Part shown: in pieces, positions 1-64,000 of the stretch
How positions within the stretch are numbered: position 1 is the stretch's first letter
How the letters are laid out: each line of letters opens with the position of its first letter
Assembly: GCA_021817905.1 (NCBI GenBank)
Contig: JAKAFM010000001.1
Location: 3,985 to 67,984 of the forward strand
Source of the DNA: a bacterium
Lineage (GTDB): Bacteria > Patescibacteriota > Microgenomatia > UBA12405
Length of the DNA: 64,000 bases
Direction: 5' to 3'
Notes under the pieces: model-generated
The model's database searches: none
Told to the model about the DNA's origin: nothing
The model's input: only the letters and a program-made list of their open reading frames with translations
Translations under genes and position numbers: made by a program

Positions 1-78
1 ACAAACCAACTGTCAAATGAAGATCTGAAGCTTTATTAGCCACTGCTAAATCCAATAGTTGTTTGATTTTTGTATGCA
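1..78 (-). CDS. pilT: Twitching-motility ATPase PilT, N-terminal fragment; the gene continues beyond the window start
   Basis: The reverse-complement of bases 1-78 translates to MHTKIKQLLDLAVANKASDLHLTVGL, which matches the conserved PilT N-terminus (ASDLHL). It lies immediately downstream of pilB on the same strand. Confidence 0.55.
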
Positions 79-81
79 TAA

Positions 82-1821
82 TTAATATTGCGCCACCCGC
101 AAGACTTCTTCAATAGTAGTAATATTTTCCAAAACTTTAACATAACCATCTTGTTTCATCGTCAACATTCCTTCCTCCATTGCCAACTTTTGCAATGCTG
201 AGGAGGGGGCTTTTTCCACCACCAGTTTACTCAGTTTTTCCGATATCGGCATCACTTCATAAATAGCAATACGTCCTAAGTATCCAGTATTATTACACTG
301 ATCACACCCCTTAACTTTAGCCAACGTCATAGCTTTACCTTCACTTTTCCATTTTTCCTCAACCGATTCATATATTGGTCCCAACACCTGCTTCATATCG
401 GCCACTACCTCTGGGGGAATAGGTATTTGTTCAACACACGTTTTACACACTTTACGCAACACCCGCTGTCCCACTACACAATTAAGAGACGATACTAATA
501 GAAACGGCTCAACCCCCATATCCAACATCCGCGGTGGCACTCCAGAAGCATCATTGGTATGCAAAGTTGAAAACACCAAATGCCCGGTAAGTGAAGCATT
601 GATTGCCAATTCTGCTGTTTCTGTATCCCGAATTTCCCCAACCATAATGACATTAGGATCCTGACGCAAAAAAGACCTCATTGCCGAAGCAAACGACAAT
701 CCTGCCTGATTGTTAACTTGCACTTGATTGACTCCTTTAATTTGATATTCCACCGGGTCCTCAATCGTCATCACATTTACTGTTGGTTTTGCCACAATAT
801 CGAGAACCGAATAAAGCGTCGTAGTTTTTCCAGAACCAGTTGGTCCACAGACAATAATAATGCCATGAGGTCTAGCAATAGCATCCATTAAATTTTTAAG
901 TGCTCGACCTCTCAACCCTAAATCCTGCAAAGTCGGTACTTTTATCGACTTTTGCAATAACCGCATTACCACCTTCTCTCCATAAGTAGTTGGCACAGTT
1001 GATACCCGCAAATCAACATCACGGCCATCGACCGAAAAGAAAAAACGTCCGTCTTGTGGTACCCGCTTTTCATCAATCTTCAAATTGGACAAAATCTTTA
1101 TTCTTGAAACAACCGCGTCGTGAACATTGCGGGGTAAAATATATTTCTCCTGCAAAATACCATCAATACGATATCTGATCCGTACATTATCCTCCTGCGG
1201 TTCAATATGAATATCCGATGCCCGCGACTTCATGGCAAACTCCAAAATCGTCGAAACTATTTTTGCCACCGGAGCCTCAGCGGTAACTTTTTGCCTGCTC
1301 TCCGACAGCGCTTTCTCCTCGTCTTTATGTTCGTCAAGCGCTTTTGTTACTTCAGAGGTAATACTCTTTTCCCGTTCGTATTTTTCTTTTATAGCCTCAT
1401 CAATTTGTCGAGGCATAGCCATCGCCGTTTTAATTTTAAAGCTTGTTTTCTTTTCCAAAAATTCGACGGTTTCTAAGTCAACCGGATTCACCATGGCCAC
1501 CGACAAGGTTTTATTTTTGGTATCAATATCGTAAGGGACCAAATGATATCGCTCGGCTACACTTTCGGGAACCAATGCCAATGATTCCGGAGCAAATCCT
1601 ACTTTCTCCAGATCAATAAAAGGGACCCGTAAAAAATCAGCCTTTGCTTCGACTAATTCACGATCAGTTACCAACCTAAGTGCCCGCAAAATTGATTCTT
1701 CTGACTCGCCTGTTTTAAGCTGCCGTAAAGCCACCTCATCAGCTTTGGTCTGGTTAATCAATTCTCGATCAACCAAAACTTCTCGTAGACTCTTATAGAC
1801 CTTGGGGGCAGAATCAGTCAT
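82..1821 (-). CDS. pilB: Type IV pilus assembly ATPase PilB / GspE family
   Basis: 579 aa. Walker A motif GPTGSGKTTT. Carries the GspE/PilB N-terminal domain and the C-terminal tetracysteine motif CxxC...CxxC. Confidence 0.9.
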   Translation of the reverse strand: MTDSAPKVYKSLREVLVDRELINQTKADEVALRQLKTGESEESILRALRLVTDRELVEAKADFLRVPFIDLEKVGFAPESLALVPESVAERYHLVPYDIDTKNKTLSVAMVNPVDLETVEFLEKKTSFKIKTAMAMPRQIDEAIKEKYEREKSITSEVTKALDEHKDEEKALSESRQKVTAEAPVAKIVSTILEFAMKSRASDIHIEPQEDNVRIRYRIDGILQEKYILPRNVHDAVVSRIKILSNLKIDEKRVPQDGRFFFSVDGRDVDLRVSTVPTTYGEKVVMRLLQKSIKVPTLQDLGLRGRALKNLMDAIARPHGIIIVCGPTGSGKTTTLYSVLDIVAKPTVNVMTIEDPVEYQIKGVNQVQVNNQAGLSFASAMRSFLRQDPNVIMVGEIRDTETAELAINASLTGHLVFSTLHTNDASGVPPRMLDMGVEPFLLVSSLNCVVGQRVLRKVCKTCVEQIPIPPEVVADMKQVLGPIYESVEEKWKSEGKAMTLAKVKGCDQCNNTGYLGRIAIYEVMPISEKLSKLVVEKAPSSALQKLAMEEGMLTMKQDGYVKVLENITTIEEVLRVAQY

Positions 1822-1851
1822 AATCTAGTATCATAGTAATCAAACGACAGT

Positions 1852-2499
1852 ATGATTGCAACAAATCTTTTTCCATCCACCATCATTACCAACGCTGATT
1901 CAAGCCAAAGAAGTGAGTTTTTGCACCAGATACTTAAAAGTCTCGACAATCTTCCCTCAGCAAATAATCCTGATGTTTTTGCCATCAACGACCAATCAGG
2001 GTGGGGAATCGATATTGTTCGCCAACTCATCAAATTCTTTACCCTTAAACCGGTAAACCACAACTCAAAAGTTGGCATCATTTATGATGCCCAGAACTTA
2101 GAAATTGCTGCCCAAAATGCTTTACTAAAAATCCTTGAGGAGCCACCGGCAAACTGTTATCTTATTCTCCTTGTTACCAATGCCAACAACCTGATTACCA
2201 CCATCAAATCGCGGTGCCAGATTATGCAGTTACCCACTGCAACCTCCAATCAAACTTCACTCGAAATTCAACCATCGGCTAATCTTATTAATAATTTTGC
2301 CATTGTTGATGATATTTTGGGTAGGTTTTCTAAACCCGATATTATTGTATGGCTCGATAATCAAATGATTTGCGCACAACAACAATTAATTATTGGGAAA
2401 ATTGGCCCAGAGATACTAACCAAAATTATAAAATCACGCGCCATGATTACTGCCAACGTCGACCCCCGTTCAGCACTCGATTGGCTCTACCTAAGTTAA
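1852..2499 (+). CDS. holB: DNA polymerase III delta-prime subunit (clamp-loader AAA+ protein)
   Basis: Motifs LLKILEEPP and TIKSRCQ are typical of delta-prime and gamma clamp-loader subunits. The protein is short at 215 aa. Confidence 0.65.
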   Translation: MIATNLFPSTIITNADSSQRSEFLHQILKSLDNLPSANNPDVFAINDQSGWGIDIVRQLIKFFTLKPVNHNSKVGIIYDAQNLEIAAQNALLKILEEPPANCYLILLVTNANNLITTIKSRCQIMQLPTATSNQTSLEIQPSANLINNFAIVDDILGRFSKPDIIVWLDNQMICAQQQLIIGKIGPEILTKIIKSRAMITANVDPRSALDWLYLS

Positions 2500-2554
2500 T
2501 TAACCGCACTTTCCCCTCACACAAAACTTTTTTTGGTGTATAATCGTTTTACCA

Positions 2555-3688
2555 ATGTTTTACCCGATCTTCTCAATTAACAACCAGATTTTGAAAAATA
2601 TCGGAGGCATCGAAGGAGCCAAAGCTGTCATTGATGATTCGCCCTTGGTTCCCGCCTATGAAAAACAGTTTCAGCAGGATGCTATTGTTCGCACTGTCCA
2701 CTTTGGAACTCGCATTGAAGGTAACGATTTAACGTTTCAGGAAGTTGCCAAACTAGTTGAAGGGCGGCAAATCACTGCTAGTCAGCGCGATATTCAAGAA
2801 GTCATCAACTATCGAAATGTTATGTCATACCTTGAAGAATTATGGGCTCTTTATGATGCCAATATGCCTCTTCCTGAAGAAAAAACGGTACCTAATTTCG
2901 AAGATAAAGCTCATCGGCCATTTTACTACAGCGAAACCATACTTAAAAAAATTCATGCCCTAACCACCGACAAAGTCATTCCCGACGGTGAACTAGGCAA
3001 ATACCGCCACCAACAAGTTGTCCTCAAAAACACCCGCACCGGTGAAATTGCCCACCGACCTCCCCCAGCCATCGAAGTACCCTACCTCGTTGCTGATTTC
3101 ATTGCCTGGCTTAATCACTCCACCTCACGGGACATACATCCGGCTATTAGAGCTGCCATCACCCAATACATTCTTGTTGCTATTCACCCTTTCATTGAGG
3201 GCAATGGACGTGTCAGTCGGGCATTTGGCCTATTACCACTTTATGTTGAAGGTTACGATATTCGCCGTTTATTTTCACTCGAAGAATATTTCGACCGTAA
3301 CGCCGAAAGTTACTATAACACTATCCAAGAAACCCATCTTAAAGCCTCTGATATTTTTAAGCGTGACATGACCACCTGGATCGAATACTACACCCAAGCC
3401 TTGGCCATTGAGTTAATCCGGGTTAAAGAAAAAGTCCAAGCCTTATCTCGCGACATTAAACTTAAACAAAAGTTAGGTGGCAAGCAGATCCCATTAAGTG
3501 ACCGCCAAATTAAATTAGTTGAATTTATGCAACAGTTCGGTGGACTACGTATGCCGGACGCCAAAGAACTTTTCCCCATGATTTCCGACGATACTATCTG
3601 GCGCGATCTCAAAAAACTAATTGATGACGGTGTGGTTGAAAAAAGAGGCTCAACCAAAGGTGCCTATTACTGTCTAGTCAACGCCTAA
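2555..3688 (+). CDS. Fic family protein (class II, N-terminal inhibitory helix) with a C-terminal winged-helix domain
   Basis: Canonical Fic motif HPFIEGNGRVSR. The N-terminal segment TRIEGN resembles the (S/T)xxxE(G/N) inhibitory motif. Confidence 0.85.
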   Translation: MFYPIFSINNQILKNIGGIEGAKAVIDDSPLVPAYEKQFQQDAIVRTVHFGTRIEGNDLTFQEVAKLVEGRQITASQRDIQEVINYRNVMSYLEELWALYDANMPLPEEKTVPNFEDKAHRPFYYSETILKKIHALTTDKVIPDGELGKYRHQQVVLKNTRTGEIAHRPPPAIEVPYLVADFIAWLNHSTSRDIHPAIRAAITQYILVAIHPFIEGNGRVSRAFGLLPLYVEGYDIRRLFSLEEYFDRNAESYYNTIQETHLKASDIFKRDMTTWIEYYTQALAIELIRVKEKVQALSRDIKLKQKLGGKQIPLSDRQIKLVEFMQQFGGLRMPDAKELFPMISDDTIWRDLKKLIDDGVVEKRGSTKGAYYCLVNA

Positions 3689-4465
3689 AATCTTTTGGAA
3701 CTTACCAACATACTCGCGTGCATACTTTTTAAGCATTTTTACAATCTGGTAATTATTAATTTTTTTAAGCGCTTTTTCCCAACTCACCCAATCACGCACT
3801 GACTTCAGACTCTCAAGTTGTTCACGGATATCATCACTCAATATTCCTTTAATTTTTGCCTTTTCCATGGCTATTTCTACTCCTTCTTTGATATATTGCC
3901 AACTTGCCTCGCTAAGAGCCATCTTTTCGTATTTTTCCAAATGAATAACGTTCATGTTAACTACTTTCCACTGATCAAAAACACTATTAAGGTAAGTTTC
4001 CACTCCCAACCGACTCGCCTCTATATGAGCTAAATGCGGCAACAAATCATTTCTAAAATATGCCCGTTCACCGGTTAAATTAGAAAATAATTGCGATTTA
4101 TTTTTGAATCCGCCCAATACTACCTTGGCACGATGAGTCGTCAGCGGTTTTGCCAAGGCCTCAACCTCTGTCGCATTCAAATTTATCAAATCACTATCAC
4201 AAAAAATAACGATATCTCCTTTAGCCTGTTTCACCCCGGCCGCCATCGCTGCCCCCTTACCTCGATTTTTACGAAACGAAATTATTCGCAATTTTTTCCG
4301 GGAACAACTACTTAACTGTCCCAAACTTCCATCGGTGGAACCATCATTAATAGCAATTATTTCGTCAATTTTATCACCCAAACATAATGCTTCCACCACC
4401 CCCTTAACCGTCTTTTCTTCGTTATATACCGGAACAATAACTGTCAACTTAAAACCTGCAATCAT
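3674..4465 (-). CDS. Family 2 glycosyltransferase (DPM1-like)
   Basis: VIVPVYNEE...INDGSTDGS...CDSDL: the DxD and GT-A fold motifs. Confidence 0.8.
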   Translation of the reverse strand: MIAGFKLTVIVPVYNEEKTVKGVVEALCLGDKIDEIIAINDGSTDGSLGQLSSCSRKKLRIISFRKNRGKGAAMAAGVKQAKGDIVIFCDSDLINLNATEVEALAKPLTTHRAKVVLGGFKNKSQLFSNLTGERAYFRNDLLPHLAHIEASRLGVETYLNSVFDQWKVVNMNVIHLEKYEKMALSEASWQYIKEGVEIAMEKAKIKGILSDDIREQLESLKSVRDWVSWEKALKKINNYQIVKMLKKYAREYVGKFQKILGVD

Positions 4466-4485
4466 TAGCTCTATAATAGCAAAGG

Positions 4486-6444
4486 ATGACCTACTACAAC
4501 TTAAGCGATTTTAACCTCGACACTCTTTCTCCCAACATTTTGGGCGAAATACTTATCGAAGCCAAAAAAGCTTACTACACTACCGGCAAACCGATTATGG
4601 ACGATCACACCTATGACACGTTGGAAACTATTCTAAAACAAAAAAACCCCTACCATCGCCTCTTTAAAAAAGTCGGTCATCAAAACTTTGATACCGGCTT
4701 TGATAAAAAAAATCATCAAATGGCCATGGGATCCGAAAACAAAGTTACTACCTACGAAGAACTTAAAAAATATTTTGAACTAAAAAAAATTCCGCCCACT
4801 ACCGATTTTGTTGTCCAACCAAAATGTGACGGCATTTCTCTTGAAATAATCTACCAAAACGGTCAGCTTGTCGAAGCCATTACTCGGGGAGACGGTTTTA
4901 TTGGCGACATTATTACCCAAAATGTGATCAAGATGCAAAACGTAGTCATCAATTTACCCCAAAAATTCACCGGTTCTGTCCGTACTGAAATTGTAGTTAC
5001 TACCCGAGACTTTATAAAACTCAATCAACAGGTCAAATCCGAGGATGCGTATTCCAATCCTCGCAACGCTGCCTCAGGATTAGCCCAACGTCTTGATGGT
5101 CAATATGCAGAATTTTGCAGCCTCTATGCAGTTGATATGATGAGCAAAAACCCTCCATGGGACAATTCCACTGAATCAGAAAAAATAAATAAGCTGTCTT
5201 CTCTGGGATTTACCACCGTCGAATCTCATCTTTGTCATACCTTTACCGACATCGAAAAAATCTATCAACTTTTTTTAACCACCAAACGACAAACCTACCC
5301 CTACGAAATTGACGGGTTAGTTATAAAAATCAACAATCTCAAGCTACAAGAAGAACTGGGCCGTCTCAATAATCGCCCCAAAGGCCAAGTTGCCTATAAA
5401 TTTCCCGCCAGTAGCAATCTCAGTCGAATTATCGCTATTGACTGGCAAGTCGGCCCCTTAGGAACCATCACCCCTGTTGCCCAAATAGAACCGGTCGAAA
5501 TTTCCGGCGCTATTATTACCTATGCCTCACTGGCTAACCTCGACTTAATCAAAGAAAAAAACATCAATCTTAACGATATCGTCAAAATTAGCCGCCGCGG
5601 CGATGTTATTCCCCACATCGAAACCGTAGTCACCAAAGTTACCCCGGGTTTTATAAAACCACCCACCCTATGCCCTGAATGCCACACCACCCTGATTCAA
5701 GACCATAAATTTCTTAAATGTCCCAACCCTGTCTGCCCCGCCCAAACCCTTGGTTTACTTAGACTCTTTTGCTCCGTCCTTGATATCAAAGGTATTTCCG
5801 AAAAAACTATCGCCAAATTAATCACCGCCGGCAAAATTAATCACCCTGGAGATTTTTATAAACTAACGGTCGCTGATTTTAATAACCTAGAAGGCTTAGG
5901 AGAAAAATCAGGGACTAACATTGTTCATCAAATTCAGTCCAAACGTGAACTCGATCTGGAGACCATCTTTCATGCAGCCGCCATTCCTCATTTTTCTCAT
6001 GCCCGGATCAGACAACTTATTAGCGCTGGCTTTAACACCCCGACCAAACTACTCAATATCTCCATCGAACAACTTGAAACCCTTCCCGGCATCCAAATTA
6101 CCCTCGCCAACAAAATTTACAACGGTATTCACCTACGTCGTACTAATATCGAGTCTATTTTATCCCACGTAACTATTAAGAATTTGAAATTAGAAATTAG
6201 AAATTTGACATTGGCTGGTTTATCTTTTGCCATTACCGGTCAGCTTTCTCAACCCCGTCCAAAAATACAATCAGTGATTGAAGCCGCCGGTGGCAAGATA
6301 GCCAACACCATTACCAAAACGACTTCCTACTTGGTTACCAATGAAACAGACTCGGATTCCTCAAAATTCCTTGCTGCTAAAAAATTTAATATCCCCATCA
6401 TTACCGAAGAAAAACTTTATAAATTTATCAAAATAGCAGAATAG
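4486..6444 (+). CDS. ligA: NAD-dependent DNA ligase
   Basis: KxDG adenylation motif (KCDGISL). Zn-finger CPECHTTL...C. C-terminal BRCT domain. 652 aa. Confidence 0.95.
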   Translation: MTYYNLSDFNLDTLSPNILGEILIEAKKAYYTTGKPIMDDHTYDTLETILKQKNPYHRLFKKVGHQNFDTGFDKKNHQMAMGSENKVTTYEELKKYFELKKIPPTTDFVVQPKCDGISLEIIYQNGQLVEAITRGDGFIGDIITQNVIKMQNVVINLPQKFTGSVRTEIVVTTRDFIKLNQQVKSEDAYSNPRNAASGLAQRLDGQYAEFCSLYAVDMMSKNPPWDNSTESEKINKLSSLGFTTVESHLCHTFTDIEKIYQLFLTTKRQTYPYEIDGLVIKINNLKLQEELGRLNNRPKGQVAYKFPASSNLSRIIAIDWQVGPLGTITPVAQIEPVEISGAIITYASLANLDLIKEKNINLNDIVKISRRGDVIPHIETVVTKVTPGFIKPPTLCPECHTTLIQDHKFLKCPNPVCPAQTLGLLRLFCSVLDIKGISEKTIAKLITAGKINHPGDFYKLTVADFNNLEGLGEKSGTNIVHQIQSKRELDLETIFHAAAIPHFSHARIRQLISAGFNTPTKLLNISIEQLETLPGIQITLANKIYNGIHLRRTNIESILSHVTIKNLKLEIRNLTLAGLSFAITGQLSQPRPKIQSVIEAAGGKIANTITKTTSYLVTNETDSDSSKFLAAKKFNIPIITEEKLYKFIKIAE

Positions 6445-6547
6445 ACAGTAGACTGCTAATAAATCGACAAAATTACATTATGCCTATAAATAGGAAATTT
6501 ATCAATATATAACAAACAATATCAATTAATATCATATATACTACACT

Positions 6548-7066
6548 ATGCAACTGATTATTGGATTAGGCAATCCAGACAAGGACTATCAATTCACCCG
6601 ACACAATCTAGGTCATCAAGTAATCTCCCGTCTTTCTGTTAAGCTACAAACAAAGCTGACCTCTCAACCAAAATTTAATGCCAATTTATCTAAAGTCAAA
6701 AATACTCTTTTAGGGATCACCACCGAATACATGAACAACTCAGGGCTTTCTGTCCAAAAAATACTTAATTACTACAAAATTGAACCTCAGAACCTCTATC
6801 TTATTCATGATGATTTAGATTTAGGAGTAGGGGAGTGGAAGAAGCAATTTGACCGGGGCCCCGCTGGCCACAACGGGGTTATCTCCACCATCAACCACAT
6901 TCAAACCCAACAATTTTGGCGCTACCGCCTTGGTATTGGCCATCCCGAAGGCAATATGCCCGTCGAATCCTATGTCCTCCAACCGTTCACCCCTAACGAA
7001 AAAGTGATAATCGACCAAACCATTGATAAAATAGTTGAGGACTTAATTGCCCTTATTGATACTTAA
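6548..7066 (+). CDS. pth: Peptidyl-tRNA hydrolase
   Basis: N-terminus MQLIIGLGNP...YxxTRHNxG is diagnostic for Pth. Confidence 0.9.
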   Translation: MQLIIGLGNPDKDYQFTRHNLGHQVISRLSVKLQTKLTSQPKFNANLSKVKNTLLGITTEYMNNSGLSVQKILNYYKIEPQNLYLIHDDLDLGVGEWKKQFDRGPAGHNGVISTINHIQTQQFWRYRLGIGHPEGNMPVESYVLQPFTPNEKVIIDQTIDKIVEDLIALIDT

Positions 7067-7069
7067 AAG

Positions 7070-7140
7070 GGGCCCGTAGTTAAACGGTATAACACGTCAT
7101 TCGCATTGACGCATTAGGAGTTCAATTCTCCTCGGGTCCA
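7070..7140 (+). tRNA. tRNA-Ala (anticodon CGC)
   Basis: Cloverleaf folds by hand: acceptor GGGCCCG/CGGGTCC with the G3:U70 alanine identity pair, anticodon loop TTCGCAT, T-loop TTCAATT. CCA is not encoded. Confidence 0.8.
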
Positions 7141-7208
7141 CTCTGCATTAGCACAAAGTCCGTGAGCTTTAGCGAAACGGATTGCAGAAAGGGCGGTTCG
7201 ACTCCGCC

Positions 7209-10200
7209 ATGGTCCACCCCATTTTTTATTCCTATGGATATAATGGTATAGTGAAGCGATTTTCTAAACTTTTAGCAGTAACCCTTATTCTAATTTTGGG
7301 AAGTTTTTTAGCCTATCGGCTTATTACTCAGTCACGACCTGTCCAGGCCGATTGGTACAACGATTCCTGGGCCTTTCGTAATGCTCTGCCTATAACCAGC
7401 CATTCTGTTGGCGAAACTAACGTTTATATCGTCGCCACGCTCAACATCAGTGCCACCGCCAACGCCCAGACTAACGATGCCGATATTCGCATTACCAAAA
7501 CAAACGGTGAAGTTTTACCCTATTACTTTGTCTCCGGAGTCGGCACCACCTCCATTGTCGTTCATGTTTTAATTGATAATTTTCCGGCTGGAGCTCAAAC
7601 ATTGTATTACTACTATGGCAACCCTAGCGCTCGGCCAATGGTCAGCCAAACTGATTTTTCCACTCTTGCCAGCAGCTACACCATCGGCACCCTCGGCTCT
7701 CAAGAAAAATCACCCGGCCCCCTTGCCTACTGGAAATTTGATGAAGGTCAGGGTTCAGTAACCAGTGATTCCGTCTCCAACCATTACCTAACTTTTGGCA
7801 CAGGTAGTTCCGCGCCATCCTGGGCAACCGAAGATCAATGTGTCAGTGGCAAATGTCTTTACTTTAATGGCAACAATTATTTGGCCAGCTCCGAAACATT
7901 TAACAATGTCCAATCTGTTTCTTTTTGGGTCAACCCCAAAAATGCGACACAAGGATTTGCCCTACCCTCATTTTCCCCCAGTACTTTACTTACCGGATAC
8001 ACTGGAAGCAATGCCAATTATTGGATATTTGAAACTACCGCTTCTAAGAGAATTGCTCAGAGTTTTCAACTAGGCCAAACCTCACAAATAGCTCAAATCT
8101 CATTTTACGGCCACCGATCAACTATTAATCAAAATTGGACCGTTCAATCCGATATTGAAACCGATAATGCTGGAATTCCATCAGGAACTATTATTAGCAC
8201 TAGTGATTGTATGCCATTTAATAATCTTGACACCGCCAACAATGTTCCCATTACTTTTAACTACAGCACACCCCCAACTTTGACGGGCAACACAACTTAC
8301 CATGTCGTATTTAAAATTTATAATGATTCATCCTGTACTACAGAACAAACTGTAAAAGATACCCAAAATTATGTTTTTATTCGATACAACACTACTAATA
8401 CCTACACTTCAGGTAATGAATCACTTTATAGTTCTAGTGACGTATGGACTGCCCAAACAGGAGAAGATGTCGCCTTCAGCGTTACCTCTACCAATAATGT
8501 TGTTGATATCGGCTCTTCTTCTGGGCAAATCGTTACCACCGGATTTTCGTCACCAACTATCTACATTAATGGCATTCTCAAAACAACACTTAATCTCAAT
8601 CAATGGCAACTTGTTACCGTCACTACTGCCACTCCTTTTTCAGCCGTCAATCCTAGTCTTGGGCAGTCAAACACCGCTTTTGCCACTGCTTATATGGATA
8701 ACTATAAACTATATTCTTATCAACTGACTGCTAACCAGGTCAAAGCAGAATTTAATTCTAAGGGGATCACTACCAATAAAGGTTCAGCCGTTAATCTAGG
8801 ATCCAACAACCGTAATTCCGATGCGTTATCTCAAGGGTTGGTCGGATATTGGAAATTAGATGAAAACATCGGTACTTCCACACTTGATTCTTCAGGAAAC
8901 AATAATACCGCCGTCTTCGGTACCGGCACTTCCGCTCCAAGTTGGGCCTCTGGTAAATTTGGTATTGGCTTAAGTTTTAATACCAATGATTACGCTTCCA
9001 TCGGAAACACCATTACTATTAGCAGCTTTTCCCTTTGGTATTATCCTACTACCACCGCTCCTGCTTTCCTCGAATTCGACGCATCAACCAACATTGGTGC
9101 ATCAGCCTCCACCATCTACACTAATGGCATTTCCTCTCCGAAAATTTATATTGACGGTAACCCATCACTCTCAATTGGCACGACTAATACTTGGCACCAC
9201 TTAGTTGTAACTACCAGCTCAACCATTATCGGCTCGTTGATCAAATTTGGAAAAGCCGGTTCCTTTTTTCTAAACGGTCAACTTGACGATATCCATTTTT
9301 ACAACCGCACCCTCTCTCCTTTAGAAGTCCAATATCTTTACGGTTGGGCTCCGGGTCCGATTGGCTATTGGAATTTTAACGAAAATAATAATCTCAACAA
9401 TATTGCTAACGATATTTCTGGTAGTAACAATCCTTTCACACTTTACGGACCTCTCTATACTGCTGGGAAATATGGTTCATCCTTAAAATTTAATGGTACT
9501 AGTAGCTATGGCGTCACCTCATCTCCTCTCACTATACTTAACGGAAAAGGTGCTTTTACCGTCTCTGCTTGGATAAACCCCACTTTTGCATCCAACGCCT
9601 CCACACGCCCACTTCGTCACATTGCTGCTTTAGGTGGAAGTTATGGACCAAATCTCAACTTTATTGACAATGGCACCAAATATTATATTGACTGTAGTGT
9701 TTGGAATACTGCAGTAACCGGCATAAACGTAAACACCTCCTCCACCGGACTTCCCACCTGGTCTGCCAATACTTGGCATTATTATACTTGCCGCTATACT
9801 GGTAGCATCATTGAATTATACTGGGACGGACAACTCTTAGCATCATCCGCCGGCTCAGGAAACGTTCACAATAGTGACGGCCCCGCTTATTTAGGCTCTG
9901 TCAATAGTAGCTTAGAGTTTTGGTCAGGACTAATTGATGACCTTAAAATTTACGACTACCCCCGTACCCAAAAACAGATCATTGAAGACATGAATGCCGG
10001 CCACCCCGCTGCCAACCCCAATTCAATGCTTGCCTACTACAAATTTGATGAAGGTTATGGATCCATTGCTAATAATTCCACCAATAATGGTTCAGTACTC
10101 AACGGCACCCTCGGCCCTGGTTCTTCCGCTCCCACTTGGACCAATAATGGCAAATTTGGCCGAGCTCTAAGTTTTAGCTCTACTAACAATGGTCAATATG

Positions 10201-12230
10201 TATCTGTCACCGACCCGGCCGATGGATCACTTGATATCGGCATCAGCCAACCCATTACACTTTCTACCTGGTTTAAACTCAACAGCCTGCCCGCACTCAA
10301 CATTTGGGGAACTTTATTAACTAAAGGTGCAACTAATGGTACTCAATCTGACAATTACATGCTTCAGTATGGCAACGCCGGAGGTAGTGACGAGTTAGAC
10401 GTATGCTTCACTCAAGCTGGCACCGGTACAATGCAGTGCTTCTCTTATGATGATAATAAAAATCAAACGCTTGACACCTCCCGCTGGCATCATTTAGTTT
10501 TTACCTACACCTTCGGTATCGCCAGTTCCGCCAAAATCTATTATGATGGCATTCTTAAAAACGGAACTTGGACTGCCGGTTCAGGAAACGTCATTCCCTA
10601 TACTGGTAACGATGCCCTCTGGATTGGAAATGATCATTACGCTACTTCTAGCTACGAACCGGTCAATGGCCTTATCGACGAAGTCAAAATTTACAACTAC
10701 GCCCTAACCTCCGATGAAATTAAGCTTGATTATAATAACGGTCTGGCCATCAATTTAGGTGCTTTCTCCCAATCGTCGGGCTCCACCGCCCCTGTCAACT
10801 CCACCGCTCAACAATATTGCATCCCCGGCGACACCTCCACTTGTTTACCACCCGTAGGTGAATGGAATTTTGACGAAGGCACTGGCACTTCTGCTTACGA
10901 TTCTTCTGGAAACGGAGGCACGGGGACACTTCTTGGAACCACCTCTTGGGCCACTGGAAAAATTGGCAAGGCCTTATCGTTTGATGGCTCATCCGGCTAT
11001 GTCAGTATTCCTAGTTCTACGTTTTTAAATATTACCGGCGATATCACCATCGAAGCTTGGGCAAAACCAAATCTTCTCGACAGCAATTACCACGATATTA
11101 TTTTTAAGGGAACCACTACCTCTAATTCCACTCGTCAATATGGGCTTCGACTTAATTCATCCAATAATTGGGAAGGATTACTTTACACCGGCACTACTGC
11201 CAATAGTGCCGGTAACGTTGCCGCTTCGGCTGCCAATGCTAACCGTTGGGATCATGTTGTTATGGTCAGAAGTGGAACAATTATGTATATCTATATCAAC
11301 GGCAAGCAAACCGATTACTCTTCCAATATCACCGGCTCACTTAATACTACTTCTAATATTGCTGCCGTCGGCAGAATTGGTGCTGCCAGTGGCGAATATT
11401 TTCCCGGTTTAATTGATAACGTTAAAATCTTTAATTATGCCCGCACTCCCGCTCAAATCGCCTATGATTACAATCGCGGCGGCGCCCTGTTATGGTACAA
11501 ACTAGACGAATGTCAGGGCAATATTGCCAATGATGCGTCAGGAAATAATAATAGCGGCACCATCACTATTGGTACCTCGGGTACTCAAGGAGCACTTGGC
11601 ACCTGCAACAATGGCACTGGCTCGACCGCAGCCTGGGGAGTTGGTTCTTCAGGACAGTTCAACTCCTCGCTTAGTTTTGATGGTACCGATGATTATCTCA
11701 GTACTACCTCAACTTTAAATTTATCACTATCAACTATCTCGACTGTCTCATTCTGGCTTAATTGGTCAAACTATACCAATAACGATAGCTTAGCAATGGA
11801 ATCAAGCATTAATTACAATTCAAACACTGGAGCCATCCTAATTGATCCCAACTCCTCAGCTAGCGGTGGTGGCAACTTTGAAGTTAGTATCCACGGTACT
11901 GGTTACGCCAACCTGCTATTTACTCGCCCTTCTGCTGGCGTCTGGCATCATTACACCTTTGTTATTGATTCCAGCACTTTAAACGGAAATATTACCGCCT
12001 ATGTTGACGGTAAACTTGTCAACGGCACTTTTTCAAGTGGTTTAAATGGTCCTTACTATCAGGGCAACTATACTTGGTACTTTATGAGCCGGGCTGGTAG
12101 TAGCCTCTTTGGAGCCGGGAAAATGGACGATATCCGTATTTTTAACTATGGACTCACAAAAACTCAAATCCAAACCCTTTATAACCAGAATTTTGCCGCG
12201 CGCTTTGCTCCAACTGTTGGCAAACCTTAA
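7209..12230 (+). CDS. Giant membrane-anchored surface protein with at least six LamG / concanavalin-A-like lectin repeats
   Basis: The ORF runs 7182-12230 (1682 aa); the probable start is M at 7209, ahead of the signal-anchor FSKLLAVTLILILGSF. The unit W-x-FDEG-xG...DSSGN...G...SAPSW..GKFG.ALSFDG ... IDEVKIYNxALT recurs about every 230 aa, which is the LamG_3-type signature. Confidence 0.8.
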   Translation: MVHPIFYSYGYNGIVKRFSKLLAVTLILILGSFLAYRLITQSRPVQADWYNDSWAFRNALPITSHSVGETNVYIVATLNISATANAQTNDADIRITKTNGEVLPYYFVSGVGTTSIVVHVLIDNFPAGAQTLYYYYGNPSARPMVSQTDFSTLASSYTIGTLGSQEKSPGPLAYWKFDEGQGSVTSDSVSNHYLTFGTGSSAPSWATEDQCVSGKCLYFNGNNYLASSETFNNVQSVSFWVNPKNATQGFALPSFSPSTLLTGYTGSNANYWIFETTASKRIAQSFQLGQTSQIAQISFYGHRSTINQNWTVQSDIETDNAGIPSGTIISTSDCMPFNNLDTANNVPITFNYSTPPTLTGNTTYHVVFKIYNDSSCTTEQTVKDTQNYVFIRYNTTNTYTSGNESLYSSSDVWTAQTGEDVAFSVTSTNNVVDIGSSSGQIVTTGFSSPTIYINGILKTTLNLNQWQLVTVTTATPFSAVNPSLGQSNTAFATAYMDNYKLYSYQLTANQVKAEFNSKGITTNKGSAVNLGSNNRNSDALSQGLVGYWKLDENIGTSTLDSSGNNNTAVFGTGTSAPSWASGKFGIGLSFNTNDYASIGNTITISSFSLWYYPTTTAPAFLEFDASTNIGASASTIYTNGISSPKIYIDGNPSLSIGTTNTWHHLVVTTSSTIIGSLIKFGKAGSFFLNGQLDDIHFYNRTLSPLEVQYLYGWAPGPIGYWNFNENNNLNNIANDISGSNNPFTLYGPLYTAGKYGSSLKFNGTSSYGVTSSPLTILNGKGAFTVSAWINPTFASNASTRPLRHIAALGGSYGPNLNFIDNGTKYYIDCSVWNTAVTGINVNTSSTGLPTWSANTWHYYTCRYTGSIIELYWDGQLLASSAGSGNVHNSDGPAYLGSVNSSLEFWSGLIDDLKIYDYPRTQKQIIEDMNAGHPAANPNSMLAYYKFDEGYGSIANNSTNNGSVLNGTLGPGSSAPTWTNNGKFGRALSFSSTNNGQYVSVTDPADGSLDIGISQPITLSTWFKLNSLPALNIWGTLLTKGATNGTQSDNYMLQYGNAGGSDELDVCFTQAGTGTMQCFSYDDNKNQTLDTSRWHHLVFTYTFGIASSAKIYYDGILKNGTWTAGSGNVIPYTGNDALWIGNDHYATSSYEPVNGLIDEVKIYNYALTSDEIKLDYNNGLAINLGAFSQSSGSTAPVNSTAQQYCIPGDTSTCLPPVGEWNFDEGTGTSAYDSSGNGGTGTLLGTTSWATGKIGKALSFDGSSGYVSIPSSTFLNITGDITIEAWAKPNLLDSNYHDIIFKGTTTSNSTRQYGLRLNSSNNWEGLLYTGTTANSAGNVAASAANANRWDHVVMVRSGTIMYIYINGKQTDYSSNITGSLNTTSNIAAVGRIGAASGEYFPGLIDNVKIFNYARTPAQIAYDYNRGGALLWYKLDECQGNIANDASGNNNSGTITIGTSGTQGALGTCNNGTGSTAAWGVGSSGQFNSSLSFDGTDDYLSTTSTLNLSLSTISTVSFWLNWSNYTNNDSLAMESSINYNSNTGAILIDPNSSASGGGNFEVSIHGTGYANLLFTRPSAGVWHHYTFVIDSSTLNGNITAYVDGKLVNGTFSSGLNGPYYQGNYTWYFMSRAGSSLFGAGKMDDIRIFNYGLTKTQIQTLYNQNFAARFAPTVGKP

Positions 12231-12730
12231 TTCAGCTGTACTGAAGTCACGATCTTTCCAAAATCTTTCTCTAATTCAGGATCATTACTATTAGCAGTTA
12301 AAGCTACCGACACTACTTGGTCTCCAAACATTTGCCAACAAACCCGCTCCCAAACATCTTTTTTTTGATAACATCGCCAATCATCAATTGCCAAGGCTTG
12401 ATACAAATCATTTTTTAGACTTCTCATTTTTATATCTGAAAGCTCATCTAAATTTCCACTATAATCTTTAGCCATTACTACCAGCTGTTGGGACAAACCA
12501 ACCGTTCCCACTAACAATACCTTTTTTTCTTCACTGCTTAAAACAGTCAAAGAGGGTGGATACTTAAAATGAAATGTTTTCCCTTGATAATCAATCCAGG
12601 CCGTTGATTGGCTTGCCAGCGGCTCTATCTTTGGGGTAGTTACTGTTCCCACACTAGGTTGTCGCATCCACCACCAAAAAACAGCTATCAATATCGCCAC
12701 TGTTCCCGATAACAATAACCATTTTCTCAT
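12227..12730 (-). CDS. Hypothetical membrane-anchored protein
   Basis: 167 aa with N-terminal TM (LLLSGTVAILIAVFWWW). It is the last gene of the minus-strand surface-protein operon. Confidence 0.5.
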   Translation of the reverse strand: MRKWLLLSGTVAILIAVFWWWMRQPSVGTVTTPKIEPLASQSTAWIDYQGKTFHFKYPPSLTVLSSEEKKVLLVGTVGLSQQLVVMAKDYSGNLDELSDIKMRSLKNDLYQALAIDDWRCYQKKDVWERVCWQMFGDQVVSVALTANSNDPELEKDFGKIVTSVQLN

Positions 12731-13410
12731 TATTTCCCGGCAATAATCAAAATATCAGCATCGGGCTGCGTCTCGCCATCAGGCAACGTTTGCACCTTAC
12801 CATTTACTAATTGAGCCATATCACTAGCTAACCCGGCATAATTACCCGTTAAATCTACTACTACTGTCTGGCCATAATCGCTTCGAGCCGCATTGCCGTG
12901 ACCAGTTACCTGAATACCGTCAATACCGCTTATTTTCTGCTCAACAGTTTTAGCTAAATTGGCCACTGTTGTCCCGTTTAACACCACTACTCTAACTTTT
13001 GCGGCCACTCCCGTTGGTGATGGTTTAACTGGCACCGCTGATTGATCATTAATCGTCAATGGCACCATATCGATAACTTTATTAGTTGACGGTCGATACA
13101 AAATTGCCCGTCTAATCTTGGTATAAATAAGCACTTTATCACCATTTTGTGATTTTTGAAAAAACGGCTGATCCTTTAATTTATCTTTATCCACGATAGT
13201 CGCCAAAGTAGGGGATTCGTCGGTGGGCAAATCCATATACTGACTAATTTTAGTCACATAACTTAAAACCTCGGCTGCCGCCACTTTTTGTGGATTTTGA
13301 GATGCTTTTTTATATTGCCGATAAAAATAATATGCTGTTCCGCTTAAACCCAAAATCAAGAGCACAATACCTGCGCCCGCTATCCACTTAACAATTGGTT
13401 GTTTCATCAT
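12730..13410 (-). CDS. LytR_C domain (LytR cell-envelope-related attenuator C-terminal) protein
   Basis: N-terminal TM, then C-terminal VRVVVLNGTTVANLAKTV...GNAAR..YGQTVVV, a LytR_C pattern. Start chosen at MMKQPIVKW (13410) rather than the ORF-track start at 13521. Confidence 0.6.
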   Translation of the reverse strand: MMKQPIVKWIAGAGIVLLILGLSGTAYYFYRQYKKASQNPQKVAAAEVLSYVTKISQYMDLPTDESPTLATIVDKDKLKDQPFFQKSQNGDKVLIYTKIRRAILYRPSTNKVIDMVPLTINDQSAVPVKPSPTGVAAKVRVVVLNGTTVANLAKTVEQKISGIDGIQVTGHGNAARSDYGQTVVVDLTGNYAGLASDMAQLVNGKVQTLPDGETQPDADILIIAGK

Positions 13411-13427
13411 ATTCAATTTTACCGCAA

Positions 13428-16370
13428 TTAAAAAGTGAATGGTTGCCTTACTCCATTTGAAAACCATTCCCCATGCCGCATAATTTGATCTAATGTTGGC
13501 CCGGAAGAAAAAATCCAACAAGTACCATTATTCCCCATATTAGTTGATCCTACCCCAATGGTCGCATTAGCCGATCCGACCGCACACCCGGAATCCTTAA
13601 TACCTATATAAGAAATGGTTGACTGGGCATTCAAGAAATTTACCAACCACTGCGAACCGGGAGTATCGGATTGCACCAATGCCAACGTCCCGGCGACCCC
13701 GGTCACCGTCATTGTCCCTCCGATAGTAAACACTGGTGTTGATCCCACTCCCGCTTCAAACTGAACTACTTTACCCGGATTGGTAATACTTAAACTATTG
13801 AAAGCCATCGATGTTGTTCCCACCGACACTACTGTCGTCGCCCCTCCGCTTAAATTAACCAATCCTGTATTAGCATTAAAAGTACCATTATTAGTTAACG
13901 CCCCCGATACGTCAAGCGTATTTGCCCCCGCTGTATAGGTTCCTCCAATAGTTACATTATTGGTAAAAACATTTCCTGCCGGTTGATACAAATTCCCCGG
14001 AAACACATATAACTTATACTGACTAAATTGGTTGCGAACATCGGTCGTCAAGGTATTTCCCACATCAACATTAAAAAAAACATCACTTGTTCCTGTTCCC
14101 GCCACCGAATTATCGTAATTTGCCAAATCAGTATTACCAATCGATACTGTCCCGCCACTATCACCAATTGTTAAAGTTTGCTCGTATAAATTAAGCCCAG
14201 ATATATTCCCTGAACCTGAGTATTCTGTCACTGTATTCGCCCGAGCCGTTACCCCAACTCCAGAAACAAAAGCAGTTAGCACATCGTTAGGTACCGGCTG
14301 ATCAACACTACTAAAAACATAAGTTCCCCCGGAGATAGTGGTTGTCGTCGATCGCAAACTGCCGTTAACGGCATAACGTATTGTTTCCCCTGTCGCACAA
14401 TTTGTGGTCATATCATATTTTTTACACGACCCAGAAATTGAGATCGGCGCATTTTTAATTTCTACCGCAATCCCACCAATATTTGAAGTTGTACTTTGGG
14501 TCATATTGACCGCCGTTGCCCCATATGCCGTCTTCCATTCAACTTTCATACTCGTTGTCGGATTATTAAAAGCTACCCCCGTACCCCCACTATATCCAGC
14601 TCCAGCCGTTAACGAATTGGCATTATTAACCGCATTAGCAAATCCACCCGCCGTGATATTAGAACTTGCCGACAAGGCACTTAAATTAATTGTCAACCCG
14701 GTGGCCGCTGTTGAACTATCACTCGCCCCCACCCCATACTGCACAACCGCCCCCGACCCGTCAGTTCCCGACGTATCCACCCCGCTAAATTCGACGATAA
14801 TATAACCCAGACCGGTTGCACTCTGCCCCCAGGTAATTGTGTTAGTTCCTGTACTCAATCCCGACGTCTTTAGTGCCCGGAATAAGGTAATATTACTTAA
14901 TTTTGTTGACGTAGTATTAAATTGCTGATTGGCAACTTTTACCCAATTAAGGCCTGTGGTTGTTGTTACTGTCGGCGTACTGGTCGCCGTTCCATAGGTT
15001 TGTATGGTCCACATTAAATAAAGCCGGTTTGCCACCGGCGTAAAACTATTAGTAACGGTTGACGTCGCCGCTGTTGTCGTTGCTCCTTGAGTAATCTGGG
15101 CTACCGTTACATAGTCAACGGCAATCTGCCACTCCCGATTTTCACTAAAGACAGTCTGGTTATTACTCACAAATTCTAGCGGTCCAACCGTATAAAATTG
15201 CGGACTTATCGATGGAGTTTGAAAGGTATATCCTAAAATAAGATCATCTCCATTTTTGGCATTCACTTCCCAAATAACTTTTTTTATGCCCAACCCTGGT
15301 TGCTCTTCAATCCGATCATAATTTTGGACTCCACCTTCACTCTGTTGATCAATCACAAAACTCAACGGCACTGTTTCCGAAACTTCACCCTTAAAATCAG
15401 CACCCATCGTTACAGACATGGTCATCGGATAAGTATAAGGTGGAAATACCCGGGTAATACTATCGCGATCAATACTCGCCCAATTGAATTCTGCTACCTC
15501 GAACTGATTAGTAATCGTATATGATCCATTTTTTGTCACCGCACTCATCGTCATTTGATACGTTCCACTGTCCGGCCCCACCATATAAGTAGCTTCATAA
15601 TCCGGTTGTAGCGTGTAATCGTGGCCCGAACACACTGAATTTATTTTTACCAGTCCATTTGCAGTCGACAAAGTATCTATCTTACCGGTTACCGTATTCT
15701 TAATATCCAAAGTTACTGCTGCATCACAAACCGTCTTACCCTGTTCATCCAAAACCGCCATCGAAATCAAACTATTTTCCAAGGGTCGATAAACCGCCTT
15801 GTTAGTATTAAGGGCCAACACTCCCCACAGAAAATCCTGTTGACTTATCACCCCAAAACTGTCCGACATTGTCACCCGATATTTTCCCGGCATAAACTGA
15901 TGCGGAGGATCAACTTTTACTATCGTCACATCATCAATTTGTTCATTTTCAACATTGGCAGTTATTAACTCACCCTGATTATTTCTAACCTCAGTTTTTA
16001 TGGTATTGACGGTAGTGTTTAACAGTTCCGCCTCAACCTTCTCGCCATTATCATACATACTTTTCATTCCCTGACGAAGCTTTGCCGGAACCCTTAATTG
16101 CGCCGAACCTCCGGTTGGAATTGCCAGTCCACTTCCTGGCGGTAAGGTGGGTATAAGCAACAAAGGTTGTCCACTTTGGCTAGCTACATTAATTGGTGGG
16201 GGAGTCAGATCTATAGGCGCCAAAGTGGACACCACCGATGTCCCAACCTGGCCACTCCCGGTAGCCAAAAAGGTTGTCGGACTGAGTTCTTGAGCATAGG
16301 CCACATTTCCCGACACTATTGTCACTACCATCCAACAACCAACCAATAATAGTAAATTTTTCCATCTCAT
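13428..16370 (-). CDS. Large secreted surface protein with a beta-helix-like, T/G/N-rich C-terminal half
   Basis: 980 aa. Sec signal peptide MRWKNLLLLVGCWMVVTIVSGNVAYA. Long runs of short G/T/N-rich beta-strand repeats. Ends ...NGTCWIFSS. Confidence 0.65.
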   Translation of the reverse strand: MRWKNLLLLVGCWMVVTIVSGNVAYAQELSPTTFLATGSGQVGTSVVSTLAPIDLTPPPINVASQSGQPLLLIPTLPPGSGLAIPTGGSAQLRVPAKLRQGMKSMYDNGEKVEAELLNTTVNTIKTEVRNNQGELITANVENEQIDDVTIVKVDPPHQFMPGKYRVTMSDSFGVISQQDFLWGVLALNTNKAVYRPLENSLISMAVLDEQGKTVCDAAVTLDIKNTVTGKIDTLSTANGLVKINSVCSGHDYTLQPDYEATYMVGPDSGTYQMTMSAVTKNGSYTITNQFEVAEFNWASIDRDSITRVFPPYTYPMTMSVTMGADFKGEVSETVPLSFVIDQQSEGGVQNYDRIEEQPGLGIKKVIWEVNAKNGDDLILGYTFQTPSISPQFYTVGPLEFVSNNQTVFSENREWQIAVDYVTVAQITQGATTTAATSTVTNSFTPVANRLYLMWTIQTYGTATSTPTVTTTTGLNWVKVANQQFNTTSTKLSNITLFRALKTSGLSTGTNTITWGQSATGLGYIIVEFSGVDTSGTDGSGAVVQYGVGASDSSTAATGLTINLSALSASSNITAGGFANAVNNANSLTAGAGYSGGTGVAFNNPTTSMKVEWKTAYGATAVNMTQSTTSNIGGIAVEIKNAPISISGSCKKYDMTTNCATGETIRYAVNGSLRSTTTTISGGTYVFSSVDQPVPNDVLTAFVSGVGVTARANTVTEYSGSGNISGLNLYEQTLTIGDSGGTVSIGNTDLANYDNSVAGTGTSDVFFNVDVGNTLTTDVRNQFSQYKLYVFPGNLYQPAGNVFTNNVTIGGTYTAGANTLDVSGALTNNGTFNANTGLVNLSGGATTVVSVGTTSMAFNSLSITNPGKVVQFEAGVGSTPVFTIGGTMTVTGVAGTLALVQSDTPGSQWLVNFLNAQSTISYIGIKDSGCAVGSANATIGVGSTNMGNNGTCWIFSSGPTLDQIMRHGEWFSNGVRQPFTF

Positions 16371-18697
16371 CGGGCGTTATATCTCAAAATAATATCACCG
16401 GCCCGGGTCAAGGCACTCGATGTATTCTTTGCCGCCAGTTTTATTCTAATAATTGCGGTCTGCCCGGCCGCATTCCACTGTGGTGACGAACCACTGCTCA
16501 GTGTCGTACTGGTACATCCCGAACTCGACCATGCTGTTGAGGCTGTTGAACCTATTGAACAGACACTGGTCCCCGGAGTATCGGTATCATTATTCACCCG
16601 ATAAGAAATATAGTTATCACCTGTAGTCCCAAGGCCAGTCTGATAATTGAATTGCAGTGCGCACGTTGAACCCGGGCAACTTCCTGTCTGCCAGCTACTA
16701 AAATCACCCGGCAAAGTTACTCTGACCAACACCGAATAATCCTGAAGGGCCGCATTAGTCGATGACCACTGATAATAATTTTGCCACCCGCTGGTGCCAG
16801 TATTCAAATTATTATCCGAAGTCAAAGATCCATCATTAGATGTCGAACCGTCTTTCGACAATGATGCCCCCGAATACTCTGGCGAAAGTACTATTTGAGA
16901 AGTATAGGTTGACGAACCAGCGCAGGCCCCCCAAGTACCGTTGGCATAACACCGAAAAGCATTCGAGGCAGTACTATAATACATCGCTCCATTTGTTCCC
17001 GCCGGATCACTACTACCATTATCCATCACAAACAAAATTGGTGAAGTTTTTCCCACTCCAGTCCCGATAATCACCTCGCCGGTTGGCCCGACATCAAAAA
17101 TAACATTGCCGGCATTAAAGGTTCGTAACGTTAAATCTGAACTTCCATAGATCGGTCCCGATTCGACAGACAAAGGTGCTCCCGATCGTATAGTTGACGA
17201 AGTTGGGTTGGTAAAATACATATCATAAGCAATACCTACATCACCAGCCGAAGTTAAGTTAAACGGATTATTTACCGTTGATTGCTGTGGCGATACCGAA
17301 GCGATATCACTCCCATTATTATTAAGATCCAAAATATTACCGTTACCATCACTTTCGACATACATTCCCCCAGCATTTGGATCGGTATTACCATTATAAA
17401 TACCTGCTACATAACCTGTACTTCCAGTACCATAAATATCAAATTGGTGACCCAGGCCGGAAGTTCCTATCCCCACATTACCACCACTACCAACATAAAA
17501 TACTTGGGTATTTCCTAATCCCAATAATGAAAAATAAAAAGATGAAACCCCTACATTGGTATTTTGGGTTAAAGTCCCACCTAAACCCACTGCCCCCGAT
17601 ATTAATTGCAAACCATTGGTAGCAGTCGCTGACCCCCCTGGTGGCAACGTTCCTTGAACCAAAACACCACTGCTATTGATATACAATACCGTGTTTCCCA
17701 CCCCTACCGGAATTCCTGTCATCGTTACCGACCCTCCAATTGAAAGGTTGGTAGAAATATTAACATTACCAACAACATCCAATTTATACCCCGGATTTGA
17801 TGTGCCAATTCCCACCCAACCACTAGTCCCAATAAACAACGCCTGACTATTACCCAACCCCAAAAAATTAACCGTAAATGATGAAGTACCAATTGAGGTA
17901 TTTTGTACCAAGGTTCCACCCAAACCAACCGAACCAGCAATCAAAGATAACCCATTTGTTGTTGATGCCGAGCCACTGGGAGGTAAAGTTCCTTGAGTAA
18001 TACTTCCATTACTGCTGATATATAAAACAGTCGATCCTGTTCCCAAGGGAATATTAGTCAAACTTAATGACCCGCCAATTGCCAAGTTACCCGTAACCCC
18101 TACGCCTCCCGTGATTACTAAGCCCGCAAAAAGAGGCGAATTAGTCGTCTGTAAACTCTGATTCAAACTAACCCCAACTCCCGAAGTCACAAAAGAATCT
18201 CCAAAACTTATCGTTTTGCCATTAGGAATGGTTAAGGTTCCGGTCGTATTAGTTACCGTCAATCCCGACACTTTCAAAGCATTCATCGCATAGGGCACAG
18301 CCGTAAATTGTAACCGAGGGCTCATATCACCATCACCATTAAAATTTACCGATAAATAAAGGCTATCAGTATTAAAATCAATTGACGATGGAAAAGTAGT
18401 GTAAGTTCCTAAAGCCACATTAAAAGTCCCGCTGGTTACCGGCACCTGTGTTGTCCCCGAATTCCAAGTTTCTGTCCATAACGATGACCCTGCCGACAAA
18501 GCATTCCAAATTGTAAAAGTAAAATTATAACTTCCATCCGCCACATTGGTTCCATCAGTTGACCCTATCCCTTTATTAACCACCTTACCCTGAAAATTAA
18601 TTTTTTGATTTATTCCTGTCGCTGCCAACACAGAGCCTGACCCTGCCAATCCCGCCACTAAAATCACCACAAACACAAGCACTTTTAAGTACTTCAT
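16367..18697 (-). CDS. Secreted protein with tandem ~100-aa repeats and a tail-fibre-like GIGT(S/T)xP motif
   Basis: 776 aa. Signal peptide. Two tandem repeats (G[SN]TVLYI[SN]S.G...QGTLPP.GSA..TNGL.L..G.VGLGGTL.QNT..G.SSF....LGLGN.Q......G.VGIGTS). VGIGTSNPGYKLDV resembles phage tail-fibre and chaperone-of-endosialidase-neighbour repeats. The start overlaps the stop of the upstream gene (ATGA). Confidence 0.65.
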   Translation of the reverse strand: MKYLKVLVFVVILVAGLAGSGSVLAATGINQKINFQGKVVNKGIGSTDGTNVADGSYNFTFTIWNALSAGSSLWTETWNSGTTQVPVTSGTFNVALGTYTTFPSSIDFNTDSLYLSVNFNGDGDMSPRLQFTAVPYAMNALKVSGLTVTNTTGTLTIPNGKTISFGDSFVTSGVGVSLNQSLQTTNSPLFAGLVITGGVGVTGNLAIGGSLSLTNIPLGTGSTVLYISSNGSITQGTLPPSGSASTTNGLSLIAGSVGLGGTLVQNTSIGTSSFTVNFLGLGNSQALFIGTSGWVGIGTSNPGYKLDVVGNVNISTNLSIGGSVTMTGIPVGVGNTVLYINSSGVLVQGTLPPGGSATATNGLQLISGAVGLGGTLTQNTNVGVSSFYFSLLGLGNTQVFYVGSGGNVGIGTSGLGHQFDIYGTGSTGYVAGIYNGNTDPNAGGMYVESDGNGNILDLNNNGSDIASVSPQQSTVNNPFNLTSAGDVGIAYDMYFTNPTSSTIRSGAPLSVESGPIYGSSDLTLRTFNAGNVIFDVGPTGEVIIGTGVGKTSPILFVMDNGSSDPAGTNGAMYYSTASNAFRCYANGTWGACAGSSTYTSQIVLSPEYSGASLSKDGSTSNDGSLTSDNNLNTGTSGWQNYYQWSSTNAALQDYSVLVRVTLPGDFSSWQTGSCPGSTCALQFNYQTGLGTTGDNYISYRVNNDTDTPGTSVCSIGSTASTAWSSSGCTSTTLSSGSSPQWNAAGQTAIIRIKLAAKNTSSALTRAGDIILRYNAR

Positions 18698-18825
18698 TAT
18701 ATATTTTTCGATAGGATAGGTAAATATATCCTAAAAAACCAGGAAAAATTAAATCCTAGTATCTAATTGTAGTGGTCAGGGGGAAAGGGGTAAAGACATC
18801 ACTATAGATCAAATTATCATTGCAT

Positions 18826-19770
18826 TTAATTCGGTAACTTAGGGTTTTTTTTAATAAATTTTTTAGAAATATAAATAGTACTCCCAAATAATCCAATTAT
18901 GAAGGCCAACAACAACCAAAACAAAGGAGCTCCGGCAGAAAAATAATGATCTTTCACTAATGTCGTATCAGCCACCCCATCGTAACGATAATTTACATTT
19001 ATTGTGTAGTTACCCGGAAAAAAGAGACGAGACAGAGGATAAAGTTGAGTCCGATAAACTCTAAAACTTTCCGGCAAAATAATTGCGGAATCGCTATTAA
19101 TTAACCCCTTGCCCACCACGCGCCCCAAAACATCAACCACAGTAACTGTCCCTCGAGGAACTAAATGAACATTACCACTATTTTGAAAACGTAATAAAAC
19201 AGTCGACGGCAGCCGAAACCAAGCAGCATCGTGTTCAATTTTTCTTAAATCAAGTTGTTTAATCTCTGCGCCACCCTGTTTGTCAACAAAAAATAAACTG
19301 GCATATGCTTGATTTACATTCACAACACTCCCAGGCTTAACATCACTTACCTGACTAAAAAGCACCGCTCCATAATGTCCGCCTGAAGTCAATGAATCTT
19401 TATTAAGAACCGTCACTTTAACTTTCTCCTCACTTCCCGCCGCCACCTCGAGCCTATCCTTTTCCAATTGCAACCATGACGCCAGCGAATATTTATATTT
19501 CTGCATTTCCTGGCCATTCACTCCCAAAAATTGAACCCCTCCAGAATCATTTAGGCTCCCAAAATCAACCACTGATAATTGAAAAGTTTGACTAAAAGTA
19601 TTATGGTTCGCTACCGTCAAAATTTCACTGTGAGAATTCTCTGCTGGTAACAATGTTACCGACACAAATGGAGGAGATATTGAAAATCCACCACTGACAG
19701 CAAAACACCTATCCGGCCTCAATAAAATAATCATCACTAACAATAAAAATTGCTTTAAAAACGTATGCAT
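18826..19770 (-). CDS. Secreted protein with a C-terminal TM anchor and basic tail (DUF916/DUF3324-like architecture)
   Basis: 314 aa. N-terminal signal peptide. C-terminal LFWLLLAFIIGLFGSTIYI followed by KKFIKKNPK. Paralogous to 19771-20814. Confidence 0.55.
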   Translation of the reverse strand: MHTFLKQFLLLVMIILLRPDRCFAVSGGFSISPPFVSVTLLPAENSHSEILTVANHNTFSQTFQLSVVDFGSLNDSGGVQFLGVNGQEMQKYKYSLASWLQLEKDRLEVAAGSEEKVKVTVLNKDSLTSGGHYGAVLFSQVSDVKPGSVVNVNQAYASLFFVDKQGGAEIKQLDLRKIEHDAAWFRLPSTVLLRFQNSGNVHLVPRGTVTVVDVLGRVVGKGLINSDSAIILPESFRVYRTQLYPLSRLFFPGNYTINVNYRYDGVADTTLVKDHYFSAGAPLFWLLLAFIIGLFGSTIYISKKFIKKNPKLPN

Positions 19771-20814
19771 CTACTTTCTTTTAATCATCCGATATAACAA
19801 ATAGGTCATTTGGCCCACTCCAAATAATAACAAAATAACTACCACTCCAACCCCTATAAGTATTCTCCACGGGACCACCCAAAAACTTAAACTCGCCTCA
19901 ATGGGAACATCCCGCTTACCATCATCATAAGCTAACAACATTAATGCCGTATATTTTCCAAATCGTAATTTCTTAATTTGCGAAAAATCCCAATTAAGTT
20001 GTTGGATGGGATTTCCTTTGCGATCAGTCTCTACCACCTTATTGTCAATTTTATCCGTATAGACAGGAAAACCATCACTCCATGCACTTGTGAATATCCT
20101 CGATGAATTTGGTAAAACATTTCCCTTAAGATCATTAATATCCAAAATAGCCACATCTTTTTTGTCCCCTTGGCTAATAAAAATGTTTCCTTTTGGAGCC
20201 ACATGAACATTTCCCTGGTTAAGCAACTTAATAGTAAAATTTACCGGTAAAAATTCAAATACTTTCTTCGGTACCGAAAATTCAGTAACCTCAATTTTTC
20301 GCACTGCATTTGGAACCCTTACTTCCAACAAGACCAAAGACGCCACTGCCCCCAAAATTTTAGTTGACCGCTCTCCTGCAACTGTCGGATCATTAAATCG
20401 GGAAAAAGTAACTGCGTAATAATAGCCAAATGCTGCGTTTGGAGGCACAGAAATATTCATCGTAATCGTTTTCCACTCATTCGCCACCATCGTAAAGTCG
20501 TTATCTGAAAAATGTACCCAATCAAAGTAATCATCCCCCGGGGCTCGATCTAATAATCTTGGGTTACCCTCATCTCCATAGGCCGAAAATTTCATTAAAC
20601 TAACATGAATTTTTTCTGGTAACAAACCGGCATTCTTAATTTTCAACTGCGCCGAAACCGTAGACCCTGGTTCAGTCACTAAATTAATGGGAAGAGGGGA
20701 CACCACCAAATTTAAACCGCCCACTGTTTGCGCCAATACCAGATTACTTTTTCCTCCAATAAGGAATAAAATTCCTAAAATCAAACCACTCCAAAACCTA
20801 AATCTAATTTTCAT
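19771..20814 (-). CDS. Secreted protein with a C-terminal TM anchor and basic tail (paralogue of 18826-19770)
   Basis: 347 aa. Signal peptide. C-terminal ILIGVGVVVILLLFGVG followed by YRMIKRK. Shares the central motif P(K/R)G...ILP.SSR with the neighbouring gene. Confidence 0.55.
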   Translation of the reverse strand: MKIRFRFWSGLILGILFLIGGKSNLVLAQTVGGLNLVVSPLPINLVTEPGSTVSAQLKIKNAGLLPEKIHVSLMKFSAYGDEGNPRLLDRAPGDDYFDWVHFSDNDFTMVANEWKTITMNISVPPNAAFGYYYAVTFSRFNDPTVAGERSTKILGAVASLVLLEVRVPNAVRKIEVTEFSVPKKVFEFLPVNFTIKLLNQGNVHVAPKGNIFISQGDKKDVAILDINDLKGNVLPNSSRIFTSAWSDGFPVYTDKIDNKVVETDRKGNPIQQLNWDFSQIKKLRFGKYTALMLLAYDDGKRDVPIEASLSFWVVPWRILIGVGVVVILLLFGVGQMTYLLYRMIKRK

Positions 20815-20822
20815 TCCAAAAC

Positions 20823-21833
20823 TTAAAAATTACCGGCACCAACTATGGTCCAGGTATCTGTATAGTCACTGCCAGCAGCCTTGGTTGCAATCATCGCCAC
20901 ATGAGCCTTAAGCCAAACAGTATCATTGTTAGTTTTTCCTGTTCGGAACACAAATGGTTGCAAAGAAGTACTAAATGCTCCTCCGGATGTAGTCCCGTTC
21001 CCAGCATAAGATGTCGCTGCCGTCAGCGACCCAGACCCTGTGCCCGCAGTTACTCCAACATCCAAAATATAGCAATCAGATCCGGAGGTACAGGTTACCG
21101 TCGATCCGCCCACTACTCCTGTTGTCCCGATACTTTCCCCAGTCGTCGCCGACGATAATGCAGCATTAGCGCTTTTTATCCACCCAGTCCACCCCTTGGC
21201 CGCATTAGTCGACACCGAAACTCCAACTCCGATCGTTGAGACGACAGATCCGGAACTTAAATTACCTGTAAAGGCATCCGTTGTTCCCGTTATTGAAAAA
21301 TTAAAAGTTGAAGGTACGTTTGCCGTAATTACCACTTGATCGCTTGACAAATATTGAACCGCCACCGTTGTTTGATCAATCAAAGCATCACCCGAAGTTG
21401 TTGTTTTCACGATATCAAACGCTGAACCTGGTGAAGCCGGTGTTGATATACCAATATTTATATTAAAGCCATAAGTTTGGCCAACTGACAACGCCGTTAC
21501 TCCCGTTATATCAACTTCCGAAGTTCCTGTCCGGGCTGCTACCAAAGTCCCCGGCAAAGTCGAGACCCCCGTATCCAAATTAGTAACCGACACACTAACT
21601 CCAGCCCCAACCACGGCTGATCCAAAAATGAGCTTTACTTTAGCAACTGTTGCCCCCGTCACCGGAATAAAGGTAACGTAAACATTCGACGGAGTGTTTG
21701 CCTGCATCCGATCATAACGAACCGTTGCCCGGGTAAGCTGTGCCGCCAACACCGACTGACTCGACATTGAAAAAAGGATTGCCGCCAACACCAACACCGA
21801 CAACAAAGAAACGACCGATCTTAATATTTTCAT
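20823..21833 (-). CDS. Secreted T/S/G-rich surface protein with a conserved C-terminal tail (possibly WxL-like)
   Basis: 336 aa. Signal peptide. The C-terminus ...SDYTDTWTIVGAGNF is homologous to the C-terminus of 21887-22939. Confidence 0.5.
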   Translation of the reverse strand: MKILRSVVSLLSVLVLAAILFSMSSQSVLAAQLTRATVRYDRMQANTPSNVYVTFIPVTGATVAKVKLIFGSAVVGAGVSVSVTNLDTGVSTLPGTLVAARTGTSEVDITGVTALSVGQTYGFNINIGISTPASPGSAFDIVKTTTSGDALIDQTTVAVQYLSSDQVVITANVPSTFNFSITGTTDAFTGNLSSGSVVSTIGVGVSVSTNAAKGWTGWIKSANAALSSATTGESIGTTGVVGGSTVTCTSGSDCYILDVGVTAGTGSGSLTAATSYAGNGTTSGGAFSTSLQPFVFRTGKTNNDTVWLKAHVAMIATKAAGSDYTDTWTIVGAGNF

Positions 21834-21886
21834 GGTTATGATTTAAATATGTCTTGTTTACGATAATTTGTCAAGCTGATCATTAT

Positions 21887-22939
21887 TTAAAAATTGGCGC
21901 TGGCAATTACCGTCATCGATTCACTATAGTCACTAGCCTCGGGGGTACTCGTTGACGACTTCGCTTTAACTAAAAAATGAGCTCTGCCCGAAGTTACTGG
22001 AGTAGTCGCAGTAAAAATCTGATTTACTAAGGTGTTTACCGAACCAATAACATTTCCACTCCCATTATAGGGAGACAATATTAAAAATTGCCCAGCAGTT
22101 TGTGTCGCTCCTACCCCTTGTACTCCATAACCTTCCGCAATCCCACCACTCGATAAATCCCCATTTACCGTTGCAATTGTATAACCTGCAGTCACACTTT
22201 TTAAACCGCCATTTTGGCCGTAAATAAACACCCCACCTCCAGACGCCGCATTCGTATCCAAAGATACCCAAACATAAACCGGGCTATTAACCACATTACT
22301 TGGATAAAGATCCCCTAAACTAATCGCATAAGGTGGCAAAGTGTGGGTATCGGTAGCAGAAACATCGATTTCAAATGTTAGCGTCGGCGCTACCGTGGCT
22401 CCCGTCGCCACTGGTCCCCAATTGGTTTCACTATATTTTCCTTGCCAAGCCTTTGCTTTAAAGCTATAAGTAGTTGAACCTAGCAAACCAGAGACAACGC
22501 TGCCCGTTGATCCTCCCCAGGCATTATAATTTTGATAATCAGTAAATGCCAATGAAGACCCAATAGTACCGTCAGATTTTATATATTGTGTCGTTACAAA
22601 ATTATCACTACTAATGGCAATTGCATACAATGCATCACCCGGATTACCTTGAGTATCGACCACAAAATGCAATTTATTATAATAGTTGCCCGGATTATCA
22701 ACCGTAATCTTGGGAACATTGGCCAACTCTGCAAATACCAATCCAGGACCAATCCCATAACTGGAACCAACAATCGGATTCCCTCCGACTTCACCAGCCA
22801 CCCCGTTTATAGAATAATTACTTGATCCCACCTGACCTCCTCCCGCACTCCCAAGACTGAAACCTTCGAGTTTGTAATTAGTACTCGCCGGCAATACAAA
22901 AAAGAGAAATAACCACCAATAGTTTCGATAGTTCTTCAT
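21887..22939 (-). CDS. Secreted surface protein, paralogue of 20823-21833 (possibly WxL-like)
   Basis: 350 aa. Signal peptide. C-terminus ...SDYSESMTVIASANF aligns with SDYTDTWTIVGAGNF. Confidence 0.5.
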   Translation of the reverse strand: MKNYRNYWWLFLFFVLPASTNYKLEGFSLGSAGGGQVGSSNYSINGVAGEVGGNPIVGSSYGIGPGLVFAELANVPKITVDNPGNYYNKLHFVVDTQGNPGDALYAIAISSDNFVTTQYIKSDGTIGSSLAFTDYQNYNAWGGSTGSVVSGLLGSTTYSFKAKAWQGKYSETNWGPVATGATVAPTLTFEIDVSATDTHTLPPYAISLGDLYPSNVVNSPVYVWVSLDTNAASGGGVFIYGQNGGLKSVTAGYTIATVNGDLSSGGIAEGYGVQGVGATQTAGQFLILSPYNGSGNVIGSVNTLVNQIFTATTPVTSGRAHFLVKAKSSTSTPEASDYSESMTVIASANF

Positions 22940-25584
22940 AATTTAAAACGAATCCATAAATACCAAAAAACAAAAGAAATCAAAAGAGGAACAGCTGCAA
23001 TCGTTGTGCTTACCACCGAAAGCATTACCCCAAACAAAATAGTAAAAAACAAAAACGCCCAAGCTCCAAATCTCCCAAAATTGATATGTCCACTATCATA
23101 GGAGCCGTCAAAATCACTTTTTACTAACCTAAAATGTAACGCCGCTCTCAATAAACTTTCGCGCTTAAAATCCATAAACGGGGACGGATCATACCCTCGT
23201 GCCGTCACTGAAATTCGAACCTGATCTAACCTAGCTGGCACTTTCATAGAAAAATTTCCCAACAATCCAGTATAACTTCTTTCAAGAACCTGATTTTTAT
23301 TGCCATCGACCAAAAAAACACCTGCCCCAGAAATCGGGTAACCACTCAAATCGTTTATCACCACCCCATTAATAGTATTAACCTCCTTTACTCTTATCAA
23401 CAGACGATACAAATATAAAGGTAACAACCACCAAGCAATATGGTTGATTAGTGACCATGTTAACATTCCCAAAAAAAGTAACATTCCTGTCATAAGAACC
23501 CAAAGTAATTGGATAAATCGACCAGAATGAAAAAGTTCAATTGCTGAATTCAGAACAAAGGTATAACTGTCACTTATGGTTGTCGCATAAAAACCCACCA
23601 CCGCGCCTATAGTTATTGGCAATCGTTCCAAACTAACCTGGGGATAACCATTATGAGGAGATACTACAAATTCCATGGTTTTACTTTTATAACCCATCGC
23701 CGTTACCACCATTTTATATTGACCTTCTATTAAGATAGTATTAACCGTTCCATTACTTTCCGAATAAGTAGGATTAGTTAATAAACCCGTTCCACGCCAT
23801 AATTGATAAATCCGTGCTGGCGTAAAATAATAAAAAGTCACCTCCGCCCGCTCGATTCCTTTTCCGTTTTGGTCAACAACCTTAACGGGCAAAATGACCG
23901 TTAATTCCCCAACCTTTTGCTCAACAATATTCCCATAAAAATCATAAATTCGCAAATACATTTCATAAACACCGGGAAGAGGAGGAGTTTTTAAGTACGC
24001 CTGATAACCATTACTCCCAGAATTAATAAGATCAGCCACTACCGAATTGGGATCATTCCCAGCTGCACTCACAATTCCCAAAACATGCTTATTCCGTAAC
24101 CAAACTTGCGCCAGTTTAATGATATACGTCGGCGGAAGATTAAATTGGACCATATATGGCTGCGCTACCGGCAAAATTATCTGTGCCAAAGGTTTAGTTT
24201 GACCAGTATTGCGGTTGTCATACAATATTTGATCTGAACTCACCACTGTTGCCAATAATTGGCTGAATACCGACGGTAAAAGGGGAGTTGATGGCGTTAT
24301 AAAGGTGAACACATCAGAAGTCGTGGTATCGGCAGTTACCGTAAAGAAATAGGCAGTTGATGGCAATAATCCTTCAATTTTTATTTTATTTTCCGTGCCA
24401 ATATCTAGTACTATTAATGACTTACTTAACAATGTCGGCGACAACCCATACCGTATTTGCAATTTCTGCGGTACAGCCGACACCTCCACCCCTACCGTCG
24501 CCGCAGTTGCATCCAGACCGGAAATCACCACATTGGTAATAGTTACTGGCACTGGCACCGGCACTGGCGTCGCTGTTGGCACCCCGGTTAATTCAACCGT
24601 CGGCACAATCGTTGCAATTGGTGTTGGAGTTGTCATGGATGCATACTGATAACTCTCAGTAATCTGATTACTCGAAACTGTCACTACTTTCGATGCATTC
24701 AACTCTCCCGAAACAGTAAAATGGACAGTTGATGACCCAGCATAGTTACTATTAGTCTTTAAACTAAAGCTAACCTTTTGGTCGGTCGTTTGGGCTGGAA
24801 AAGAAGTTATGGTCCAGGTAATCGTCCGATTAACTAAATCGATTACCGGATGTGTCCCATTATAAGCATCGCTGGCGCTGTTCACCACGTAATCAGCCAC
24901 ATCAACCGTCAGTCCTCCGCCACCCTCAACCGAACCCCGTCCCCAGGTTGCCGTCAGTACCAAGGGATACGTCGGACTATGCAAATTGGCTCCATAGGTT
25001 AAAGTGTAGCCAATTTGCTGATTTTGACTCAAAACTCCAACACTGTTGTCCGTCAATCCAATTTGAAAATCTGACGCCAAAGCCGACACTTTTCCAGTAA
25101 CTACCACAGTATCTTTTGCCGCAATCGGAATACCCACGTATTGTTGACCATCAATAGTCGACCCAACCAAAGTCATCACCTGCCATTGATATATTGAGCT
25201 ATCACCAGCGGACGGATTCAGCCCAACTCCACCAGTCACATAAAAACCATAAGTAACTCCAGCCGTTAAATCACCACTCGAAAAAGTTATCTGTTGACCG
25301 TCAACACCACTAAAACCTATTCCCGGCCAAGCAGTCACTCCGGATGGTAATTGTGAGGTACTAATAGTCACCCCGGAATTCACACTCCAGGCGCTATTTA
25401 CCACCATTCTGAATCCTGTTTCCGTCACGTTGGATAATGTCGAAACTTCAACCAAAACTGGTAAAGGATTTTCACCGCTTGCCATTCGGCTTAACCGAAT
25501 TGTTGATGATTCCAACCCAGCCGCTGCCACCTGTTTTGTCGACAGAAAAAATACCATCACGATCAAGAACCACTTTTTCATCAT
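22936..25584 (-). CDS. Large membrane-anchored adhesin-like protein with CarbopepD_reg/transthyretin-like domains
   Basis: 882 aa. Signal peptide. PVPVPVPV linker and an FN3-like region. Two CarboxypepD_reg-like beta-sandwich segments (VKVVDQNGKGIERAEVTFYY..GQYKMVVTAMGYKSKT; GVFLVDGNKNQVLERSYTGLLGNFSMKV..). Several C-terminal TM helices. Confidence 0.65.
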   Translation of the reverse strand: MMKKWFLIVMVFFLSTKQVAAAGLESSTIRLSRMASGENPLPVLVEVSTLSNVTETGFRMVVNSAWSVNSGVTISTSQLPSGVTAWPGIGFSGVDGQQITFSSGDLTAGVTYGFYVTGGVGLNPSAGDSSIYQWQVMTLVGSTIDGQQYVGIPIAAKDTVVVTGKVSALASDFQIGLTDNSVGVLSQNQQIGYTLTYGANLHSPTYPLVLTATWGRGSVEGGGGLTVDVADYVVNSASDAYNGTHPVIDLVNRTITWTITSFPAQTTDQKVSFSLKTNSNYAGSSTVHFTVSGELNASKVVTVSSNQITESYQYASMTTPTPIATIVPTVELTGVPTATPVPVPVPVTITNVVISGLDATAATVGVEVSAVPQKLQIRYGLSPTLLSKSLIVLDIGTENKIKIEGLLPSTAYFFTVTADTTTSDVFTFITPSTPLLPSVFSQLLATVVSSDQILYDNRNTGQTKPLAQIILPVAQPYMVQFNLPPTYIIKLAQVWLRNKHVLGIVSAAGNDPNSVVADLINSGSNGYQAYLKTPPLPGVYEMYLRIYDFYGNIVEQKVGELTVILPVKVVDQNGKGIERAEVTFYYFTPARIYQLWRGTGLLTNPTYSESNGTVNTILIEGQYKMVVTAMGYKSKTMEFVVSPHNGYPQVSLERLPITIGAVVGFYATTISDSYTFVLNSAIELFHSGRFIQLLWVLMTGMLLFLGMLTWSLINHIAWWLLPLYLYRLLIRVKEVNTINGVVINDLSGYPISGAGVFLVDGNKNQVLERSYTGLLGNFSMKVPARLDQVRISVTARGYDPSPFMDFKRESLLRAALHFRLVKSDFDGSYDSGHINFGRFGAWAFLFFTILFGVMLSVVSTTIAAVPLLISFVFWYLWIRFKL

Positions 25585-25625
25585 TTTAGTCTACCAACCT
25601 TGCAACACTATAGTAAACTTACTAC

Positions 25626-26273
25626 ATGAAGTTGTTAACAAAAAGTACCTTTATCATTCTTTGCACTCTGCTTGCTTCCGGTTGTAATCCGACTCATCCG
25701 GTTTCCACTACTAACTTTATTCCCACCCCCACCCGTATTCCAGGATCGGAAAAAATCGCCGCTCTCACTTGGCAAACACTCAAAAGCAAAGAATTAGGAA
25801 TAAGTTTTGAGTATCCCACCACCTGGAATGCAAATTTGCCACAAAATAACACAATTACTCTATCTGAAAACTCCATTACTTTTTTGATTTCCAAATTACC
25901 AAATCCACAAAAATTAGCCGTCACCAGCCTTTGGAACAAATACCGACCAGAAACTACTTCCACTTTATCAATTCAAAAATTTACTGTCGCTCAAAATGAT
26001 ATCACTGGAATTATTTCCAATCCAGTAAATCAAAATAATGACCTCACCTCAATTTACCTTATTTTCCCTTTTGGAACTGATGCTTATCGGGTAATGTTTA
26101 ACTACCCCAGCAGCAAACCAGAAAATAGCCTAATATTAGGCAGAATTATTCAAACATTTGATCTCTCAAACAATACTACTGGTTTTACCTGTCCCAAAGG
26201 CGATTACAATTTAGTTGCCAATCAACCACCGGAATTTTATTACTGGGCCTATCTTAATTGCACCACTAAATAA
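25626..26273 (+). CDS. Putative lipoprotein
   Basis: Lipobox LLASGC after a hydrophobic N-terminus. 215 aa. Confidence 0.55.
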   Translation: MKLLTKSTFIILCTLLASGCNPTHPVSTTNFIPTPTRIPGSEKIAALTWQTLKSKELGISFEYPTTWNANLPQNNTITLSENSITFLISKLPNPQKLAVTSLWNKYRPETTSTLSIQKFTVAQNDITGIISNPVNQNNDLTSIYLIFPFGTDAYRVMFNYPSSKPENSLILGRIIQTFDLSNNTTGFTCPKGDYNLVANQPPEFYYWAYLNCTTK

Positions 26274-26275
26274 CT

Positions 26276-26575
26276 ATGGTTTCAACTCAACCTTCGTTGT
26301 TATCAGAAACACTTTCTAAATATCAGGAAGTATTAGCCAAAAGAAAAAAGTATGTCAAAAAAGAATATCAAGCCTACGGACTTCAACTAGCCGAAGAACT
26401 ACTTGACTGGAAGAACAAATCACTCTACATGCGTCTTGCTAAAACCACTGATATAAAATTACTCGAAAAAGCCAGACTTTTTGTCAAAGATCAACAACGG
26501 GGAACAATCAGATCAAAAGCTAAGCTTTTTATGTGGAAATTAAAAGAGCTCAAATCATTCCCTCCCAAAACTTGA
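26276..26575 (+). CDS. Hypothetical small basic protein
   Basis: ORF of 99 aa with no recognisable motif. Confidence 0.35.
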   Translation: MVSTQPSLLSETLSKYQEVLAKRKKYVKKEYQAYGLQLAEELLDWKNKSLYMRLAKTTDIKLLEKARLFVKDQQRGTIRSKAKLFMWKLKELKSFPPKT

Positions 26576-26607
26576 CTTATGCAACTCAGTTGCATATAAT
26601 TGCCGAA

Positions 26608-27033
26608 ATGGAGTATTTTAATCCCGACAAGATCATGAAATCGTTTCATCTCAGATCTACCAAGGTCCGGCACGCACTCATTTGTATTTTATATCAGAAC
26701 AATCAACCACTTTCTGTGGCCACTCTAACCGATCATCTAAAAACGCAGTTTAAAATAACCACCAACAAAACCACACTCTATCGACAACTTGATCTTTTGG
26801 AAAATAAAAAAATAATTAGTATTTACGAAGTTGAAGGGATAAAACATTTCCAATTTAACCATAGTCATTCACATCAATATTTGTTTTGTCATAGTTGTCA
26901 TCAGTTTATTCCACTAAAATCAGAACCGATTATTACCCTCAAAGACATCCAAAATATCGAAAAAAAACATCATTTTACTATTAGTCATCATTCCACCCTC
27001 TATTTTGGTCAATGCCATAGCTGCAAACCATAA
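26608..27033 (+). CDS. Fur family metal-responsive transcriptional regulator
   Basis: The winged helix (LRSTKVRHALICILY..PLSVATL) plus the HSHSHQYLFCHSCHQ...CHSC metal-site motifs are typical of the Fur/Zur/PerR family. An internal start was chosen instead of the ORF-track start at 26533. Confidence 0.7.
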   Translation: MEYFNPDKIMKSFHLRSTKVRHALICILYQNNQPLSVATLTDHLKTQFKITTNKTTLYRQLDLLENKKIISIYEVEGIKHFQFNHSHSHQYLFCHSCHQFIPLKSEPIITLKDIQNIEKKHHFTISHHSTLYFGQCHSCKP

Positions 27034-27060
27034 TATGTGAGTTAATATAATAAGTCACCT

Positions 27061-28113
27061 ATGAATTTTCTTAAATCAAACATCATAAAAATCATTATTT
27101 TTATCACCATCATTGGGTTAGTAGTTTTTGTCATTAAAAGTAGATCTGCACCGGCAGCATCATCACTTTATAACCCAAAAACAGACCAAATCGTAACTCC
27201 AACCTACCAACCTATTGCCGATACGGTCAGTTTGGCTGGTTCTATTAATGCCAGCAATGTCGCCATACTTCAATTTCAAACCAGTGGTCAACTTGCCTGG
27301 GTCGGCGTCAAGATAGGGGATCACGTCAGAAGAGGTCAAGCCATTGCCATGCTTGATAAACGCCAGCTACAATCTCAATTTCAAACTGCCATGAATGCTT
27401 ATCTTACCAACCGATCAACCTTTGAAGACACTCAAGACCAATACAAGGCCACTAAGGACAACTATTTAGTCACCGATCCTATCAAACGAATTCTCGACCG
27501 CACCCAATGGTCACTTGATAATGCTGTTATCGGCGTCCAGGCTGCCGACTTAGCTGTCAAATACGCAACTCTTATCAGTCCCATCGATGGTATCGTTGTT
27601 GACATTGATCAACCTAATGCCGGCGTTAACATTACTCCGCTTACTGCCAACTATACTATTATCGATCCTACCAGTATCTACTTTAAGTCTGAGATTGATC
27701 AGGAAACTATTCCTAAAATAAATGTTGGCCAACAGGCTACTATTCAACTTGATAGTTTCCCCAACAGTACGTTTAACTCGACCATCACCTATATTGCCTT
27801 TACGCCAGTAGTCAATCAAACTTCAACCGTTTACGAAGTCAGATTTAAACTTCCGGTTGACAACAGTACGCTATTATATCGTCAAGGTATGACCGGAGAC
27901 GTTTCCATTACCCTCAGTCAATCACCTCGCACCTTAGTTATTCCCATAGATGCAATCAATGATGACGGTCTTGGTAATAAATATGTCTATACCAAACAAG
28001 CCAATAATACTCTTACCAAAGTGGCTGTTACTACCGGCATTGAATCTGATACTTCGATTGAAGTTACCAAAGGCTTAACCGAAAATGACCAAGTTATCAT
28101 CAAAAAAAGATAA
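27061..28113 (+). CDS. HlyD/MacA-like periplasmic adaptor (membrane-fusion) subunit of an ABC exporter
   Basis: N-terminal TM, coiled-coil region and beta-barrel/lipoyl-like segments. Sits immediately upstream of a MacB-type ATPase and permease. Confidence 0.7.
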   Translation: MNFLKSNIIKIIIFITIIGLVVFVIKSRSAPAASSLYNPKTDQIVTPTYQPIADTVSLAGSINASNVAILQFQTSGQLAWVGVKIGDHVRRGQAIAMLDKRQLQSQFQTAMNAYLTNRSTFEDTQDQYKATKDNYLVTDPIKRILDRTQWSLDNAVIGVQAADLAVKYATLISPIDGIVVDIDQPNAGVNITPLTANYTIIDPTSIYFKSEIDQETIPKINVGQQATIQLDSFPNSTFNSTITYIAFTPVVNQTSTVYEVRFKLPVDNSTLLYRQGMTGDVSITLSQSPRTLVIPIDAINDDGLGNKYVYTKQANNTLTKVAVTTGIESDTSIEVTKGLTENDQVIIKKR

Positions 28114-28816
28114 TCCCAAAGTTATTCTAGAACTTCGAGATGTTGTTAAAACCTATACCACTGGTAATACTAGTTTTAACGCTCTAAACAAAGTCAACCT
28201 TTCTATAAACCAGGGAGAATTTGTCTCCATTACCGGTCCTTCAGGCTCAGGAAAGTCAACCCTAATGCACATTGTTGGATTACTTGATATCCCAACCTCC
28301 GGCGAAGTCCTGCTCAATAATCTCGATATCGCTCACTTTGACGAAAAAAAATTGGCCCAAATTAGAAACGTCACCCTCGGGTTCGTCTTTCAGCAATTTA
28401 ACCTCCTCCCCAAAACCTCAGCCCTCGAAAACGTCATGTTACCACTCCTATATTCCGACGTCCCCCAACATCTCCGCCGGGATTTAGGTGTTGAAATGTT
28501 AACCAAAGTCGGATTGGCCGACAAATTAGTCAATACTCCCTCACAACTCTCCGGTGGTCAACAACAACGGGTAGCTATTGCCCGAGCCCTTATCAACAAT
28601 CCCAAAATTATCCTAGCTGATGAACCGACAGGAAATCTCGACTCTAAATCAGGTAGCGATATTATGGCTTTTTTCCATCAACTTAACCAAAAGGAAGGTC
28701 GGACTATTGTTTTTGTGACTCATGATCGTGATCTTGCCAACGAAGCCGACCGTATCATTATTATCAAAGATGGTCAAATACAAATTGAACAACACCCCCG
28801 CCATGTTGAAACCTAG
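28085..28816 (+). CDS. ABC transporter ATP-binding protein (MacB/LolD type)
   Basis: Walker A GPSGSGKST, ABC signature LSGGQQQRVAIARAL, Walker B ILADEPTGNLD. Confidence 0.9.
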   Translation: MTKLSSKKDNPKVILELRDVVKTYTTGNTSFNALNKVNLSINQGEFVSITGPSGSGKSTLMHIVGLLDIPTSGEVLLNNLDIAHFDEKKLAQIRNVTLGFVFQQFNLLPKTSALENVMLPLLYSDVPQHLRRDLGVEMLTKVGLADKLVNTPSQLSGGQQQRVAIARALINNPKIILADEPTGNLDSKSGSDIMAFFHQLNQKEGRTIVFVTHDRDLANEADRIIIIKDGQIQIEQHPRHVET

Positions 28817-30026
28817 CCTCGGCGAACTGGTTCGTTCCAGTTTTCATTCTATTTTTAAAAATAAAAGCCGTACTTTCCTGACTTCCTTAGGTATTATTAT
28901 TGGTGTCACCTCAGTAATTCTCTTAACTTCAATTGGTAATGGTCTTCAGAAATATGTTAACGACCAGTTCGATAGTCTTGGCTCAAATACTGTTTTTATC
29001 GTCCCAGGGCAAATATTTAACGACAAAGGTGGTTTTAATAATAGCTCTCAGAACCGCTTGGTCACCACTCGATTTTCGCTTAACGATGTCGCCACCTTGA
29101 GAAAGGGATTAAGAAGATCTCAAATATTACCCCTTTCTCAGGCAGTAGTTGATGTTAAATCAGGACCAATTCTTAAAAAAGCCAAAAGTCTTGTCGGCGT
29201 CACTAGTGATTATGGAGCTGCCAATAACGCCCTTCCCTCCAGTGGTAATGGTCGTTGGTTTACCAAAGATGAAGAAGACAAAAAAAGTAATGTTGTTGTT
29301 CTTGGCTACCAAATAGCTCTCGATCTTTTTCCGACGACTAGTCCGCTAAACAAAAAAATTGTTATTAAAGGTAAAAATCTTAAAGTAATCGGAATCCTCG
29401 ACAAAAAGGGGAGTACCTTTGGCGGGCCAAGCCTTGATGATTTTATCTACACTCCCATTGGTCTAGTATTCGACATCAATGGCAACCAGGATATTCAAAG
29501 TATGTATGTCAAAGCTCCCAATAAAGACTTGGTCCCCACTACTAAGGATGAAATTAGTAAATTATTACTAAAGAAATATGATAAAGACGCCTTCTCTGTT
29601 TTTGATAGCAGTCAATTATTAAGTAGCATTAATGCCATTATCGGCACTTTAACCATCGCCCTCTCGGGTATTGCCGCCATATCGCTCGTAGTTGGTGGTA
29701 TCGGTATAATGAACATTATGTTGGTTACCGTTACCGAACGAACCAGAGAAATTGGCTTACGCAAAGCTATCGGTGCTTACCCTAATGCCATTCTATTACA
29801 ATTCTTATTCGAGGCTATATTTTTATCATGTTTTGGTGGATTAATCGGTATTATGCTTGGTTCGCTGGGTGCATTTGCCATTAATAAAGTTTTTCCGGCT
29901 ATCGTCACCCCCGGCTCTGTCCTGTTGGCCTTTGGTGTTTCCTCAGCCGTCGGTATTATTTTTGGTGTTGCCCCCGCCCGCAAAGCATCTCAGCTTTCAC
30001 CAATTGAAGCTCTCCGCTACGAATAG
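28803..30026 (+). CDS. ABC transporter permease with FtsX/MacB-like domain
   Basis: N-terminal TM, large extracytoplasmic domain, then three C-terminal TMs of FtsX type. Start moved to the ATG at 28803, overlapping the end of the ATPase gene. Confidence 0.8.
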   Translation: MLKPSLGELVRSSFHSIFKNKSRTFLTSLGIIIGVTSVILLTSIGNGLQKYVNDQFDSLGSNTVFIVPGQIFNDKGGFNNSSQNRLVTTRFSLNDVATLRKGLRRSQILPLSQAVVDVKSGPILKKAKSLVGVTSDYGAANNALPSSGNGRWFTKDEEDKKSNVVVLGYQIALDLFPTTSPLNKKIVIKGKNLKVIGILDKKGSTFGGPSLDDFIYTPIGLVFDINGNQDIQSMYVKAPNKDLVPTTKDEISKLLLKKYDKDAFSVFDSSQLLSSINAIIGTLTIALSGIAAISLVVGGIGIMNIMLVTVTERTREIGLRKAIGAYPNAILLQFLFEAIFLSCFGGLIGIMLGSLGAFAINKVFPAIVTPGSVLLAFGVSSAVGIIFGVAPARKASQLSPIEALRYE

Positions 30027-30050
30027 TCTTCTTTTTGCTACTATTAATCA

Positions 30051-30614
30051 GTGAAACCTGAGTTAACTAAACACCTTATACCACTCTCTCTTGTCTTGCT
30101 ACTTACCTCAACCATCTGGATTGTTGGCCACGTTACCTGGATCAATTTTGTGCTTTTAATTGTTGGCCTCAGTCTTGGGGCATTTTTTCTCGACATTGAC
30201 CACCTTATTTACTGGCTTTATACCCACCCCCAGTTGGAAGAAAGCCGCCTGGCCCGAATTGCAATCAACAAAAAAGATGTCCGGACCCTGCTTAATTTAC
30301 TCGAATTAACCCACAAAAAACATACTAATCTTATTTTTCATCACTATATTTTCCAATTGGTACTTATTGCCTTATCACTATTTGTTTTTACCTCAACTGG
30401 TAGTATTTTTGGTATGGCCTTCTTGTTCTCCCTTAATCTTCATTTATGGATAGACGAGTTTTCCGATTTTCAAACCAATAAGATTCATCTCCAAGATTGG
30501 CTTTTTGCTCGATCTCCCAAGCAGTTGCCCCAAGCCTATTTTCCACATCTTCTTACTGCCATTGGAATATTTTTACTACTTTGTTTATGGTTACTTATCA
30601 AAACTAAACTATGA
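30051..30614 (+). CDS. Hypothetical integral membrane protein
   Basis: 187 aa with about five hydrophobic helices. Confidence 0.45.
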   Translation: MKPELTKHLIPLSLVLLLTSTIWIVGHVTWINFVLLIVGLSLGAFFLDIDHLIYWLYTHPQLEESRLARIAINKKDVRTLLNLLELTHKKHTNLIFHHYIFQLVLIALSLFVFTSTGSIFGMAFLFSLNLHLWIDEFSDFQTNKIHLQDWLFARSPKQLPQAYFPHLLTAIGIFLLLCLWLLIKTKL

Positions 30615-31096
30615 ACGATCTTTTTAATCAAGTCGAAAAAGTTGTTGCCCCCGAAGAACGCAATCTTGTAGCTGATGTTGTCACGATTATGGAAAGACTT
30701 GGCGAAGATCATATTAATGATTATTCATTCTTAGTAGCTCCTATGGCCAAAGCATACGAAGGCTACCTTAAAGATTTTTTCTTACGAATCGGACTTATTG
30801 ACAAAGTAACCTATACTAATGATCGTTTTCGAGTCGGCAAAACACTTAACCCTTCCCTTCGTTATAAACGATTTTCGATTTATCAAAAATTAGCCGAAAT
30901 CGACGATTCAGGAGAAGAATTAGCTGAACTTCTCTGGGATGCCTGGAAAAAAGGAAGAAACGAAACCCTTCATTTCTTCCCCCATAATCTTAAAAAACTA
31001 AACCACGACGAAGCTCTACAACTCATCAACCAGATGTTGGAAGCCATTATGAAAGCCAACCAATTTTTAATTGATAATCCCCCCCGATTGACCTAG
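30611..31096 (+). CDS. Hypothetical protein with a possible HEPN-like Rx4-6H motif
   Basis: 161 aa. KGRNETLH fits Rx4H. Start is coupled to the upstream gene through an ATGA overlap. Confidence 0.4.
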   Translation: MNDLFNQVEKVVAPEERNLVADVVTIMERLGEDHINDYSFLVAPMAKAYEGYLKDFFLRIGLIDKVTYTNDRFRVGKTLNPSLRYKRFSIYQKLAEIDDSGEELAELLWDAWKKGRNETLHFFPHNLKKLNHDEALQLINQMLEAIMKANQFLIDNPPRLT

Positions 31097-31116
31097 GTTG
31101 ATATTTTAGGGATAAT

Positions 31117-31314
31117 ATGACCATGTCTAAAGTTGTCGTCGACCCAATTACTTGTATTGGTTGCAGCACCTGCACCTTAGTTGATCCAGACACTTTTGTT
31201 ATGGATCAAACTGAATTTAAAGCTGTTGTCAAACAACAGCCAGAAAAAATTACTGAGGTGGTTAAGGCTGCTGTCGATTCTTGTCCAGTCGGCGCCATTT
31301 CTATTACTGATTAG
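31117..31314 (+). CDS. Small single-cluster [4Fe-4S]/[3Fe-4S] ferredoxin
   Basis: CIGCSTC...VDSCPV cysteine pattern of short clostridial/thermophile-type ferredoxins. 65 aa. Confidence 0.75.
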   Translation: MTMSKVVVDPITCIGCSTCTLVDPDTFVMDQTEFKAVVKQQPEKITEVVKAAVDSCPVGAISITD

Positions 31315-32144
31315 TGGCACCCATTGTGGTTAAAATCAAACCAATCCAGGTAGCCTTTATTATTGTCACCACCATTCTTTCTCTGGTTGCCTTTGCCCTG
31401 GGAAGATCGCTTCCTCTAGCTCAAAAATTTACCCCCATTGCAATGATAGTCGACAATCAATCCACTGTCATGGCCACCGATAAATCAGCTCAGCCAACGC
31501 TTAACTTTTATCTCATGAGTTTTTGTCCGGGGAGTCATCAGTTAATTCAATCCCTCCAACCGGTTGCTAAACTTTTTGGTCAAAAGGTCAATTTTCAACC
31601 CCACTACCTTTTTAGTCAAATTGACAATCTAGCTTCTTATTGTCAGCAAAAGCCGCTTTCCCAACGCAACACTTGTCTCAATGAAAATAATTATCTTAGA
31701 TCCACCGACAACTTACGCTTTGGATCAACTAACGGGAGATCTGAAATTAACGAAAATATCCGTGAACTTTGTGCTTGGACAACAACTAATGATAAAAGCC
31801 TATGGTGGCAATTCATAAAAAAAATTGACACCAATTGCACCCCCGCAAATATCGACAGTTGTTGGTCTGACCAGGCCAAAACCGCCGGCCTTGATACTAC
31901 CAAAATTACCGAATGTCTTAACACTAATGGCATTACCATCATTAAAAACGAAATAACCCAATCTTCCAACGTTACTGCTTCACCACAATTATCAATTAAT
32001 GGCCGCCAACTCACCCTTCAATCACTTCAACCCAACACAATTAAAGAGACACTCTGTTCAGCATTCAATACCCCGCCCGATATCTGCCAAACAGTTTTAC
32101 CAACTATTAAAACTAATAACACTATTCAAAACTGTCAACTATGA
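31314..32144 (+). CDS. Membrane-anchored Cys-rich DsbA-like thioredoxin-fold protein (CxxS variant)
   Basis: N-terminal TM. FCPGS sits where DsbA has CPxC. A C-terminal (S/T)Pxx.INGRQL resembles the cis-Pro / INGK motif of the DsbA family. Confidence 0.4.
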   Translation: MAPIVVKIKPIQVAFIIVTTILSLVAFALGRSLPLAQKFTPIAMIVDNQSTVMATDKSAQPTLNFYLMSFCPGSHQLIQSLQPVAKLFGQKVNFQPHYLFSQIDNLASYCQQKPLSQRNTCLNENNYLRSTDNLRFGSTNGRSEINENIRELCAWTTTNDKSLWWQFIKKIDTNCTPANIDSCWSDQAKTAGLDTTKITECLNTNGITIIKNEITQSSNVTASPQLSINGRQLTLQSLQPNTIKETLCSAFNTPPDICQTVLPTIKTNNTIQNCQL

Positions 32145-32683
32145 CCAAACTTAATTCCCATCAATTACGAGCCAGCAGAGAAGTGGAGTCGCTCAAAATG
32201 GCCAAAGAACTTCCGCGCAACCCCTTAATCTTAGTTTTAGATAATATTCAAGATACCTACAATATCGGCTCTTTTTTTCGTCTAGCCGATGCTTTAGCAG
32301 TCGAGAAAATATATTTATGTGGCCAGGTCATCACTCCACCCAATATTAAAATTCACCGCGCTTCTATTGGCACCTGGAAAGTTGTTCCCTGGGAAAACGT
32401 GTATTCAACACCAGATTGTCTTAAACAGCTTAAAACCGAAGGTTATCAAATCGTCGGCTGCGAACAGACAAAAAAGAGTATTACCTATAATCAGGCAAAC
32501 TACAAATTTCCCATCGCCTTGGTTGCCGGCAATGAGCAAGAGGGGATAGGGGATTCTACATTAGCACTTTGCGATATTGTCACCGAAATTCCCATGTTTG
32601 GCATCAATAAATCATTAAATACCCTCGTCGCCACCTCAATAATTGGCTATGAAATCGTTAACCGACTTAGTCATAAAAATTAG
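32141..32683 (+). CDS. SpoU/TrmH-family RNA 2'-O-methyltransferase
   Basis: SPOUT motifs YNIGSFFRLADA, LVAGNEQEGI, and C-terminal ..SLN..VA.SI. Confidence 0.75.
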   Translation: MTKLNSHQLRASREVESLKMAKELPRNPLILVLDNIQDTYNIGSFFRLADALAVEKIYLCGQVITPPNIKIHRASIGTWKVVPWENVYSTPDCLKQLKTEGYQIVGCEQTKKSITYNQANYKFPIALVAGNEQEGIGDSTLALCDIVTEIPMFGINKSLNTLVATSIIGYEIVNRLSHKN

Positions 32684-32832
32684 TCGGTAAGATCCGGTTT
32701 TTTTGTTATATACTTCAAGATATTATACCTATCTTTCCAAGTATTTTGCGTATTGTAAAGCAAAAATTGCCGTGATACTATGGATTACGCCTTAATTATG
32801 AACGAATTAACTTTTAGACTTTAGATTAACTT

Positions 32833-34770
32833 ATGCCAACTGATACTACGTATACCTCTGAGCAAATCATCGTCCTTGAGGGGCTTGAACCTGTTCGCAA
32901 ACGCCCCGCCATGTATATCGGCTCCACCGACTTTCACGGTCTTCATCATTGTGTCTCCGAAATTATCGACAATTCCAATGACGAAGCTTTAGCTGGTTAC
33001 GCCAAAAATGTCTGGGTAGTTTTGCACGCCGATGACACCGTTACGGTTGCTGATGATGGCCGGGGTATTCCCGTCGATATTATGCCAAAATATAAAAAAC
33101 CTGCCCTTGAGGTTATTATGACCACGCTTCATTCCGGTGGTAAGTTTGAAGGAGCCGCCTACAAAGTTTCCGGCGGTCTTCATGGAGTTGGTGCTGCCTG
33201 TGTTAACGCCTTATCCACTAGCTATCAAGTTGAAGTCAGACGTGATCAAAAAATACTCTTCATGGAATTTAGTAAAGGTACTACTAAAACAAAACTAACC
33301 GAAATACCCGAAAGTAAAATTGCATTAATTCGTAAATTAATTCCTGCCGGAACTACGGGCACAACCACCACCTTTAAGCCTGATCCAGAAATTTTTAAGG
33401 AAACCGTCGAGTTTGATCATAAGATTATTGCCAAAACACTTAAAGATCGTGCTTATCTTACCAGCAAAATCTATTTTCATTTCTACGATGAGAAAAAGGG
33501 TTCGCAGGTTCATTATTATTTTGAAGGTGGTATTGTCTCCTTACTTCGGGAATTGAATAAAAATAAAGTTACTTTACACGAGCCCATTTATATCCAAAGA
33601 GAGGAGGGGATTGTCAATGTCGAAATTGCCATTCAATACAACGATACTTTCAATGAAAACACACCTTCATATGTCAACATCATCAATACTACCGAAGGCG
33701 GTTCCCATGTCACAGGTTTTAAAATAGCCTTAACTAAGGCTATTAAAGATTATGCCACCCGCAAAGAGCTGATGAAAAATAAAGAAGACAGTATTACCGG
33801 CGAAGATGTTCGCGAGGGGCTAACTGCCGTTTTGTCGTTACGCATTCCCTCCAAAGATCTCCAATTCGAAGGTCAAACCAAATCAAAACTCGGCAACTCC
33901 GAAATTCAACCATTAGTTGCCAAAGTTGTCAAAGATGCCCTTGATAACTACTTTGAAGAGCACCCCGATGTGGCTAAGGTAATTGTTTCCAAGAGCCTAT
34001 TAGCTATTCAGGTTCGTAAAGCCGCTAAAGCCGCCAAAGATGCCATCATGCGCAAAGGCGCCTTTGATTCGTTAGGTCTTCCCGGAAAACTTGCCGACTG
34101 CCAATCAAAACATCCTGAAGAATGTGAAATTTACATTGTCGAAGGAGATTCCGCCGGAGGTTCAGCCAAGCAGGGGAGAGACCGCAAATTTCAAGCCATA
34201 TTACCACTTTGGGGAAAAGCCCTTAACACCGAAGGTATGCGCCTTGATAAAATTGTCGGTTCCGACAAACTTAAAGATCTTATTATTGCCCTTGGGATGG
34301 GAATTGGTGACACACTAGATCCCACCAAACTTCGCTATCATCGAATTATTATTATGTCAGATGCTGATGTTGATGGCGCCCATATTGCCACCTTGCTTTT
34401 AACATTTCTTTATCGACACATGCCCAACACAGTTCTAGACGGTCACGTTTATTTGGCCATGCCACCGCTCTATCGTATTAAACACGAAAAAACTACCAAA
34501 TATGTTTATACTGATGAAGAAAAAGAAAAGTACTTACAAAAAATCGACGGCGCCAAATACGATATTCAGCGCTACAAAGGTTTAGGGGAAATGAACCCTC
34601 AACAATTGTGGGATACAACCATGAATCCCGAAACCAGGTCCCTCAAAAAAGTCAATGTTGCCGATGCCATTAAAGCCGATGAAATGTTTACTATTTTAAT
34701 GGGTGAAGAAGTCCCTCCCCGCAAAAAATTCATCACTTCTCATGCCCACCTAGCAACGCTGGATATATAA
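32833..34770 (+). CDS. gyrB: DNA gyrase subunit B
   Basis: GHKL ATPase and Toprim motifs (EGDSAGGSAKQGRDR; PLWGKALN), 645 aa. Immediately followed by gyrA. Confidence 0.95.
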   Translation: MPTDTTYTSEQIIVLEGLEPVRKRPAMYIGSTDFHGLHHCVSEIIDNSNDEALAGYAKNVWVVLHADDTVTVADDGRGIPVDIMPKYKKPALEVIMTTLHSGGKFEGAAYKVSGGLHGVGAACVNALSTSYQVEVRRDQKILFMEFSKGTTKTKLTEIPESKIALIRKLIPAGTTGTTTTFKPDPEIFKETVEFDHKIIAKTLKDRAYLTSKIYFHFYDEKKGSQVHYYFEGGIVSLLRELNKNKVTLHEPIYIQREEGIVNVEIAIQYNDTFNENTPSYVNIINTTEGGSHVTGFKIALTKAIKDYATRKELMKNKEDSITGEDVREGLTAVLSLRIPSKDLQFEGQTKSKLGNSEIQPLVAKVVKDALDNYFEEHPDVAKVIVSKSLLAIQVRKAAKAAKDAIMRKGAFDSLGLPGKLADCQSKHPEECEIYIVEGDSAGGSAKQGRDRKFQAILPLWGKALNTEGMRLDKIVGSDKLKDLIIALGMGIGDTLDPTKLRYHRIIIMSDADVDGAHIATLLLTFLYRHMPNTVLDGHVYLAMPPLYRIKHEKTTKYVYTDEEKEKYLQKIDGAKYDIQRYKGLGEMNPQQLWDTTMNPETRSLKKVNVADAIKADEMFTILMGEEVPPRKKFITSHAHLATLDI

Positions 34771-34794
34771 TCAAAAATAATTTATAACCAACTC

Positions 34795-37437
34795 ATGCCA
34801 GACGCACCAAAAAAAACTCCCTATATTGCCACTAATAATACAGGCAGAATCATCGAAACCGACATTGTTCCCGAAATGGAAAAGTCCTACTTGGATTACG
34901 CCATGTCAGTTATCGTTGCTCGGGCCTTACCTGATGTCCGTGATGGTTTAAAGCCCGTCCACCGTCGCATCATCTATGCTATGGATAAAATGGGTCTAAC
35001 CCCGGGTGGTCGCAACTACAAGTCCGCAGCTGTCGTTGGAGAGGTCTTAAAATCGTTCCATCCCCACGGAGATATGGCTGTCTATATGTCACTCGTCCGT
35101 ATGGCCCAAGATTTTTCTCTGCGCTACCCCTTAGTTAAAGGGCAGGGGAACTTCGGCTCAATTGATGGTGATCCTCCCGCCGCTATGCGTTACACCGAAG
35201 TTCGCATGACTAGACTTACTATGGAAATGGTAGCCGACATCGACAAAGAAACGGTCGATATGGTTCCCAACTATGATGCCACCCTTGAAGAACCATCAGT
35301 TCTTCCGGCACGTATTCCCAACCTACTTCTCAATGGCGCCGATGGTATCGCTGTTGGCATGGCTACTCGCATCCCACCCCACAATCTAAAAGAAATATGC
35401 CTTGCTATCGACCATATTCTTCACCATACGACAATCGAAAAACACGCCAATACTGAATTTGAACTCAAACCCATAGTTACCTCTCAATCAACCACCCAAG
35501 ACATTGTCTTAAAAGATGTCTATGAGCTTGAACATCAAAAATATTTACTTGAAACCACGGCCACCGTCGAGCAACTGGTTACTTTTGTTCAAGGTCCTGA
35601 TTTTCCCACTGCCGGTGAAATTTTTGGCAAAACCGGTATCGTCGAAATGTATAATACCGGCCATGGTAAATTTGACATTCGTGGCAAAACCAGTATTGAA
35701 ACCACAAAACTAGGAAAGATGCGCATTATTATTACCGAACTCCCGTATCAGGTCAACAAAGCTGAGTTTGTTAAAAAAATTGCCGATCTTGCTCGTGATA
35801 AAAAAATCATCGGCATTTCTGATTTGCGCGACGAATCCGACCGTCACGGCATCCGCGTTGTTGTTGAAATCCGTAAAAATGGCAAACCAAAATCAATTCT
35901 AAACAAGCTGTTCAAATACACCCCCCTTCAAAGTTCATATTCCGCCAACATGTTGGCCTTAGTTGATGGTATCCCTCAGACTCTTAATCTTCGCCAAATG
36001 TTGTTGCTCTTCCTTCGCCATCGTGAACAAATTATCCGCCGACTAACAATCCACGATTTAAAAGGTGCCAAAATGCGTGCCCATATTTTGGAAGGTCTCA
36101 AGAAAGCTCTCGACGTGCTTGATGAGGTCATCAAAACCATTCGTGCCTCTGCCACCGCTGAAATTGCTAAAGAGAATTTAATGACCAAGTTTAAATTTAC
36201 AGATCTTCAGGCCGCTGCCATTCTCGAAATGCAACTCCGCCGCCTGGCCGCACTTGAACGCCAAAAACTGGAAGAAGAATACCATCAGCTTATGGACACC
36301 ATTAGTGGCTTTTTAGCCCTCTTGACCCAACCAGACAAAATGATTGCCCGCCTCATTGCCGAAAATAACGAAATAATAGAAAAATACGGTGATCCCAGAC
36401 TAACTAAGATTTACGTTCGCGGACTTGAAGAAATTAAAGAAGAAGATCTGGTTCCTAATGAAGAAGTTTTGGTGACCATTACTAAAAGTGGTTATATTAA
36501 GCGCGTCCCTCGCGATACCTACCGCACTCAAGCCCGGGGCGGAAAAGGAATCAGCGGCATGACCACTAAGACTGAAGACGAAGTTGAGACAATGCTTTCA
36601 GTCGAAACCCACGACGACCTGCTTTTCTTTACCAATCGAGGCCGGGTTTTTAAAACTAAGGTCTGGGATCTTCCCGAAAGCAGTCGTCAAGCCAAAGGTA
36701 TGGCCGTTATTAACCTTATCAATATCCTCCAAGGGGAAACCATTCAAACCGTTTTACCGCTCAACTCCCTTTCAAAAGCCAAATTTATCATCTTAGCCAC
36801 CAAAAAAGGCACTATTAAAAAAACATCACTGGATAAATTTAAAAACATACGACTAACTGGCCTGGCCGCTATCAAGCTTGACACCGGCGACGAATTATCA
36901 TGGGCAAAAGTCACTTCCGGCAAAGACCAGATCTTTTTGGTCACACATACTGGCAAATGTATCCGCTTTAGTGAAAACGATATCCGCCCCATGGGTCGTC
37001 ACACGCGGGGAGTCCGAGGAATAATGCTGAAAGATAATGACCTAGTTGTCAGTATGGACGTTATTCCCGAAGTCCTTGACAGTAGTTCTAAAAAAGATTT
37101 TCGCCATCTCTTAACAGTCACTGAAAATGGTATTGGCAAACGCTCCGACGTTTATCAATACCCTCTCCAAAAACGAGGGGGTGTTGGAGTTAAAGTCAGT
37201 AATCTCTCAGAAAAAACAGGTAAAATTGCCGTTGCCCAGGTTGTCAATCAAAATTCCGATCAAATTCTCCTGGTCTCCCGCAAAGCTGTCACCATAAAAT
37301 TACCACTCAAGAATATCCCCACCCTCAATCGCAACACGAGGGGAGTTATCCTCATGCGCCTGAAAACCGGTGAAGACAAAGTCACTAGTTTAACCGTATT
37401 AGAAGCCACAAACGAGCCAGAGACTAAGAATAACTAA
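34795..37437 (+). CDS. gyrA: DNA gyrase subunit A
   Basis: Active-site region AAMRYTE with the catalytic Tyr. A QRDR-like segment. C-terminal beta-pinwheel repeats. 880 aa. Confidence 0.95.
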
Positions 37438-37440
37438 AAC

Positions 37441-37650
37441 TATAGGACTATATATATGCAATATTATAGGACTATATATACTTATAGACACTTTTTAGCA
37501 TACAGAGTAGGGGACTGCTATCCTTGTTTCCGTTTTAATTTTAGGCGTATTATAAGGATAAATTAACTATATCTAAAGCTGATAGTAGGGGAGTTAAGGC
37601 TACTTTACCAAAAAACCTAAAAGTCGTCCATTATAGGACATATATATTAC
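37441..37650. repeat. Array of direct repeats (TATAGGACTATATATA x2, ATTATAGGACATATATA, TTATAAGGATAAATT, GTAGGGGA x2) on the 3' side of the recombinase gene
   Basis: Repeats are read directly from the sequence. The same TTATAGGA(C/T) and TTATAGGATAAATT words recur at 39150-39210 on the other side of the gene. Confidence 0.6.
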
Positions 37651-37658
37651 ATATCTTT

Positions 37659-38642
37659 CTATTTATTTCCACTATGAAATTTATCGTGTACTTCGCGTAA
37701 GTGAGCATCTGTAACGTGGGTATAGACCTGTGTCGTAATTATATTCTTATGACCAAGTAATTCCTGGATCGACCGCAGATCAGCACCAGCTAACAAGAGA
37801 TCCGTCGCCATTGAATGACGTAGGGTATGAGGTGTAGCATCAACCGGCAATCTTGCCTTACGCACATAGTGCTTCATTAAACGCTGAATTGAACGTACCG
37901 ATAGCCGGACGTCTTTATCAGTCATAGTTATAGAGACTTTGCCACCAAAACGAATAAACAATGGTTTAAACTTATCCGTCCGAGCCCGAAGGTAACGTCC
38001 AACATAAATAGCTGCCTGTTTTGAAATAAACACTACCCGTGATTTGCCACCCTTACCAACAACCCCAAACTCCCGTGTTTCCAAATTAATCCGATCACGG
38101 TCTAAACCTGCCAACTCCGATACCCGCAAACCCGTTGAAAACAATAACTCTAAAATAGCCTTATCTCGAAGTCCCTCTTTGGTCGATAGTAATGGTTGGT
38201 TAAGCAATAACTGCATTTGCTCTGAATTTAAAAATTTTAACGAATGGTCCTTATTTTTGGGAACGTCTAATTTTTCAGGAGCTAGAACCACATAATCCTT
38301 TTTAATCAACCATTTAAGAAACGAACGCAGAGCAATAATATAATAGCCTTGGGTAACAATCTTCAATTGACCAACTGTCCCATCAAGATGACTCAAATAA
38401 ACTCTAAATTTACGCACCCAATCACCATCAATATCAGCCACCACCGGCGGTCTCGTAAGATTACTTTTTAAATAATCATAAAATACGGTCAAGTAATGAC
38501 GATAGTTGCGGATTGTCAACCGTGAACAATTTCTCTCTATCTCCAGATGTTCCAAAAACTGTTCTATCAAAACTGACAAATTTACCTCCATAGATACCAG
38601 TATAACCCAAATCGTGCGTCTAATGGGCTCACACGAAGTCAA
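37659..38642 (-). CDS. Tyrosine site-specific recombinase (XerC/XerD/phage-integrase family)
   Basis: The C-terminal catalytic region HTLRHSMATDLLLAGADLRSIQELLGHKNIITTQVYTHV carries the R..H..R..Y signature. An N-terminal SAM-like core-binding domain is present. It stands alone between gyrA and a membrane-protein gene. Confidence 0.85.
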   Translation of the reverse strand: MTSCEPIRRTIWVILVSMEVNLSVLIEQFLEHLEIERNCSRLTIRNYRHYLTVFYDYLKSNLTRPPVVADIDGDWVRKFRVYLSHLDGTVGQLKIVTQGYYIIALRSFLKWLIKKDYVVLAPEKLDVPKNKDHSLKFLNSEQMQLLLNQPLLSTKEGLRDKAILELLFSTGLRVSELAGLDRDRINLETREFGVVGKGGKSRVVFISKQAAIYVGRYLRARTDKFKPLFIRFGGKVSITMTDKDVRLSVRSIQRLMKHYVRKARLPVDATPHTLRHSMATDLLLAGADLRSIQELLGHKNIITTQVYTHVTDAHLREVHDKFHSGNK

Positions 38643-38819
38643 TATAAATATTAGCCTTAGTTTACGTATTATTTATATATTTACTCTTTTAAGAGTGGTC
38701 CGGAGAAGTCAAATAACCAAATTTGAACCTAAAACCAAAAAATCAAGCAATTTTAAGCAACTTAGCCTCCGGGGAGGTATTTTACGATCTTTAGATCTTT
38801 TAAAAAAAATATAAAAATA

Positions 38820-39274
38820 TAAACAACATAATTATTTTAATTAAATTCAAAAAAATAACACTCCTCTGCCGTCAAAATGAATAGAAGTCGCAAAAGATAC
38901 ATTGTGCGACATATAAAAAGTGTCTTCCCCAATCAGAGGACAGTACTAAATAGTATTACCCAAGGAATAGGAACTATATCCACAAATAAACAAATAATGT
39001 ATTCGATACGTAAATAACAGCACCACCTCACCTATACAAGACCCTCTCTCCATCTAGCAGACCTATACTCCTCTGCCAAAGTTATCCACACAGACTATAT
39101 CATGCTATATCATCAAAGCTAAACTATATCAATATATATCATTCGTGAAAATTATAGGATAAATTGTGAAAATTATTTAATATTATAGGATTCAATATTA
39201 TAGGACACTTCCCTACTCTCCTATCAACTTACAAAAAATATTTCTATCTTTAGGCTAATTTAAAATTCAAATAA
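38820..39274. repeat. AT-rich non-coding region carrying ACTCCTCTGCC x2 and ATTATAGGA(T/C) x3 direct repeats
   Basis: About 630 bp with no credible ORF. The repeat words are shared with 37441-37650. Confidence 0.5.
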
Positions 39275-40054
39275 TTATCGCCAACTGGTGGTTACGACTA
39301 ACGATAAAATTACAGCCACCGTAATCCAAGCGAAACCTATCCACGTCTTTCGAAACAGCCGTTCCCGTAAATCAACCTGTAACAAGCTTCCCAAAATAAA
39401 CACAGCCCAAACCAAATAGATAGACGCGTTAAATATCCCTACCGGCCAAAATGATAAAACAAGCCCCAGTTCACCTACTACCAAAGCGGGAACAATCACA
39501 TGAACCGATACATCCTTTCGCTCCCGCAATTCAGTTTCAATTGATATTACCCAATAAAGATAAGCAAATAATAATAAACCAACCAAAAAGGCAATAAGTG
39601 CATTTATTCCAAAGAAAAATCGAAATGACCATAATGAATTAAAGATAAAAAATGAAGCCAGTAGAGTTAATAATAAATTTACCGTCCAAGCTGCCCGATA
39701 AAGCGGCACGGTTTTAAAAGCCAATGCCACCAAAAAAATATTCTCAACCAAATACACAATATAAAAGATAAATGCCAAAAGCAACGAAACAAAAATCCCC
39801 AGCTCCACCGAAAATGGTAATAACATCAAAAAAAGACTATAGCCTCCAAAAAAAAGTACCGGCAATACACTGATCATAATTCGGACCATCCACGACTCCT
39901 TCCATACTCCCTCAGCAAACCAGGACAGGATAATAATTCCCAACGACAATGCCCCCAAAGCCACGTAGCGCCATTCAAAAGGCAAGCTCAACAAAAATAA
40001 TAAACCTACCGCACTAGCCGCCGAAGCAATAAAAAACCTAAACCTTTTCGGCAT
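39275..40054 (-). CDS. Hypothetical polytopic membrane protein
   Basis: 259 aa with 7-8 hydrophobic helices. Confidence 0.5.
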   Translation of the reverse strand: MPKRFRFFIASAASAVGLLFLLSLPFEWRYVALGALSLGIIILSWFAEGVWKESWMVRIMISVLPVLFFGGYSLFLMLLPFSVELGIFVSLLLAFIFYIVYLVENIFLVALAFKTVPLYRAAWTVNLLLTLLASFFIFNSLWSFRFFFGINALIAFLVGLLLFAYLYWVISIETELRERKDVSVHVIVPALVVGELGLVLSFWPVGIFNASIYLVWAVFILGSLLQVDLRERLFRKTWIGFAWITVAVILSLVVTTSWR

Positions 40055-40751
40055 AGTCCATCCCTACATAAACAGTAACAATATCCTCATTTTCTTCCAA
40101 TTCTTCCACTAATTCTATAATTTTTTCCACTTCTTCTTCTTTTTCCAACACAACCGGTACTTTACAGCGCATTACCACTTCAGCGCGTTTAACCACAAAC
40201 CCCGCTTCCTCCATAGCCTTGCGCATCGTCTCTAACCGATGACTATCAACCAACACCACCTCGCCATCAAAATCACCAGCACCCATATCAATCAAAGCCA
40301 GTTGAGAAGCCTCTGACATAGTTGTCGTTTCAATCTCCCCTACTTTCTCAAACATAAATGCCACGGAACCACTCTCTCCTAAATTACCACCATAAGAATT
40401 TAAAATCGATTTTATTTCGCCAATCGCTCTATTTTTATTATCACTCTCAACTTCGATAATCAGTGGCACGCCAAAAGGTCCAAAACCTTCAAAAATATAT
40501 GATGCCAAACGTGCCCTACGTTCCTCAAAAGACGACAGTAATCGTTCAATATTATCCTTTGGCATACTAGCTTCACGAGCCTTTTCCAAAGCCACCTTAA
40601 GATAAGCATTAACCTCCGGGTCAGTCTTTCCACCTCCTTGCCGGACAGCCGTTAAAATAAGCTTCGAAATTTTTGTAAATGTTTCGCTTCGTTTTTTATC
40701 CTGAGCACCTTTCCTATTTTTTATATTTGCCCACTTAGAATGACCTGACAT
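40038..40751 (-). CDS. yebC: YebC/PmpR family DNA-binding regulator
   Basis: N-terminal MSGHSKWANIKNRKGAQDKKRSETFTK is diagnostic for the YebC/TACO1 family. Confidence 0.9.
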   Translation of the reverse strand: MSGHSKWANIKNRKGAQDKKRSETFTKISKLILTAVRQGGGKTDPEVNAYLKVALEKAREASMPKDNIERLLSSFEERRARLASYIFEGFGPFGVPLIIEVESDNKNRAIGEIKSILNSYGGNLGESGSVAFMFEKVGEIETTTMSEASQLALIDMGAGDFDGEVVLVDSHRLETMRKAMEEAGFVVKRAEVVMRCKVPVVLEKEEEVEKIIELVEELEENEDIVTVYVGMDYAEKV

Positions 40752-41574
40752 AGTTGCGATATTCTAACATTTTTGTCAGCTTTTCCCCTATAACCAATTC
40801 AATTTCGCCACTAATTACAGTTGGATCATAAACTACCTGACAACCTGCATATTGATGTTTAAGCCAGGTCAAAGTTACCCCATTTTCTTTTTCTGAAGTA
40901 ACAACTATTTGGCAATCGGGTTGAATATCTTGAGTCTGAGTCTCTATAACCGTCATTCCTGCCCACCCCAAACGCAACGATAACCACTCTGCCACCCCAT
41001 CTTCTCCACTCGCGTTAATAATGGTCAAACGCGACTCGTCATTCAACAATTCAGTATCGGCAAAATCTCGCGCTAACGTCGTAACAATCGGATTAGTCGG
41101 ACTCATATCACTGGTCAACTGACTGTCTTTTACCAATAATCCATCTACCATTATTTTTAACCTAATACCATTAAGTATACCCGATGATTCCAATAAAGAT
41201 TTCCACCCATCCCAACCATCAACTGTTTCCCGCATTATAACCTCATTAGGTAAAAACCCAAAATTATAAAAAGCCAATTGGCCCAATATTCCTGTCTTCT
41301 TTTCCTGAACCAACAGCCGATAGATACGATCGGTTTGATACCACCCCAAACCTCCCGGAATCCACAACTTTACCGTTTTTGATATCACCAGTTCATTAAC
41401 AATGCCTCTTCGAGGTGAAATCGTTAACAAAGCCATAGATTCTGGACTTACCACCAATATTCGTCTGTCATCTCGACCATTCCACCATCCATGCGACACC
41501 CCATCCCCCACCAACACCGCCGCCATCAACAACACTAATACACCCAAACCCAACCATCTACGATATGGCATCAA
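40735..41574 (-). CDS. Membrane-anchored LytR_C-domain (LCP-associated) protein
   Basis: N-terminal TM. C-terminal RLTIINASGEDGVAEWLSLRL..GMTV matches the LytR_C pattern also seen in 12730-13410. Confidence 0.5.
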   Translation of the reverse strand: MMPYRRWLGLGVLVLLMAAVLVGDGVSHGWWNGRDDRRILVVSPESMALLTISPRRGIVNELVISKTVKLWIPGGLGWYQTDRIYRLLVQEKKTGILGQLAFYNFGFLPNEVIMRETVDGWDGWKSLLESSGILNGIRLKIMVDGLLVKDSQLTSDMSPTNPIVTTLARDFADTELLNDESRLTIINASGEDGVAEWLSLRLGWAGMTVIETQTQDIQPDCQIVVTSEKENGVTLTWLKHQYAGCQVVYDPTVISGEIELVIGEKLTKMLEYRNYVRSF

Positions 41575-42286
41575 ATTGCTTCAAAACAGTAACTAAATCA
41601 CCCGCTAATAAAGTACTAAATTCCTTTCTTTCCCCACTTTCAGGGTGATGTAACGACAAATAACCTGCATGTAAAAAAGGTCGCTGTATCCCGGCAACCA
41701 TCTCCCCGCCATACGTTCTATCACCCACCAAAGGCCAACCTAAATAACTCATATGAACCCGAATTTGATGCGTCCTGCCTGTCTTTAATCGTACTTCCAA
41801 TAGACTATAGATTTTACCTAAATATCGATATTTCTGTTCAAGCCTAAAACTTGTTTCTGCCATTTTCCCTTCGGGCTTAACCCGCCATTTACCAAAACTA
41901 CCCGTAAATCTTCCAATCGGGGCTTTAACCTCACCTACTCTGGAACAATTGCCTCCAACCAGTGCTGTGTATACCTTTATCACTTCCCTATTTTTAAACT
42001 GTCGCTGTAAATTATCCAGAGACTGTTGTTGTAACGCGATCGCCACCAACCCTGATGTTCCCTTATCAATTCGATGCACAATTCCGTGCCGTTTTAAAAC
42101 AACACTCTCAGGAAAATGATGGTTCACCCAATTTTCCAAGGTTAGACCAGCTATTACCCCTTCGGAAGTCACCGTCATTCCCGCTGGCTTATTAACAATC
42201 ACCATAGCCTCATCCTGATAGATAATCGTTACTTCTTCCATAACTGTTGTAATAATAACCCCACAATTCCTACAGCAATTATCCAA
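41558..42286 (-). CDS. RluA-family pseudouridine synthase
   Basis: Catalytic motif HRIDKGTSGL. 242 aa. Confidence 0.85.
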   Translation of the reverse strand: MDNCCRNCGVIITTVMEEVTIIYQDEAMVIVNKPAGMTVTSEGVIAGLTLENWVNHHFPESVVLKRHGIVHRIDKGTSGLVAIALQQQSLDNLQRQFKNREVIKVYTALVGGNCSRVGEVKAPIGRFTGSFGKWRVKPEGKMAETSFRLEQKYRYLGKIYSLLEVRLKTGRTHQIRVHMSYLGWPLVGDRTYGGEMVAGIQRPFLHAGYLSLHHPESGERKEFSTLLAGDLVTVLKQFDAIS

Positions 42287-42570
42287 TCTCCGACATTATT
42301 ATACAAACCAATAATCGGTAAATACCAATAATCACGAACATAACCAAATCGCAATCGATCTCCCAAATTAACTAACCCTCCAATTGCCGCCATTTTCCCA
42401 CCAATTCGCCACAAAACCACAATCACCATTATCTCTATCAAAACAATTAGTCCAACCAACCCTTGGCCAATTCCAAAACTGATTCCATAATTAGACACTA
42501 CTGTCCCGCGAGTTGCCAAAAATTCATGCAAACAAAATCCTGCTACCGCTATCAATAACCATTTAGTCAT
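42229..42570 (-). CDS. lspA: Lipoprotein signal peptidase (SPase II), short form
   Basis: Four TMs. SNYGISFGIG resembles the LspA N.GxAFG box and YNNVGDWIIAVG resembles FNxADxxI. It neighbours lgt. Confidence 0.6.
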   Translation of the reverse strand: MTKWLLIAVAGFCLHEFLATRGTVVSNYGISFGIGQGLVGLIVLIEIMVIVVLWRIGGKMAAIGGLVNLGDRLRFGYVRDYWYLPIIGLYNNVGDWIIAVGIVGLLLQQLWKK

Positions 42571-42931
42571 CCATCTCTTTACTACAGCTAATGCAAAGGG
42601 TTATTTCCGGTCTAACCGCTAATCGGTCAGTATCAATCATCTGACCACATCGTTCACAGACACCATATTTACCAATCTTAATCCGCGCCAAAGCTTTTCG
42701 GAATTGGACTATTTGCTTTGATAAAAATTTTGCTTTTGCCTGAGTCTCATTATGTCCGATTTGCTCGTCAACATCCTCTTCCACTGAATTTTGAACAGTC
42801 CGATCGCTATTCATAAATGGGTCGCTCTTCTCAATTGAGTGTTTTGTTTTACGTAGTCGAGCCAATTCGTTCTGTAAAAATCCTTTAATCGGAATCAACA
42901 ATGATTTTGGGAATACTACCGAATTATTCAT
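42563..42931 (-). CDS. DksA/TraR-family C4 zinc-finger protein
   Basis: C-terminal CERCGQMIDTDRLAVRPEITLCISC. Confidence 0.7.
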   Translation of the reverse strand: MNNSVVFPKSLLIPIKGFLQNELARLRKTKHSIEKSDPFMNSDRTVQNSVEEDVDEQIGHNETQAKAKFLSKQIVQFRKALARIKIGKYGVCERCGQMIDTDRLAVRPEITLCISCSKEMDD

Positions 42932-43602
42932 TTTTTCTTCCTCCCAGTAATAAATGATAAATGCTTAAAAGTGTCACCTAGGATAAACATTCCTCCCGCA
43001 GATGTCAAACTCAAGCCAACCATCAACCCTATCCATATCATATCGAAACCAAGATAATAAAGCCAGCCGCAAGCCACCACTCCAAAAGTAAAGAGTACCC
43101 ACCAAAACAAAAATCCCTTTTTACCGCTCGGATACCATATAAACGAACGATAGCGATTTTTTACCAGCAGAGCCAACAATAAAACCAGCAATGTCAATAA
43201 TCCCCATCCCAATAACGCAAACGACCTCCCTCCCCATATCCAATCCGTCCAGATCATGCCACTCATTAAAAAAACCACAAACGGGGTAATTTCTTCTGCT
43301 AACACGTAAAATCGCCACTTTTTTGAAGAACAAAAATAAAGCGTCCAACCTATCACTGCCACCACCGAACCCCAATATGCCATTCCCGCAATCCTCCACA
43401 CCAGTAACCACTGCCACCAACTGTCCCATACTCCCAGATGGGTTATTCCGTATGCAATTCTTCCGCCAACTATAACCATAAACAAAGTCGACCAAAGATA
43501 AAGTAAAAGATCATTAATTTGATAATCTTCCCGAAGTGCCCGCCAACTCAAATACACAAACAACGTCACCACAAAAAGCCTGAAAATAATCAACAGAATC
43601 AT
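42928..43602 (-). CDS. lgt: Prolipoprotein diacylglyceryl transferase-like membrane protein
   Basis: Polytopic membrane protein. VIVGGRIAYGITH resembles the Lgt GARLGHV box and IAGMAYWGSVVA resembles the Lgt GGMSFHGG box. Lies adjacent to lspA. Confidence 0.5.
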   Translation of the reverse strand: MILLIIFRLFVVTLFVYLSWRALREDYQINDLLLYLWSTLFMVIVGGRIAYGITHLGVWDSWWQWLLVWRIAGMAYWGSVVAVIGWTLYFCSSKKWRFYVLAEEITPFVVFLMSGMIWTDWIWGGRSFALLGWGLLTLLVLLLALLVKNRYRSFIWYPSGKKGFLFWWVLFTFGVVACGWLYYLGFDMIWIGLMVGLSLTSAGGMFILGDTFKHLSFITGRKKK

Positions 43603-43628
43603 GACCTATTGTACCGCACCAAACATAG

Positions 43629-43712
43629 TGCCGAGGAAGGGAATCGAACCCCTATGACATTGCTGTCACACGATTTTGAGTCGTGCGCGTCTGCCAGTTC
43701 CGCCACCCCGGC
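43629..43712 (-). tRNA. tRNA-Leu (anticodon CAA), class II with long variable arm
   Basis: The reverse-complement GCCGGGGTGGCGGAACTGGCAGACGCGCACGACTCAAAATCGTGTGACAGCAATGTCATAGGGGTTCGATTCCCTTCCTCGGCA folds as a cloverleaf: anticodon loop CTCAAAA, T-loop TTCGATT, 7-bp acceptor stem. Confidence 0.85.
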
Positions 43713-43730
43713 GTTAGGCTTATTGTACCA

Positions 43731-45041
43731 CTAACCCTTCTTCTCCACATCAAAAAAGCTGACCTGTTTACCGTTAAAATACAAATTCATCTCCCCTATT
43801 GGACCATTTCGATGCTTTGCAATACTCAAGGTCACATTCTCCCGAATTTCCTCATCTTCTCGACTCAAAAACATGACCACATCAGCATCCTGTTCAATAC
43901 TACCCGACTCCCGCAAATCAGAAAGCTTTGGCTTTCCTCCTCGAGCTTCCATCGCCCGCGATAATTGCGCTGCTGCCACAATGGGAATTCGTAACTCCCG
44001 AGCCAAATTTTTTAAACCTTGGGAAATTTCTGAAACCTCTTGGACACGATTATCCCGAGTCATGCCATGCATTAGCTGCAAATAGTCAACCAGAATAAAT
44101 TTAATTCCTCTCTCCGACTGTAAACGTCTTGCCTTCGTCCGTAACTCAGTTACTGTTAAGCCAGGACTATCATCAATATAAAGCGGTGCCTCAGCCAAAA
44201 TTCCCATCGCCTCAGAAAGCGACACAAAATCATCATCATTCAATTGTCCGGTTTTCAATTTCCAGGAATCCAACAATCCCTGACGTACCAACAGCCGATC
44301 GACCAATTCCTCCTTACTCATTTCCAATGAAAAAATACACACTGGCTGCTTTAGTTCAACTGCAATATACCTGGCAACATTCATACAAAACGCAGTTTTT
44401 CCAACTCCTGGTCGAGCCGCTAAAATCAACAAATTACTATCCTGCATTCCCGCCAACATTTTATCTAAAGTCCCAAATCCGGTTCCCAAACCACGAAGTC
44501 CACTCCCCCGTTTTTGTAATTCGTCAAGCCGGTCGAAACTTGCCGTCAAAACTTCACGCAATGATGTCGGCACATTCCGCAAATGTCGTTGAGTCAACGA
44601 GAATATTTCTTGCTCCGCCGCATCCAATAACTCCGACGAAGGCAAACCTTCATCAAATGCTTTTTCTGTAATTCGAGCCGCAGCTGAAATCAGCTCCCTC
44701 TTGGCCGACAACGATCGAATAATTTGTCCGTAACTTTCGACATTAGCACTGGTTGGCACATCATCTGCCAATCTGGCTAAAAACGCCTTGCCACCAATCT
44801 TCTTAAGGTACTTTAACTCTTTTAATTTTTCCGATACAGTAACAATATCAATCGGCGTTCGATTCTGATAGAGCAATTGCATTGCCTCATAAATCTTGCC
44901 GTGGATTTCGTTATAAAAATGCTCCGGCAACAAAAACTCCGACACATTTAAAATTGCCTCATTATCAATCAAAATTGAACCTAATACCGATTTTTCTGCC
45001 TCCTCCGAAGACGGCGGAATCTTTAGATCGCTCATATGCAA
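43731..45041 (-). CDS. dnaB: Replicative DNA helicase DnaB
   Basis: N-terminal domain (PPSSEEAEKSVLGSIL). Walker A GARPGVGKTAF. RecA-like C-terminal domain. 436 aa. Confidence 0.95.
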   Translation of the reverse strand: MHMSDLKIPPSSEEAEKSVLGSILIDNEAILNVSEFLLPEHFYNEIHGKIYEAMQLLYQNRTPIDIVTVSEKLKELKYLKKIGGKAFLARLADDVPTSANVESYGQIIRSLSAKRELISAAARITEKAFDEGLPSSELLDAAEQEIFSLTQRHLRNVPTSLREVLTASFDRLDELQKRGSGLRGLGTGFGTLDKMLAGMQDSNLLILAARPGVGKTAFCMNVARYIAVELKQPVCIFSLEMSKEELVDRLLVRQGLLDSWKLKTGQLNDDDFVSLSEAMGILAEAPLYIDDSPGLTVTELRTKARRLQSERGIKFILVDYLQLMHGMTRDNRVQEVSEISQGLKNLARELRIPIVAAAQLSRAMEARGGKPKLSDLRESGSIEQDADVVMFLSREDEEIRENVTLSIAKHRNGPIGEMNLYFNGKQVSFFDVEKKG

Positions 45042-45053
45042 TTGTAATACACT

Positions 45054-46484
45054 TTAGTAAAGTTGGCTTTGTTTATCGTTAAGCGATAATTTAAGTAAAT
45101 TTAAATCATTAGCTGTGGCCTGGCAATCACCATCTAAATCAGTTGCTAAATTGGCCCCACTATCTACTGTCCGATGTGTTAAAACATCTGATTTTACCAG
45201 TGAAAAATCAAGCCCATTAATGACCCCATCCCCATTAGCATCCCCGGCCATCAAAGGGTAATGACTAAAATCAAATACTGTTCCTGATGTCAGATCCAGA
45301 GTTCCGCCAGCTAAACCATAATAATCACTCTGACCATCTTTACCATATTTAGTCTGAATTTGCTTCGGACCTTTAACAAAAATTGCGGCATTAGTCATCG
45401 TTGATAAATTCACATTTGGCAATGTCACCCGATAAATAACTGCACTCGCCACCACCCCGATTCGTTCGGGGGTAACTTGGTCATACTGCGCCAGCGCATT
45501 CCCACTTTTTACAATCACACTAACCGGCGCAACCACCGGACATTGCCCATCAGCCACCAATCCTCCAAATGACATTAAAAATTGGACCAAACCAGTTGTT
45601 GAAGATGTCACCTGTGTTGGCGTTGGAATAGGAGTCATAACCATTGTTGGCTGAACTCCTGTTGCCGGTTGTTGAATCATTGTCGGCGAAGGTAATACAG
45701 TTCCACTACCTACTGTAAAACTGACATCCCGATTCTTACCCTCCCCACTTGAAAAAGTCGCTGTATACACTCCTGGAGTGGTCACCACCGGACAAGTCCA
45801 TTGCCACCAACAACTCATGCCATCACCCATAGTGTTACCGCTACACTTCGTCGCTGCAGGATTACTAACACAGAGAGACTTATTACTAATGCCTGCTGAA
45901 TTAAGATTAATGTTAGTAAGTCCATCATTCGAAGTAAACGTCAGCGTCACCTGGCCGCCCGGAGTTACTAATGCTGGAGTTACGTATCCATTAAGACCAT
46001 TAATTGTCGTTACGGTTGGCTGAATTGCTGTCCCTGTTGACGTTGGCAATGGTGCAGTTCCGCCAACCGTAATGGTAACGTTTCTAGTATTACCTTCACT
46101 ACTGCTAAACGTTCCAACATAAGTACCTGGCGTAAAGCTTGCTGTACAGGTCCATTGCCACCAACAACTCATGCCATCACCCATTGGATTGCCACTGCAC
46201 TTAGCACTATTAACCAAATCGAGTTGACAACTACTCAATTGTCCCGAAGCAAAACTGACATTAGTATATCCTTGTGCTGCCGTAAAAGTAACCTTTACTT
46301 GACCCCCGGGAGCTACTGGCTGTGGATTAACATAAGCGTTAAGACCATTAATCGTATCTAAAGTCGAAGTACTTGTTGCCCGACCTCGATTATCAAGATT
46401 AGTTTTTAATTCCAAAACAATCAACGGTACTGTAGCCACTAAAAGCAAACTCCATATCACCCAAAATGAAATATGTTTATTCAT
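45054..46484 (-). CDS. Secreted protein with two Cys-rich ~115-aa repeats and C-terminal dockerin-like Ca-binding repeats
   Basis: Signal peptide. Duplicated module INGLN.YV.P..V.PGGQV...FT...G.TN.......CSGN.MGDGMSCWWQWTC...TPG.Y...FSS.EG..R.V..TVG. C-terminal GDANGDGVINGLDFSLVKSDV...DLDGDCQATANDLNLL is like a dockerin type I pair. Confidence 0.6.
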   Translation of the reverse strand: MNKHISFWVIWSLLLVATVPLIVLELKTNLDNRGRATSTSTLDTINGLNAYVNPQPVAPGGQVKVTFTAAQGYTNVSFASGQLSSCQLDLVNSAKCSGNPMGDGMSCWWQWTCTASFTPGTYVGTFSSSEGNTRNVTITVGGTAPLPTSTGTAIQPTVTTINGLNGYVTPALVTPGGQVTLTFTSNDGLTNINLNSAGISNKSLCVSNPAATKCSGNTMGDGMSCWWQWTCPVVTTPGVYTATFSSGEGKNRDVSFTVGSGTVLPSPTMIQQPATGVQPTMVMTPIPTPTQVTSSTTGLVQFLMSFGGLVADGQCPVVAPVSVIVKSGNALAQYDQVTPERIGVVASAVIYRVTLPNVNLSTMTNAAIFVKGPKQIQTKYGKDGQSDYYGLAGGTLDLTSGTVFDFSHYPLMAGDANGDGVINGLDFSLVKSDVLTHRTVDSGANLATDLDGDCQATANDLNLLKLSLNDKQSQLY

Positions 46485-47079
46485 GTCTATTTAATACTAC
46501 CACCTCAAGACCTTCTGGCAACTCATCTCGACTTATCTTAAGACTAGCCACCGGCAAAAGATCTTCTCGGTCAACCACATCCAAAAAAGTCTTCAATTCA
46601 TCCTCGCTTTCATAACCAACCGGAATAACATAATTTACTCCCCACTTCTTCGCCCATGATAAATATAATTTCAACTTTTCCAAAGATTTTTTTGCACACG
46701 GCACAAAAAGAACATCCAATGAATCAATTCGCTCAATTTTCTTTTCGGTCAAATCTTCAATAGGCTCTCCCATTACCCCAACCGACACCCCATCAATTGT
46801 TATCGCATAAACAGTTGACCCCTGTCCCGCCGAGATTCCCGTTAACTCTACCCCTCCAACTTCATATTCTCCCGGACCGGCAATAACTACTTGATCAGGA
46901 CTTTTCTTCACAAAGTTCCACATATTTTTAGTTGATACCACTACTCGTCCCTCAAAACCATTCTTCTCTTCAGGATCAATTACTACTTGTTCTTTTTTTC
47001 CCTTAAGTACTAGACAATAATCATGTAGGTACTGGATTTCCATAAAAATTACTATATCATGATATGATAATATCTGCAC
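46477..47079 (-). CDS. Hypothetical protein (possibly a degenerate MBL-fold hydrolase-like protein)
   Basis: 200 aa with beta-lactamase-fold-like secondary-structure periodicity but no clear HxHxDH. Confidence 0.35.
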   Translation of the reverse strand: MQILSYHDIVIFMEIQYLHDYCLVLKGKKEQVVIDPEEKNGFEGRVVVSTKNMWNFVKKSPDQVVIAGPGEYEVGGVELTGISAGQGSTVYAITIDGVSVGVMGEPIEDLTEKKIERIDSLDVLFVPCAKKSLEKLKLYLSWAKKWGVNYVIPVGYESEDELKTFLDVVDREDLLPVASLKISRDELPEGLEVVVLNRHE

Positions 47080-47532
47080 ATGGTAAAAGAACTCTCCCTT
47101 GCAATAATTCTCGGTTTGATAATTGGATTTGTCGTAACTGGAGGCGTTATAAGCCTAACAAAAAATAAGAATCCAGCTACCAAAAATACTACTCCCACCC
47201 CGACAATTACCGCGATCACTACCAGCCCATCAGAAACTACCACCAGCGATACTCCAACGCCAGTTCAAACCTTAACGATCTCTTCTCCGGTCAATGAAAC
47301 CGTTGTCGATACCGATAAACAAACCATCACCGGTACTACTAATCCCAACGCTACCATCATAATCGCTACATCCAACGATTCAATCACCGCCACTGCCGAT
47401 CAACAAGGTAATTTTTCAGTTCCTATCACTCTTGATGTCGGCATCAATGGTATTCAAGTCGTCAGTTTCGACCCAACAGGAAACCATCAGGAAGTTGACC
47501 TTACGGTTACCTATTCAACCGCCAAAATCTAA
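47080..47532 (+). CDS. Secreted T-rich protein with a bacterial Ig-like domain
   Basis: N-terminal TM/signal. T/P-rich linker. ISSPVNETVVDTDKQTITGTT..ATIIIATSNDSITATADQQGNFSV is a Big-like beta-sandwich. Confidence 0.5.
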   Translation: MVKELSLAIILGLIIGFVVTGGVISLTKNKNPATKNTTPTPTITAITTSPSETTTSDTPTPVQTLTISSPVNETVVDTDKQTITGTTNPNATIIIATSNDSITATADQQGNFSVPITLDVGINGIQVVSFDPTGNHQEVDLTVTYSTAKI

Positions 47533-48257
47533 TGTTACTTTTAATCTTCATCCTAAAAACTATCATTCAACCGATATCCGCTTATGCCATTGCCAAACCT
47601 ACCCTGGCAATTACCCCAACATTAATCGCCACCACGTCTGCTGATCTTTCTCCTACAGTTACTCCCGACAGCACCTCACTAACCGAAATCCAAAAGATAA
47701 GAGAAGCCGTTCAGCAAAAAGTAAAAGAAAAATTAAGTGAAATTGTTGCCCTTGATACAACCAAAAAAAGAGGTGTCTATGGTAACATTTCAACAATTAG
47801 TGCATCCACCATCACTTTAACCAAAGACGACAACTCTACTATCCAGATAAACACCGATGACACCACCGCATTTATTGATATTAATCGCAAAAAAATCGAC
47901 ATTACCAAACTAAAAACTGGGCAGTCTATATTAGTCATGGGCTACAACAATAATGATGGTAGCCTGGCCGCCAAAAGAATAGTAGTTAACGATCCCTCAT
48001 ACCTTCCCGTTAAAAAAATTATCACCATGGGAAAAATTGTTGACCGTTCCCAAGCTACAAATGTCGCTTTAATTGTTCCTCTCACCGACAAAAACACTCA
48101 ATATCAAGTATCTCTAGTTAACGCCACCACCATTGTCGATAGTACTAATAAGAAATTAGCGATAAAAGATGTTACCGTCGGCAAAAAAGTCATTGCTATA
48201 TTGTCGCCTAGCGCCAAAAATAAAACCTATACCACCGACAAAATTATTATCTTCTAA
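47532..48257 (+). CDS. Hypothetical secreted protein
   Basis: 241 aa with a signal peptide (ISAYAIA). Start overlaps the stop of the preceding gene. Confidence 0.5.
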   Translation: MLLLIFILKTIIQPISAYAIAKPTLAITPTLIATTSADLSPTVTPDSTSLTEIQKIREAVQQKVKEKLSEIVALDTTKKRGVYGNISTISASTITLTKDDNSTIQINTDDTTAFIDINRKKIDITKLKTGQSILVMGYNNNDGSLAAKRIVVNDPSYLPVKKIITMGKIVDRSQATNVALIVPLTDKNTQYQVSLVNATTIVDSTNKKLAIKDVTVGKKVIAILSPSAKNKTYTTDKIIIF

Positions 48258-48823
48258 CTAATCCTTCGTCCCAGCCCTACGCTCTCTTTTCTCAATAGTG
48301 AACTATAATTGGTTATCCAATTTTTTTCAAAAATACCAACAGTAATCCTATTGCCTGCAAACTGAGAACTGGCACAAACATCCACCGTCTTAATCGCTGC
48401 CAAAACCATGAGATACGAATTAAAAGAACTGGTTTCAAATACAACATTAACATTTGGCACTATTTCCCCGACAACATAATCTACCCGCTCATTACAAATA
48501 TCTTGCCAATGGCAATATCGCCACCTATCCTGCTCCGACCACTCCGCACTCTCCATTACCTTCGCCCACGACAACCTCGACCTCAAATACTCTTCCACGT
48601 GTGATAATAATCTCCTTCCATATCGTGCTTCACTTTGAAAGAAATAATCAGCAATTGCGATTGGATAGTCTTGAATTATCATTAGCCCCTTTTCCGGATC
48701 AAGATAATTACTAATAATGTTTTTTATGCGTGGTTCACGCCGCAAAACTTCGTGATACATCAAAAATGTGTCCATCCCTGCCAGTGCCCGAATCATCCGG
48801 TAACGTTCTTCGCTGATTCCCAT
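48254..48823 (-). CDS. Hypothetical protein
   Basis: 189 aa with no recognisable motif. Confidence 0.45.
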   Translation of the reverse strand: MGISEERYRMIRALAGMDTFLMYHEVLRREPRIKNIISNYLDPEKGLMIIQDYPIAIADYFFQSEARYGRRLLSHVEEYLRSRLSWAKVMESAEWSEQDRWRYCHWQDICNERVDYVVGEIVPNVNVVFETSSFNSYLMVLAAIKTVDVCASSQFAGNRITVGIFEKNWITNYSSLLRKESVGLGRRIS

Positions 48824-48856
48824 AATATGTAATTATATAATTTTTACCATTTTATA

Positions 48857-48976
48857 TTGACTTTAAAGCCGCCAACCAGTAAAATTCCCCTATGAAATTG
48901 AGCATTTCATTTCATCATCACGCCAACTAAGTGTGGCGGGTGTTTTGGTAAATCCCCGTCAAGGGGATTTTTTTTG
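48857..48976 (+). promoter_or_regulatory. Putative histidine leader-peptide transcription attenuator (copy A): promoter, His-His-His mini-ORF and intrinsic terminator
   Basis: -35 TTGACT (48857-62), 17-nt spacer, -10 TAAAAT (48880-85). Mini-ORF 48892-48930 ATG AAA TTG AGC ATT TCA TTT CAT CAT CAC GCC AAC TAA = MKLSISFHHHAN. Hairpin CGCCA/TGGCG overlaps the stop codon. Terminator AATCCCC-GTCAA-GGGGATT followed by T8 (48951-48977). Confidence 0.55.
48892..48930 (+). CDS. 12-aa His-rich leader peptide MKLSISFHHHAN (attenuator copy A)
   Basis: Three consecutive His codons immediately before alternative hairpins and a terminator. The start is leaderless or nearly so relative to the predicted promoter. 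Confidence 0.45.
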   Translation: MKLSISFHHHAN

Positions 48977-49043
48977 CTTCTTTAGGTCTAATTTTGAACG
49001 AAGTGCTAAAATTTGTCTAAAGAAGCAATCCGTCTCAAACGGA

Positions 49044-49070
49044 TTAACATGGTGGTAGACGCTCAATTGG
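49044..49070 (+). other. Duplicated 5' fragment of tRNA-His (5' flank + acceptor + D-arm start)
   Basis: TTAACATGGTGGTAGACGCTCAATTGG versus the genuine gene TTAACATGGTGGTATTAGCTCAATTGG at 49143-49170. Confidence 0.5.
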
Positions 49071-49150
49071 CGAATCTGCAGATGAGTCCGTCGACTGACG
49101 GATTAGAGGCCTAATTGATATACTCCACTAAAATAACGTTTCTTTAACAT

Positions 49151-49225
49151 GGTGGTATTAGCTCAATTGGTTAGAGCGCAGCTCTGTGAAAGCTGAGGTT
49201 GCCGGTTCAAGTCCGGTATACCACC
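49151..49225 (+). tRNA. tRNA-His (anticodon GUG) with genome-encoded G-1
   Basis: G-1 then acceptor GTGGTAT/ATACCAC. D-arm GCTC-AATTGGTTA-GAGC. Anticodon loop CTGTGAA. T-loop TTCAAGT. Discriminator C. Confidence 0.85.
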
Positions 49226-49235
49226 CCTAAATAGT

Positions 49236-50510
49236 TCAATGACTCCAACGAAATCTTCTGGATGAGGTGTACCATGCACTACCACTTCCCGACCTAGCCC
49301 CGACTCTATTAAATTCCTCAATTCTTCTAAAGACACTCGGAAAACGCGCTTCTCTATTCCAATCGGGGTCAACTTTATTAACCATTTCCGGATTATTCAA
49401 ATAGAAAGTAATAAGTTCTGCCATTATCGCTAGACCTTCTTTACATACGTCATAAACATCTTTATACATTGGTCCGTTTTCCTGAGTACTAAGTGCTCTA
49501 AGAATAAAACCACGCGATTGACGATAATACTCTTCTAATTGAGAAGGAGAAACTAAATCGTTTCTTTTAACATTTTTGGGAAGATTTGAAAGCAAATCTA
49601 AAGCATAAAAAACAAAAGCTGGAAGGAGTCTCATATCAGAAATAATTTCACCATTATGCCTAACCCCCTTCATCTCTTGTGCTTCAAAAGATGATAGGTG
49701 TCTCATGGGATATTTAGTATTTCTATTATCGACCTCAAGCAAAAAGTGCCCAATATTTTCCAAATAAAAATCAACAGTATCGGCATTTAAAAACCCCAGT
49801 TCTAACAGTTTCTCTACAAAATAAGTATCTGCTGCCATACTAAATATTCGTTTCATGTCAGCCCATCCCATATATTTTTCAATCTGAGCTATTTCTTTTG
49901 GTAATCCATGGTCGTTAGTTTCACGCAAAACGTTTTCGGGCAATGCCATACATATTAACAACGGGGCCAACATAAAAGCAGTTTCCGAAGTATAGGGTGG
50001 TGCTGATAAATTAATTCTCTGTACCCCTGCCTGTAATAACTCACTCATTCGTTCTTCCGCATAAATATCGTCAAGCATTTTTCTATTATTCTCAATTATT
50101 ACCTTGTTACCATATTTATGTCCAAAATTTTCATTTATAGCTTCAAACAGTTCATCAAAAGTCACTTGACCTTTCATTTCCGCCAAAGTCGACAAGGTAA
50201 TCTTAACAAAATCAAGTGGTACCAATCTCGGCTCAACTAACCCATAAATAGACTTATCTTCTTGATATAACTCCCAACGATGATCACGATACCACGTTTC
50301 GCCATGTTCGCTAATACAATGTTCCTCATATTCTTTCATACATGCTTTAATCTGCCTATCAAATCCTCCTAGTCCAGAATAAGTACTGTCTGTACCAAAA
50401 ACCCAACCTGCTTGATTAAGTGTAATAACTGGCACCAACTGAACAGGTGGCAAATTACTCCGTATCGCCCTCCTGAATCCATCATAACCTTGAGATGTTT
50501 CAATTTTCAT
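49236..50510 (-). CDS. Hypothetical 424-aa protein bracketed by the two attenuator-like elements
   Basis: Long ORF of unrecognised family. An alternative frame near the 3' end (49163-49372) looks protein-like, suggesting a possible frameshift or degraded C-terminus. Confidence 0.5.
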   Translation of the reverse strand: MKIETSQGYDGFRRAIRSNLPPVQLVPVITLNQAGWVFGTDSTYSGLGGFDRQIKACMKEYEEHCISEHGETWYRDHRWELYQEDKSIYGLVEPRLVPLDFVKITLSTLAEMKGQVTFDELFEAINENFGHKYGNKVIIENNRKMLDDIYAEERMSELLQAGVQRINLSAPPYTSETAFMLAPLLICMALPENVLRETNDHGLPKEIAQIEKYMGWADMKRIFSMAADTYFVEKLLELGFLNADTVDFYLENIGHFLLEVDNRNTKYPMRHLSSFEAQEMKGVRHNGEIISDMRLLPAFVFYALDLLSNLPKNVKRNDLVSPSQLEEYYRQSRGFILRALSTQENGPMYKDVYDVCKEGLAIMAELITFYLNNPEMVNKVDPDWNREARFPSVFRRIEEFNRVGARSGSGSAWYTSSRRFRWSH

Positions 50511-50669
50511 TTGTAATCTAAGTTACTATAGGCTATAATTATACCATTATGCTCAAAACTAATCTTTTTATCCATCATACCCATACCGTGGTCACCACCC
50601 GCGGGGTAGTGGTCTGACCCTAAATTTTGAGTAGTCTTTTTAATCCCCGCACCCGCGGGGATTTTTGTG
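50511..50669 (+). promoter_or_regulatory. Putative histidine leader-peptide transcription attenuator (copy B) upstream of the ORF73-dapF-like-hisS-rpmE-prfA' operon
   Basis: -35 TTGTAA (50511-16), 17-nt spacer, -10 TATAAT (50534-39). Mini-ORF 50549-50617 = MLKTNLFIHHTHTVVTTRGVVV. 1:2 hairpin GGTCACCAC/GTGGTCTGACC. The 11-mer CACCCGCGGGG (50596-50606) is repeated exactly in the terminator (50650-50660) and so can form an antiterminator with the terminator 5' arm. Terminator AATCCCCGC-ACCC-GCGGGGATT followed by a U-tract (50642-50669). Confidence 0.55.
50549..50617 (+). CDS. 22-aa His-rich leader peptide MLKTNLFIHHTHTVVTTRGVVV (attenuator copy B)
   Basis: Three His codons in four positions (CAT CAT ACC CAT), placed just upstream of region 1 of the alternative hairpins. 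Confidence 0.45.
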   Translation: MLKTNLFIHHTHTVVTTRGVVV

Positions 50670-50787
50670 TCTCTTTAGGTCGAAATTTAAACGTAGTGAA
50701 AAATTTTGCCTAAAGATACCATCCGTGAGCGCCAGCAAAGCGGATATCTCAGACGGGTAGATCCCCTCCTTATTATTTTTTAAAACT

Positions 50788-51009
50788 ATGACCGAAATTC
50801 AAAAAAATAGTCAATTAACCTGGGACGTTTCTGAAGAAGAAGCTAACCGTATAAATTTACCTGCAAATGATTGCCGGCGATTTAATGGCGGACAAATCGC
50901 CACTCCAGAGCAACAAGCTGCCTGGAAAGTTCGACCGAGAACAACATTAGTATCCATTGCAAAAAACCAATTAATAGTCATTAATCGACTCAGGGAGGAA
51001 CTACTATGA
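50788..51009 (+). CDS. Hypothetical 73-aa protein, first gene of the hisS operon
   Basis: Its stop overlaps the next gene's start (ATGA). No recognisable motif. Confidence 0.4.
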   Translation: MTEIQKNSQLTWDVSEEEANRINLPANDCRRFNGGQIATPEQQAAWKVRPRTTLVSIAKNQLIVINRLREELL

Positions 51010-51716
51010 ACATAAAGTATCAACTCATTTCCCCCTCTGGGAATCTTACCGCCATAATTAATGGTCAGTATTCAGCCTCAGAAAAAAGTCGTATTAATCA
51101 AAAAATATTCGCCACCAATAAACTGGTCGAACAAATTGGTTACATCTTTCAAAAAGATTCGAAAAATTATTTTGAAATGATGGGTAATGAATTTTCCGGC
51201 AATGGTTGTCGCGCCGCAACATTGGCATTTCTCAATAATAATCCGGGAAAAATTTCATTTTTTACCTCTGGTATCAATAAAATAATAATCGGAAAGATAG
51301 ACAATGGTAATGCAACAGTCGCTATTCCTTCTCAAAAAGTGAACTTTATCAAAATAAGCAATACTATTTATTCAACAGTAATTTTCAATACCTTAATGAT
51401 CATTTCTGCAGATAATATCAACGATAAATCGAAAATTATCAAAAGATATTCTGATAAATACAATGCTATCGGATTTATGAGTTATCAAAAACAAGATAAC
51501 CAAATAAAGCTCAATCCCTGGTTTTGGGTCAAAGAAACCAATAGTCTCATTAATGAAACAGCCTGCGGCAGTGGCTCGATAGTTGTTGCCAAACTATTAG
51601 CTAAATCAACTATTTTCCAACCTTCAGGTCAGGCCCTCAAAATTAGGTTTAATAAACAAACAATCAATCTCAGTGGACCCATAAAATTGCTTACTGCTTA
51701 TAATGTTAAAATCTAA
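51006..51716 (+). CDS. DapF/PhzF-fold (diaminopimelate-epimerase-like) protein, non-canonical
   Basis: EFSGNGCRAATLAF resembles the DapF box xCGNGxRC, with Ser in place of the first catalytic Cys. ETACGSGSIVVA matches the second-Cys box TxACGTGA. 236 aa. Confidence 0.45.
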   Translation: MNIKYQLISPSGNLTAIINGQYSASEKSRINQKIFATNKLVEQIGYIFQKDSKNYFEMMGNEFSGNGCRAATLAFLNNNPGKISFFTSGINKIIIGKIDNGNATVAIPSQKVNFIKISNTIYSTVIFNTLMIISADNINDKSKIIKRYSDKYNAIGFMSYQKQDNQIKLNPWFWVKETNSLINETACGSGSIVVAKLLAKSTIFQPSGQALKIRFNKQTINLSGPIKLLTAYNVKI

Positions 51717-51718
51717 CT

Positions 51719-52963
51719 ATGAATCAATCAAAACCACAAACTCTCAAAGGTTTTCGTGACTTTTTACCCGACGATATGCGGGTACGCAACTACGTCAAAA
51801 AAATCTGTATCGAAGCCTTTGAACAGTTCGGTTTCGAACCTCTCGAAACCCCAACGCTTGAATATGCTTCTACCTTGATGGGTAAATATGGGAAGGAAGC
51901 CGATAAATTAGTCTATAAATTCAAAGATAATGGCGATCGTGATGTTGGCCTCCGCTATGACTTGACCGTCCCCACCGCCAAAGTTTTAAGCATCTACCAA
52001 CAACAGCTTCCCCTTCCTTTTAAGCGCTATCAAATTCAATCGGTTTGGCGTGCCGACAAACCTCAAAAAGGCCGCTATCGGGAATTCACCCAATGCGACA
52101 TCGACACTTTTGGTCCCCCCTCCCCTTTAAACGATGCCGAAATGGTCGCGGTTATCTATACTATTTTACAAAAATTAAATTTCAAAAAGTACCAAATTAA
52201 AATAAACAGTCGTCAAGTCCTTTTTGAAATAATTACCCGCTCAGGCCTTGAAGAACAAAAATTTACAGTCCTCCAGTCAGTCGATAAATTAAGCAAAATC
52301 GGATATGATGGAGTACAAAAAGAACTCATTTCCAAGGATATTAGCCAGGAACAGATAGAGTTACTGTTTAAATACGTCAAAGAGGCTCAACCAGACGATT
52401 ATCTAAAATCAGTCTTTTCTAAGCTGTCGGAATTTGGTGTCCCTCAAAGTGCCTATAGTTTTGACCCTACCATAGTCCGAGGACTTGACTACTACACCGG
52501 CCCAATTTTTGAAACCTATGTTGAAGAGCCCAAGATCGGATCAATTACCGGTGGTGGTCGCTATGATAATCTAGTCTCCAGCCTTGGCGGCCCCAATATT
52601 TCCGCCGTTGGCACTACGCTTGGCTTTGACCGTATTGTAGACTGTATTATCGAGCTCAAATTGCTCCCTCAACTACAAACCTCTACCACCAAAGTCATGG
52701 TTGCCAATTTTGGCCTCGACACTGAGAAAGAAGCGATAGGTCTAGCCACCACACTTCGTGCCAACAAAATCGCCACCATGCTCTACCCTACCTTTGACAA
52801 ATTAGGCAAACAATTTGCCTATGCCGACGCCAAAAAAATTCCCTTTGTCGCTGCTATTGGAAGTGATGAAGCAAAAGCCGGAAAAATTATGCTCAAAAAC
52901 ATGGCTAAAAAAGAGCAAACTTTAGTTAGTCAAGAAGACTTATTATCAATTCTTATGATATAA
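51719..52963 (+). CDS. hisS: Histidine--tRNA ligase
   Basis: N-terminal KGFRDFLPDDMRVRN signature of HisRS. Class II motifs. C-terminal anticodon-binding domain. 414 aa. Confidence 0.95.
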   Translation: MNQSKPQTLKGFRDFLPDDMRVRNYVKKICIEAFEQFGFEPLETPTLEYASTLMGKYGKEADKLVYKFKDNGDRDVGLRYDLTVPTAKVLSIYQQQLPLPFKRYQIQSVWRADKPQKGRYREFTQCDIDTFGPPSPLNDAEMVAVIYTILQKLNFKKYQIKINSRQVLFEIITRSGLEEQKFTVLQSVDKLSKIGYDGVQKELISKDISQEQIELLFKYVKEAQPDDYLKSVFSKLSEFGVPQSAYSFDPTIVRGLDYYTGPIFETYVEEPKIGSITGGGRYDNLVSSLGGPNISAVGTTLGFDRIVDCIIELKLLPQLQTSTTKVMVANFGLDTEKEAIGLATTLRANKIATMLYPTFDKLGKQFAYADAKKIPFVAAIGSDEAKAGKIMLKNMAKKEQTLVSQEDLLSILMI

Positions 52964-52971
52964 TAAAGCCC

Positions 52972-53238
52972 ATGAAAGCCTCAATCCATCCAAAATATAA
53001 CGATCAATGCCAGGTTAGCTGTGCCTGCGGCAATAAATTCGTCACCGGCTCTACGCTTGACAAAATCGAAGTCGAAGTTTGTTCTCATTGCCACCCTTTC
53101 TTCACCGGTCAGCAAAAATTCGTGGATATTAAAGGTAAAATTGATAAATTTAAAGAAAAAGTTGCCAAAGGTAAAGCTCATGCTATTGTGGCTGCTGATC
53201 GCCAAGCCAAGAAGGCTGCCGCTAAAAAAGAAAATTAG
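52972..53238 (+). CDS. rpmE: 50S ribosomal protein L31
   Basis: MKASIHPKY... with a CxxC...CxxC zinc ribbon (CACGNKF...CSHCHPFFTG). Confidence 0.9.
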   Translation: MKASIHPKYNDQCQVSCACGNKFVTGSTLDKIEVEVCSHCHPFFTGQQKFVDIKGKIDKFKEKVAKGKAHAIVAADRQAKKAAAKKEN

Positions 53239-53301
53239 ATAAATTTGCAGCATACGACTATCATTAGAAATTTGAAATTAGAAATTTTGAATTATTGAGG
53301 T

Positions 53302-54036
53302 ATGCCCACTACCAATTCAGACATTGCCATACTTGAATTCCGTCCAGGACCAGGAGGAGAAGAAGCCAGTATCTGGTTAAACGACCTTATGAACATGTAT
53401 GTCCGTTATGCCAACAAGGTTGGATGGAAGGTTAACCAGCTCGACGCCAATGTCGTTCAAATTAAAGGCTTTGACGCCTATAATCAACTTAAATTCGAGA
53501 CCGGTACTCACCGCGTCCAACGAATTCCGGTCACCGAAAAACATGGCCGGATACACACCTCCACTGCCGCTGTAGTTGTTCTCCCCCAAGTCAGTTCTAA
53601 TGACATAAAAATAAATCCCGATGACCTAGAAATTAGTGCTACTCGCGCTGGAGGCCACGGCGGTCAAAACGTTAACAAAGTCTCCACTGCTATCCACCTT
53701 CTTCACAAACCTACCAATATTGTTATCGATGTTCGCCAGGAACGGTCCCAGCAACAAAACCGGGAAATTGCCATGGATATATTGCGCTCAAAATTATGGG
53801 AAATTGAAGATGAAAAACGAGGGAGTCTCTTAAGCGGAGCCAGAGCGATTATTGGCCAAGCTAAACGCGCCGACAAAATTCGTACCTATAACTATGCCCG
53901 CAATCAAGTCAAAGACCACCGCTTGGAATCAATGAGTTTCAACAATCTCGACCGTATCATGCAAGGCGACCTTGACGACCTGCTTCTCAACCTCTCAATT
54001 CTCGAAGAAACCAATAATAATGTTATTAAACAATAG
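53302..54036 (+). CDS. prfA: Class I peptide chain release factor, RF1-like (PxT type) but lacking N-terminal domain 1
   Basis: PVT tripeptide in the context RVQRIPVTEKHGRIHTSTAAVVVLP, which is RF1-like. GGQ motif RAGGHGGQNVNKV. Only 244 aa: the alignment to RF1 begins near RF1 residue ~110 at FRPGPGGEEA. The upstream space is occupied by rpmE. Confidence 0.75.
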   Translation: MPTTNSDIAILEFRPGPGGEEASIWLNDLMNMYVRYANKVGWKVNQLDANVVQIKGFDAYNQLKFETGTHRVQRIPVTEKHGRIHTSTAAVVVLPQVSSNDIKINPDDLEISATRAGGHGGQNVNKVSTAIHLLHKPTNIVIDVRQERSQQQNREIAMDILRSKLWEIEDEKRGSLLSGARAIIGQAKRADKIRTYNYARNQVKDHRLESMSFNNLDRIMQGDLDDLLLNLSILEETNNNVIKQ

Positions 54037-54044
54037 TAGTCGGA

Positions 54045-54392
54045 CTATCTTCTCTCACGCTTAAGTTTAAAAGAAACATTTTCTCCAGCTACATATACTT
54101 CTGTACCTATCTTCTTTAAGACAATTTCAGTTCTTCCAGTGGGCATTACCTCAATCGAAGCAATTCCATTTCTGACTTCTGCTTGCACCTTACCTGATCC
54201 AGAATTAAAATTTAACACCTCAACTTCATAGGTACGAAATGCACTGTTAATAATTGCTCCACCTTCTCTTTCAGTTGAAGACCTTCTTTCATCAAACATA
54301 AAACTACCATCCCACCTTCTTTTCCACCCCTTAAGAACATTTAGTTCATTTGCTAAATTCGGACTCGGCATACTTATTCTCATTGGTGTCAT
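54045..54392 (-). CDS. Hypothetical protein
   Basis: 115 aa with no motif. Confidence 0.4.
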   Translation of the reverse strand: MTPMRISMPSPNLANELNVLKGWKRRWDGSFMFDERRSSTEREGGAIINSAFRTYEVEVLNFNSGSGKVQAEVRNGIASIEVMPTGRTEIVLKKIGTEVYVAGENVSFKLKRERR

Positions 54393-54433
54393 AATTAGTT
54401 AAACCTATAATTACCAGATTATAACATCAACTT

Positions 54434-54868
54434 TTACCATCCTCTTCTTGACCTTCTTCTCCCAGATAGTTCTCTTAATTCTTCCTGCTCTTTCTTCGTT
54501 GCTTTTTGATGCGTAATACGTACTTCTAATTCAGGGATAGCAATCCCCTTATCCCTTCCGTTCATATTAACCGAAGCTGTAACGATTCCATACTCATCCA
54601 ACGTAGGTTCAATATGCTTTCTTGTCAGTAACCCACGAATAGACCATCGTCGACTTTCAAATCTAATAGCTTTGGTATCTGCAAAAACCTTCGTCTTGTC
54701 TACCGACGATGTGATTTGAGAAACCGGACTCTCCTTATCTCCAACATAAAACGAACCACTCCCCACCGATCCATCCTCTCGAACCCGAACTTGCCCGCTG
54801 CCTGGTACTGGCTTAAGTTTAGCTATAAACGTATCCCTACCAGATCCCTCAACTCTAAATGCTGTCAT
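54434..54868 (-). CDS. Hypothetical protein
   Basis: 144 aa with no motif. A weak GSG(Q/K)V similarity to the neighbouring 115-aa ORF. Confidence 0.4.
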   Translation of the reverse strand: MTAFRVEGSGRDTFIAKLKPVPGSGQVRVREDGSVGSGSFYVGDKESPVSQITSSVDKTKVFADTKAIRFESRRWSIRGLLTRKHIEPTLDEYGIVTASVNMNGRDKGIAIPELEVRITHQKATKKEQEELRELSGRRRSRRGW

Positions 54869-54888
54869 AACCTATATTGTATCAATAA

Positions 54889-56079
54889 CTAGCGCTTTTT
54901 ATCCAGTTTTACCGTTACAGTTATGGTACTAGTATCACGGTAAATTTTTAATACCATCGTCTCCCCCAGCTTCTTTTTATTAACCAAATCAGCCAAACTA
55001 GTGGTATCGTCAAGTTTCTTACCATCAGCCTCGGTAATGATATCGTTTTGCTTTATTCCCGCAGCCTCAGCCGCGCTTCCAGCCACAACATCTTGAACCA
55101 AGGCTCCTTGAGGCACCGAGTTAAGTAAGGCTGACTGCTTGGTGATCATTTGGTACGATACCCCCAAAAAGGGTCGCTCAAAACCACCGGTAGTCTTAAA
55201 ATTTGCAATTGAATCCTTGACCATATTAATCGGCAGTGCAAAGCCAATATTTTGGGCACTTTGTGAAACTGCTACATTTACACCGACTACTTGACCAGAT
55301 GAATTTAATAACGGTCCACCTGAGTTACCGGGATTAATCGCCGCGCTCGTCTGGATGACATTTGACAACTGCTCTGAACCCTCAAAAGGTGACCCGGCTT
55401 CTATCCCCCGTCCCAACCCTGAAATTACCCCCGTTGTCACTGTTGATCGAAATTCTCCCAAAGCCGTCCCAATAGCTATCGCCGTTTGACCAACTTTAAT
55501 TTTATCCGAATCACCTAAGGGTAATGGCGTCAAGCCGTTCTTATTTACTTTCAAAATTGCCAAATCATTAACCGGATCACGATAAATATTAACCACATCC
55601 AAGACAGTATTATCATACGTTACCACTTTGTATTTAGCCGTCGTATCGGCCACTACATGTTTATTAGTTACAATCAATCCGTCAGCACTAATCACAAATC
55701 CGGTTCCAATGTCTTGTGGTTTACTTGGCGCCGGCGTCGTATCAGGCATCATTTGCCGTGGAAATCCAAACATATTTCCAAAAAAATCAAAATTTCCTCC
55801 GCCAAAGATATCCTGTGGCGAAGTCGCAACCTTACTAATTGAAATGGTTACTACACTTGGTGTCGAGTCGGAAACAACCTTCGTCACCACTGATTCCTGA
55901 TCAACTATTTTCTCTTTCACCCCGCTTCCAACACTTGTTATCGACTTAGGCAACAAGGTGTCCAAAAAACCCATACTCTTAATCCGTTCTGCGCCAGCAC
56001 CCGTCACAAATGACAGTGCTACTACCAACCCAAACCCCAGTCCTACCAAAAAAGTTCGCATTGTTTTATTTTCATCCAT
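54889..56079 (-). CDS. htrA: HtrA/DegP-family serine protease with C-terminal PDZ domain
   Basis: N-terminal TM, trypsin-like domain with GNSGGPLLN catalytic-Ser box, and a PDZ domain. Confidence 0.9.
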   Translation of the reverse strand: MDENKTMRTFLVGLGFGLVVALSFVTGAGAERIKSMGFLDTLLPKSITSVGSGVKEKIVDQESVVTKVVSDSTPSVVTISISKVATSPQDIFGGGNFDFFGNMFGFPRQMMPDTTPAPSKPQDIGTGFVISADGLIVTNKHVVADTTAKYKVVTYDNTVLDVVNIYRDPVNDLAILKVNKNGLTPLPLGDSDKIKVGQTAIAIGTALGEFRSTVTTGVISGLGRGIEAGSPFEGSEQLSNVIQTSAAINPGNSGGPLLNSSGQVVGVNVAVSQSAQNIGFALPINMVKDSIANFKTTGGFERPFLGVSYQMITKQSALLNSVPQGALVQDVVAGSAAEAAGIKQNDIITEADGKKLDDTTSLADLVNKKKLGETMVLKIYRDTSTITVTVKLDKKR

Positions 56080-56101
56080 GAAAACCTCCTGTTTTTAACA
56101 T

Positions 56102-57313
56102 TTATTTTTGTTGTAACAAGGTTTGATAAACCTTAGCATATTGATCCTCACGTGTTGGGTCCGCTCCCCATGTAATCGGAATATCCGGTTCTACTCCCAC
56201 TCCGTGAATATTTTTACCACTCGGTAACAACCATCGGGCAATAGTCACATGCAATCCTGAACCATCCGGTAAATCTTCCGGCTGCTGAACTGTCCCTTTA
56301 CCAAAACTTTTCTCCCCCAACAACTTCGCCCGGTTATGATCATGCAATGCCCCCGCCAAAATTTCCGATGCTGAAGCTGAACCACCATTAAGCAAAACTA
56401 CCACCGGTACATTGATTAACTGTCGACGACTCGGATCAACTGAATAGGTTATCACTGACTTATCGCCAGATTCCTGTTTAACTACTACCCCACTATCTAA
56501 GAAATCCGAGGCCACCATCACTGCCGAATCCAAAAATCCACCGGGGTTATTTCGCAAATCTAATACCACGCCTCCAAAATTTCCGCCAGCTTCCATATTC
56601 TTTATTTTTGTCACCGTATCAGGCCAATCTTTATATAATTGTTCTGAAAATTTATTAAGTTGCACCCAGGCAATTGATTTTCCTTGATAGTTTTTAGCTG
56701 TAAAAACAATACTTGGAACAACAATAGTATCTCGCTTCAAAGTTACATCATAAGCATCTGCCCGTCCTTCACGATACATCTTTAAAACGACATCGCTTCC
56801 CACTTTCCCTCTTATTAACGTTACCGCGTCAGCCAAACTTATACCCGAAGTATCTTTATTAACATTGTTGGCCGCATCGGTAATTTTTAAAATCAAATCC
56901 CCTGCTTTAATTCCCGCTCGCTCGGCAGGAGTGCCGGTTAAAGTTGTCATTACTGCCAAAGTCTTATCTTTATATCCCAACGATATCCCTACGCCACCAA
57001 ATTCACCAGCTAAATCATCCTTTGAACTTTTATTATCGACTGGAGGCAGAAAAAAAGTATAAGGGTCCCCGAGTGACGCCACCATTCCCTGAATCGCACC
57101 GTAGGTTAAACTTTTCTCATTTTTTAATTTATCCTTTTCCAAAAAATTCTTTTGTAATTCTGCTTTTACCCGAGCCATTAAAGTCGTGTCAATGGGGCCA
57201 GCACTAGGCTGCAACGTCACCGTCTGTCCACTACCTATCCGGTACGAGACAAGCGAAGTTATCCCTACTAAAGCCAAAATTAGAAATATATTGCGAACCT
57301 TTCGTAATGTCAT
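56102..57313 (-). CDS. ctpA: S41 carboxyl-terminal processing protease with PDZ domain
   Basis: PDZ followed by the S41 catalytic region LLNGGSASASEILAGAL ... K. Confidence 0.85.
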   Translation of the reverse strand: MTLRKVRNIFLILALVGITSLVSYRIGSGQTVTLQPSAGPIDTTLMARVKAELQKNFLEKDKLKNEKSLTYGAIQGMVASLGDPYTFFLPPVDNKSSKDDLAGEFGGVGISLGYKDKTLAVMTTLTGTPAERAGIKAGDLILKITDAANNVNKDTSGISLADAVTLIRGKVGSDVVLKMYREGRADAYDVTLKRDTIVVPSIVFTAKNYQGKSIAWVQLNKFSEQLYKDWPDTVTKIKNMEAGGNFGGVVLDLRNNPGGFLDSAVMVASDFLDSGVVVKQESGDKSVITYSVDPSRRQLINVPVVVLLNGGSASASEILAGALHDHNRAKLLGEKSFGKGTVQQPEDLPDGSGLHVTIARWLLPSGKNIHGVGVEPDIPITWGADPTREDQYAKVYQTLLQQK

Positions 57314-57319
57314 ATCTTT

Positions 57320-58069
57320 CTATTGTACAACAACCATTAATCGACAAGCTTTTATATTAAGCAGCAGTCGATAGGTTGTCTGAGGCTTTATTGTATGCTC
57401 TAATTCCTGAAAAGCAGCTGAAGATAAAAACGCCATCGGTAACAGCCCCTCAAGATTAAGATTCATGTCGTTTCCCACAACCACTATCCCTTTCACTCCC
57501 ACTGCCGCCGCCTTTGCCACCATCGCCCTATCAATTCGCGAACAAAACACTAATTGTCCCTCCTGTGAAAAATGTAAATCATTAATTCGTTGTAATAACC
57601 TAAAATCTCCATTGCCCCATACCTTAGCCATCCCTGTTCCACTAATCGGAAACTCCCAAGCTTGAAAATGCAACCGCATTGTTCCAGGTTTTAGTTCCCC
57701 TACTCGTGCCGATACTGGCGAATAAAGCGTACGTTCACGAAACACTCCTGTTCTAATCTGAACCCTCATAAACTCGTCCAATCCTGTTACCACCCCCTGT
57801 TCGGGAATAGTTACTTTTTTACCAAAAAGGTGATGTAATAATTCCGGTTTCCCTTCTAACTGCTCTCGTAAAATCTGTTTCTTTGGTTCGGTCCACCCAT
57901 AAACCAGATGAGAAATATCGATCAGTGCCAAATCTTCCTCTTTAATTTCCACTATCCTCTGACCTTGAGTAACCATTTCCCCCGAAGTTACCAAAACTTC
58001 CGACCCGTTAACAGGATACGAAACGATCCAGGCAATCGGGTGAGACGCTAATGTTGCAAAAGCTGGCAT
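57320..58069 (-). CDS. Hypothetical protein
   Basis: 249 aa with no recognisable motif. Confidence 0.45.
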   Translation of the reverse strand: MPAFATLASHPIAWIVSYPVNGSEVLVTSGEMVTQGQRIVEIKEEDLALIDISHLVYGWTEPKKQILREQLEGKPELLHHLFGKKVTIPEQGVVTGLDEFMRVQIRTGVFRERTLYSPVSARVGELKPGTMRLHFQAWEFPISGTGMAKVWGNGDFRLLQRINDLHFSQEGQLVFCSRIDRAMVAKAAAVGVKGIVVVGNDMNLNLEGLLPMAFLSSAAFQELEHTIKPQTTYRLLLNIKACRLMVVVQ

Positions 58070-58090
58070 CTAACTATTATAAAACCTTTC

Positions 58091-58348
58091 TTAGGCTTCT
58101 TGGGCAATGAAAGGCAACAAAGCCAAATGTCGGGCATGTTTCACCGACTCCGCCAATCGACGTTGGTGTTTGACACAAACGAAAGAAATTTCTCTTGATA
58201 AAATTCTTCCTCTCGAAGACAAATATGGGCGAAGCTGTTCATATTCTTCCCACATTGGCTCATGTTTAGCCTTACAAAAAGGACAACCCTTATCCTTCAC
58301 TACGCGTGGCTGTTTTTGGTTATCTTGCTCTTTAGTTATCGGCTGCAT
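58091..58348 (-). CDS. rpsR: 30S ribosomal protein S18
   Basis: CPFC... and RGRILSREISFVCVKHQRRLAESVKHARHLALLPF match the S18 core. Confidence 0.85.
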   Translation of the reverse strand: MQPITKEQDNQKQPRVVKDKGCPFCKAKHEPMWEEYEQLRPYLSSRGRILSREISFVCVKHQRRLAESVKHARHLALLPFIAQEA

Positions 58349-58829
58349 AATCCTCCTTTTTATCCTCTACTGCCTCATCAGGAATCATGACATCATCAAG
58401 AGGTGCCGGACCTATCGCTTGCATCGAAGCATCGTCAGCTGGAGCCTCATCCACCGTTACCTCTTCAACCGGAGCCATCCGCTCACCATTACCTTTATTA
58501 TCCAATATAATCATATCGTCAATCACAATCTCAGCAACCTGTTTTTTTAACCCTTCGTTATCACTAAATTCGCGATATTGAATTCTACCCTCAACATAAA
58601 TACGACGCCCTTTCTTTAATAATTGAGCACATAATTCTGCTAATTTATTCCAGGCTACAATTCGATGAAATTGCGCGTCTTCCTTACGTTCACCCTGTTT
58701 AGTGCTCCACACCCGATTAGTAGCTAATCCAAAAGTGGAAACAGCCATTCCAGCCGGCGTATAGCGCAATTCTGGATCCCTGGTTAAATTTCCAATTAAC
58801 ATCACTCTATTTAGACAACGACTCGGCAT
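58332..58829 (-). CDS. ssb: Single-stranded DNA-binding protein
   Basis: OB-fold N-terminus NRVMLIGNLTRDPELRYTPAGMAV. Acidic C-terminal tail. Start chosen at the internal Met; the ORF track extends to 58865. Confidence 0.85.
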   Translation of the reverse strand: MPSRCLNRVMLIGNLTRDPELRYTPAGMAVSTFGLATNRVWSTKQGERKEDAQFHRIVAWNKLAELCAQLLKKGRRIYVEGRIQYREFSDNEGLKKQVAEIVIDDMIILDNKGNGERMAPVEEVTVDEAPADDASMQAIGPAPLDDVMIPDEAVEDKKEDYAADN

Positions 58830-58839
58830 ATTTTTCTCC

Positions 58840-59166
58840 TTACTTGCCCGCCAAAGCCTTGGCAACGGCGGTTTTCTTTAAAACTAAATAACGAATAACT
58901 TGCGGCTCACGATTTAAAAATAAATTAATTTCATTATTATTAAAGGTCTTTTCAGCCTCAATGTCCAACTGCCAAAATTCACCTTTAGTACATTTTTTAA
59001 TTGGATACGCTAATTCCCGGGTTCCAAGGTCAGTCGTCAAAGCCACTTTAGCCCCTAATTTTTCCACCATTTCAGTCACCTTAGCAAAAGTCATCTCTCG
59101 ATCCTTTTGGCTTGTCTTAGGCTGAAAAACAATCACCAATTGATAGGCATTTCTGTTTGTTTTCAT
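58840..59166 (-). CDS. rpsF: 30S ribosomal protein S6
   Basis: YQLVIVFQP...REL.AYPI pattern. Sits in the conserved rpsF-ssb-rpsR order. Confidence 0.85.
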   Translation of the reverse strand: MKTNRNAYQLVIVFQPKTSQKDREMTFAKVTEMVEKLGAKVALTTDLGTRELAYPIKKCTKGEFWQLDIEAEKTFNNNEINLFLNREPQVIRYLVLKKTAVAKALAGK

Positions 59167-59190
59167 AATCTGGTTAGGTTATCACAACTG

Positions 59191-59424
59191 TTATTTTTTT
59201 ACAACCGGATGCGCCTTATCAACGTAAGCTAACACCTCTTCGTCCGAAACTACCTCATCATTGTCAACTGATTCTTTGTCGATCAAAGCCAACAACTCAT
59301 CCAATATCTGTTCAGACAACTCGTCACTATCTGCCAATCCCGCCAACAACTTTGCCGCCTTATCAAGCGATTTCGTTGATAGTTCCATAGTAGTAATAAT
59401 GTCTTTTGCTTCTTTTACCTTCAT
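59191..59424 (-). CDS. Hypothetical small acidic protein
   Basis: 77 aa, D/E-rich. Confidence 0.35.
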   Translation of the reverse strand: MKVKEAKDIITTMELSTKSLDKAAKLLAGLADSDELSEQILDELLALIDKESVDNDEVVSDEEVLAYVDKAHPVVKK

Positions 59425-59433
59425 AAACTAAGC

Positions 59434-60816
59434 CTATTTTATCATTTTTTTAACTTTTGTCCCATCTAATCCATCTTCCACCACAAATCCGGCCTGCTCC
59501 AACTCTTTTCGCAGCCTATCCGATTCTTCCCAGTTTTTTGCTTTGCGTGCTGCATCCCGAGCCATAACCAATTTTGCAATCTCATCGGAAATTTCCACTG
59601 TTTTTATCTTTTCTCCTAAATTTAATCCCAAAACCCGATCAAAATCTAATAAAGTTGCCTTTTTATCTTCAGGTCTAATATCCACATCTTTTGTCAATTT
59701 CCATACTAATGCTATTACCTCAGGCATTGCCAAATCAGCCGCCAACAAAGTCTCAAACGCTTGTTTATAAGCTTCACTTACCGACCCTTTAACTCCAATT
59801 TCACTCACAAAATTTTTAAGTTTTTGATAAGCCACCATCGCCACTTTTAAATTATCCAAAGAAAATTCCAACCCTTTTCGGTAGTGACTCGTTAATACCA
59901 TATATCGATAAGCCAAAGGGTCAATTCCCATTGTCGCCAACTCCTGCGCCAAAAATAAATTTCCCGTCGACTTTGACATCTTGGCTCCCCCCTTACTAAC
60001 CACAAAAGCATTATGCACCCAATAATGGGCCGTCTGATGCCCAAAAGCGCCATAACCTTGTGCAATTTCGTTAGTATGATGAACCGGAATATGATCAATT
60101 CCGCCGGTATGAATATCAAAAGTTTCTCCCAAATATTTAACCGACATCGCTGTACACTCCAAATGCCACCCCGGAAACCCAACTCCCCATGGGCTCCCCC
60201 ACTCCATTTGTCGCTTCGGTCCATCTTTAGGACTAAATTTCCATAAGGCAAAATCACTCAAATTTCTCTTTTCTTTACTGATTTCATCCCGTTTTGTATC
60301 TTTAATTTCCTCCAGCTTTAAGTGTGCAAATTGAGCATAATCAGGAAACTTACCAGTATCAAAATAAACTCCATCTGAAGTGATATAAGTAAACCCGTTG
60401 GCCTCAATCTTTTGAATCAAGGCTATCTGCTCCGGAATATGATCAGTTGCCGCGCAAACCACTTCAGGTCGATTAATATTAAGTAGTTTTTCACTATCAA
60501 AAAATTGCTGCTCATATTTTTTCGCTATTTCCCACACTGTTAACCCCTCTCGTTTAGCCCCTTTCTCCATCTTGTCCTCACCCTCGTCGCCGTCAGAGAC
60601 CAAATGTCCGACGTCAGTAATATTCATTACCTGTTTTACCTCATACCCAAGATATCTCAATGCTCGTACCAATAAATCCCAAGAAATATAGGCATACATA
60701 TTTCCGATATGCTGATTCCAATAAACCGTCGGTCCGCAGGAATAAATTCCAATTTGTTTATCTTTAATAGGAACAATTTCCTCAACTTTTCTGGTAGCTG
60801 TGTTATAAAGCCTCAT
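59434..60816 (-). CDS. cysS: Cysteine--tRNA ligase
   Basis: Class I HIGH (HIGN) and KMSKS motifs. CysRS-specific Zn ligands. 460 aa. Confidence 0.95.
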   Translation of the reverse strand: MRLYNTATRKVEEIVPIKDKQIGIYSCGPTVYWNQHIGNMYAYISWDLLVRALRYLGYEVKQVMNITDVGHLVSDGDEGEDKMEKGAKREGLTVWEIAKKYEQQFFDSEKLLNINRPEVVCAATDHIPEQIALIQKIEANGFTYITSDGVYFDTGKFPDYAQFAHLKLEEIKDTKRDEISKEKRNLSDFALWKFSPKDGPKRQMEWGSPWGVGFPGWHLECTAMSVKYLGETFDIHTGGIDHIPVHHTNEIAQGYGAFGHQTAHYWVHNAFVVSKGGAKMSKSTGNLFLAQELATMGIDPLAYRYMVLTSHYRKGLEFSLDNLKVAMVAYQKLKNFVSEIGVKGSVSEAYKQAFETLLAADLAMPEVIALVWKLTKDVDIRPEDKKATLLDFDRVLGLNLGEKIKTVEISDEIAKLVMARDAARKAKNWEESDRLRKELEQAGFVVEDGLDGTKVKKMIK

Positions 60817-60831
60817 AATCGAGATTATACC

Positions 60832-61281
60832 CTAATCAATCTTACCCTTAAACTCGCTTGTCTGTGACATTGACTGCAAGTCAGGCTGACTTTTTTTCTT
60901 TTTGCCTCCAAAGGCACTTCCTCGTGACTTTTTTTGTTTTGATGGATTAGTCGACTCCGTATTTAAAATTACCGGTTGCTGTTGCGGCTGGACCTGCGAC
61001 TGCTTCTTCTTATTTTCGTCTTCCTCTTTTTGTCTTCTTATTTGTTCAATTTCTTGCTCCATATTCCGTCCCTGACCCATTGATACTCTCAACTGGTTTA
61101 TCTCTTCTTGTTTCTTTTGCTCATCCTCGTTTTTCTTCTTGACTATCTCTTCATCTGATAGTGGTTTAATATCGCCAAGTAATTCTTTCGAAGTAATCTC
61201 TGTCTGTTTTATCACTTGGTTACTAACCGTTTCTAATCCTTTTTCAATAGTATCGACAGCTGTTATAACAATATTAGTCAT
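60832..61281 (-). CDS. Hypothetical K/E/Q-rich low-complexity protein
   Basis: 149 aa with a charged coiled-coil-like composition. Confidence 0.4.
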   Translation of the reverse strand: MTNIVITAVDTIEKGLETVSNQVIKQTEITSKELLGDIKPLSDEEIVKKKNEDEQKKQEEINQLRVSMGQGRNMEQEIEQIRRQKEEDENKKKQSQVQPQQQPVILNTESTNPSKQKKSRGSAFGGKKKKSQPDLQSMSQTSEFKGKID

Positions 61282-61296
61282 AGTTAATTAGAAATT

Positions 61297-61956
61297 TCAT
61301 AACTCTCTTCTTCCTTCCATTGCCCGCGACAATGTCGCCTGATCGGCATATTCCACATCCGCTCCCATTGGCAAACCACTTCCAATCCGGGTAATCTTCA
61401 AATTCTTAACGTTCAAACTTTCAACTTGTCTTTTTATATACAAAGCTGTTGATTCACCTTCCATAGTCGGATTAGTTGCCATCACCAGTTCAATTACCCC
61501 CTCGCCACTTGCTTGCATTTGACCAATTCGATCAATCAAAGCGTTAATAGTCAAATCATCAGGAGAAACATGATCCAAAGGGTTAATCACCCCACCAAGC
61601 ACATGATAAACTCCACCAAAACCTCCCGCCCGTTCAAACGCCAACACATCAAGTGGTCGTTCCACTACACAAATTAAACGCTTATTCCGCTCCGGACTAC
61701 TACAAATCTCACACAATTCCCCTTCCGCCACCCCATGGCATTGCCGGCATTTTTTGATCGTTGATTTCATCGTCACTAACGTTTGGGCAAAATTATCAAC
61801 AAATCCGGTCGGTGTCACCAACAAATAAAAAGCCAATCGAGCGGCACTTTTTGGCCCAATTCCCGGCAATCGCTCAAACAACTCAATCACCCGACGAATT
61901 GATAAAGGAAGATCTGACATGACATGTTGACTAAAATAAGCCATCCAAGCCGACAC
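61297..61956 (-). CDS. recR: Recombination protein RecR
   Basis: HhH, C4 zinc finger CRQCHGV..CEICS, and Toprim domain. Confidence 0.9.
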   Translation of the reverse strand: MSAWMAYFSQHVMSDLPLSIRRVIELFERLPGIGPKSAARLAFYLLVTPTGFVDNFAQTLVTMKSTIKKCRQCHGVAEGELCEICSSPERNKRLICVVERPLDVLAFERAGGFGGVYHVLGGVINPLDHVSPDDLTINALIDRIGQMQASGEGVIELVMATNPTMEGESTALYIKRQVESLNVKNLKITRIGSGLPMGADVEYADQATLSRAMEGRREL

Positions 61957-62182
61957 CCATATCCTTCATTTTATGAGCTGCCGCTTCCTGTGATTTTTTC
62001 AAAGCCTTATTAATAATTTCAATTAAATTCTTATTCGCCACCCCGTTAACGGTCAAATCTTTAATCTTTTGGTCGCCACTGACTTTAATGACAATTCCAT
62101 TTTCTTCAAACGTTATAATTTCTGATTCAATTGCCCGTTTTAACTTTATGGCCTGAGCCATCATTTTTGCTTTATCAAACAT
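61931..62182 (-). CDS. ybaB: YbaB/EbfC nucleoid-associated protein
   Basis: 83 aa. Lies in the conserved dnaX-ybaB-recR context. Confidence 0.8.
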   Translation of the reverse strand: MFDKAKMMAQAIKLKRAIESEIITFEENGIVIKVSGDQKIKDLTVNGVANKNLIEIINKALKKSQEAAAHKMKDMGVGLDGLF

Positions 62183-62259
62183 AGGTAAATATAAGTTCTA
62201 ACAACTCCAATTGTAGCAAATAAAACCAAAGCTATACTGCTGTATTCTCTGGCAACGTT

Positions 62260-62484
62260 TTACTTTTTTTCCAAATCATTTAATACCCGTGCAGCCACTG
62301 CTGCCACATCAAACGATGGTTTTTTCCCTTCCGGCTTCACCTCTTCCAAAACTTCAAGGTTTCCACCTTTATCTCTAAATCGTGCATACACCTCTTTAAA
62401 GCGTTCTAGATCAGAACTGCCGCTTGAATCATTACCAAGTCCTAAAATTTTAATGTCATCTGATTTTTGTATAGTCTCACTCAT
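62260..62484 (-). CDS. Hypothetical small protein
   Basis: 74 aa with no motif. Confidence 0.35.
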   Translation of the reverse strand: MSETIQKSDDIKILGLGNDSSGSSDLERFKEVYARFRDKGGNLEVLEEVKPEGKKPSFDVAAVAARVLNDLEKK

Positions 62485-62505
62485 ACCCTATAGTATACCA
62501 CATAC

Positions 62506-64000
62506 TTACCCGAATATTTCTTTAGCTACCTGATACATATCCCCATTTTCTCCATCTTTAGATTTATCTACCACGTTAAGTACCGCATTTTCAGTCGGAA
62601 CAATCACCGGTCCAGTTGACCTTTGTAACTTTCCCAAAACACATGCCATCAACAATTCCACCCCCATTACTTCCTTTAATACCTTTTCTACAATTTTGCG
62701 ATTTTTATCCTCCTCCAACTTATCCTTATGAAAGGGATAAAAAACTTCAAGCACCACCGTTTCCCCTTCCACCCGTAATGGCCGAGCCGCTCGCAAAAAC
62801 GCCTCAATTGAATGATTATATGGCTTCACCGCCAACAAAATCTGTCCCCACACTTTTTCTACTGCCTCTACCTCAACTAAAGCCGATCCTATGGCTTTTT
62901 TATGACTGATTTCACTCGCCGATAAATTCTCTTTCTTTTCTTTTTCTTCTTCTTCGACCTTCCGATTTTTTACTCCAGTGGACACCGGAGTCAACTTTCG
63001 ACCTTTCAGAAACTCCACCACCGCCAACTGCAAGGGTAACTGCGAAAGAACTGAATCTCTTTCTTGTCTTCCCGCTGCAATTAACAATTGCAACCATTCC
63101 ATCAATGCTTCGGTTGATAGTCCAATTTTTTTCTGATCTTCCAACTCAATTCCACAACTTATCAATAGTTTATTTTGAAAAAAATATACTAATCTAGTCC
63201 GGAACTCCGCCATATCACTCCCAGCAGACGCCATTACCTCAAGAGCTTGTAATATCGCTTTCTCGTCTCCCTCAACCAAGTCACCCGCCAATAGTTCCGG
63301 TGAATAGTTTCCATCAGCCAACCAAGCCAAATCAGCTACCTTCTCATCTGTTATTTTCTTACCACAAGCTAACACTAACTCAGTCAATAATTTTTGAGCG
63401 TTTCTAAAACTCCCCTCGCTGCGATCGATAACCAATTTTAAAACATCCTCAGCCACCTCAATTCCTTCACCCGCAATCACCCGCTGCAAAGAATCCCGCA
63501 ACTCTTTGGTTTTACCTTTTTTAAAATCAATTCGAATCAGACGTGACAATACTGTCTCTGGTATCTTCTCGGGATCAGTTGTACACAAAATAAAAATAGT
63601 GTGAACAGGCGGTTCTTCTAAAATTTTAAGTAAGGCATTAAATGCCTCCTTAGTTAACATGTGGACTTCGTCAATAATAAACACTTTTCTCTTTAAACTA
63701 GCCGGTAATAAAAAGGTCTTTTCTTTCAACAGTCTAATGTCATCGATTCCTCGATTCGAAGCCCCATCCAATTCCATCACATCAACGCTAGCCCCCGCCG
63801 TTATTTCCAAACACGCACTACACTTCCCACAAGGATCTCCATTCTTTGGTTTAAGACAATTTACCGCCTTAGCCACAATCCGAGCCGCTGAAGTCTTCCC
63901 AGAACCCTTAGGACCGGCAAATAAAAATACTTGAGGTATATCCTTATTTTCCAACAATTTTGCTAATGTTTTCCGGACTGCTTCTGAATCCAACTGGGCT
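62506..64000 (-). CDS. dnaX: DNA polymerase III subunit gamma/tau (5' end probably beyond the window)
   Basis: Walker A GPKGSGKTS. Zn module CLKPKNGDPCGKCSAC. Sensor motifs. The N-terminal helix preceding Walker A appears cut by the window edge. Confidence 0.9.
   Translation of the reverse strand, partial: AQLDSEAVRKTLAKLLENKDIPQVFLFAGPKGSGKTSAARIVAKAVNCLKPKNGDPCGKCSACLEITAGASVDVMELDGASNRGIDDIRLLKEKTFLLPASLKRKVFIIDEVHMLTKEAFNALLKILEEPPVHTIFILCTTDPEKIPETVLSRLIRIDFKKGKTKELRDSLQRVIAGEGIEVAEDVLKLVIDRSEGSFRNAQKLLTELVLACGKKITDEKVADLAWLADGNYSPELLAGDLVEGDEKAILQALEVMASAGSDMAEFRTRLVYFFQNKLLISCGIELEDQKKIGLSTEALMEWLQLLIAAGRQERDSVLSQLPLQLAVVEFLKGRKLTPVSTGVKNRKVEEEEKEKKENLSASEISHKKAIGSALVEVEAVEKVWGQILLAVKPYNHSIEAFLRAARPLRVEGETVVLEVFYPFHKDKLEEDKNRKIVEKVLKEVMGVELLMACVLGKLQRSTGPVIVPTENAVLNVVDKSKDGENGDMYQVAKEIFG

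Follow-up and report, generated by a model that had tools for sequence, protein, structure and literature searches.

A predicted Sec-exported protein with a DUF2341 domain and six LamG units, encoded beside tRNA-Ala in a Microgenomates bacterium and belonging to a widespread CPR family

CPR bacteria are believed to have a lifestyle of attachment to other cells, and to our knowledge few of their attachment molecules are known beyond the type IV pili of Saccharibacteria. ConA-like proteins of Patescibacteria have been speculated to mediate attachment (PMC12911398). In haloarchaeal Tat-fimbriae, a LamG domain has been proposed as the outward-facing adhesive tip, and the LamG_3 domain of TafC has been modelled as an outward-facing adhesive module of the surface filament (PMC11821415). 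Archaeal Epd pilus loci contain genes for proteins with a DUF2341 domain, which have been hypothesised to be tip adhesins (PMC4858521), and a transformation-defect screen hit one such gene in the epd locus of M. maripaludis (PMC10133366). Here we describe a giant protein that combines DUF2341 with six LamG units, encoded in a 64-kb window (the whole stretch of DNA analysed). The source appears to be a Shapirobacteria-like Microgenomates (CPR) bacterium, as the best named matches of its LigA belong to Candidatus Shapirobacteria and Woesebacteria; the original prediction of a CPR organism is thus supported.

The ORF list contains a single long ORF at 7182-12230 (+), as had been proposed earlier. 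The 1,682-aa reading from TTG 7182 holds for the ORF but probably not for the start. Translation most probably begins at GTG 7251, or else at ATG 7209; GTG 7251 is favoured because TTG 7182 and ATG 7209 both fall within a pseudo-tRNA and because the GTG product aligns from residue 1 with homologs (full-length alignment, 24 homologs). The most likely CDS (7251-12230, +; ORF list and translation) therefore encodes a 1,659-aa precursor, and the alternative ATG yields the 1,673-aa protein deposited in the database (P0121). A protein identical to the LamG giant is present in public assemblies. The composition profile showed no island-like anomaly at the gene, and no other LamG or DUF2341 paralogs were found in the window.

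The only hydrophobic segment of the protein, as judged by hydropathy, is N-terminal (ORF residues 30-48). It lies within a predicted Sec-type signal peptide (7251-7349, +; hydropathy and homolog N-termini) that reads MKRFSK, h-region LLAVTLILILGSFLAY, RLITQSRPVQA↓DW, so that V-Q-A↓D-W follows the hydrophobic segment at a conserved site, V/A-x-A↓x-W. Alanine at -1 with a small residue at -3 is the pattern recognised as that of signal peptidase I, and all 24 homolog N-termini examined carry it (V/A/T/S/I at -3). For this reason the segment is probably a cleavable Sec signal peptide rather than a membrane anchor, with removal predicted at VQA↓DW, and the earlier description of the protein as membrane-anchored is probably wrong. 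At the other end, translation and hydropathy revealed neither an LPXTG motif nor a C-terminal transmembrane segment, the C-terminus reading ...NQNFAARFAPTVGKP, and there are no recognisable S-layer-homology or cell-wall-binding repeats. As no recognisable anchor would be left once the signal peptide was cleaved, the protein could be released. Its 12 cysteines make up six local pairs.

The signal peptide is followed by an N-terminal beta-sandwich domain that contains DUF2341 (7350-7715, +; residues ~57-178; Pfam match at about 7479-7640). Against a gathering threshold of 23.4, PF10102 (DUF2341) scored 34.5 bits on the whole protein and 28.4 bits when the N-terminal segment was scanned by itself. 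The AlphaFold model reaches a pLDDT of ~82-97 over mature residues 11-120. DUF2341 is also the best-conserved part of the family, with a mean majority fraction of 0.63. AlphaFold modelling of the N-terminus plus unit 1 gave confident regions in DUF2341 and in portions of the LamG frame and nowhere else; a fold search with this model did not identify the DUF2341 fold and gave weak LamG matches only, Foldseek aligning it to 5hon_A with a target-normalised TM of 0.63.

The remainder of the chain is made up of LamG units, and the LamG/ConA-like lectin fold originally proposed is well supported. Pfam Laminin_G_3 (PF13385) matched the whole protein in five stretches with 303 bits (E=5e-91; gathering threshold 27.6), and units 2-6 taken singly scored 28.5-104.6 bits. 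These units are unit 2, of the short type with 176 aa (8832-9359, +; Laminin_G_3 28.5 bits), unit 3 (9360-10025, +; E=4.5e-22), unit 4 with its Cys-containing linker YCIPGDTSTC, which is kept in the family consensus (10026-10847, +; E=4.6e-22), unit 5 (10848-11489, +; E=7e-30) and the C-terminal unit 6 (11490-12227, +; E=1.6e-17). Unit 1 (7716-8831, +) has a short-type frame split by an insertion and gave no Pfam match alone. A custom HMM trained on units 2-6 recognised it (E=1.5e-11 and 5e-3), as did BLAST against unit 2 (40% over 82 aa), and it also aligns to the first units of homologs, in one of which the frame is uninterrupted. The E=7e-56 of unit 2 with the same HMM is self-trained. The start motif [WY]xx[DN]E is present in six copies and the end motif (I/L/M)D(D/E/N)xx(I/F)(Y/F)(N/D) in five plus a degenerate sixth in unit 1, in accordance with the repeat motifs noted earlier, and the count of six or more units can be fixed at exactly six.

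At the structural level, unit 5 was modelled confidently (pLDDT 89, pTM 0.88) as a two-sheet jelly-roll beta-sandwich. A Foldseek search of the PDB returned 501 matches at E<=1e-3, and the 50 listed were all lectin-like jelly-roll domains, the best being domain 4 of AbnA, the HcN domains of clostridial neurotoxins and the lectin domain of trans-sialidase. Searching PDB sequences with the full-length protein gave no match at E<=0.01. Across the family, conservation is concentrated at the unit edges (0.55-0.67) and falls to 0.21-0.37 in the unit centres.

The regularity that had been ascribed to the array, in units of ~230 aa, was not observed. Units 1-6 measure 372, 176, 222, 274, 214 and 246 aa (range about 173-373), share only 23-36% pairwise identity and lack tandem repeats; at the DNA level, the one repeat detected is a motif-level match of 51 nt at 76%. 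On these grounds we rejected both a recent expansion of the repeats and template/variable repeats of the DGR (diversity-generating retroelement) type. Nor is the protein all-LamG, as it had been called, since this overlooks both the DUF2341 domain and a ~180-aa domain inserted within unit 1 (7956-8501, +), which bears the Cys343/Cys385 pair and belongs to an unannotated domain family. The insert is missing from the 120 other family proteins retrieved. An exhaustive HMMER search recovered relatives in 224 representative proteins at E<=1e-3, unlike a word-indexed homolog search, which found none. The domain also occurs in other LamG/DUF2341 giants, in a siphophage Dit (distal tail protein) and in phrog_877. 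The insert matched nothing in Pfam, not even DUF4082 at E<=5 (threshold 28.4 bits), and DUF4082 appeared below threshold in two of the eight relatives scanned (19.1 and 14.7 bits), so any relationship to it would be remote. Its AlphaFold model is not confident (pLDDT <50). Three features go further than the existing annotation: this unannotated domain, common to phage tail proteins and inserted into unit 1, and, as set out below, the ancient, position-specific six-unit array and the variable tRNA slot in which the gene lies.

Beyond the insert, the protein belongs to a widespread, already databased and uncharacterised family, and is an ordinary find for its group. The combination of signal peptide, DUF2341 and six LamG units occurs in at least 518 loci of Microgenomates and related CPR lineages among GTDB species genomes, with several paralogs per genome, often in tandem. 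The full-length family alignment has a mean column identity of 31% and comprises six orthologous units, the N-terminal domain and the linkers. Exactly six unit matches were obtained with the custom HMM in 73 of 121 homologs, and for every unit the same-position unit of homologs accounted for 33-40 of the top 40 matches (34 for unit 2, 34 for unit 3, 38 for unit 4 and 40 for unit 6). Since every unit has its ortholog at the matching place in homologs, the array is ancient, fixed and position-specific, and not expanding; the comparison of repeat number that had been suggested as a sign of selection was accordingly negative.

The surroundings of the gene are variable. An intact tRNA-Ala(CGC) (7070-7141, +; ARAGORN; Rfam tRNA 61.2 bits) lies directly upstream, as the original prediction had it, and is near-identical to the tRNA-Ala that follows pth in relative L082. 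After it comes a pseudo-tRNA-Ala (7143-7217, +), whose 3' 37 nt (7181-7217) retain the T-arm and acceptor end, matching the 3' half of the tRNA-Ala(CGC) of relative L084 at 35 of 37 nt, and whose 5' part is scrambled. ARAGORN did not call it as a tRNA, and we read it as a pseudo-tRNA on the basis of the comparison with relatives; a hidden tmRNA (Rfam cyano_tmRNA only 11 bits) and an intron-containing tRNA (implausible intron models only, with relaxed ARAGORN) were rejected. None of 58 other family loci has a tRNA directly upstream, and the adjacency is specific to the present genome and no feature of the family. In the close relatives L082, which shows the full pilus cluster, and L084, which shows only holB to pth, the upstream synteny is kept and the LamG gene is absent from the site. 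The gene occupies a variable tRNA slot within a lineage-variable block of secreted-protein genes.

That block includes a convergent nine-gene cluster (12227-25584, -) encoding proteins of 167, 263 (LytR_C), 980, 776, 314, 347, 336, 350 and 882 aa, most of them with N-terminal signal-like segments. The block is missing from L082, and part of it is found in L084. Homologs of the 314- and 347-aa proteins (WxLIP_PGBD-like, sub-threshold) and of the 980-aa protein adjoin family genes in loci L003 and L004, and homologs of these cluster proteins stand beside family genes in 10-11 of 77 other loci (~1 in 7, including the closest relatives); it is possible that the cluster is a functional partner locus of the LamG giant. 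Neighbouring proteins with a C-terminal transmembrane segment gave WxLIP_PGBD scores of 24.3, 19.9 and 13.7 bits against a threshold of 27.3, and Pfam scans detected no WxL domain in neighbouring proteins. Scanning the secreted proteins nearby against Pfam was largely uninformative. In Shapirobacteria and other Microgenomates, family genes are directly preceded by a recurrent operon that encodes a ~484-aa secreted protein, a WxLIP_PGBD-like protein with a C-terminal transmembrane segment, a protein of ~296 aa and a small Big_1 protein.

Taking sequence and models together, we hold with moderate confidence that the LamG giant is a Sec-exported, extracellular, multi-module binding protein for multivalent glycan or glycoprotein binding, serving adhesion or ligand capture. 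A binding function outside the cell is the most sensible interpretation, and the host-attachment adhesin originally proposed, which is also the usual suggestion in print for ConA-like proteins of Patescibacteria (PMC12911398), is plausible. The signal peptide would probably be cut off at VQA↓DW to leave a mature chain of ~1,626 aa, and the conserved DUF2341 beta-sandwich at its N-terminus may serve as a docking or retention module, as it is the most conserved part of a protein with no other anchor. The six LamG/ConA-like jelly rolls, with their conserved framework edges and highly variable central loops, would be the ligand-binding modules, and in the present genome unit 1 would bear an extra DUF4082-like module of a kind common to phage tail proteins. 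The most likely job of such a protein would be multivalent binding of glycans or glycoproteins on the surface of another cell or in the surrounding matrix. We can speculate further that DUF2341 plus six-LamG proteins are the exchangeable, specificity-determining adhesins of an undescribed CPR surface assembly encoded by the recurrent operon, with DUF2341 plugging into the assembly and recombination at hot spots swapping variants, although we regard this proposal as improbable as it stands. If it were true, recombination at hot spots like the tRNA-Ala slot would change the host or substrate range between lineages.

Two other readings are each unlikely in our judgement. The six jelly rolls might be a rigid spacer or lattice element of a structural envelope or matrix component (S-layer-like, sheath or fibre). 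The fixed six-unit architecture, positional orthology and conserved inter-unit linkers across hundreds of species, the several and often tandem paralogs per genome and the other large secreted proteins encoded nearby all agree with this, and strict positional orthology fits a structural role as well as it fits a lectin array; however, variable unit centres in conserved frames better fit diversifying binding surfaces than a lattice, binding modules are what the array most resembles in structure, and absence of the gene from the site in close relatives would be unusual for an essential envelope protein, even if paralogs elsewhere are possible. Substrate capture, in which the LamG units and insert would resemble carbohydrate-binding modules and hold environmental polysaccharides for uptake or for degradation by partner enzymes, is suggested by the best structural match, an arabinan-binding domain, and by the weakly DUF4082-like insert, which is found in modular glycan-binding contexts. 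Against this, Pfam scans of the whole protein and of the units found no glycoside-hydrolase domain, the GH16 ExDxxE motif was not found in the protein, and neither CAZyme nor sugar-transporter genes adjoin the gene in the window, or family genes in most loci.

The remaining two readings are less likely still. COG/arCOG annotation of DUF2341 proteins as type IV pilus-like components, the Epd precedents cited above and the presence of PilB at 82-1821 (-) of the window, with PilT, PilC and pilins just outside it, raise the prospect of a type IV pilus-associated tip adhesin, a reading that is disfavoured and that we consider quite doubtful. The pilus genes lie ~5.4 kb upstream on the opposite strand, separated from the gene by six unrelated ones (holB, Fic, GT2, LigA, pth and tRNA); L082 and L084 retain the upstream synteny without the LamG gene; none of 77 family loci has PilB, PilT or PilC within 10 kb; and the signal peptide is of the Sec type, not class III (prepilin). 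A receptor-binding or virion protein brought in as cargo of a phage-derived element integrated at tRNA-Ala would account for the variable slot right after the tRNA with its duplicated 3' half. LamG units and the inserted domain do recur in phage virion and tail proteins, with matches of the units to PHROGs of large phage virion proteins and of the insert to phrog_877 and a Dit, and ConA-like genes have been reported on Patescibacteria phages (PMC12911398). Nevertheless, the insertion is essentially one gene, the slot contains no integrase and no phage gene for structure or replication, the composition is not anomalous, and the protein, which carries a Sec signal peptide, has in full the architecture of a conserved chromosomal family; such an origin is very improbable.

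An extracellular binding protein, the reading that we prefer, would be of interest mainly through its family: an abundant exported group, present in hundreds of species with several paralogs per genome, that is built of lectin-type modules whose loops vary is a sensible candidate for work on the recognition of hosts or substrates. By itself this copy contributes little, because databases already list the family and the literature already has the idea of adhesion.

Comparison with known systems places the protein closest to the Microgenomates family annotated as 'DUF2341 domain-containing' or 'LamG domain-containing', such as MBI2465307.1 of Candidatus Shapirobacteria, with which it shares the architecture, conserved linkers and 30-42% identity. 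It differs from these relatives in the insert in unit 1, found in none of the 120 others retrieved, and in its place at a tRNA-Ala slot rather than behind the Big_1 operon. Its DUF2341 domain and large, secreted multi-domain format are held in common with the DUF2341 proteins of archaeal type IV (Epd) pili (arCOG03508/MJ1470 group; PMC4858521, PMC10133366), from which the family is set apart by the lack of conserved pilus-gene linkage and of a class III signal peptide. With TafC (NCBIfam NF052521; PMC11821415), which is proposed to be the subunit at the tip of haloarchaeal Tat-fimbriae, it has a LamG_3 domain in common: the NF052521 profile scored 128.7 bits, far below its equivalog cut-off of 410, over positions 147-362 (the LamG part) only, with no match to the N-terminal pilin-like donor-strand domain, and TafC has a Tat signal and one LamG, whereas the LamG giant has a Sec signal and six. 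In contrast to sortase-anchored Gram-positive adhesins of the MSCRAMM type, it does not end in an LPXTG motif followed by a hydrophobic segment and a charged tail. WxL-type cell-surface complex loci of Firmicutes combine WxLIP_PGBD (DUF916) with WxL-domain proteins; the WxLIP_PGBD matches of the neighbouring proteins here are sub-threshold. At the level of fold, the structure that best matches unit 5, with TM 0.76-0.79, rmsd 2.5-2.8 A and E=7e-13, is domain 4 of the Geobacillus stearothermophilus GH43 arabinanase AbnA (PDB 5HON/5HO2). The two have the LamG_3-type jelly roll in common at only 21% sequence identity, and in AbnA the domain accompanies an enzyme as an accessory module, whereas the LamG giant has no catalytic domain. 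The HcN domain of clostridial neurotoxins and the C-terminal lectin domain of trypanosomal trans-sialidase, whose Pfam families (Toxin_R_bind_N and TS_C) give weak matches in the protein, have the same jelly-roll fold as unit 5 (TM 0.68-0.78), a fold-level resemblance only, at 14-19% identity, between unrelated proteins of unrelated biology.

The uninterrupted ORF of 1,682 codons at 7182-12230 of the forward strand (ORF list and translation), which begins with TTG 40 nt past a tRNA-Ala(CGC) at 7070-7141, encodes a protein that is real as a feature, rightly called a LamG array and ordinary in this lineage. The predicted start motif occurs six times (ORF residues 184, 557, 730, 953, 1228 and 1439) and the end motif five times, a sixth copy (YMDNYKLYSYQLT, unit 1) being degenerate. 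The Pfam profile Laminin_G_3 matched the whole protein in five stretches with 303 bits (E=5e-91), far above chance, and units 2-6 scanned singly each exceeded the family threshold (28.5-104.6 bits), which bears out the proposed array. Unit 1 had no Pfam match, yet it too is a LamG frame: both of its halves were detected by an HMM trained on units 2-6 (E=1.5e-11 and 5e-3), it is 40% identical to unit 2 over 82 aa, it aligns at both ends with the first units of homologs, and the same short frame occurs without interruption in one homolog. Six units are thus found, the first by custom HMM and alignment, but the 'six or more' first proposed has to be narrowed, as the array is fixed at six. Nor are the units the highly regular modules of about 230 aa that had been described, as they measure 372, 176, 222, 274, 214 and 246 aa from first to sixth and share only 23-36% pairwise identity. 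At the DNA level, a single 51-nt match (76%) over the start motif was the only similarity between units in the gene searched, and no tandem repeats were found.

The predicted structure of unit 5, modelled from a 30-sequence alignment (pLDDT 89, pTM 0.88), supports the LamG/ConA-like fold. Foldseek returned 501 PDB matches at E<=1e-3, the best of them to domain 4 of the GH43 arabinanase AbnA, which binds arabinan (TM 0.76-0.79), to the lectin-like HcN domains of botulinum and tetanus toxins and to the trans-sialidase lectin domain; the unrelated fold that would have refuted the original assignment was thus not seen. The protein is not all LamG, as a DUF2341 domain (PF10102; 34.5 bits, cut-off 23.4) lies N-terminally at residues ~57-178, a confident beta-sandwich in the AlphaFold model (pLDDT about 82-97), and unit 1 carries a non-LamG insert. 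Membership tests placed the protein in Laminin_G_3, in DUF2341 and in the Microgenomates family that combines DUF2341 with six LamG units. Assignment to the TafC-family fimbrial proteins was rejected (128.7 bits versus 410, with the LamG part alone matched), as was a GH16-type glucanase.

Two of the candidate start codons, TTG 7182 and ATG 7209 (the start of database protein P0121), lie within a pseudo-tRNA, and initiation at GTG 7251 gives MKRFSKLL..., with alignment to homologs from residue 1; the mature protein is identical whichever start is used. The sole hydrophobic window of the protein spans residues ~30-48, and RLITQSRPVQA|DW comes next. All 24 homolog N-termini compared have Ala before the conserved xW(F/Y)(N/D)(D/E), with V, A, T, S or I at position -3. 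Because these -3/-1 residues fit the signal-peptidase I rule, the segment is more likely to be a cleavable Sec signal than the membrane anchor originally suggested. No LPXTG motif or C-terminal transmembrane segment was found in the whole translation or its hydropathy profile, and a sortase-anchored adhesin was rejected on this ground. The twelve cysteines are arranged in six local pairs.

The exact protein is present in public assemblies (GCA_027424545.1 and others), and the LigA of the window has its nearest named matches in Candidatus Shapirobacteria and Woesebacteria (59-63% identity), which marks the organism as a CPR bacterium of the Microgenomates type. The architecture recurs, at 30-42% identity, in hundreds of proteins 1,300-2,600 aa long; those that have names are annotated 'DUF2341 domain-containing protein' or 'LamG domain-containing protein'. 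When each GTDB species was scanned through one genome, at least 518 loci emerged, distributed among Shapiro-, Roizman-, Woese-, Davies-, Levy- and Gottesmanbacteria, WWE3, CPR3 and Wirthbacteria. The records of many family loci bear the title 'uncultured Gammaproteobacteria' or 'Pseudomonadales', and those of a few are titled Terriglobia, Anaerolineae, Vitreimonas or Micrarchaeia; most likely these labels are placeholders or taxonomically wrong, or the contigs were mis-binned. Exactly six unit matches were counted in 73 of 121 homologs, the remainder being mostly split matches; every query unit matched homolog units in the same position in 33-40 of its top 40 matches, and the inter-unit linkers are conserved across the family alignment. 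The six-unit array is therefore ancient and fixed, and repeat expansion between strains is not the pattern of this family. DUF2341 (0.63) and the unit edges (0.55-0.67) are the best conserved parts, and the unit centres (0.21-0.37) the least.

The insert of ~180 aa that splits unit 1 (residues ~259-440; 7956-8501, forward strand; delimited by alignment to homologs) is absent from all 120 family proteins retrieved. Searched exhaustively with HMMER against 1.84 billion representative proteins, it proved to be an independent domain, with 224 proteins matched at E<=1e-3 and 23 at E<=1e-10, some of them carrying several copies. It also occurs in other LamG/DUF2341 giants and in a siphophage distal tail protein (Dit) that itself bears DUF4082, and it matches phrog_877. 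No Pfam model matched the insert; DUF4082 gave sub-threshold matches in only two of eight relatives scanned, and AlphaFold gave no confident structure for the region (pLDDT <50). The proteins with this domain, at least 224 representatives including P0122-P0270, share the consensus ...rlAQgF...G.PtG...veIetDsaG.PSGTvlatS...F.F.tPp.Lta.TtYHlVl... and are a candidate for a new binding-module family.

Directly after the intact tRNA-Ala(CGC), which is of the type in the relative L082, lies a pseudo-tRNA-Ala (7143-7217) whose 3' 37 nt (7181-7217) are identical at 35 positions to the 3' half of the tRNA-Ala of another relative, L084; it resembles the scar of a recombination or integration event at a tRNA hot spot. 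No tRNA precedes the family genes in 58 other loci. In L084, whose LigA is 67% identical, a 154-aa ORF comes after pth and tRNA-Ala, and homologs of the 167-, 263-, 980- and 776-aa genes of the window come next, with no LamG giant; in L082 about 2.6 kb replaces the whole 7.1-25.6 kb block, synteny returning at the window genes located at 26.3 kb. From the L082/L084 comparison and the pseudo-tRNA match, the LamG gene therefore occupies a variable slot at a tRNA recombination scar, within a lineage-variable block of surface-protein genes. This block of ~18.5 kb (7070-25600) extends from pth/tRNA-Ala to the 99-aa/YknX/ABC/FtsX genes, and L084 keeps its tRNA-proximal part. Composition around the LamG gene is unremarkable in the composition profile. 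GC skew is negative in every 1-kb window of 1-30000 regardless of gene orientation (-0.10 to -0.33, except -0.04 in the last), and a 57-nt direct repeat (88% identity; 45792-45848 and 46146-46202, 354 nt apart) is unrelated to the LamG gene.

The best-supported reading is that of a Sec-exported, extracellular, multivalent putative binding protein, in which DUF2341 would be a conserved docking module and the six LamG units and the inserted module would offer variable ligand-binding surfaces, the putative ligands probably being glycans or glycoproteins of another cell or matrix. This matches the adhesin role originally proposed; a structural envelope element and substrate capture are its rivals. 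Cargo of a phage is disfavoured, as domain annotation of the ORFs in the slot revealed no integrase or phage gene beside the LamG gene. A pilus tip adhesin might be considered, as COG-based literature lists DUF2341 among the components of pilus-like systems. Domain annotation places a type IV pilus cluster 5.4 kb upstream (PilB, PilT, PilC and pilins; 1-4184 of locus L001; prepilin peptidase too in relatives), with PilB at 82-1821 on the reverse strand and the rest beyond the window, followed by holB, Fic, a GT2 glycosyltransferase, LigA and pth. However, in 77 family loci no gene for PilB, PilT or PilC occurred within 10 kb, which disfavours the pilus tip, and two close relatives keep this upstream synteny without the LamG gene (L082 from the pilus cluster to pth, L084 from holB to pth); that the cluster lies nearby here is therefore a coincidence.

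A same-strand operon of secreted proteins lies upstream of family genes in 10-11 of 77 loci, among them the query's closest relatives, and also in L003 (3855-9890) and L004 (5629-9357), and directly upstream in at least seven of those; it recurs in L005, L015, L017, L027, L029, L035, L051, L075 and L077. Its products are a secreted protein of ~484 aa, a protein of ~330 aa that has a transmembrane segment at its C-terminus and resembles WxLIP_PGBD below threshold, another of ~296 aa and a small Big_1 protein, the only one above a Pfam threshold. The recurrent layout is ([249]-[289]-)[484]-[WxLIP-like, 333 aa]-[296]-[Big_1, 139 aa], then one or more DUF2341/LamG giants. Some operon genes have homologs in the window, located downstream and on the opposite strand (18826-20814 and 13428-16370), where nine mostly unannotated reverse-strand genes (12227-25584), most with N-terminal signal-like segments, may encode an undescribed surface assembly. 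Two of them, paralogs of each other, carry C-terminal transmembrane segments, and the one of 314 aa shows sub-threshold WxLIP_PGBD similarity; the 336- and 350-aa proteins have similar C-termini (...(I/V)xGAGNF and ...IASANF). The secreted 776-aa protein (16367-18697, reverse strand) has an N-terminal motif of ~70 aa, INFQGK...GxYxFxFxIW...LWTE...V.V..G.F...LG, found near family members in 28 of 77 loci at 40-60% identity. In the Microgenomates locus L004, a gene called as 9,905 aa (16243-24518), with no Pfam match, starts 1.7 kb past the family gene. We consider it unlikely that the adjacent operon encodes an undescribed CPR surface assembly for which the family proteins serve as exchangeable adhesins.

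The family to which this protein adds a further member is known but uncharacterised, and the adhesin idea is not new, adhesion being the standard prior speculation for the ConA-like proteins of Patescibacteria (PMC12911398).

What the first reader, a model, noticed from the sequence alone, without database searches (positions are those of the whole stretch)
18826..22939. Four-gene module resembling a Gram-positive csc/WxL-type cell-surface complex
Two paralogous proteins share a signal peptide, a ~300-aa beta-rich region, a C-terminal TM and a basic tail. This matches the architecture reported for DUF916/DUF3324 'cell surface' proteins. They sit next to two paralogous secreted T/S/G-rich proteins whose C-termini are clearly homologous (SDYTDTWTIVGAGNF / SDYSESMTVIASANF) and resemble the distal YxxxTW(T/S)L motif of WxL domains. 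In Firmicutes such clusters (CscA/B/C/D) form non-covalently attached surface complexes. Finding this module embedded among giant adhesin-like genes and near pilB/pilT would point to a surface-display system in this lineage that is not yet characterised.
Basis: inference. Interest (0 to 1): 0.6.

Follow-up and report, generated by a model that had tools for sequence, protein, structure and literature searches.

The report
WxLIP-anchored surface operon of Patescibacteria
Two of the four genes are true but distant relatives of the membrane-anchored "WxL-interacting proteins" of Gram-positive bacteria, while their two secreted neighbours carry an undescribed C-terminal domain instead of a WxL domain, and the whole block is a conserved operon across the ultrasmall Patescibacteria that probably displays proteins on the cell surface.

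Summary
In detail: four co-directional genes lie at 18826-22939, forming two paralogous pairs.

Proteins A (314 aa) and B (347 aa) are full-length remote homologues of Firmicutes WxLIP (DUF916-DUF3324-TM). hhalign gives 99.1 % and 98.1 % probability against eight genuine WxLIPs. The best solved-structure matches are the E. faecium WxLIP crystal structures.

Proteins C and D are not detectable WxL proteins. Pfam, a PDB profile search, hhalign (probability 1 % or less, while a small-versus-large WxL positive control scores 98 %) and two fold searches all fail, although a real WxL chain (9i25_A) is in the library. C and D instead share a 160-aa beta-rich domain that always ends at the last residue (...DYTDTxTVVGAGNF). 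This domain has no Pfam, NCBIfam or PDB sequence match. It forms 785 clusters at 50 % identity and also ends a subtilase and TIG/NHL proteins encoded elsewhere.

The order D-C-B-A-F (F has a conserved N-terminus and a hypervariable body) is kept in nearly all 80 Patescibacteria loci examined. Relatives of A occur in 314 GTDB species.

The most likely function, which is inferred, is a non-covalent surface-display or adhesion complex. I rate it a new variant of a known kind.

The parts
18826..19770 (-). Protein A, 314 aa. WxLIP-family protein with a signal peptide, two Ig-like ectodomains (DUF916-like and DUF3324-like), a C-terminal TM helix and a basic tail.
   Evidence: PF06030 E=3.3e-5, 24.3 bits against a cutoff of 27.3. 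18 of 37 family members hit PF06030. hhalign against 8 genuine WxLIPs gives 99.1 %, E=4e-18, over 305 columns. The top three Foldseek hits are 9i1y_A, 9i1y_B and 9i25_C. The AF2 model has pLDDT 84.
19486..19575 (-). Residues 66-95 of A: the most conserved motif of the family (SVVDFGSLDESGGVAFLG...), lying in or next to the only low-confidence loop of the model. Candidate strand-donating hairpin.
   Evidence: Invariant D69, G71 and G78, and nearly invariant F70, L73, E75, G77, V79, F81 and G83. pLDDT is below 50 for residues 75-85 and 87-94. The motif aligns to the matching region of WxLIP. The role is inferred from the WxLIP hairpin described in PMC10599100.
18847..18933 (-). C-terminal transmembrane helix of A (residues 280-308), followed by a Lys-rich tail.
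   Evidence: AF2 helix 280-308. Hydrophobic segment 276-303. It aligns with the WxLIP TM helix in hhalign.
19771..20814 (-). Protein B, 347 aa. Second WxLIP-family paralogue with the same architecture.
   Evidence: hhalign against genuine WxLIP gives 98.1 %, E=6e-13, over 312 columns, and against family A E=2.9e-39. Hydrophobic segments at 9-29 and 307-344, with tail RMIKRK.
20823..21833 (-). Protein C, 336 aa. Secreted two-domain beta-sandwich protein.
   Evidence: AF2 pLDDT 94, with domains at 30-162 and 177-336. 122 homologues, all Patescibacteria and none with a Pfam domain. Fold matches are generic Ig-like adhesin and pilin modules.
20826..21308 (-). C-terminal ~160-aa domain of C (residues 176-336), undescribed. 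Motifs are TNAxxGW and a terminal DYTDTxTVVGAGNF-COOH.
   Evidence: HMM E=2.5e-44. 785 clusters at 50 % identity, and the domain always ends at the last residue. Not WxL by any test used.
21312..21746 (-). N-terminal Ig-like domain of C (residues 30-174), shared with protein E.
21887..22939 (-). Protein D, 350 aa. Short leader, three Gly-rich S-x-N-Y repeats, an fn3-like middle region, and the same C-terminal domain as C. It is the best conserved of the four.
   Evidence: 596 homologues, with the best 120 at 47-69 % identity apart from the exact self-match, and no Pfam domain. Family consensus. The fn3-like description of the middle region is my reading of the sequence, not a Pfam hit.
21890..22387 (-). 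C-terminal domain of D (residues 185-350), homologous to that of C.
   Evidence: HMM E=1e-45. hhalign of the C and D C-terminal families gives 99.6 %, E=9e-24.
22936..25584 (-). Protein E, 882 aa. Signal peptide, a C-type N-terminal domain, Ig and CarboxypepD_reg modules, and C-terminal membrane segments. A lineage-specific upstream member whose stop overlaps the start of D.
   Evidence: The same gene sits in the same position in Shapirobacteria loci L001 and L002.
16367..18697 (-). Protein F, 776 aa. Secreted protein that always follows A, with a conserved N-terminal ~170 aa and a hypervariable body.
   Evidence: Present after A in almost all loci. Only residues 1-173 are conserved, in up to 77 F-type ORFs from the loci. 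No Pfam, PDB or PHROG match.
13428..16370 (-). Protein G, 980 aa. Second large secreted protein, overlapping the end of F by 4 bases.
   Evidence: Relatives appear in only a few loci.
12730..13467 (-). Protein H, 245 aa by the gene callers' start. Single-TM protein with a LytR_C domain, recurring downstream of F.
   Evidence: PF13399 E=6e-5. An H-type ORF lies downstream of F in about 27 loci. The start codon follows.
12227..12730 (-). Protein I, 167 aa. Single-TM protein. Its family sits either between A and F or immediately upstream of D in other lineages.
   Evidence: The upstream-of-D 'Y' family HMM hits this ORF at E=2.4e-11. I-type ORFs lie between A and F in L007, L008, L010, L014, L020 and L044.

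Best explanation
The block is the core of a conserved Patescibacteria operon (D, C, B, A, F, here flanked by E, G, H and I) that builds a non-covalently assembled cell-surface complex. A and B are type-I membrane proteins of the WxLIP (DUF916-DUF3324-TM) family. Each has a cleaved leader, two Ig-like ectodomains outside the cell, one C-terminal membrane helix and a short basic cytoplasmic tail. C and D are secreted proteins whose common C-terminal ~160-aa beta-sandwich domain takes the place that the WxL domain occupies in Firmicutes. It is always the last domain, it is encoded next to WxLIP genes, and it is also appended to unrelated passenger domains (a subtilase, TIG/NHL propellers, Ig arrays) encoded elsewhere in the genome. 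I propose that A and B capture this domain at the membrane surface by beta-strand augmentation. The conserved, intrinsically unstructured hairpin of their first domain (DFGSLDESGGVAFLG) would supply the strand, as predicted for WxLIP-WxL. C, D and dispersed cargo would thereby be held on the cell, and the downstream hypervariable protein F would be presented as the outward-facing, fast-evolving adhesin. Shown: the anatomy, the homology of A and B to WxLIP, the C/D domain sharing, the absence of a detectable WxL domain, the operon conservation and the C-terminal-tag behaviour of the domain. Inferred: physical binding between A/B and the C/D domain, the role of the hairpin, and the role of F.
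For: WxLIP membership of A and B: PF06030 is near threshold for A, and 18 of 37 relatives hit it. The only PDB sequence matches are EfmWxLIP1. hhalign gives 99.1 % (E=4e-18) and 98.1 % (E=6e-13) over about 305 columns, covering both domains and the TM helix. The top three Foldseek hits are the E. faecium WxLIP structures 9i1y and 9i25_C. Partner domain: C and D share it (E=9e-24). It forms 785 clusters, always ends at the last residue, and also ends a subtilase, TIG/NHL and Big_5 proteins, which are encoded away from the operon. Linkage: the order D-C-B-A-F holds in nearly all 80 loci, and 314 GTDB species carry a relative of A. The genes are tightly packed or overlapping. Hairpin: it is the most conserved motif of the family and coincides with the only segments of pLDDT below 50. 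The matching WxLIP loop is predicted to order on WxL binding (PMC10599100), and a WxLIP-WxL complex has been solved (9i25).
Against: The C model is confident (pLDDT about 97) as a monomer, so no missing strand is evident. Copy numbers of B (1-4) and C (1-3) vary independently between loci, which argues against a strict 1:1 pairing. The Firmicutes PGBD motif NQIDKxxxYFDLK falls in an 11-residue deletion in family A, so binding properties may differ. The cluster of the cultivated Saccharibacterium Southlakia that was labelled DUF916/WxL by others was dispensable in co-culture Tn-seq, although it has a different layout and was not compared directly with this operon.
Confidence: 0.55

Rival explanations
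1. This is a genuine, very divergent WxL/Csc cluster. The C-terminal domain of C and D would be a WxL domain that has drifted beyond sequence recognition, and the system would work exactly like the Firmicutes one, including peptidoglycan binding by the WxL domain.
Confidence: 0.2
2. This is a chaperone-assisted fibre. A and B would act like PapD-type chaperones tethered to the membrane, and C and D would be pilin-like subunits polymerised by donor-strand exchange into a surface filament tipped by F.
For: After WxLIP, the best fold matches of A are chaperone-usher chaperones: CfaA, CsuC, FimC and Caf1M, with E from 1e-9 to 1e-7. The ECOD assignment of the Southlakia DUF916-like protein is to Caf1M. 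The hits for C include the pilins CsuA/B, SafDAA, PapG and Gram-positive shaft pilins. D is the most conserved component, as expected of a major structural subunit.
Against: No usher-like or sortase-like component and no LPXTG motif is present. The chaperone-like proteins carry permanent membrane anchors. The same C-terminal domain ends enzymes such as a subtilase, which fits an anchor tag better than a pilin. Monomer models are complete and confident. TM-scores to the chaperones are low, 0.26-0.32 normalised to the query.
Confidence: 0.15
3. The four proteins are independent surface adhesins or S-layer-associated proteins that are merely co-transcribed, with no specific complex between them.
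For: All folds are generic Ig-like sandwiches. No interaction has been measured.
Against: The strict gene order is conserved across classes of Patescibacteria that share only 35-50 % identity. A and B are homologous to a family whose defining property is binding a co-encoded partner (PDB 9i25).
Confidence: 0.08

Closest known systems
WxL-interacting protein (WxLIP; CscA; DUF916/PF06030 + DUF3324/PF11797 + TM helix) of Enterococcus, Listeria and Lactobacillus. Structures 9i1y and 9i25.
   Same: A and B have the same full-length architecture: signal peptide, two Ig-like domains, a C-terminal TM helix and a basic tail. They are also similar in length. Homology is detectable at profile and fold level, including a conserved loop at the position of the WxL-binding hairpin.
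   Different: Only about 16-17 % identity. The window protein is below the Pfam gathering score, and PF11797 is never hit. The NQIDKxxxYFDLK motif is deleted. There are two (up to five) paralogues per operon instead of the usual one. The partner is not a recognisable WxL protein. The lineage is Patescibacteria rather than Bacilli.
WxL domain proteins (PF13731; CscB/CscC; small and large WxL; 9i25_A)
   Same: Both are strictly C-terminal, beta-rich modules of about 160-190 aa on secreted proteins encoded beside WxLIP genes. Both also end large multidomain surface proteins.
   Different: No sequence, profile or fold-search similarity was found. The two W-x-L motifs and the D-x-R-G-T-x-A-G turn are absent. 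The domain ends in GAGNF-COOH rather than W-x-L-x-x-A-P. No convincing domain-only 'small' form was found, since the ~200-aa hits are truncated fragments.
Csc cell-surface complex gene clusters of Lactobacillus plantarum (Siezen et al. 2006, PMC1534035, seen as title and abstract only). The CscA-D component list comes from my own knowledge and from PMC9772566 and PMC10599100.
   Same: A multi-gene operon of exclusively secreted or membrane-anchored proteins, including a DUF916-type anchor and large variable proteins.
   Different: No CscD-type LPXTG protein and no WxL proteins. There is no link to sugar-utilisation genes in the window. Extra conserved members are present: the F N-terminal domain, the LytR_C protein H and the single-TM protein I.
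Southlakia epibionticum SEML1_0625-0628 (Wang et al. 2023, Cell, Tables S1 and S2)
   Same: A Patescibacteria cluster containing a ~316-aa DUF916-like protein next to giant repeat proteins, found by structure-based annotation.
   Different: Its layout is giant, then a 188-aa WxL-like protein, then DUF916, then a 220-aa LPXTG-like protein. It has no D- or C-type genes. It was not discussed in the paper's main text, and all four genes were non-essential in Tn-seq.
Chaperone-usher pilus chaperones and subunits (PapD/FimC/CsuC with CsuA/B)
   Same: A two-Ig-domain protein that may complete a partner's beta-sandwich with a donated strand. The fold matches rank second only to WxLIP.
   Different: There is no usher and no outer membrane. 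The chaperone-like protein is membrane-anchored, and similarity is at the level of the general fold only.

Membership tests
WxLIP (DUF916-DUF3324-TMH; PMC10599100) | N-terminal signal peptide | tested here: met
   Hydrophobic leaders at A 7-26 and B 9-29. AF2 helix at residues 2-16 of A. No dedicated signal-peptide predictor was available.
WxLIP (DUF916-DUF3324-TMH; PMC10599100) | First domain is PGBD / DUF916 (PF06030) | tested here: met
   Window protein A scores E=3.3e-5 and 24.3 bits, just below the 27.3-bit cutoff. 18 of 37 relatives hit PF06030, the best at 1.2e-6, and four relatives carry a precomputed PF06030 hit. hhalign against genuine WxLIP gives 99.1 %.
WxLIP (DUF916-DUF3324-TMH; PMC10599100) | Second domain is HBD / DUF3324 (PF11797), directly after the first | tested here: inconclusive
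   No PF11797 hit in 37 members. However, the hhalign alignment runs through the second domain (273-305 columns), and Foldseek aligns 272 columns to 9i1y_A.
WxLIP (DUF916-DUF3324-TMH; PMC10599100) | Single C-terminal transmembrane helix | tested here: met
   AF2 helix 280-308 in A. Hydrophobic segments at A 276-303 and B 307-344. The helix aligns to the WxLIP TM helix.
WxLIP (DUF916-DUF3324-TMH; PMC10599100) | Conserved N-terminal motif NQIDKxxxYFDLK | tested here: not met
   In the hhalign alignment, family A has an 11-residue gap exactly opposite the WxLIP consensus 'nQvd..v.YFDL'.
WxLIP (DUF916-DUF3324-TMH; PMC10599100) | Encoded in a cluster with at least two WxL proteins | tested here: not met
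   No ORF of the window or of 84 related loci matches genuine WxL HMMs; the best E-values are 0.12-1.
WxLIP (DUF916-DUF3324-TMH; PMC10599100) | Binds its co-encoded partner through an ordered hairpin, and binds peptidoglycan | not testable with these tools
   Only indirect evidence: a conserved loop of low pLDDT.
WxL domain (PF13731) | Match to the family profile | tested here: not met
   No hit for C, D or 35 relatives at E up to 0.1. hhalign probability is 0.05-1 % against three genuine WxL alignments, while the small-versus-large WxL control gives 98 %.
WxL domain (PF13731) | Two conserved W-x-L motifs, the first preceded by D-x-R-G-T-x-A-G | tested here: not met
   The family consensus is TNAxxGWxxW(V/I)KS and DYTDT(L/W/I)TVVGAGNF. 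There is no conserved Leu two residues after the first Trp, the second Trp is not conserved, and there is no D-x-R (motif definition).
WxL domain (PF13731) | Domain located at the extreme C-terminus of a secreted protein | tested here: met
   Every one of the 150 listed relatives ends with the domain.
WxL domain (PF13731) | Same fold as a solved WxL domain (9i25_A) | tested here: not met
Csc cluster (CscA-D) | CscD-type small LPXTG protein | tested here: not met
   There is no LPxTG motif in A-E or G-I. F contains only 'LPPSG', in mid-protein.
Chaperone-usher pilus system | PapD-like two-domain chaperone | tested here: inconclusive
   Fold matches have E from 1e-9 to 1e-7, but the TM-score normalised to the query is only about 0.26-0.32, and these hits rank below WxLIP.
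Chaperone-usher pilus system | Usher pore protein | tested here: not met
   No usher family appears among the Pfam hits of any module protein.

The most novel reading that the evidence does not exclude
The C-terminal 'GAGNF' domain is a previously unrecognised, phylum-wide surface-sorting tag of Patescibacteria, and D-C-B-A is its dedicated receptor and scaffold. This would be a functional counterpart of sortase/LPXTG, SLH or the T9SS C-terminal domain for a lineage that lives attached to other cells. The operon would then be the platform on which hypervariable adhesins (F) and tagged enzymes (for example the subtilase) are presented to the host bacterium.
Probability: 0.3. Interest if true: 0.75.

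Novelty: new variant of a known kind. Interest (0 to 1): 0.55.

Why it matters
Patescibacteria make up a large share of bacterial diversity, and all cultivated members live attached to host cells. How they build their surface is largely unknown beyond type IV pili. This operon is one of the more widely conserved surface-protein gene blocks in the group: relatives of A occur in 314 GTDB species, and the gene order is the same across classes.

It links these organisms to an experimentally tractable Gram-positive system, WxLIP/WxL, for which crystal structures now exist. It also identifies an unannotated C-terminal domain family (785 clusters at 50 % identity) that behaves like an anchoring tag on enzymes and adhesins.

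This gives concrete, testable hypotheses for how epibionts display host-binding proteins. It also allows surface-exposed cargo to be predicted from sequence alone.

Tried and rejected
**Searches that gave nothing**
- NCBIfam and PHROGs scans of the module proteins gave no useful hit.
- The AFDB50 fold library was unavailable, so the comparison that labelled the Southlakia protein 'WxL' could not be repeated for C.
- Single genuine WxL sequences did not retrieve a solved WxL chain. A 13-sequence profile was needed.
- The F N-terminal domain gave only noise against the PDB.
- Promoter and terminator scans were at chance level: 38 against 33 expected, and 12 against 14. Operon structure therefore rests on gene packing and synteny alone.
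Its lineage is inferred from relatives (Shapirobacteria, Woesebacteria and Gottesmanbacteria) and from three TPA MAG assemblies.

**Ideas considered and dropped**
- That small, domain-only forms of the C/D domain exist, parallel to small WxL. The ~200-aa hits lack a leader and start inside the preceding domain, so they are truncated predictions.
- That F, the I/Y family, or the N-terminal domains of C and D might be the hidden WxL-like component. All gave hhalign probabilities below 10 %, over short stretches only.
- That the 89.9 % hhalign value between the C N-terminal domain and the C/D C-terminal domain is meaningful. It comes from about 25 overlapping residues in my trimming.
- That the operon occurs in Bdellovibrionales. 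Those record titles are probably mislabels.

**Literature**
- Searches found no paper linking Patescibacteria or Saccharibacteria with WxL or DUF916, and no paper for PDB 9i25.

Full report
**1. The observation**

The ORF list shows four adjacent minus-strand genes exactly at the reported limits:
- A: 18826-19770, 314 aa
- B: 19771-20814, 347 aa
- C: 20823-21833, 336 aa
- D: 21887-22939, 350 aa

A and B have an N-terminal hydrophobic leader, a beta-rich body, a C-terminal hydrophobic helix and a Lys/Arg tail. They are paralogues: BLASTP E=1e-8 at 20 % identity, and E=2.9e-39 between family profiles.

C and D are rich in Thr, Ser and Gly (39 % and 34 %) and end in the quoted peptides. Their last ~160 residues are homologous: BLASTP E=2e-4, and hhalign 99.6 % with E=9e-24 over 160 columns. 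The stated context is right as well, with a PilB-type ATPase at 82-1821 and giant secreted proteins on both sides.

**2. A and B are WxLIP-family proteins**

- Pfam gives A a near-threshold hit to PF06030 (WxLIP_PGBD, formerly DUF916): E=3.3e-5, 24.3 bits against a cutoff of 27.3.
- Of 37 diverse relatives, 18 hit the same family.
- A profile of the family finds only EfmWxLIP1 among all PDB sequences, and weakly (E=0.33).
- An AlphaFold2 model (pLDDT 84) shows a leader, two beta-sandwich domains and a terminal helix.
- Its three best Foldseek matches in the PDB are the E. faecium WxLIP crystal structures 9i1y_A, 9i1y_B and 9i25_C (E=1.5e-10 to 8e-10). PapD-type pilus chaperones follow.

To test this properly I fetched eight annotated Firmicutes WxL clusters from plasmids and compared profiles. 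Family A against genuine WxLIP gives 99.1 % probability, E=4e-18, over 305 columns. Family B gives 98.1 %, E=6e-13. The alignment runs through both domains and the membrane helix.

Two differences stand out. PF11797 never hits. The Firmicutes motif NQIDKxxxYFDLK also falls in an 11-residue deletion in family A.

**3. C and D are not recognisable WxL proteins**

- Neither protein, nor any of 35 relatives, hits PF13731.
- The family profile hits nothing in the PDB at E up to 1. A 13-sequence profile of genuine WxL domains finds the solved chain 9i25_A ('WxL domain surface protein') at 1.4e-9.
- hhalign of the C family, the D family or their C-terminal domains against small, large or combined genuine WxL alignments gives probabilities of 0.05-1 %. 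The negative controls give the same values. The positive control, small against large WxL, gives 98 % with E=1.5e-13.
- Genuine WxL HMMs find nothing in the window or in 84 related loci.
The family consensus is DYTDTLTVVGAGNF.

A parallel order of motifs can be seen by eye, so a very remote relationship cannot be excluded. No test supports it.

**4. What the C/D domain is**

An exhaustive HMM search with the domain alone finds 785 clusters at 50 % identity, 411 of them below 1e-10. In all 150 listed hits the domain ends at the last residue.

Most carriers are ~350-aa two-domain proteins like C and D. The domain also terminates larger proteins:
- a subtilase with CHB_HEX_C modules (P0282)
- TIG plus NHL propeller proteins (P0266, P0298)
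- a Big_5 protein (P0272)

P0282 and P0266 are encoded alone among housekeeping genes. The ~200-aa hits are N-terminally truncated fragments, not a small form. The domain therefore behaves like a C-terminal anchoring or docking tag.

The N-terminal Ig-like domain of C recurs in the upstream 882-aa protein E.

**5. The operon**

A scan of GTDB species representatives found relatives of A in 314 species. Their titles name Saccharibacteria, Moraniibacteriota, Shapirobacteria and Paceibacteria. About 20 titles name 'Bdellovibrionales', but the nearest relatives of those loci are Moraniibacteriota.

In the 80 loci fetched, the order is nearly universal: D, then C (1-3 copies), then B (1-4 copies), then A, then F. 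In F only the first ~170 residues are conserved. The rest varies from about 200 to 3,000 aa.

A LytR_C protein (H) and a single-TM protein (I) recur in the neighbourhood. In Saccharibacteria the I family sits directly upstream of D.

In the window the nine genes E-D-C-B-A-F-G-H-I (12227-25584) are co-directional and mostly overlapping or abutting. D is the most conserved member: its best 120 of 596 hits are 47-69 % identical, apart from the exact self-match.

**6. Mechanism**

Shown:
- two membrane-anchored WxLIP homologues
- two secreted proteins with a shared terminal domain
- strict linkage of these genes
- use of the domain as a terminal tag on unrelated cargo

From the literature: in Firmicutes, WxLIP is proposed to bind and stabilise WxL by ordering an unstructured hairpin into a strand that completes the WxL sandwich (PMC10599100). 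A WxLIP-WxL complex has been solved (9i25).

Inferred:
- A and B dock the C/D-type domain in the same way.
- The most conserved motif of family A, DFGSLDESGGVAFLG, supplies the strand. It coincides with the only low-confidence loop of the model and aligns with the corresponding WxLIP region.
- F is the exposed, fast-evolving adhesin.

I put this at about 0.55. The rivals are a WxL domain diverged beyond recognition (0.2), a chaperone-assisted fibre (0.15) and unrelated co-transcribed adhesins (below 0.1).

**7. Comparison with what is known, and novelty**

No paper in the searched library links Patescibacteria or Saccharibacteria with WxL or DUF916.

The supplementary tables of Wang et al. 2023 (PMC10633639) list a cluster in Southlakia epibionticum with these members:
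- SEML1_0626, whose best matches are 'DUF916 domain-containing protein'
- SEML1_0627, 188 aa, whose best match is 'WxL domain-containing protein'
- a giant repeat protein and a small LPXTG-like protein

All four were non-essential in Tn-seq. The presence of DUF916-like proteins in this phylum is therefore already visible in databases, and a more classical WxL-type cluster may exist there. I could not compare sequences.

Three things appear to be undescribed:
- the phylum-wide D-C-B-A-F operon
- the replacement of WxL by a different, unannotated C-terminal domain family
- the use of that domain on dispersed cargo

I classify the finding as a new variant of a known kind.

**8. Limits**

No complex was modelled and no coordinates could be inspected. 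AFDB50 was unavailable. The fold searches used the whole two-domain model, and their lists are truncated. Promoter and terminator scans were uninformative. The organism is known only as a Patescibacteria MAG, related to Shapirobacteria, Woesebacteria and Gottesmanbacteria.

Noticed in passing
window 22936-25584 (-): The 882-aa protein E starts with a domain (residues 6-167) paralogous to the N-terminal domain of C. It ends in several membrane segments interrupted by a CarboxypepD_reg-like module. An equivalent gene was seen only in the Shapirobacteria loci L001 and L002.
   Followed up: partly
window 16367-18697 (-); loci L005-L084: F always follows A, but only its first ~170 residues are conserved. 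The remainder ranges from about 200 to 3,000 aa and differs between lineages. The conserved N-terminal domain has no Pfam, PDB or PHROG match.
   Followed up: partly
L095 (GCA_027424525.1) versus L098-L101: One assembly lists a 381-aa gene downstream of an identical protein A, where the other strains have the 776-aa F. This may be a strain variant, a frameshift or an assembly artefact.
   Followed up: no
window 22780-22939 (-), N-terminus of D: D has a very short hydrophobic leader followed by a strongly conserved 'PASTNYQL' and three Gly-rich S-x-N-Y-x-(L/I) repeats. Conservation right at the leader's end hints at a specific processing site or a strand-like N-terminal extension.
   Followed up: no
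L008, L014, L020, L022, L028 and about 15 further loci: Records titled 'uncultured Bdellovibrionales bacterium' carry the operon. Their protein A is closest (44-84 % identity) to Moraniibacteriota MAGs, so the titles look like taxonomy-mapping errors. One D homologue (P0470) is labelled Undibacterium and is likewise suspect.
   Followed up: partly
Saccharibacteria loci such as L006, L013, L019 and L023, upstream of D; window 47080-47532 (+): In Saccharibacteria, a ~310-330-aa protein (N-terminal TM, Ig-like body, C-terminal TM) and a ~200-240-aa single-TM protein precede D. The first family hits the window ORF at 47080-47532 (E=1.3e-8), outside the module.
   Followed up: no
window 26533-30026 (+): Immediately beyond the module, on the other strand, lie a FUR-family regulator and a MacB/HlyD-type ABC exporter set (HlyD_D23, then an intervening 243-aa ORF at 28085-28816 that other assemblies' gene calls mark as ABC_tran, then MacB_PCD + FtsX). 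The same neighbours are present in all strains of this organism.
   Followed up: no
whole window: GC skew on the plus strand is negative in every 2-kb bin (-0.09 to -0.42), irrespective of the coding strand of the local genes.
   Followed up: no
Southlakia epibionticum SEML1_0625-0628 (PMC10633639, Tables S1 and S2): A cultivated Saccharibacterium has a cluster with structure-based DUF916 and WxL-like labels that the paper's main text does not discuss. All four genes were non-essential in Tn-seq, and disruption of 0625 gave a growth advantage.
   Followed up: partly

Follow-up and report, generated by a model that had tools for sequence, protein, structure and literature searches.

Several described recombination systems offer points of comparison with the locus analysed here. 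In the XerS-difSL system of streptococci and lactococci, as at this locus, the recombinase gene is linked to a site just upstream, the linkage is kept clade-wide while neighbouring genes vary, and the site consists of two imperfect inverted repeats around a centre of 6-8 bp (Le Bourgeois et al., 2007; PMC1914069). difSL is 31 bp long and lies about 50 bp from xerS, at a skew-defined terminus (PMC1914069). The XerC/XerD-dif systems of E. coli and of B. subtilis, as well as the archaeal XerA-dif system, have in common with the locus the recombinase family, its domain architecture and catalytic residues, and an 11-6-11 site geometry. Accessory recombinase-binding repeats beside a simple core are found in integron attI1 (DR1 and DR2), in FRT with its third FLP element, and in cer/psi. 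Xer is also exploited by IMEX, e.g. the CTX-phi and VGJ-phi inoviruses and proviruses of Bacteroidetes microviruses (PMC3091885). For the closed genomes of Ch65, Collierbacteria and Beckwithbacteria, an adjacent origin and terminus or unidirectional theta replication has been proposed, neither of them located (PMC7143001). The Ch65 paper locates no origin, terminus, dif or Xer, and the words 'dnaA' and 'Xer' are absent from its text (PMC7143001).

The DNA under study, referred to as the window, is the whole stretch of 64 kb that was analysed, from an uncultured Microgenomates bacterium of the Candidate Phyla Radiation (CPR). The best explanation of its gyrA-proximal recombinase locus, and one that is held to be probable, is a vertically inherited, linked xer-dif module with conserved accessory DNA motifs. 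XerS, however, is a different and longer protein, and in contrast to difSL the core found here measures 24-28 bp, precedes the gene by 300 nt to over 3 kb within a conserved non-coding stretch of 0.6-1 kb, and has no skew switch at its position. The locus represents a concrete candidate Xer/dif system for a large CPR branch, for which our literature search found no description of such a system.

The recombinase gene and its upstream core

The genes of the locus and the core are as follows.

34795-37437, plus strand: gyrA
37659-38591, minus strand: xer, full-length gene for a 310-aa Xer-type tyrosine recombinase (Pfam Phage_int_SAM_1 and Phage_integrase)
38885-38912, minus strand: dif-type core, ATGTCGCACAA-TGTATC-TTTTGCGACTT, 28 bp, about 300 bp upstream of xer
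39275-40054, minus strand: membrane-protein gene

An initial annotation had described a XerC/XerD-like integrase, free of cargo, between gyrA and a membrane-protein gene. The gene coordinates agree with this, no cargo genes are found at the locus, and the family assignment is borne out by domain architecture, by scores against Xer-family models and by a structural match. The protein consists of a SAM-like core-binding domain (PF02899, 2.4e-12) and a catalytic domain (PF00589, 6.7e-39). Its best solved relative is E. coli XerD (1a0p, 132 bits), and it aligns over its full length to 1a0p and to Pyrococcus XerA (4a8e). The catalytic residues R156, K180, H255, R258, H281 and Y290 are intact, and are invariant in 18 homologues. 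Scores stay below the equivalog cut-offs of TIGR02224 XerC (236 bits; cut-off 335.15) and TIGR02225 XerD (228.3 bits; cut-off 329.6), and below those of the XerA (214.3 bits; cut-off 220) and XerS (122 bits; cut-off 267) models; the protein is therefore termed Xer-like, without assignment to a named orthologue. An ATG start at 38591 agrees with the N-termini of homologues; a TTG further upstream, at 38642, is an unlikely start.

Is xer a resident gene or a passenger? Among 8000 homologues scored, the best 120 are 66-99% identical and about 310 aa long, and no second xer is present in the 64-kb window. Judged from its identity of about 55-83% across Microgenomates and from the same gene order in the closest relatives, xer is a core gene, i.e. 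the organism's own chromosomal housekeeping gene, vertically inherited across Microgenomates. The order YebC, membrane protein, spacer, xer, gyrA is kept in relatives at 83%, 77% and 73% identity.

The initial annotation had considered instead that xer and its repeats form a minimal integrative element, a remnant att site, or an invertible or excisable segment under control of the recombinase. Direct repeats do flank a tyrosine recombinase, and a 14-nt imperfect inverted repeat, AGAGTAGGGGACTG / CACTTCCCTACTCT (pair I12), brackets the gene, but I12 is one of 23 similar pairs at chance level. Relatives keep the gene order and show no empty site, the gene is class-wide, and there is neither cargo nor a duplicated core, the 64-kb window having a single one. 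The seven listed loci of this strain are identical over the DNA covered and are in one orientation, with no inversion or excision variants among them, and the orientation of core and repeats relative to xer is fixed in 70 genomes. No tRNA or tmRNA attachment site was found near the locus. A mobile or invertible origin is thus extremely unlikely; the locus is neither an integrative nor an invertible element. It also differs from IMEX, which are exploiting elements, in being a chromosomal site with nothing integrated.

A unique palindromic dif-type core lies at 38885-38912. Two inverted 11-bp arms, symmetric at 9 of 11 positions, surround a 6-bp centre. The window has one such site where 0.03 are expected, and there is one core per locus of roughly 9 kb. 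The core sequence is invariant in close relatives, and a core upstream of xer in the same orientation is present in 70 species-level genomes (70 of 83 non-redundant loci, or 70 of the 77 with at least about 1.6 kb of upstream DNA), at distances of 300 nt to more than 3 kb. Across these 70 genomes the arms are near-invariant, with about 2 bits per position, while the central 4 nt vary (about 1 bit; 12 different centres). Conserved arms and a variable centre are the pattern typical of a tyrosine-recombinase crossover site. This core, the most informative feature of the locus, had been missed in the initial annotation.

Comparison with known sites points the same way. Of its 28 positions the core shares 18 with E. 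coli dif, as counted against the textbook sequence, and its left arm and centre (CGCACAATGTAT) are close to those of E. coli dif (CGCATAATGTAT). It resembles published predicted dif arms, and the left arm is that of the predicted Methylacidiphilum dif. Unlike in canonical dif, the right arm nearly repeats the left one (9 of 11 positions), in place of the conserved XerD arm TTATGTTAAAT; near-identical arms would fit one recombinase acting on both. From sequence and conservation we infer that Xer acts on the core, which is most probably the candidate recombination site of the neighbouring enzyme. As established Xer biochemistry suggests, Xer protomers would bind to both of the inverted 11-bp arms; two cores, both carried by a chromosome dimer or one each by the chromosome and an incoming element, would then pair, and strand exchange would take place across the 6-bp centre TGTATC.

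Oriented boxes and companion motifs

The initial annotation had also reported repeated words on both sides of xer. Every one of these words is found where it was placed, by start position:

37441 and 37465: TATAGGACTATATATA
37630: ATTATAGGACATATATA
39151, 39182 and 39197: ATTATAGGA(T/C)
38860 and 39067: ACTCCTCTGCC

Read on the coding strand of xer, which is the minus strand, the TATAGGAC words turn into their reverse complement, a (T)CCTATAAT box. TATAGGA occurs seven times in 64 kb, where eight copies are expected, but six of the seven are within 37441-39205, all on the plus strand. The binomial p of at least six of seven falling within this interval is 3.8e-9, or about 1e-10 with the shared strand included. 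CCTATAAT has nine copies in the window (3.1 expected), five of them at the locus. The boxes are listed here in the xer orientation.

39197-39204, minus strand: box 1, GTCCTATAAT (the word ATTATAGGAC of the initial annotation), an invariant column block in a 12-genome alignment (A5)
39182-39189, minus strand: box 2, ATCCTATAAT, starting 15 nt after box 1; in the 12-genome alignment
39151-39158, minus strand: box 3, ATCCTATAAT, between two TTTTCAC words; in the 12-genome alignment
37630-37637, minus strand: box A, GTCCTATAAT, directly after the xer stop codon
37463-37470, minus strand: box B, GTCCTATAAT, 167 nt after box A
37439-37446, minus strand: box C, GTCCTATAGT, at 2 nt from the stop codon of gyrA; shared by the window and L008

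By the initial annotation's own criterion, relatives carrying the same gene without repeat conservation would have told against it. This is not what is seen: the boxes keep their sequence, number, order and spacing in relatives while the surrounding spacer has diverged. CCTATA(A/G)T is found at the box A position in 10 relatives, and box B follows box A at a distance of 167-168 nt in L001, L008-L009, L011-L014 and L017-L018; in L010 and L021 the box at this distance is absent or displaced. A tandem pair with 14-15 nt spacing is also present in the distant lineages L031, L037, L056, L069, L070 and L078.

What might the boxes bind? Every copy has the orientation of the core's left arm. The box agrees with the consensus that published dif sites show for the XerC-side arm, and is identical to the left arm of a dif predicted in Acholeplasma, GCCTATAATGT. 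The core arms (GTCGCACAA) and the box (GTCCTATAA) differ at 3 of 9 positions. Extended comparison of box A with the left arm (TATATGTCCTATAATG and TATATGTCGCACAATG) gives 13 matches in 16 positions, but this likeness is given little weight because similar matches are common in the AT-rich DNA here. The boxes are most likely putative accessory protein-binding sites; they could be isolated Xer core-type half-sites, or sites for another DNA-binding protein. The suggestion of arm-type sites made in the initial annotation holds insofar as the repeats are non-random, conserved and apparently functional. It does not hold in the strict sense, as the 310-aa protein is made up of SAM-like core-binding and catalytic domains only, with no arm-binding domain like that of lambda Int. 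By analogy, attI1, FRT and cer/psi would provide comparable cases, with direct repeats similar to core half-sites on one side of the core, in one orientation and within a few hundred base pairs. Unlike in those sites, boxes are also found 1.2-1.45 kb away, beyond the recombinase gene, and are mixed with three other motif families that include a DnaA box. These and the remaining features of the two spacers are:

39145-39151 and 39166-39172, minus strand: two TTTTCAC(G/A) words, which flank box 3
39094-39142, minus strand: four TGATATA(G/T) words in two pairs, of the extended -10-like form TGnTATAGT
39082-39090, plus strand: perfect DnaA box TTATCCACA (TGTGGATAA on the xer strand)
39067-39077: second copy of the purine-rich GGCAGAGGAGT, following the DnaA box
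38976-38984: DnaA box with one mismatch
38860-38870, minus strand: purine-rich GGCAGAGGAGT (containing the word ACTCCTCTGCC), about 16 nt downstream of the core
38800-38859, no strand: AT-rich tract between core and xer (about 80% A+T; GC 0.20-0.22)
37495-37522, no strand: palindrome (T)TAGCA-N16-TGCTA(T) in the xer-gyrA spacer; TTAGCA-N15-TGCTAA in relatives

Prominent among these motifs is their polarity. Of 62 loci, 53 contain TGATATAG (71 same-strand copies and 7 opposite-strand ones), 47 contain TTTTCACG, at a median of -261 from the core (63 copies against 8), and 41 contain TGTGGATAA, with 33 on the xer strand and none on the other. Over 63 loci, the box, TGATATAG, TTTTCACG and DnaA-box motifs are 50-90-fold enriched upstream of the core and strand-polar, and their order is shuffled between lineages; such a block offers a rare example of short non-coding words that have been kept throughout a radiation of class rank. 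A GGGAGAAGTGG-like purine motif follows the core by 15-25 nt in most of 70 loci, and across loci the interval from +60 to +120 relative to the core is enriched in AT-rich 8-mers. Two independent assemblies break within the AT-rich tract at 38800-38859. The one-directional block of boxes, promoter-like TGATATAG, TTTTCACG and the DnaA box TGTGGATAA probably controls xer expression, assembly of the recombination complex, or both. Xer by itself explains none of the other three motif types, the DnaA box included.

The promoter-like character of some of these words raises another reading, whereby the CCTATAAT boxes are tandem -10 elements and the upstream trio drives a long xer leader through the core. 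Such a leader would let Xer repress itself by blocking transcription, and the downstream boxes would drive short transcripts of the spacer or antisense to gyrA. On the coding strand of xer each box does hold a perfect TATAAT, the adjacent TGATATAGT words conform to an extended -10 style that also precedes tRNA genes, and a T-run follows the post-core purine motif in most close relatives. However, no -35 element or TG extension is conserved beside the boxes, and a CC prefix, which is conserved here, does not belong to promoters. A promoter and terminator scan gave nothing above shuffled controls, and none of its promoter matches fell on a box. The 14-15 nt spacing is too close for independent promoters. 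Boxes A-C follow the xer stop codon and are directed at the 3' end of gyrA, which converges on xer; no gene lies there for them to transcribe. Of the four off-locus CCTATAAT copies three are inside long open reading frames and none is upstream of a gene on the same strand. The promoter reading, taken together with both corollaries, is unlikely, although it deserves to be kept in mind.

Could the spacer act as RNA instead? The upstream spacer is 630 nt here, and a conserved, unusually long non-coding spacer of 0.6-1 kb is present in every lineage; small open reading frames within it were inspected and none resembles a convincing gene. This length, and a pyrimidine stretch upstream that can pair with the post-core purine motif in some genomes, would be consistent with a structured non-coding RNA whose palindrome forms a hairpin. 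No Rfam match was found, however, either at the gathering threshold or at E<=10. RNAalifold was negative for all its inputs (the core region of 45 genomes, the upstream block of 12 and the xer-gyrA spacer of 10), with energies near zero; for the first two inputs the consensus energy was 0 or -8.75 kcal/mol, with almost no compensatory pairs. Flanks pair with their own partners (-20.3 kcal/mol; median rank 28 of 70) scarcely better than across genomes (-19.1 kcal/mol). GTCGCA...TACGAC, found at many sites, would give a C-A mismatch in RNA, the same palindrome is present in unrelated viral contexts, and the shuffled motif order also argues against a folded transcript. The palindrome at 37495-37522 is conserved in sequence, but it does not behave as an RNA helix, because its variants break pairs without compensation. 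A structured RNA is very unlikely.

Nucleotide skew and replication

The position of the core relative to strand composition represents a point against its identity as dif. Predicted dif sites are normally situated at the GC-skew shift point (PMC3025954), but the core is off any skew switch. The window has 25.5% C and 15.8% G, a skew of one sign that is independent of gene direction and shows no sign change in GC or GC3, and GC3 skew does not flip at the core in any of 54 loci tested, the sign being the same on both sides. In related closed genomes, however, a skew switch is missing altogether (PMC7143001), and the criterion may therefore be unsuited to this locus. Ca. Chazhemtobacterium Ch65 (order UBA1400) shows the same strand disparity as the window, with 29.8% C and 15.0% G (Kadnikov et al., 2020; PMC7143001). 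A candidate dif amid uniform skew would imply either dimer resolution without a terminus position, or a terminus and an origin side by side, and the locus is a specific place to test the one-signed-skew replication idea (PMC7143001).

In the second case the locus would be the junction of origin and terminus of a chromosome replicated in one direction. Iteron-like repeats, DnaA box and AT tract would constitute a plasmid-like theta origin, with dif at the adjacent terminus; alternatively, the motif block might be a one-way fork barrier instead of an origin. Consistent with this are the one-signed skew of the window, which matches that of Ch65, Collierbacteria and Beckwithbacteria (PMC7143001), and the placement of the core, which coincides with a skew flip in none of 54 loci. 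The core is accompanied class-wide by three direct-repeat families (CCTATAAT, TGATATAG and TTTTCACG), a DnaA box of strict orientation and a tract of 80% A+T, and genes converge just after xer in most loci. Against it, the DnaA boxes are limited to a perfect copy and a near one, their clustering in the window does not exceed chance, and dnaA is found neither in the window nor, over a distance of about 4 kb, at any of 90 loci. A fork would meet gyrA, gyrB and about 12 kb more downstream head-on, and the same module is present in lineages with a weak, ordinary skew. In either form, origin or barrier, a junction appears distinctly improbable; were it true, this would be the first physical location of an origin-next-to-terminus arrangement that has been proposed but never mapped. 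An ordinary oriC, considered separately, also appears unlikely: no dnaA signature is present in the window or the 90 loci, no skew switch is found, and the two DnaA boxes beside the AT-rich tract make no cluster. A skew-defined terminus was rejected, with no skew flip found.

Core copies in viral contigs

The core is not confined to chromosomes. A family of 24-mers, always with a 6-bp centre, is present in at least 105 distinct viral-contig contexts, and 90 of 110 copies are intergenic. A recognisable tyrosine recombinase was detected in the flanking DNA examined at only 2 of 119 loci, with an HMM that detects an integrase of 26% identity at 76 bits. Like IMEX, many of these contigs carry a core copy without an integrase of their own, and one small core-bearing contig has a Zot-like inovirus gene; on such grounds they look like viruses that integrate via the host Xer. 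Searches of cultured phages and plasmids with the commonest viral variant of the core gave no useful matches, and a literature search with the arm sequences returned unrelated primer matches only. One further core match, in L093, lies inside a coding region and is due to chance.

The presence of the core in more than 100 viral contigs, mostly without integrases, suggests a sizeable and unrecognised set of Xer-exploiting viruses, and matching 6-bp centres offer a way of linking such viruses to their hosts. A plasmid- or phage-like element (L091, L092) carries its own integrase, paired with a variant of the same arms.

The recombinase gene and its inheritance

Features of the locus (window coordinates)
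37659-38591, minus strand: xer, open reading frame of 310 aa
38885-38912: dif-type core, in the spacer upstream of xer
39151, 39182 and 39197, xer strand: three upstream boxes, 240-320 nt upstream of the core
37630, 37463 and 37439, xer strand: three boxes past the xer stop codon, that at 37439 being CCTATAGT

The xer protein combines a SAM-like core-binding domain with a tyrosine-recombinase catalytic domain; its closest solved structure is E. coli XerD, and the catalytic residues R, K, H, R, H and Y are invariant in the 18 homologues compared. The XerC model gives it 236 bits and the XerD model 228 bits, short of the equivalog cut-off in either case, and it also falls below that of XerA. It is Xer-like, short of XerC, XerD or XerA equivalog level. 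Among 8000 homologues scored, the best 120 show 66-99% identity over ~310 aa, and the named entries among these 120 are Woesebacteria, Shapirobacteria, Microgenomates or Patescibacteria only.

The identical protein is found on 13 contigs. The seven loci displayed, GCA_027347555.1 among them, equal the window over the part that each covers, and no structural variants of the 2.1-kb locus were found in the strain. In relatives at 83%, 77% and 73% identity the order YebC - membrane protein - long spacer - xer - gyrA is kept, and gyrA converges on xer. Conserved gene order and the lack of strain variants mark xer as a core gene that is inherited vertically and carries no cargo, not the integrase of a mobile element. 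The initial annotation had described a XerC/XerD-like recombinase without cargo, and the Xer-family scores and conserved order bear this out. Its further proposals for the xer locus are rejected: a minimal integrative element or att remnant because this is a core gene without cargo whose order is kept in relatives, and an invertible switch because the seven loci of the strain show no variants.

In most of the xer loci of the strain and its relatives (L001-L090), genes upstream of xer are co-directional with it and those immediately downstream run opposite, also where these are not gyrA/gyrB; GC3 skew keeps its sign at this change of direction. An imperfect hairpin, TCGTGTG-N11-CGCACGA, lies just 5' of the xer start codon (38592-38640), is partly kept in L008-L010, and may serve to control translation or transcription.

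The dif-type core

Alignment of the upstream spacers of four genomes (630-810 nt) reveals an invariant block, ATGTCGCACAATGTATCTTTTGCGACT, absent from the initial annotation. The core has 11-bp inverted arms, ATGTCGCACAA and TTTTGCGACTT, symmetric at 9 of 11 positions, around a 6-bp centre, TGTATC; this is the geometry of a Xer site. Against the textbook sequence of E. coli dif, 18 of the 28 positions are equal, the matches falling chiefly within the XerC arm and centre. The predicted Methylacidiphilum dif starts ACTTCGCACAAT (supplement, PMC3025954). The 24-nt heart of the core (38887-38910) is single copy in the 64-kb window, against 0.03 expected.

How widespread is the core? With each species represented by one genome, a scan yielded 80 loci encoding Xer relatives at 53-69% identity. 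The core stands upstream of xer in 70 of 83 non-redundant loci, always in the same orientation, 300 nt to ~3.7 kb away; of the 13 others, six have too little upstream DNA for judging. Arm positions carry ~2 bits each and the four central bases ~1 bit, with 12 different centres. Fixed arms and a variable crossover region are the pattern of a recombination site. The palindrome is not read as an RNA hairpin, since the common variant, GTCGCA...TACGAC, would give a C-A mismatch. The conserved arms and variable centres, together with the viral contigs and the plasmid- or phage-like element described below, thus point to a genuine tyrosine-recombinase target, and the core is most probably the site on which the window Xer acts.

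Structured RNA at the locus was tested for and is not supported: neither the window nor 12 related loci have an Rfam match, RNAalifold energies for the three alignments are 0, -8.75 and -3.26 kcal/mol and compensatory pairs are all but absent, and pairing between the core flanks of one genome is no better than pairing across genomes.

Two independent assemblies end inside the AT tract (80% AT) between core and xer, at ~38786-38818 (L004, a 60-kb contig, and L007). This could reflect poor coverage where AT content is high, or a genuine discontinuity in coverage or structure.

Boxes and motif block

All words quoted initially as flanking direct repeats are present when the sequence is read directly, and on the xer strand they are (T)CCTATAAT. 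TATAGGA has seven copies in the 64-kb window (8.0 expected by chance), of which six lie within 37441-39205, every one on the plus strand. The clustering (binomial p = 3.8e-9; ~1e-10 counting the shared strand) substantiates the claim that the repeats are non-random. The 8-mer CCTATAAT, the same word on the minus strand, has nine copies in the window versus 3.1 expected; five belong to this locus, and of the four others three fall inside long ORFs.

Conservation was assessed in 12 genomes with Xer 63-83% identical. In most, upstream boxes 1-3 are invariant blocks in a spacer of 62% overall identity, and two boxes past the stop codon are spaced 167-168 nt apart. The repeats are therefore conserved; the same gene without conserved repeats, which the initial annotation had set against its own reading, is not what relatives display. 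The xer-gyrA spacer (37438-37658; L008-L018) has a fixed layout in ~10 genomes: box A, ~75 nt of variable sequence, a CCCTA-N3-TAGGG palindrome, TAAAC, a TTAGCA-N15-TGCTAA palindrome and box B, 167-168 nt from box A. No RNA covariation was found in this spacer among the ~10 genomes.

With the core left aside, 8-mers were ranked by sharing across 62 loci.

Most widely shared words upstream of the core (loci; copies on same and opposite strand)
TGATATAG: 53 of 62 loci; 71 same, 7 opposite
TTTTCACG: 47 of 62 loci; 63 same, 8 opposite
GTGGATAA, within DnaA box TGTGGATAA: 41 of 62 loci; TGTGGATAA 33 same, 0 opposite
CCTATAAT: 37 of 62 loci; 63 same, 26 opposite

The medians of all four words fall 260-320 nt upstream of the core; between -700 and -100 the words are 50-90 times denser than elsewhere in the loci, and they are strongly oriented. 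Their order differs from lineage to lineage, which argues for four independent, putatively protein-binding words over one folded RNA. In two Gottesmanbacteria-like loci (L070 and L078, both at ~1925) a perfect palindrome, GTACAC-AAT-GTGTAC, lies between motif block and core; it has CACAATG in common with the core's left arm, and the right arm is missing.

What might the boxes bind? They are most likely accessory binding sites. The window Xer, if it binds them, would use them as isolated half-sites of core type, in the manner of the direct repeats that are accessory to attI or FRT. All boxes in the window share the orientation of the left arm of the core, and their sequence fits the XerC-arm pattern known from published dif sites; the dif predicted for Acholeplasma reads AGTGCCTATAATGTAT... 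(PMC3025954 supplement). Arm-type sites in the strict sense, as first suggested, do not suit a protein without a lambda-type arm-binding domain.

Could the boxes instead be promoter elements? This is less likely, as several features weigh against it: they have no conserved -35 element or TG extension, tandem boxes are only 14-15 nt apart, three are directed into the 3' end of gyrA, and CCTATAAT is unlike the TGnTAnAnT type found before tRNA genes. Promoter-like elements occur before tRNA-Leu (TGGTACAAT, 43713-43735) and tRNA-His (TGATATACT, 49110-49130) and at the 46477-47079 gene (TGATATAGT, 47051-47059), the last fitting the tRNA-gene type; they suggest that extended -10 promoters lacking a clear -35 element are in use in this organism.

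Strand composition and classification

Predicted dif sites are normally at the GC-skew shift point (PMC3025954), but the core is not. GC3 skew on the plus strand is negative for every window gene, on either strand (-0.26 to -0.75), no 2-kb stretch of the window has positive skew (overall C 25.5% and G 15.8%, plus strand), and none of 54 related loci shows a flip across the core, the sign being equal on both sides. The closed Microgenomates genome Ch65 and Collierbacteria and Beckwithbacteria genomes have one-signed skew over the entire chromosome (PMC7143001), and the window shows the same anomaly. The authors of that work propose, without locating either, that the origin is near the terminus or that replication runs in one direction; dnaA and Xer do not figure in their text (PMC7143001).

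Two options are left: dimer resolution in this group does not require a site at the terminus, or the terminus adjoins the origin and is marked by the module. A strictly oriented DnaA box, iteron-like repeats and the adjoining 80% AT tract are in keeping with the second option, which nevertheless seems rather improbable, as DnaA-like boxes number just two, dnaA is absent from the window and from every locus searched, the downstream genes are head-on, and lineages with weak skew values carry the same module.

The closest known arrangement is XerS-difSL, where recombinase gene and site are linked across a clade, as here (PMC1914069). The window protein, however, is not XerS, and its site differs from the XerS-difSL site in length and distance and in lying in a large conserved non-coding block. 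Nor does the site have the terminus position of dif systems. On this likeness and these differences, and with scores below the XerC, XerD and XerA cut-offs, the locus is filed as a xer-dif module of the Candidate Phyla Radiation whose accessory motifs are conserved and oriented and whose setting on the chromosome is atypical.

IMG/VR was scanned for GTCGYACAA-N(5-7)-TTTTRCGAC, and at least 120 contigs matched; spacing is 6 bp in every match among the contigs listed. The 119 viral loci examined represent at least 105 distinct contexts (GC 30% to 61%), and core copies are intergenic in 90 of 110. The Xer-family HMM, which gives an integrase of 26% identity a score of 76 bits, detects a tyrosine recombinase in only two of the 119 and in none of the small viral contigs complete in the data; one small contig, of 4.7 kb, encodes a Zot-like inovirus protein. 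A dif-like site without an integrase is a hallmark of viruses exploiting host Xer (PMC3091885), and these contigs (L094-L213) may be such viruses of uncultured hosts. Several viral groups flank the core with their own repeats, e.g. ACCCCTGTTA / TAACAGGGGT, and DnaA boxes flank it in contig L170.

A small plasmid- or phage-like element (L091:348-1363 and L092:1-720) encodes a tyrosine recombinase of its own that shares 26% identity with the window Xer. Some 130 nt past the integrase stop is TGTCGCACAA-TAGTAAC-TTTTGCGACA, the core arms around a 7-bp centre. In L092 the arms are followed by a small ORF and then by an ORF that, by eye, resembles a replication protein.
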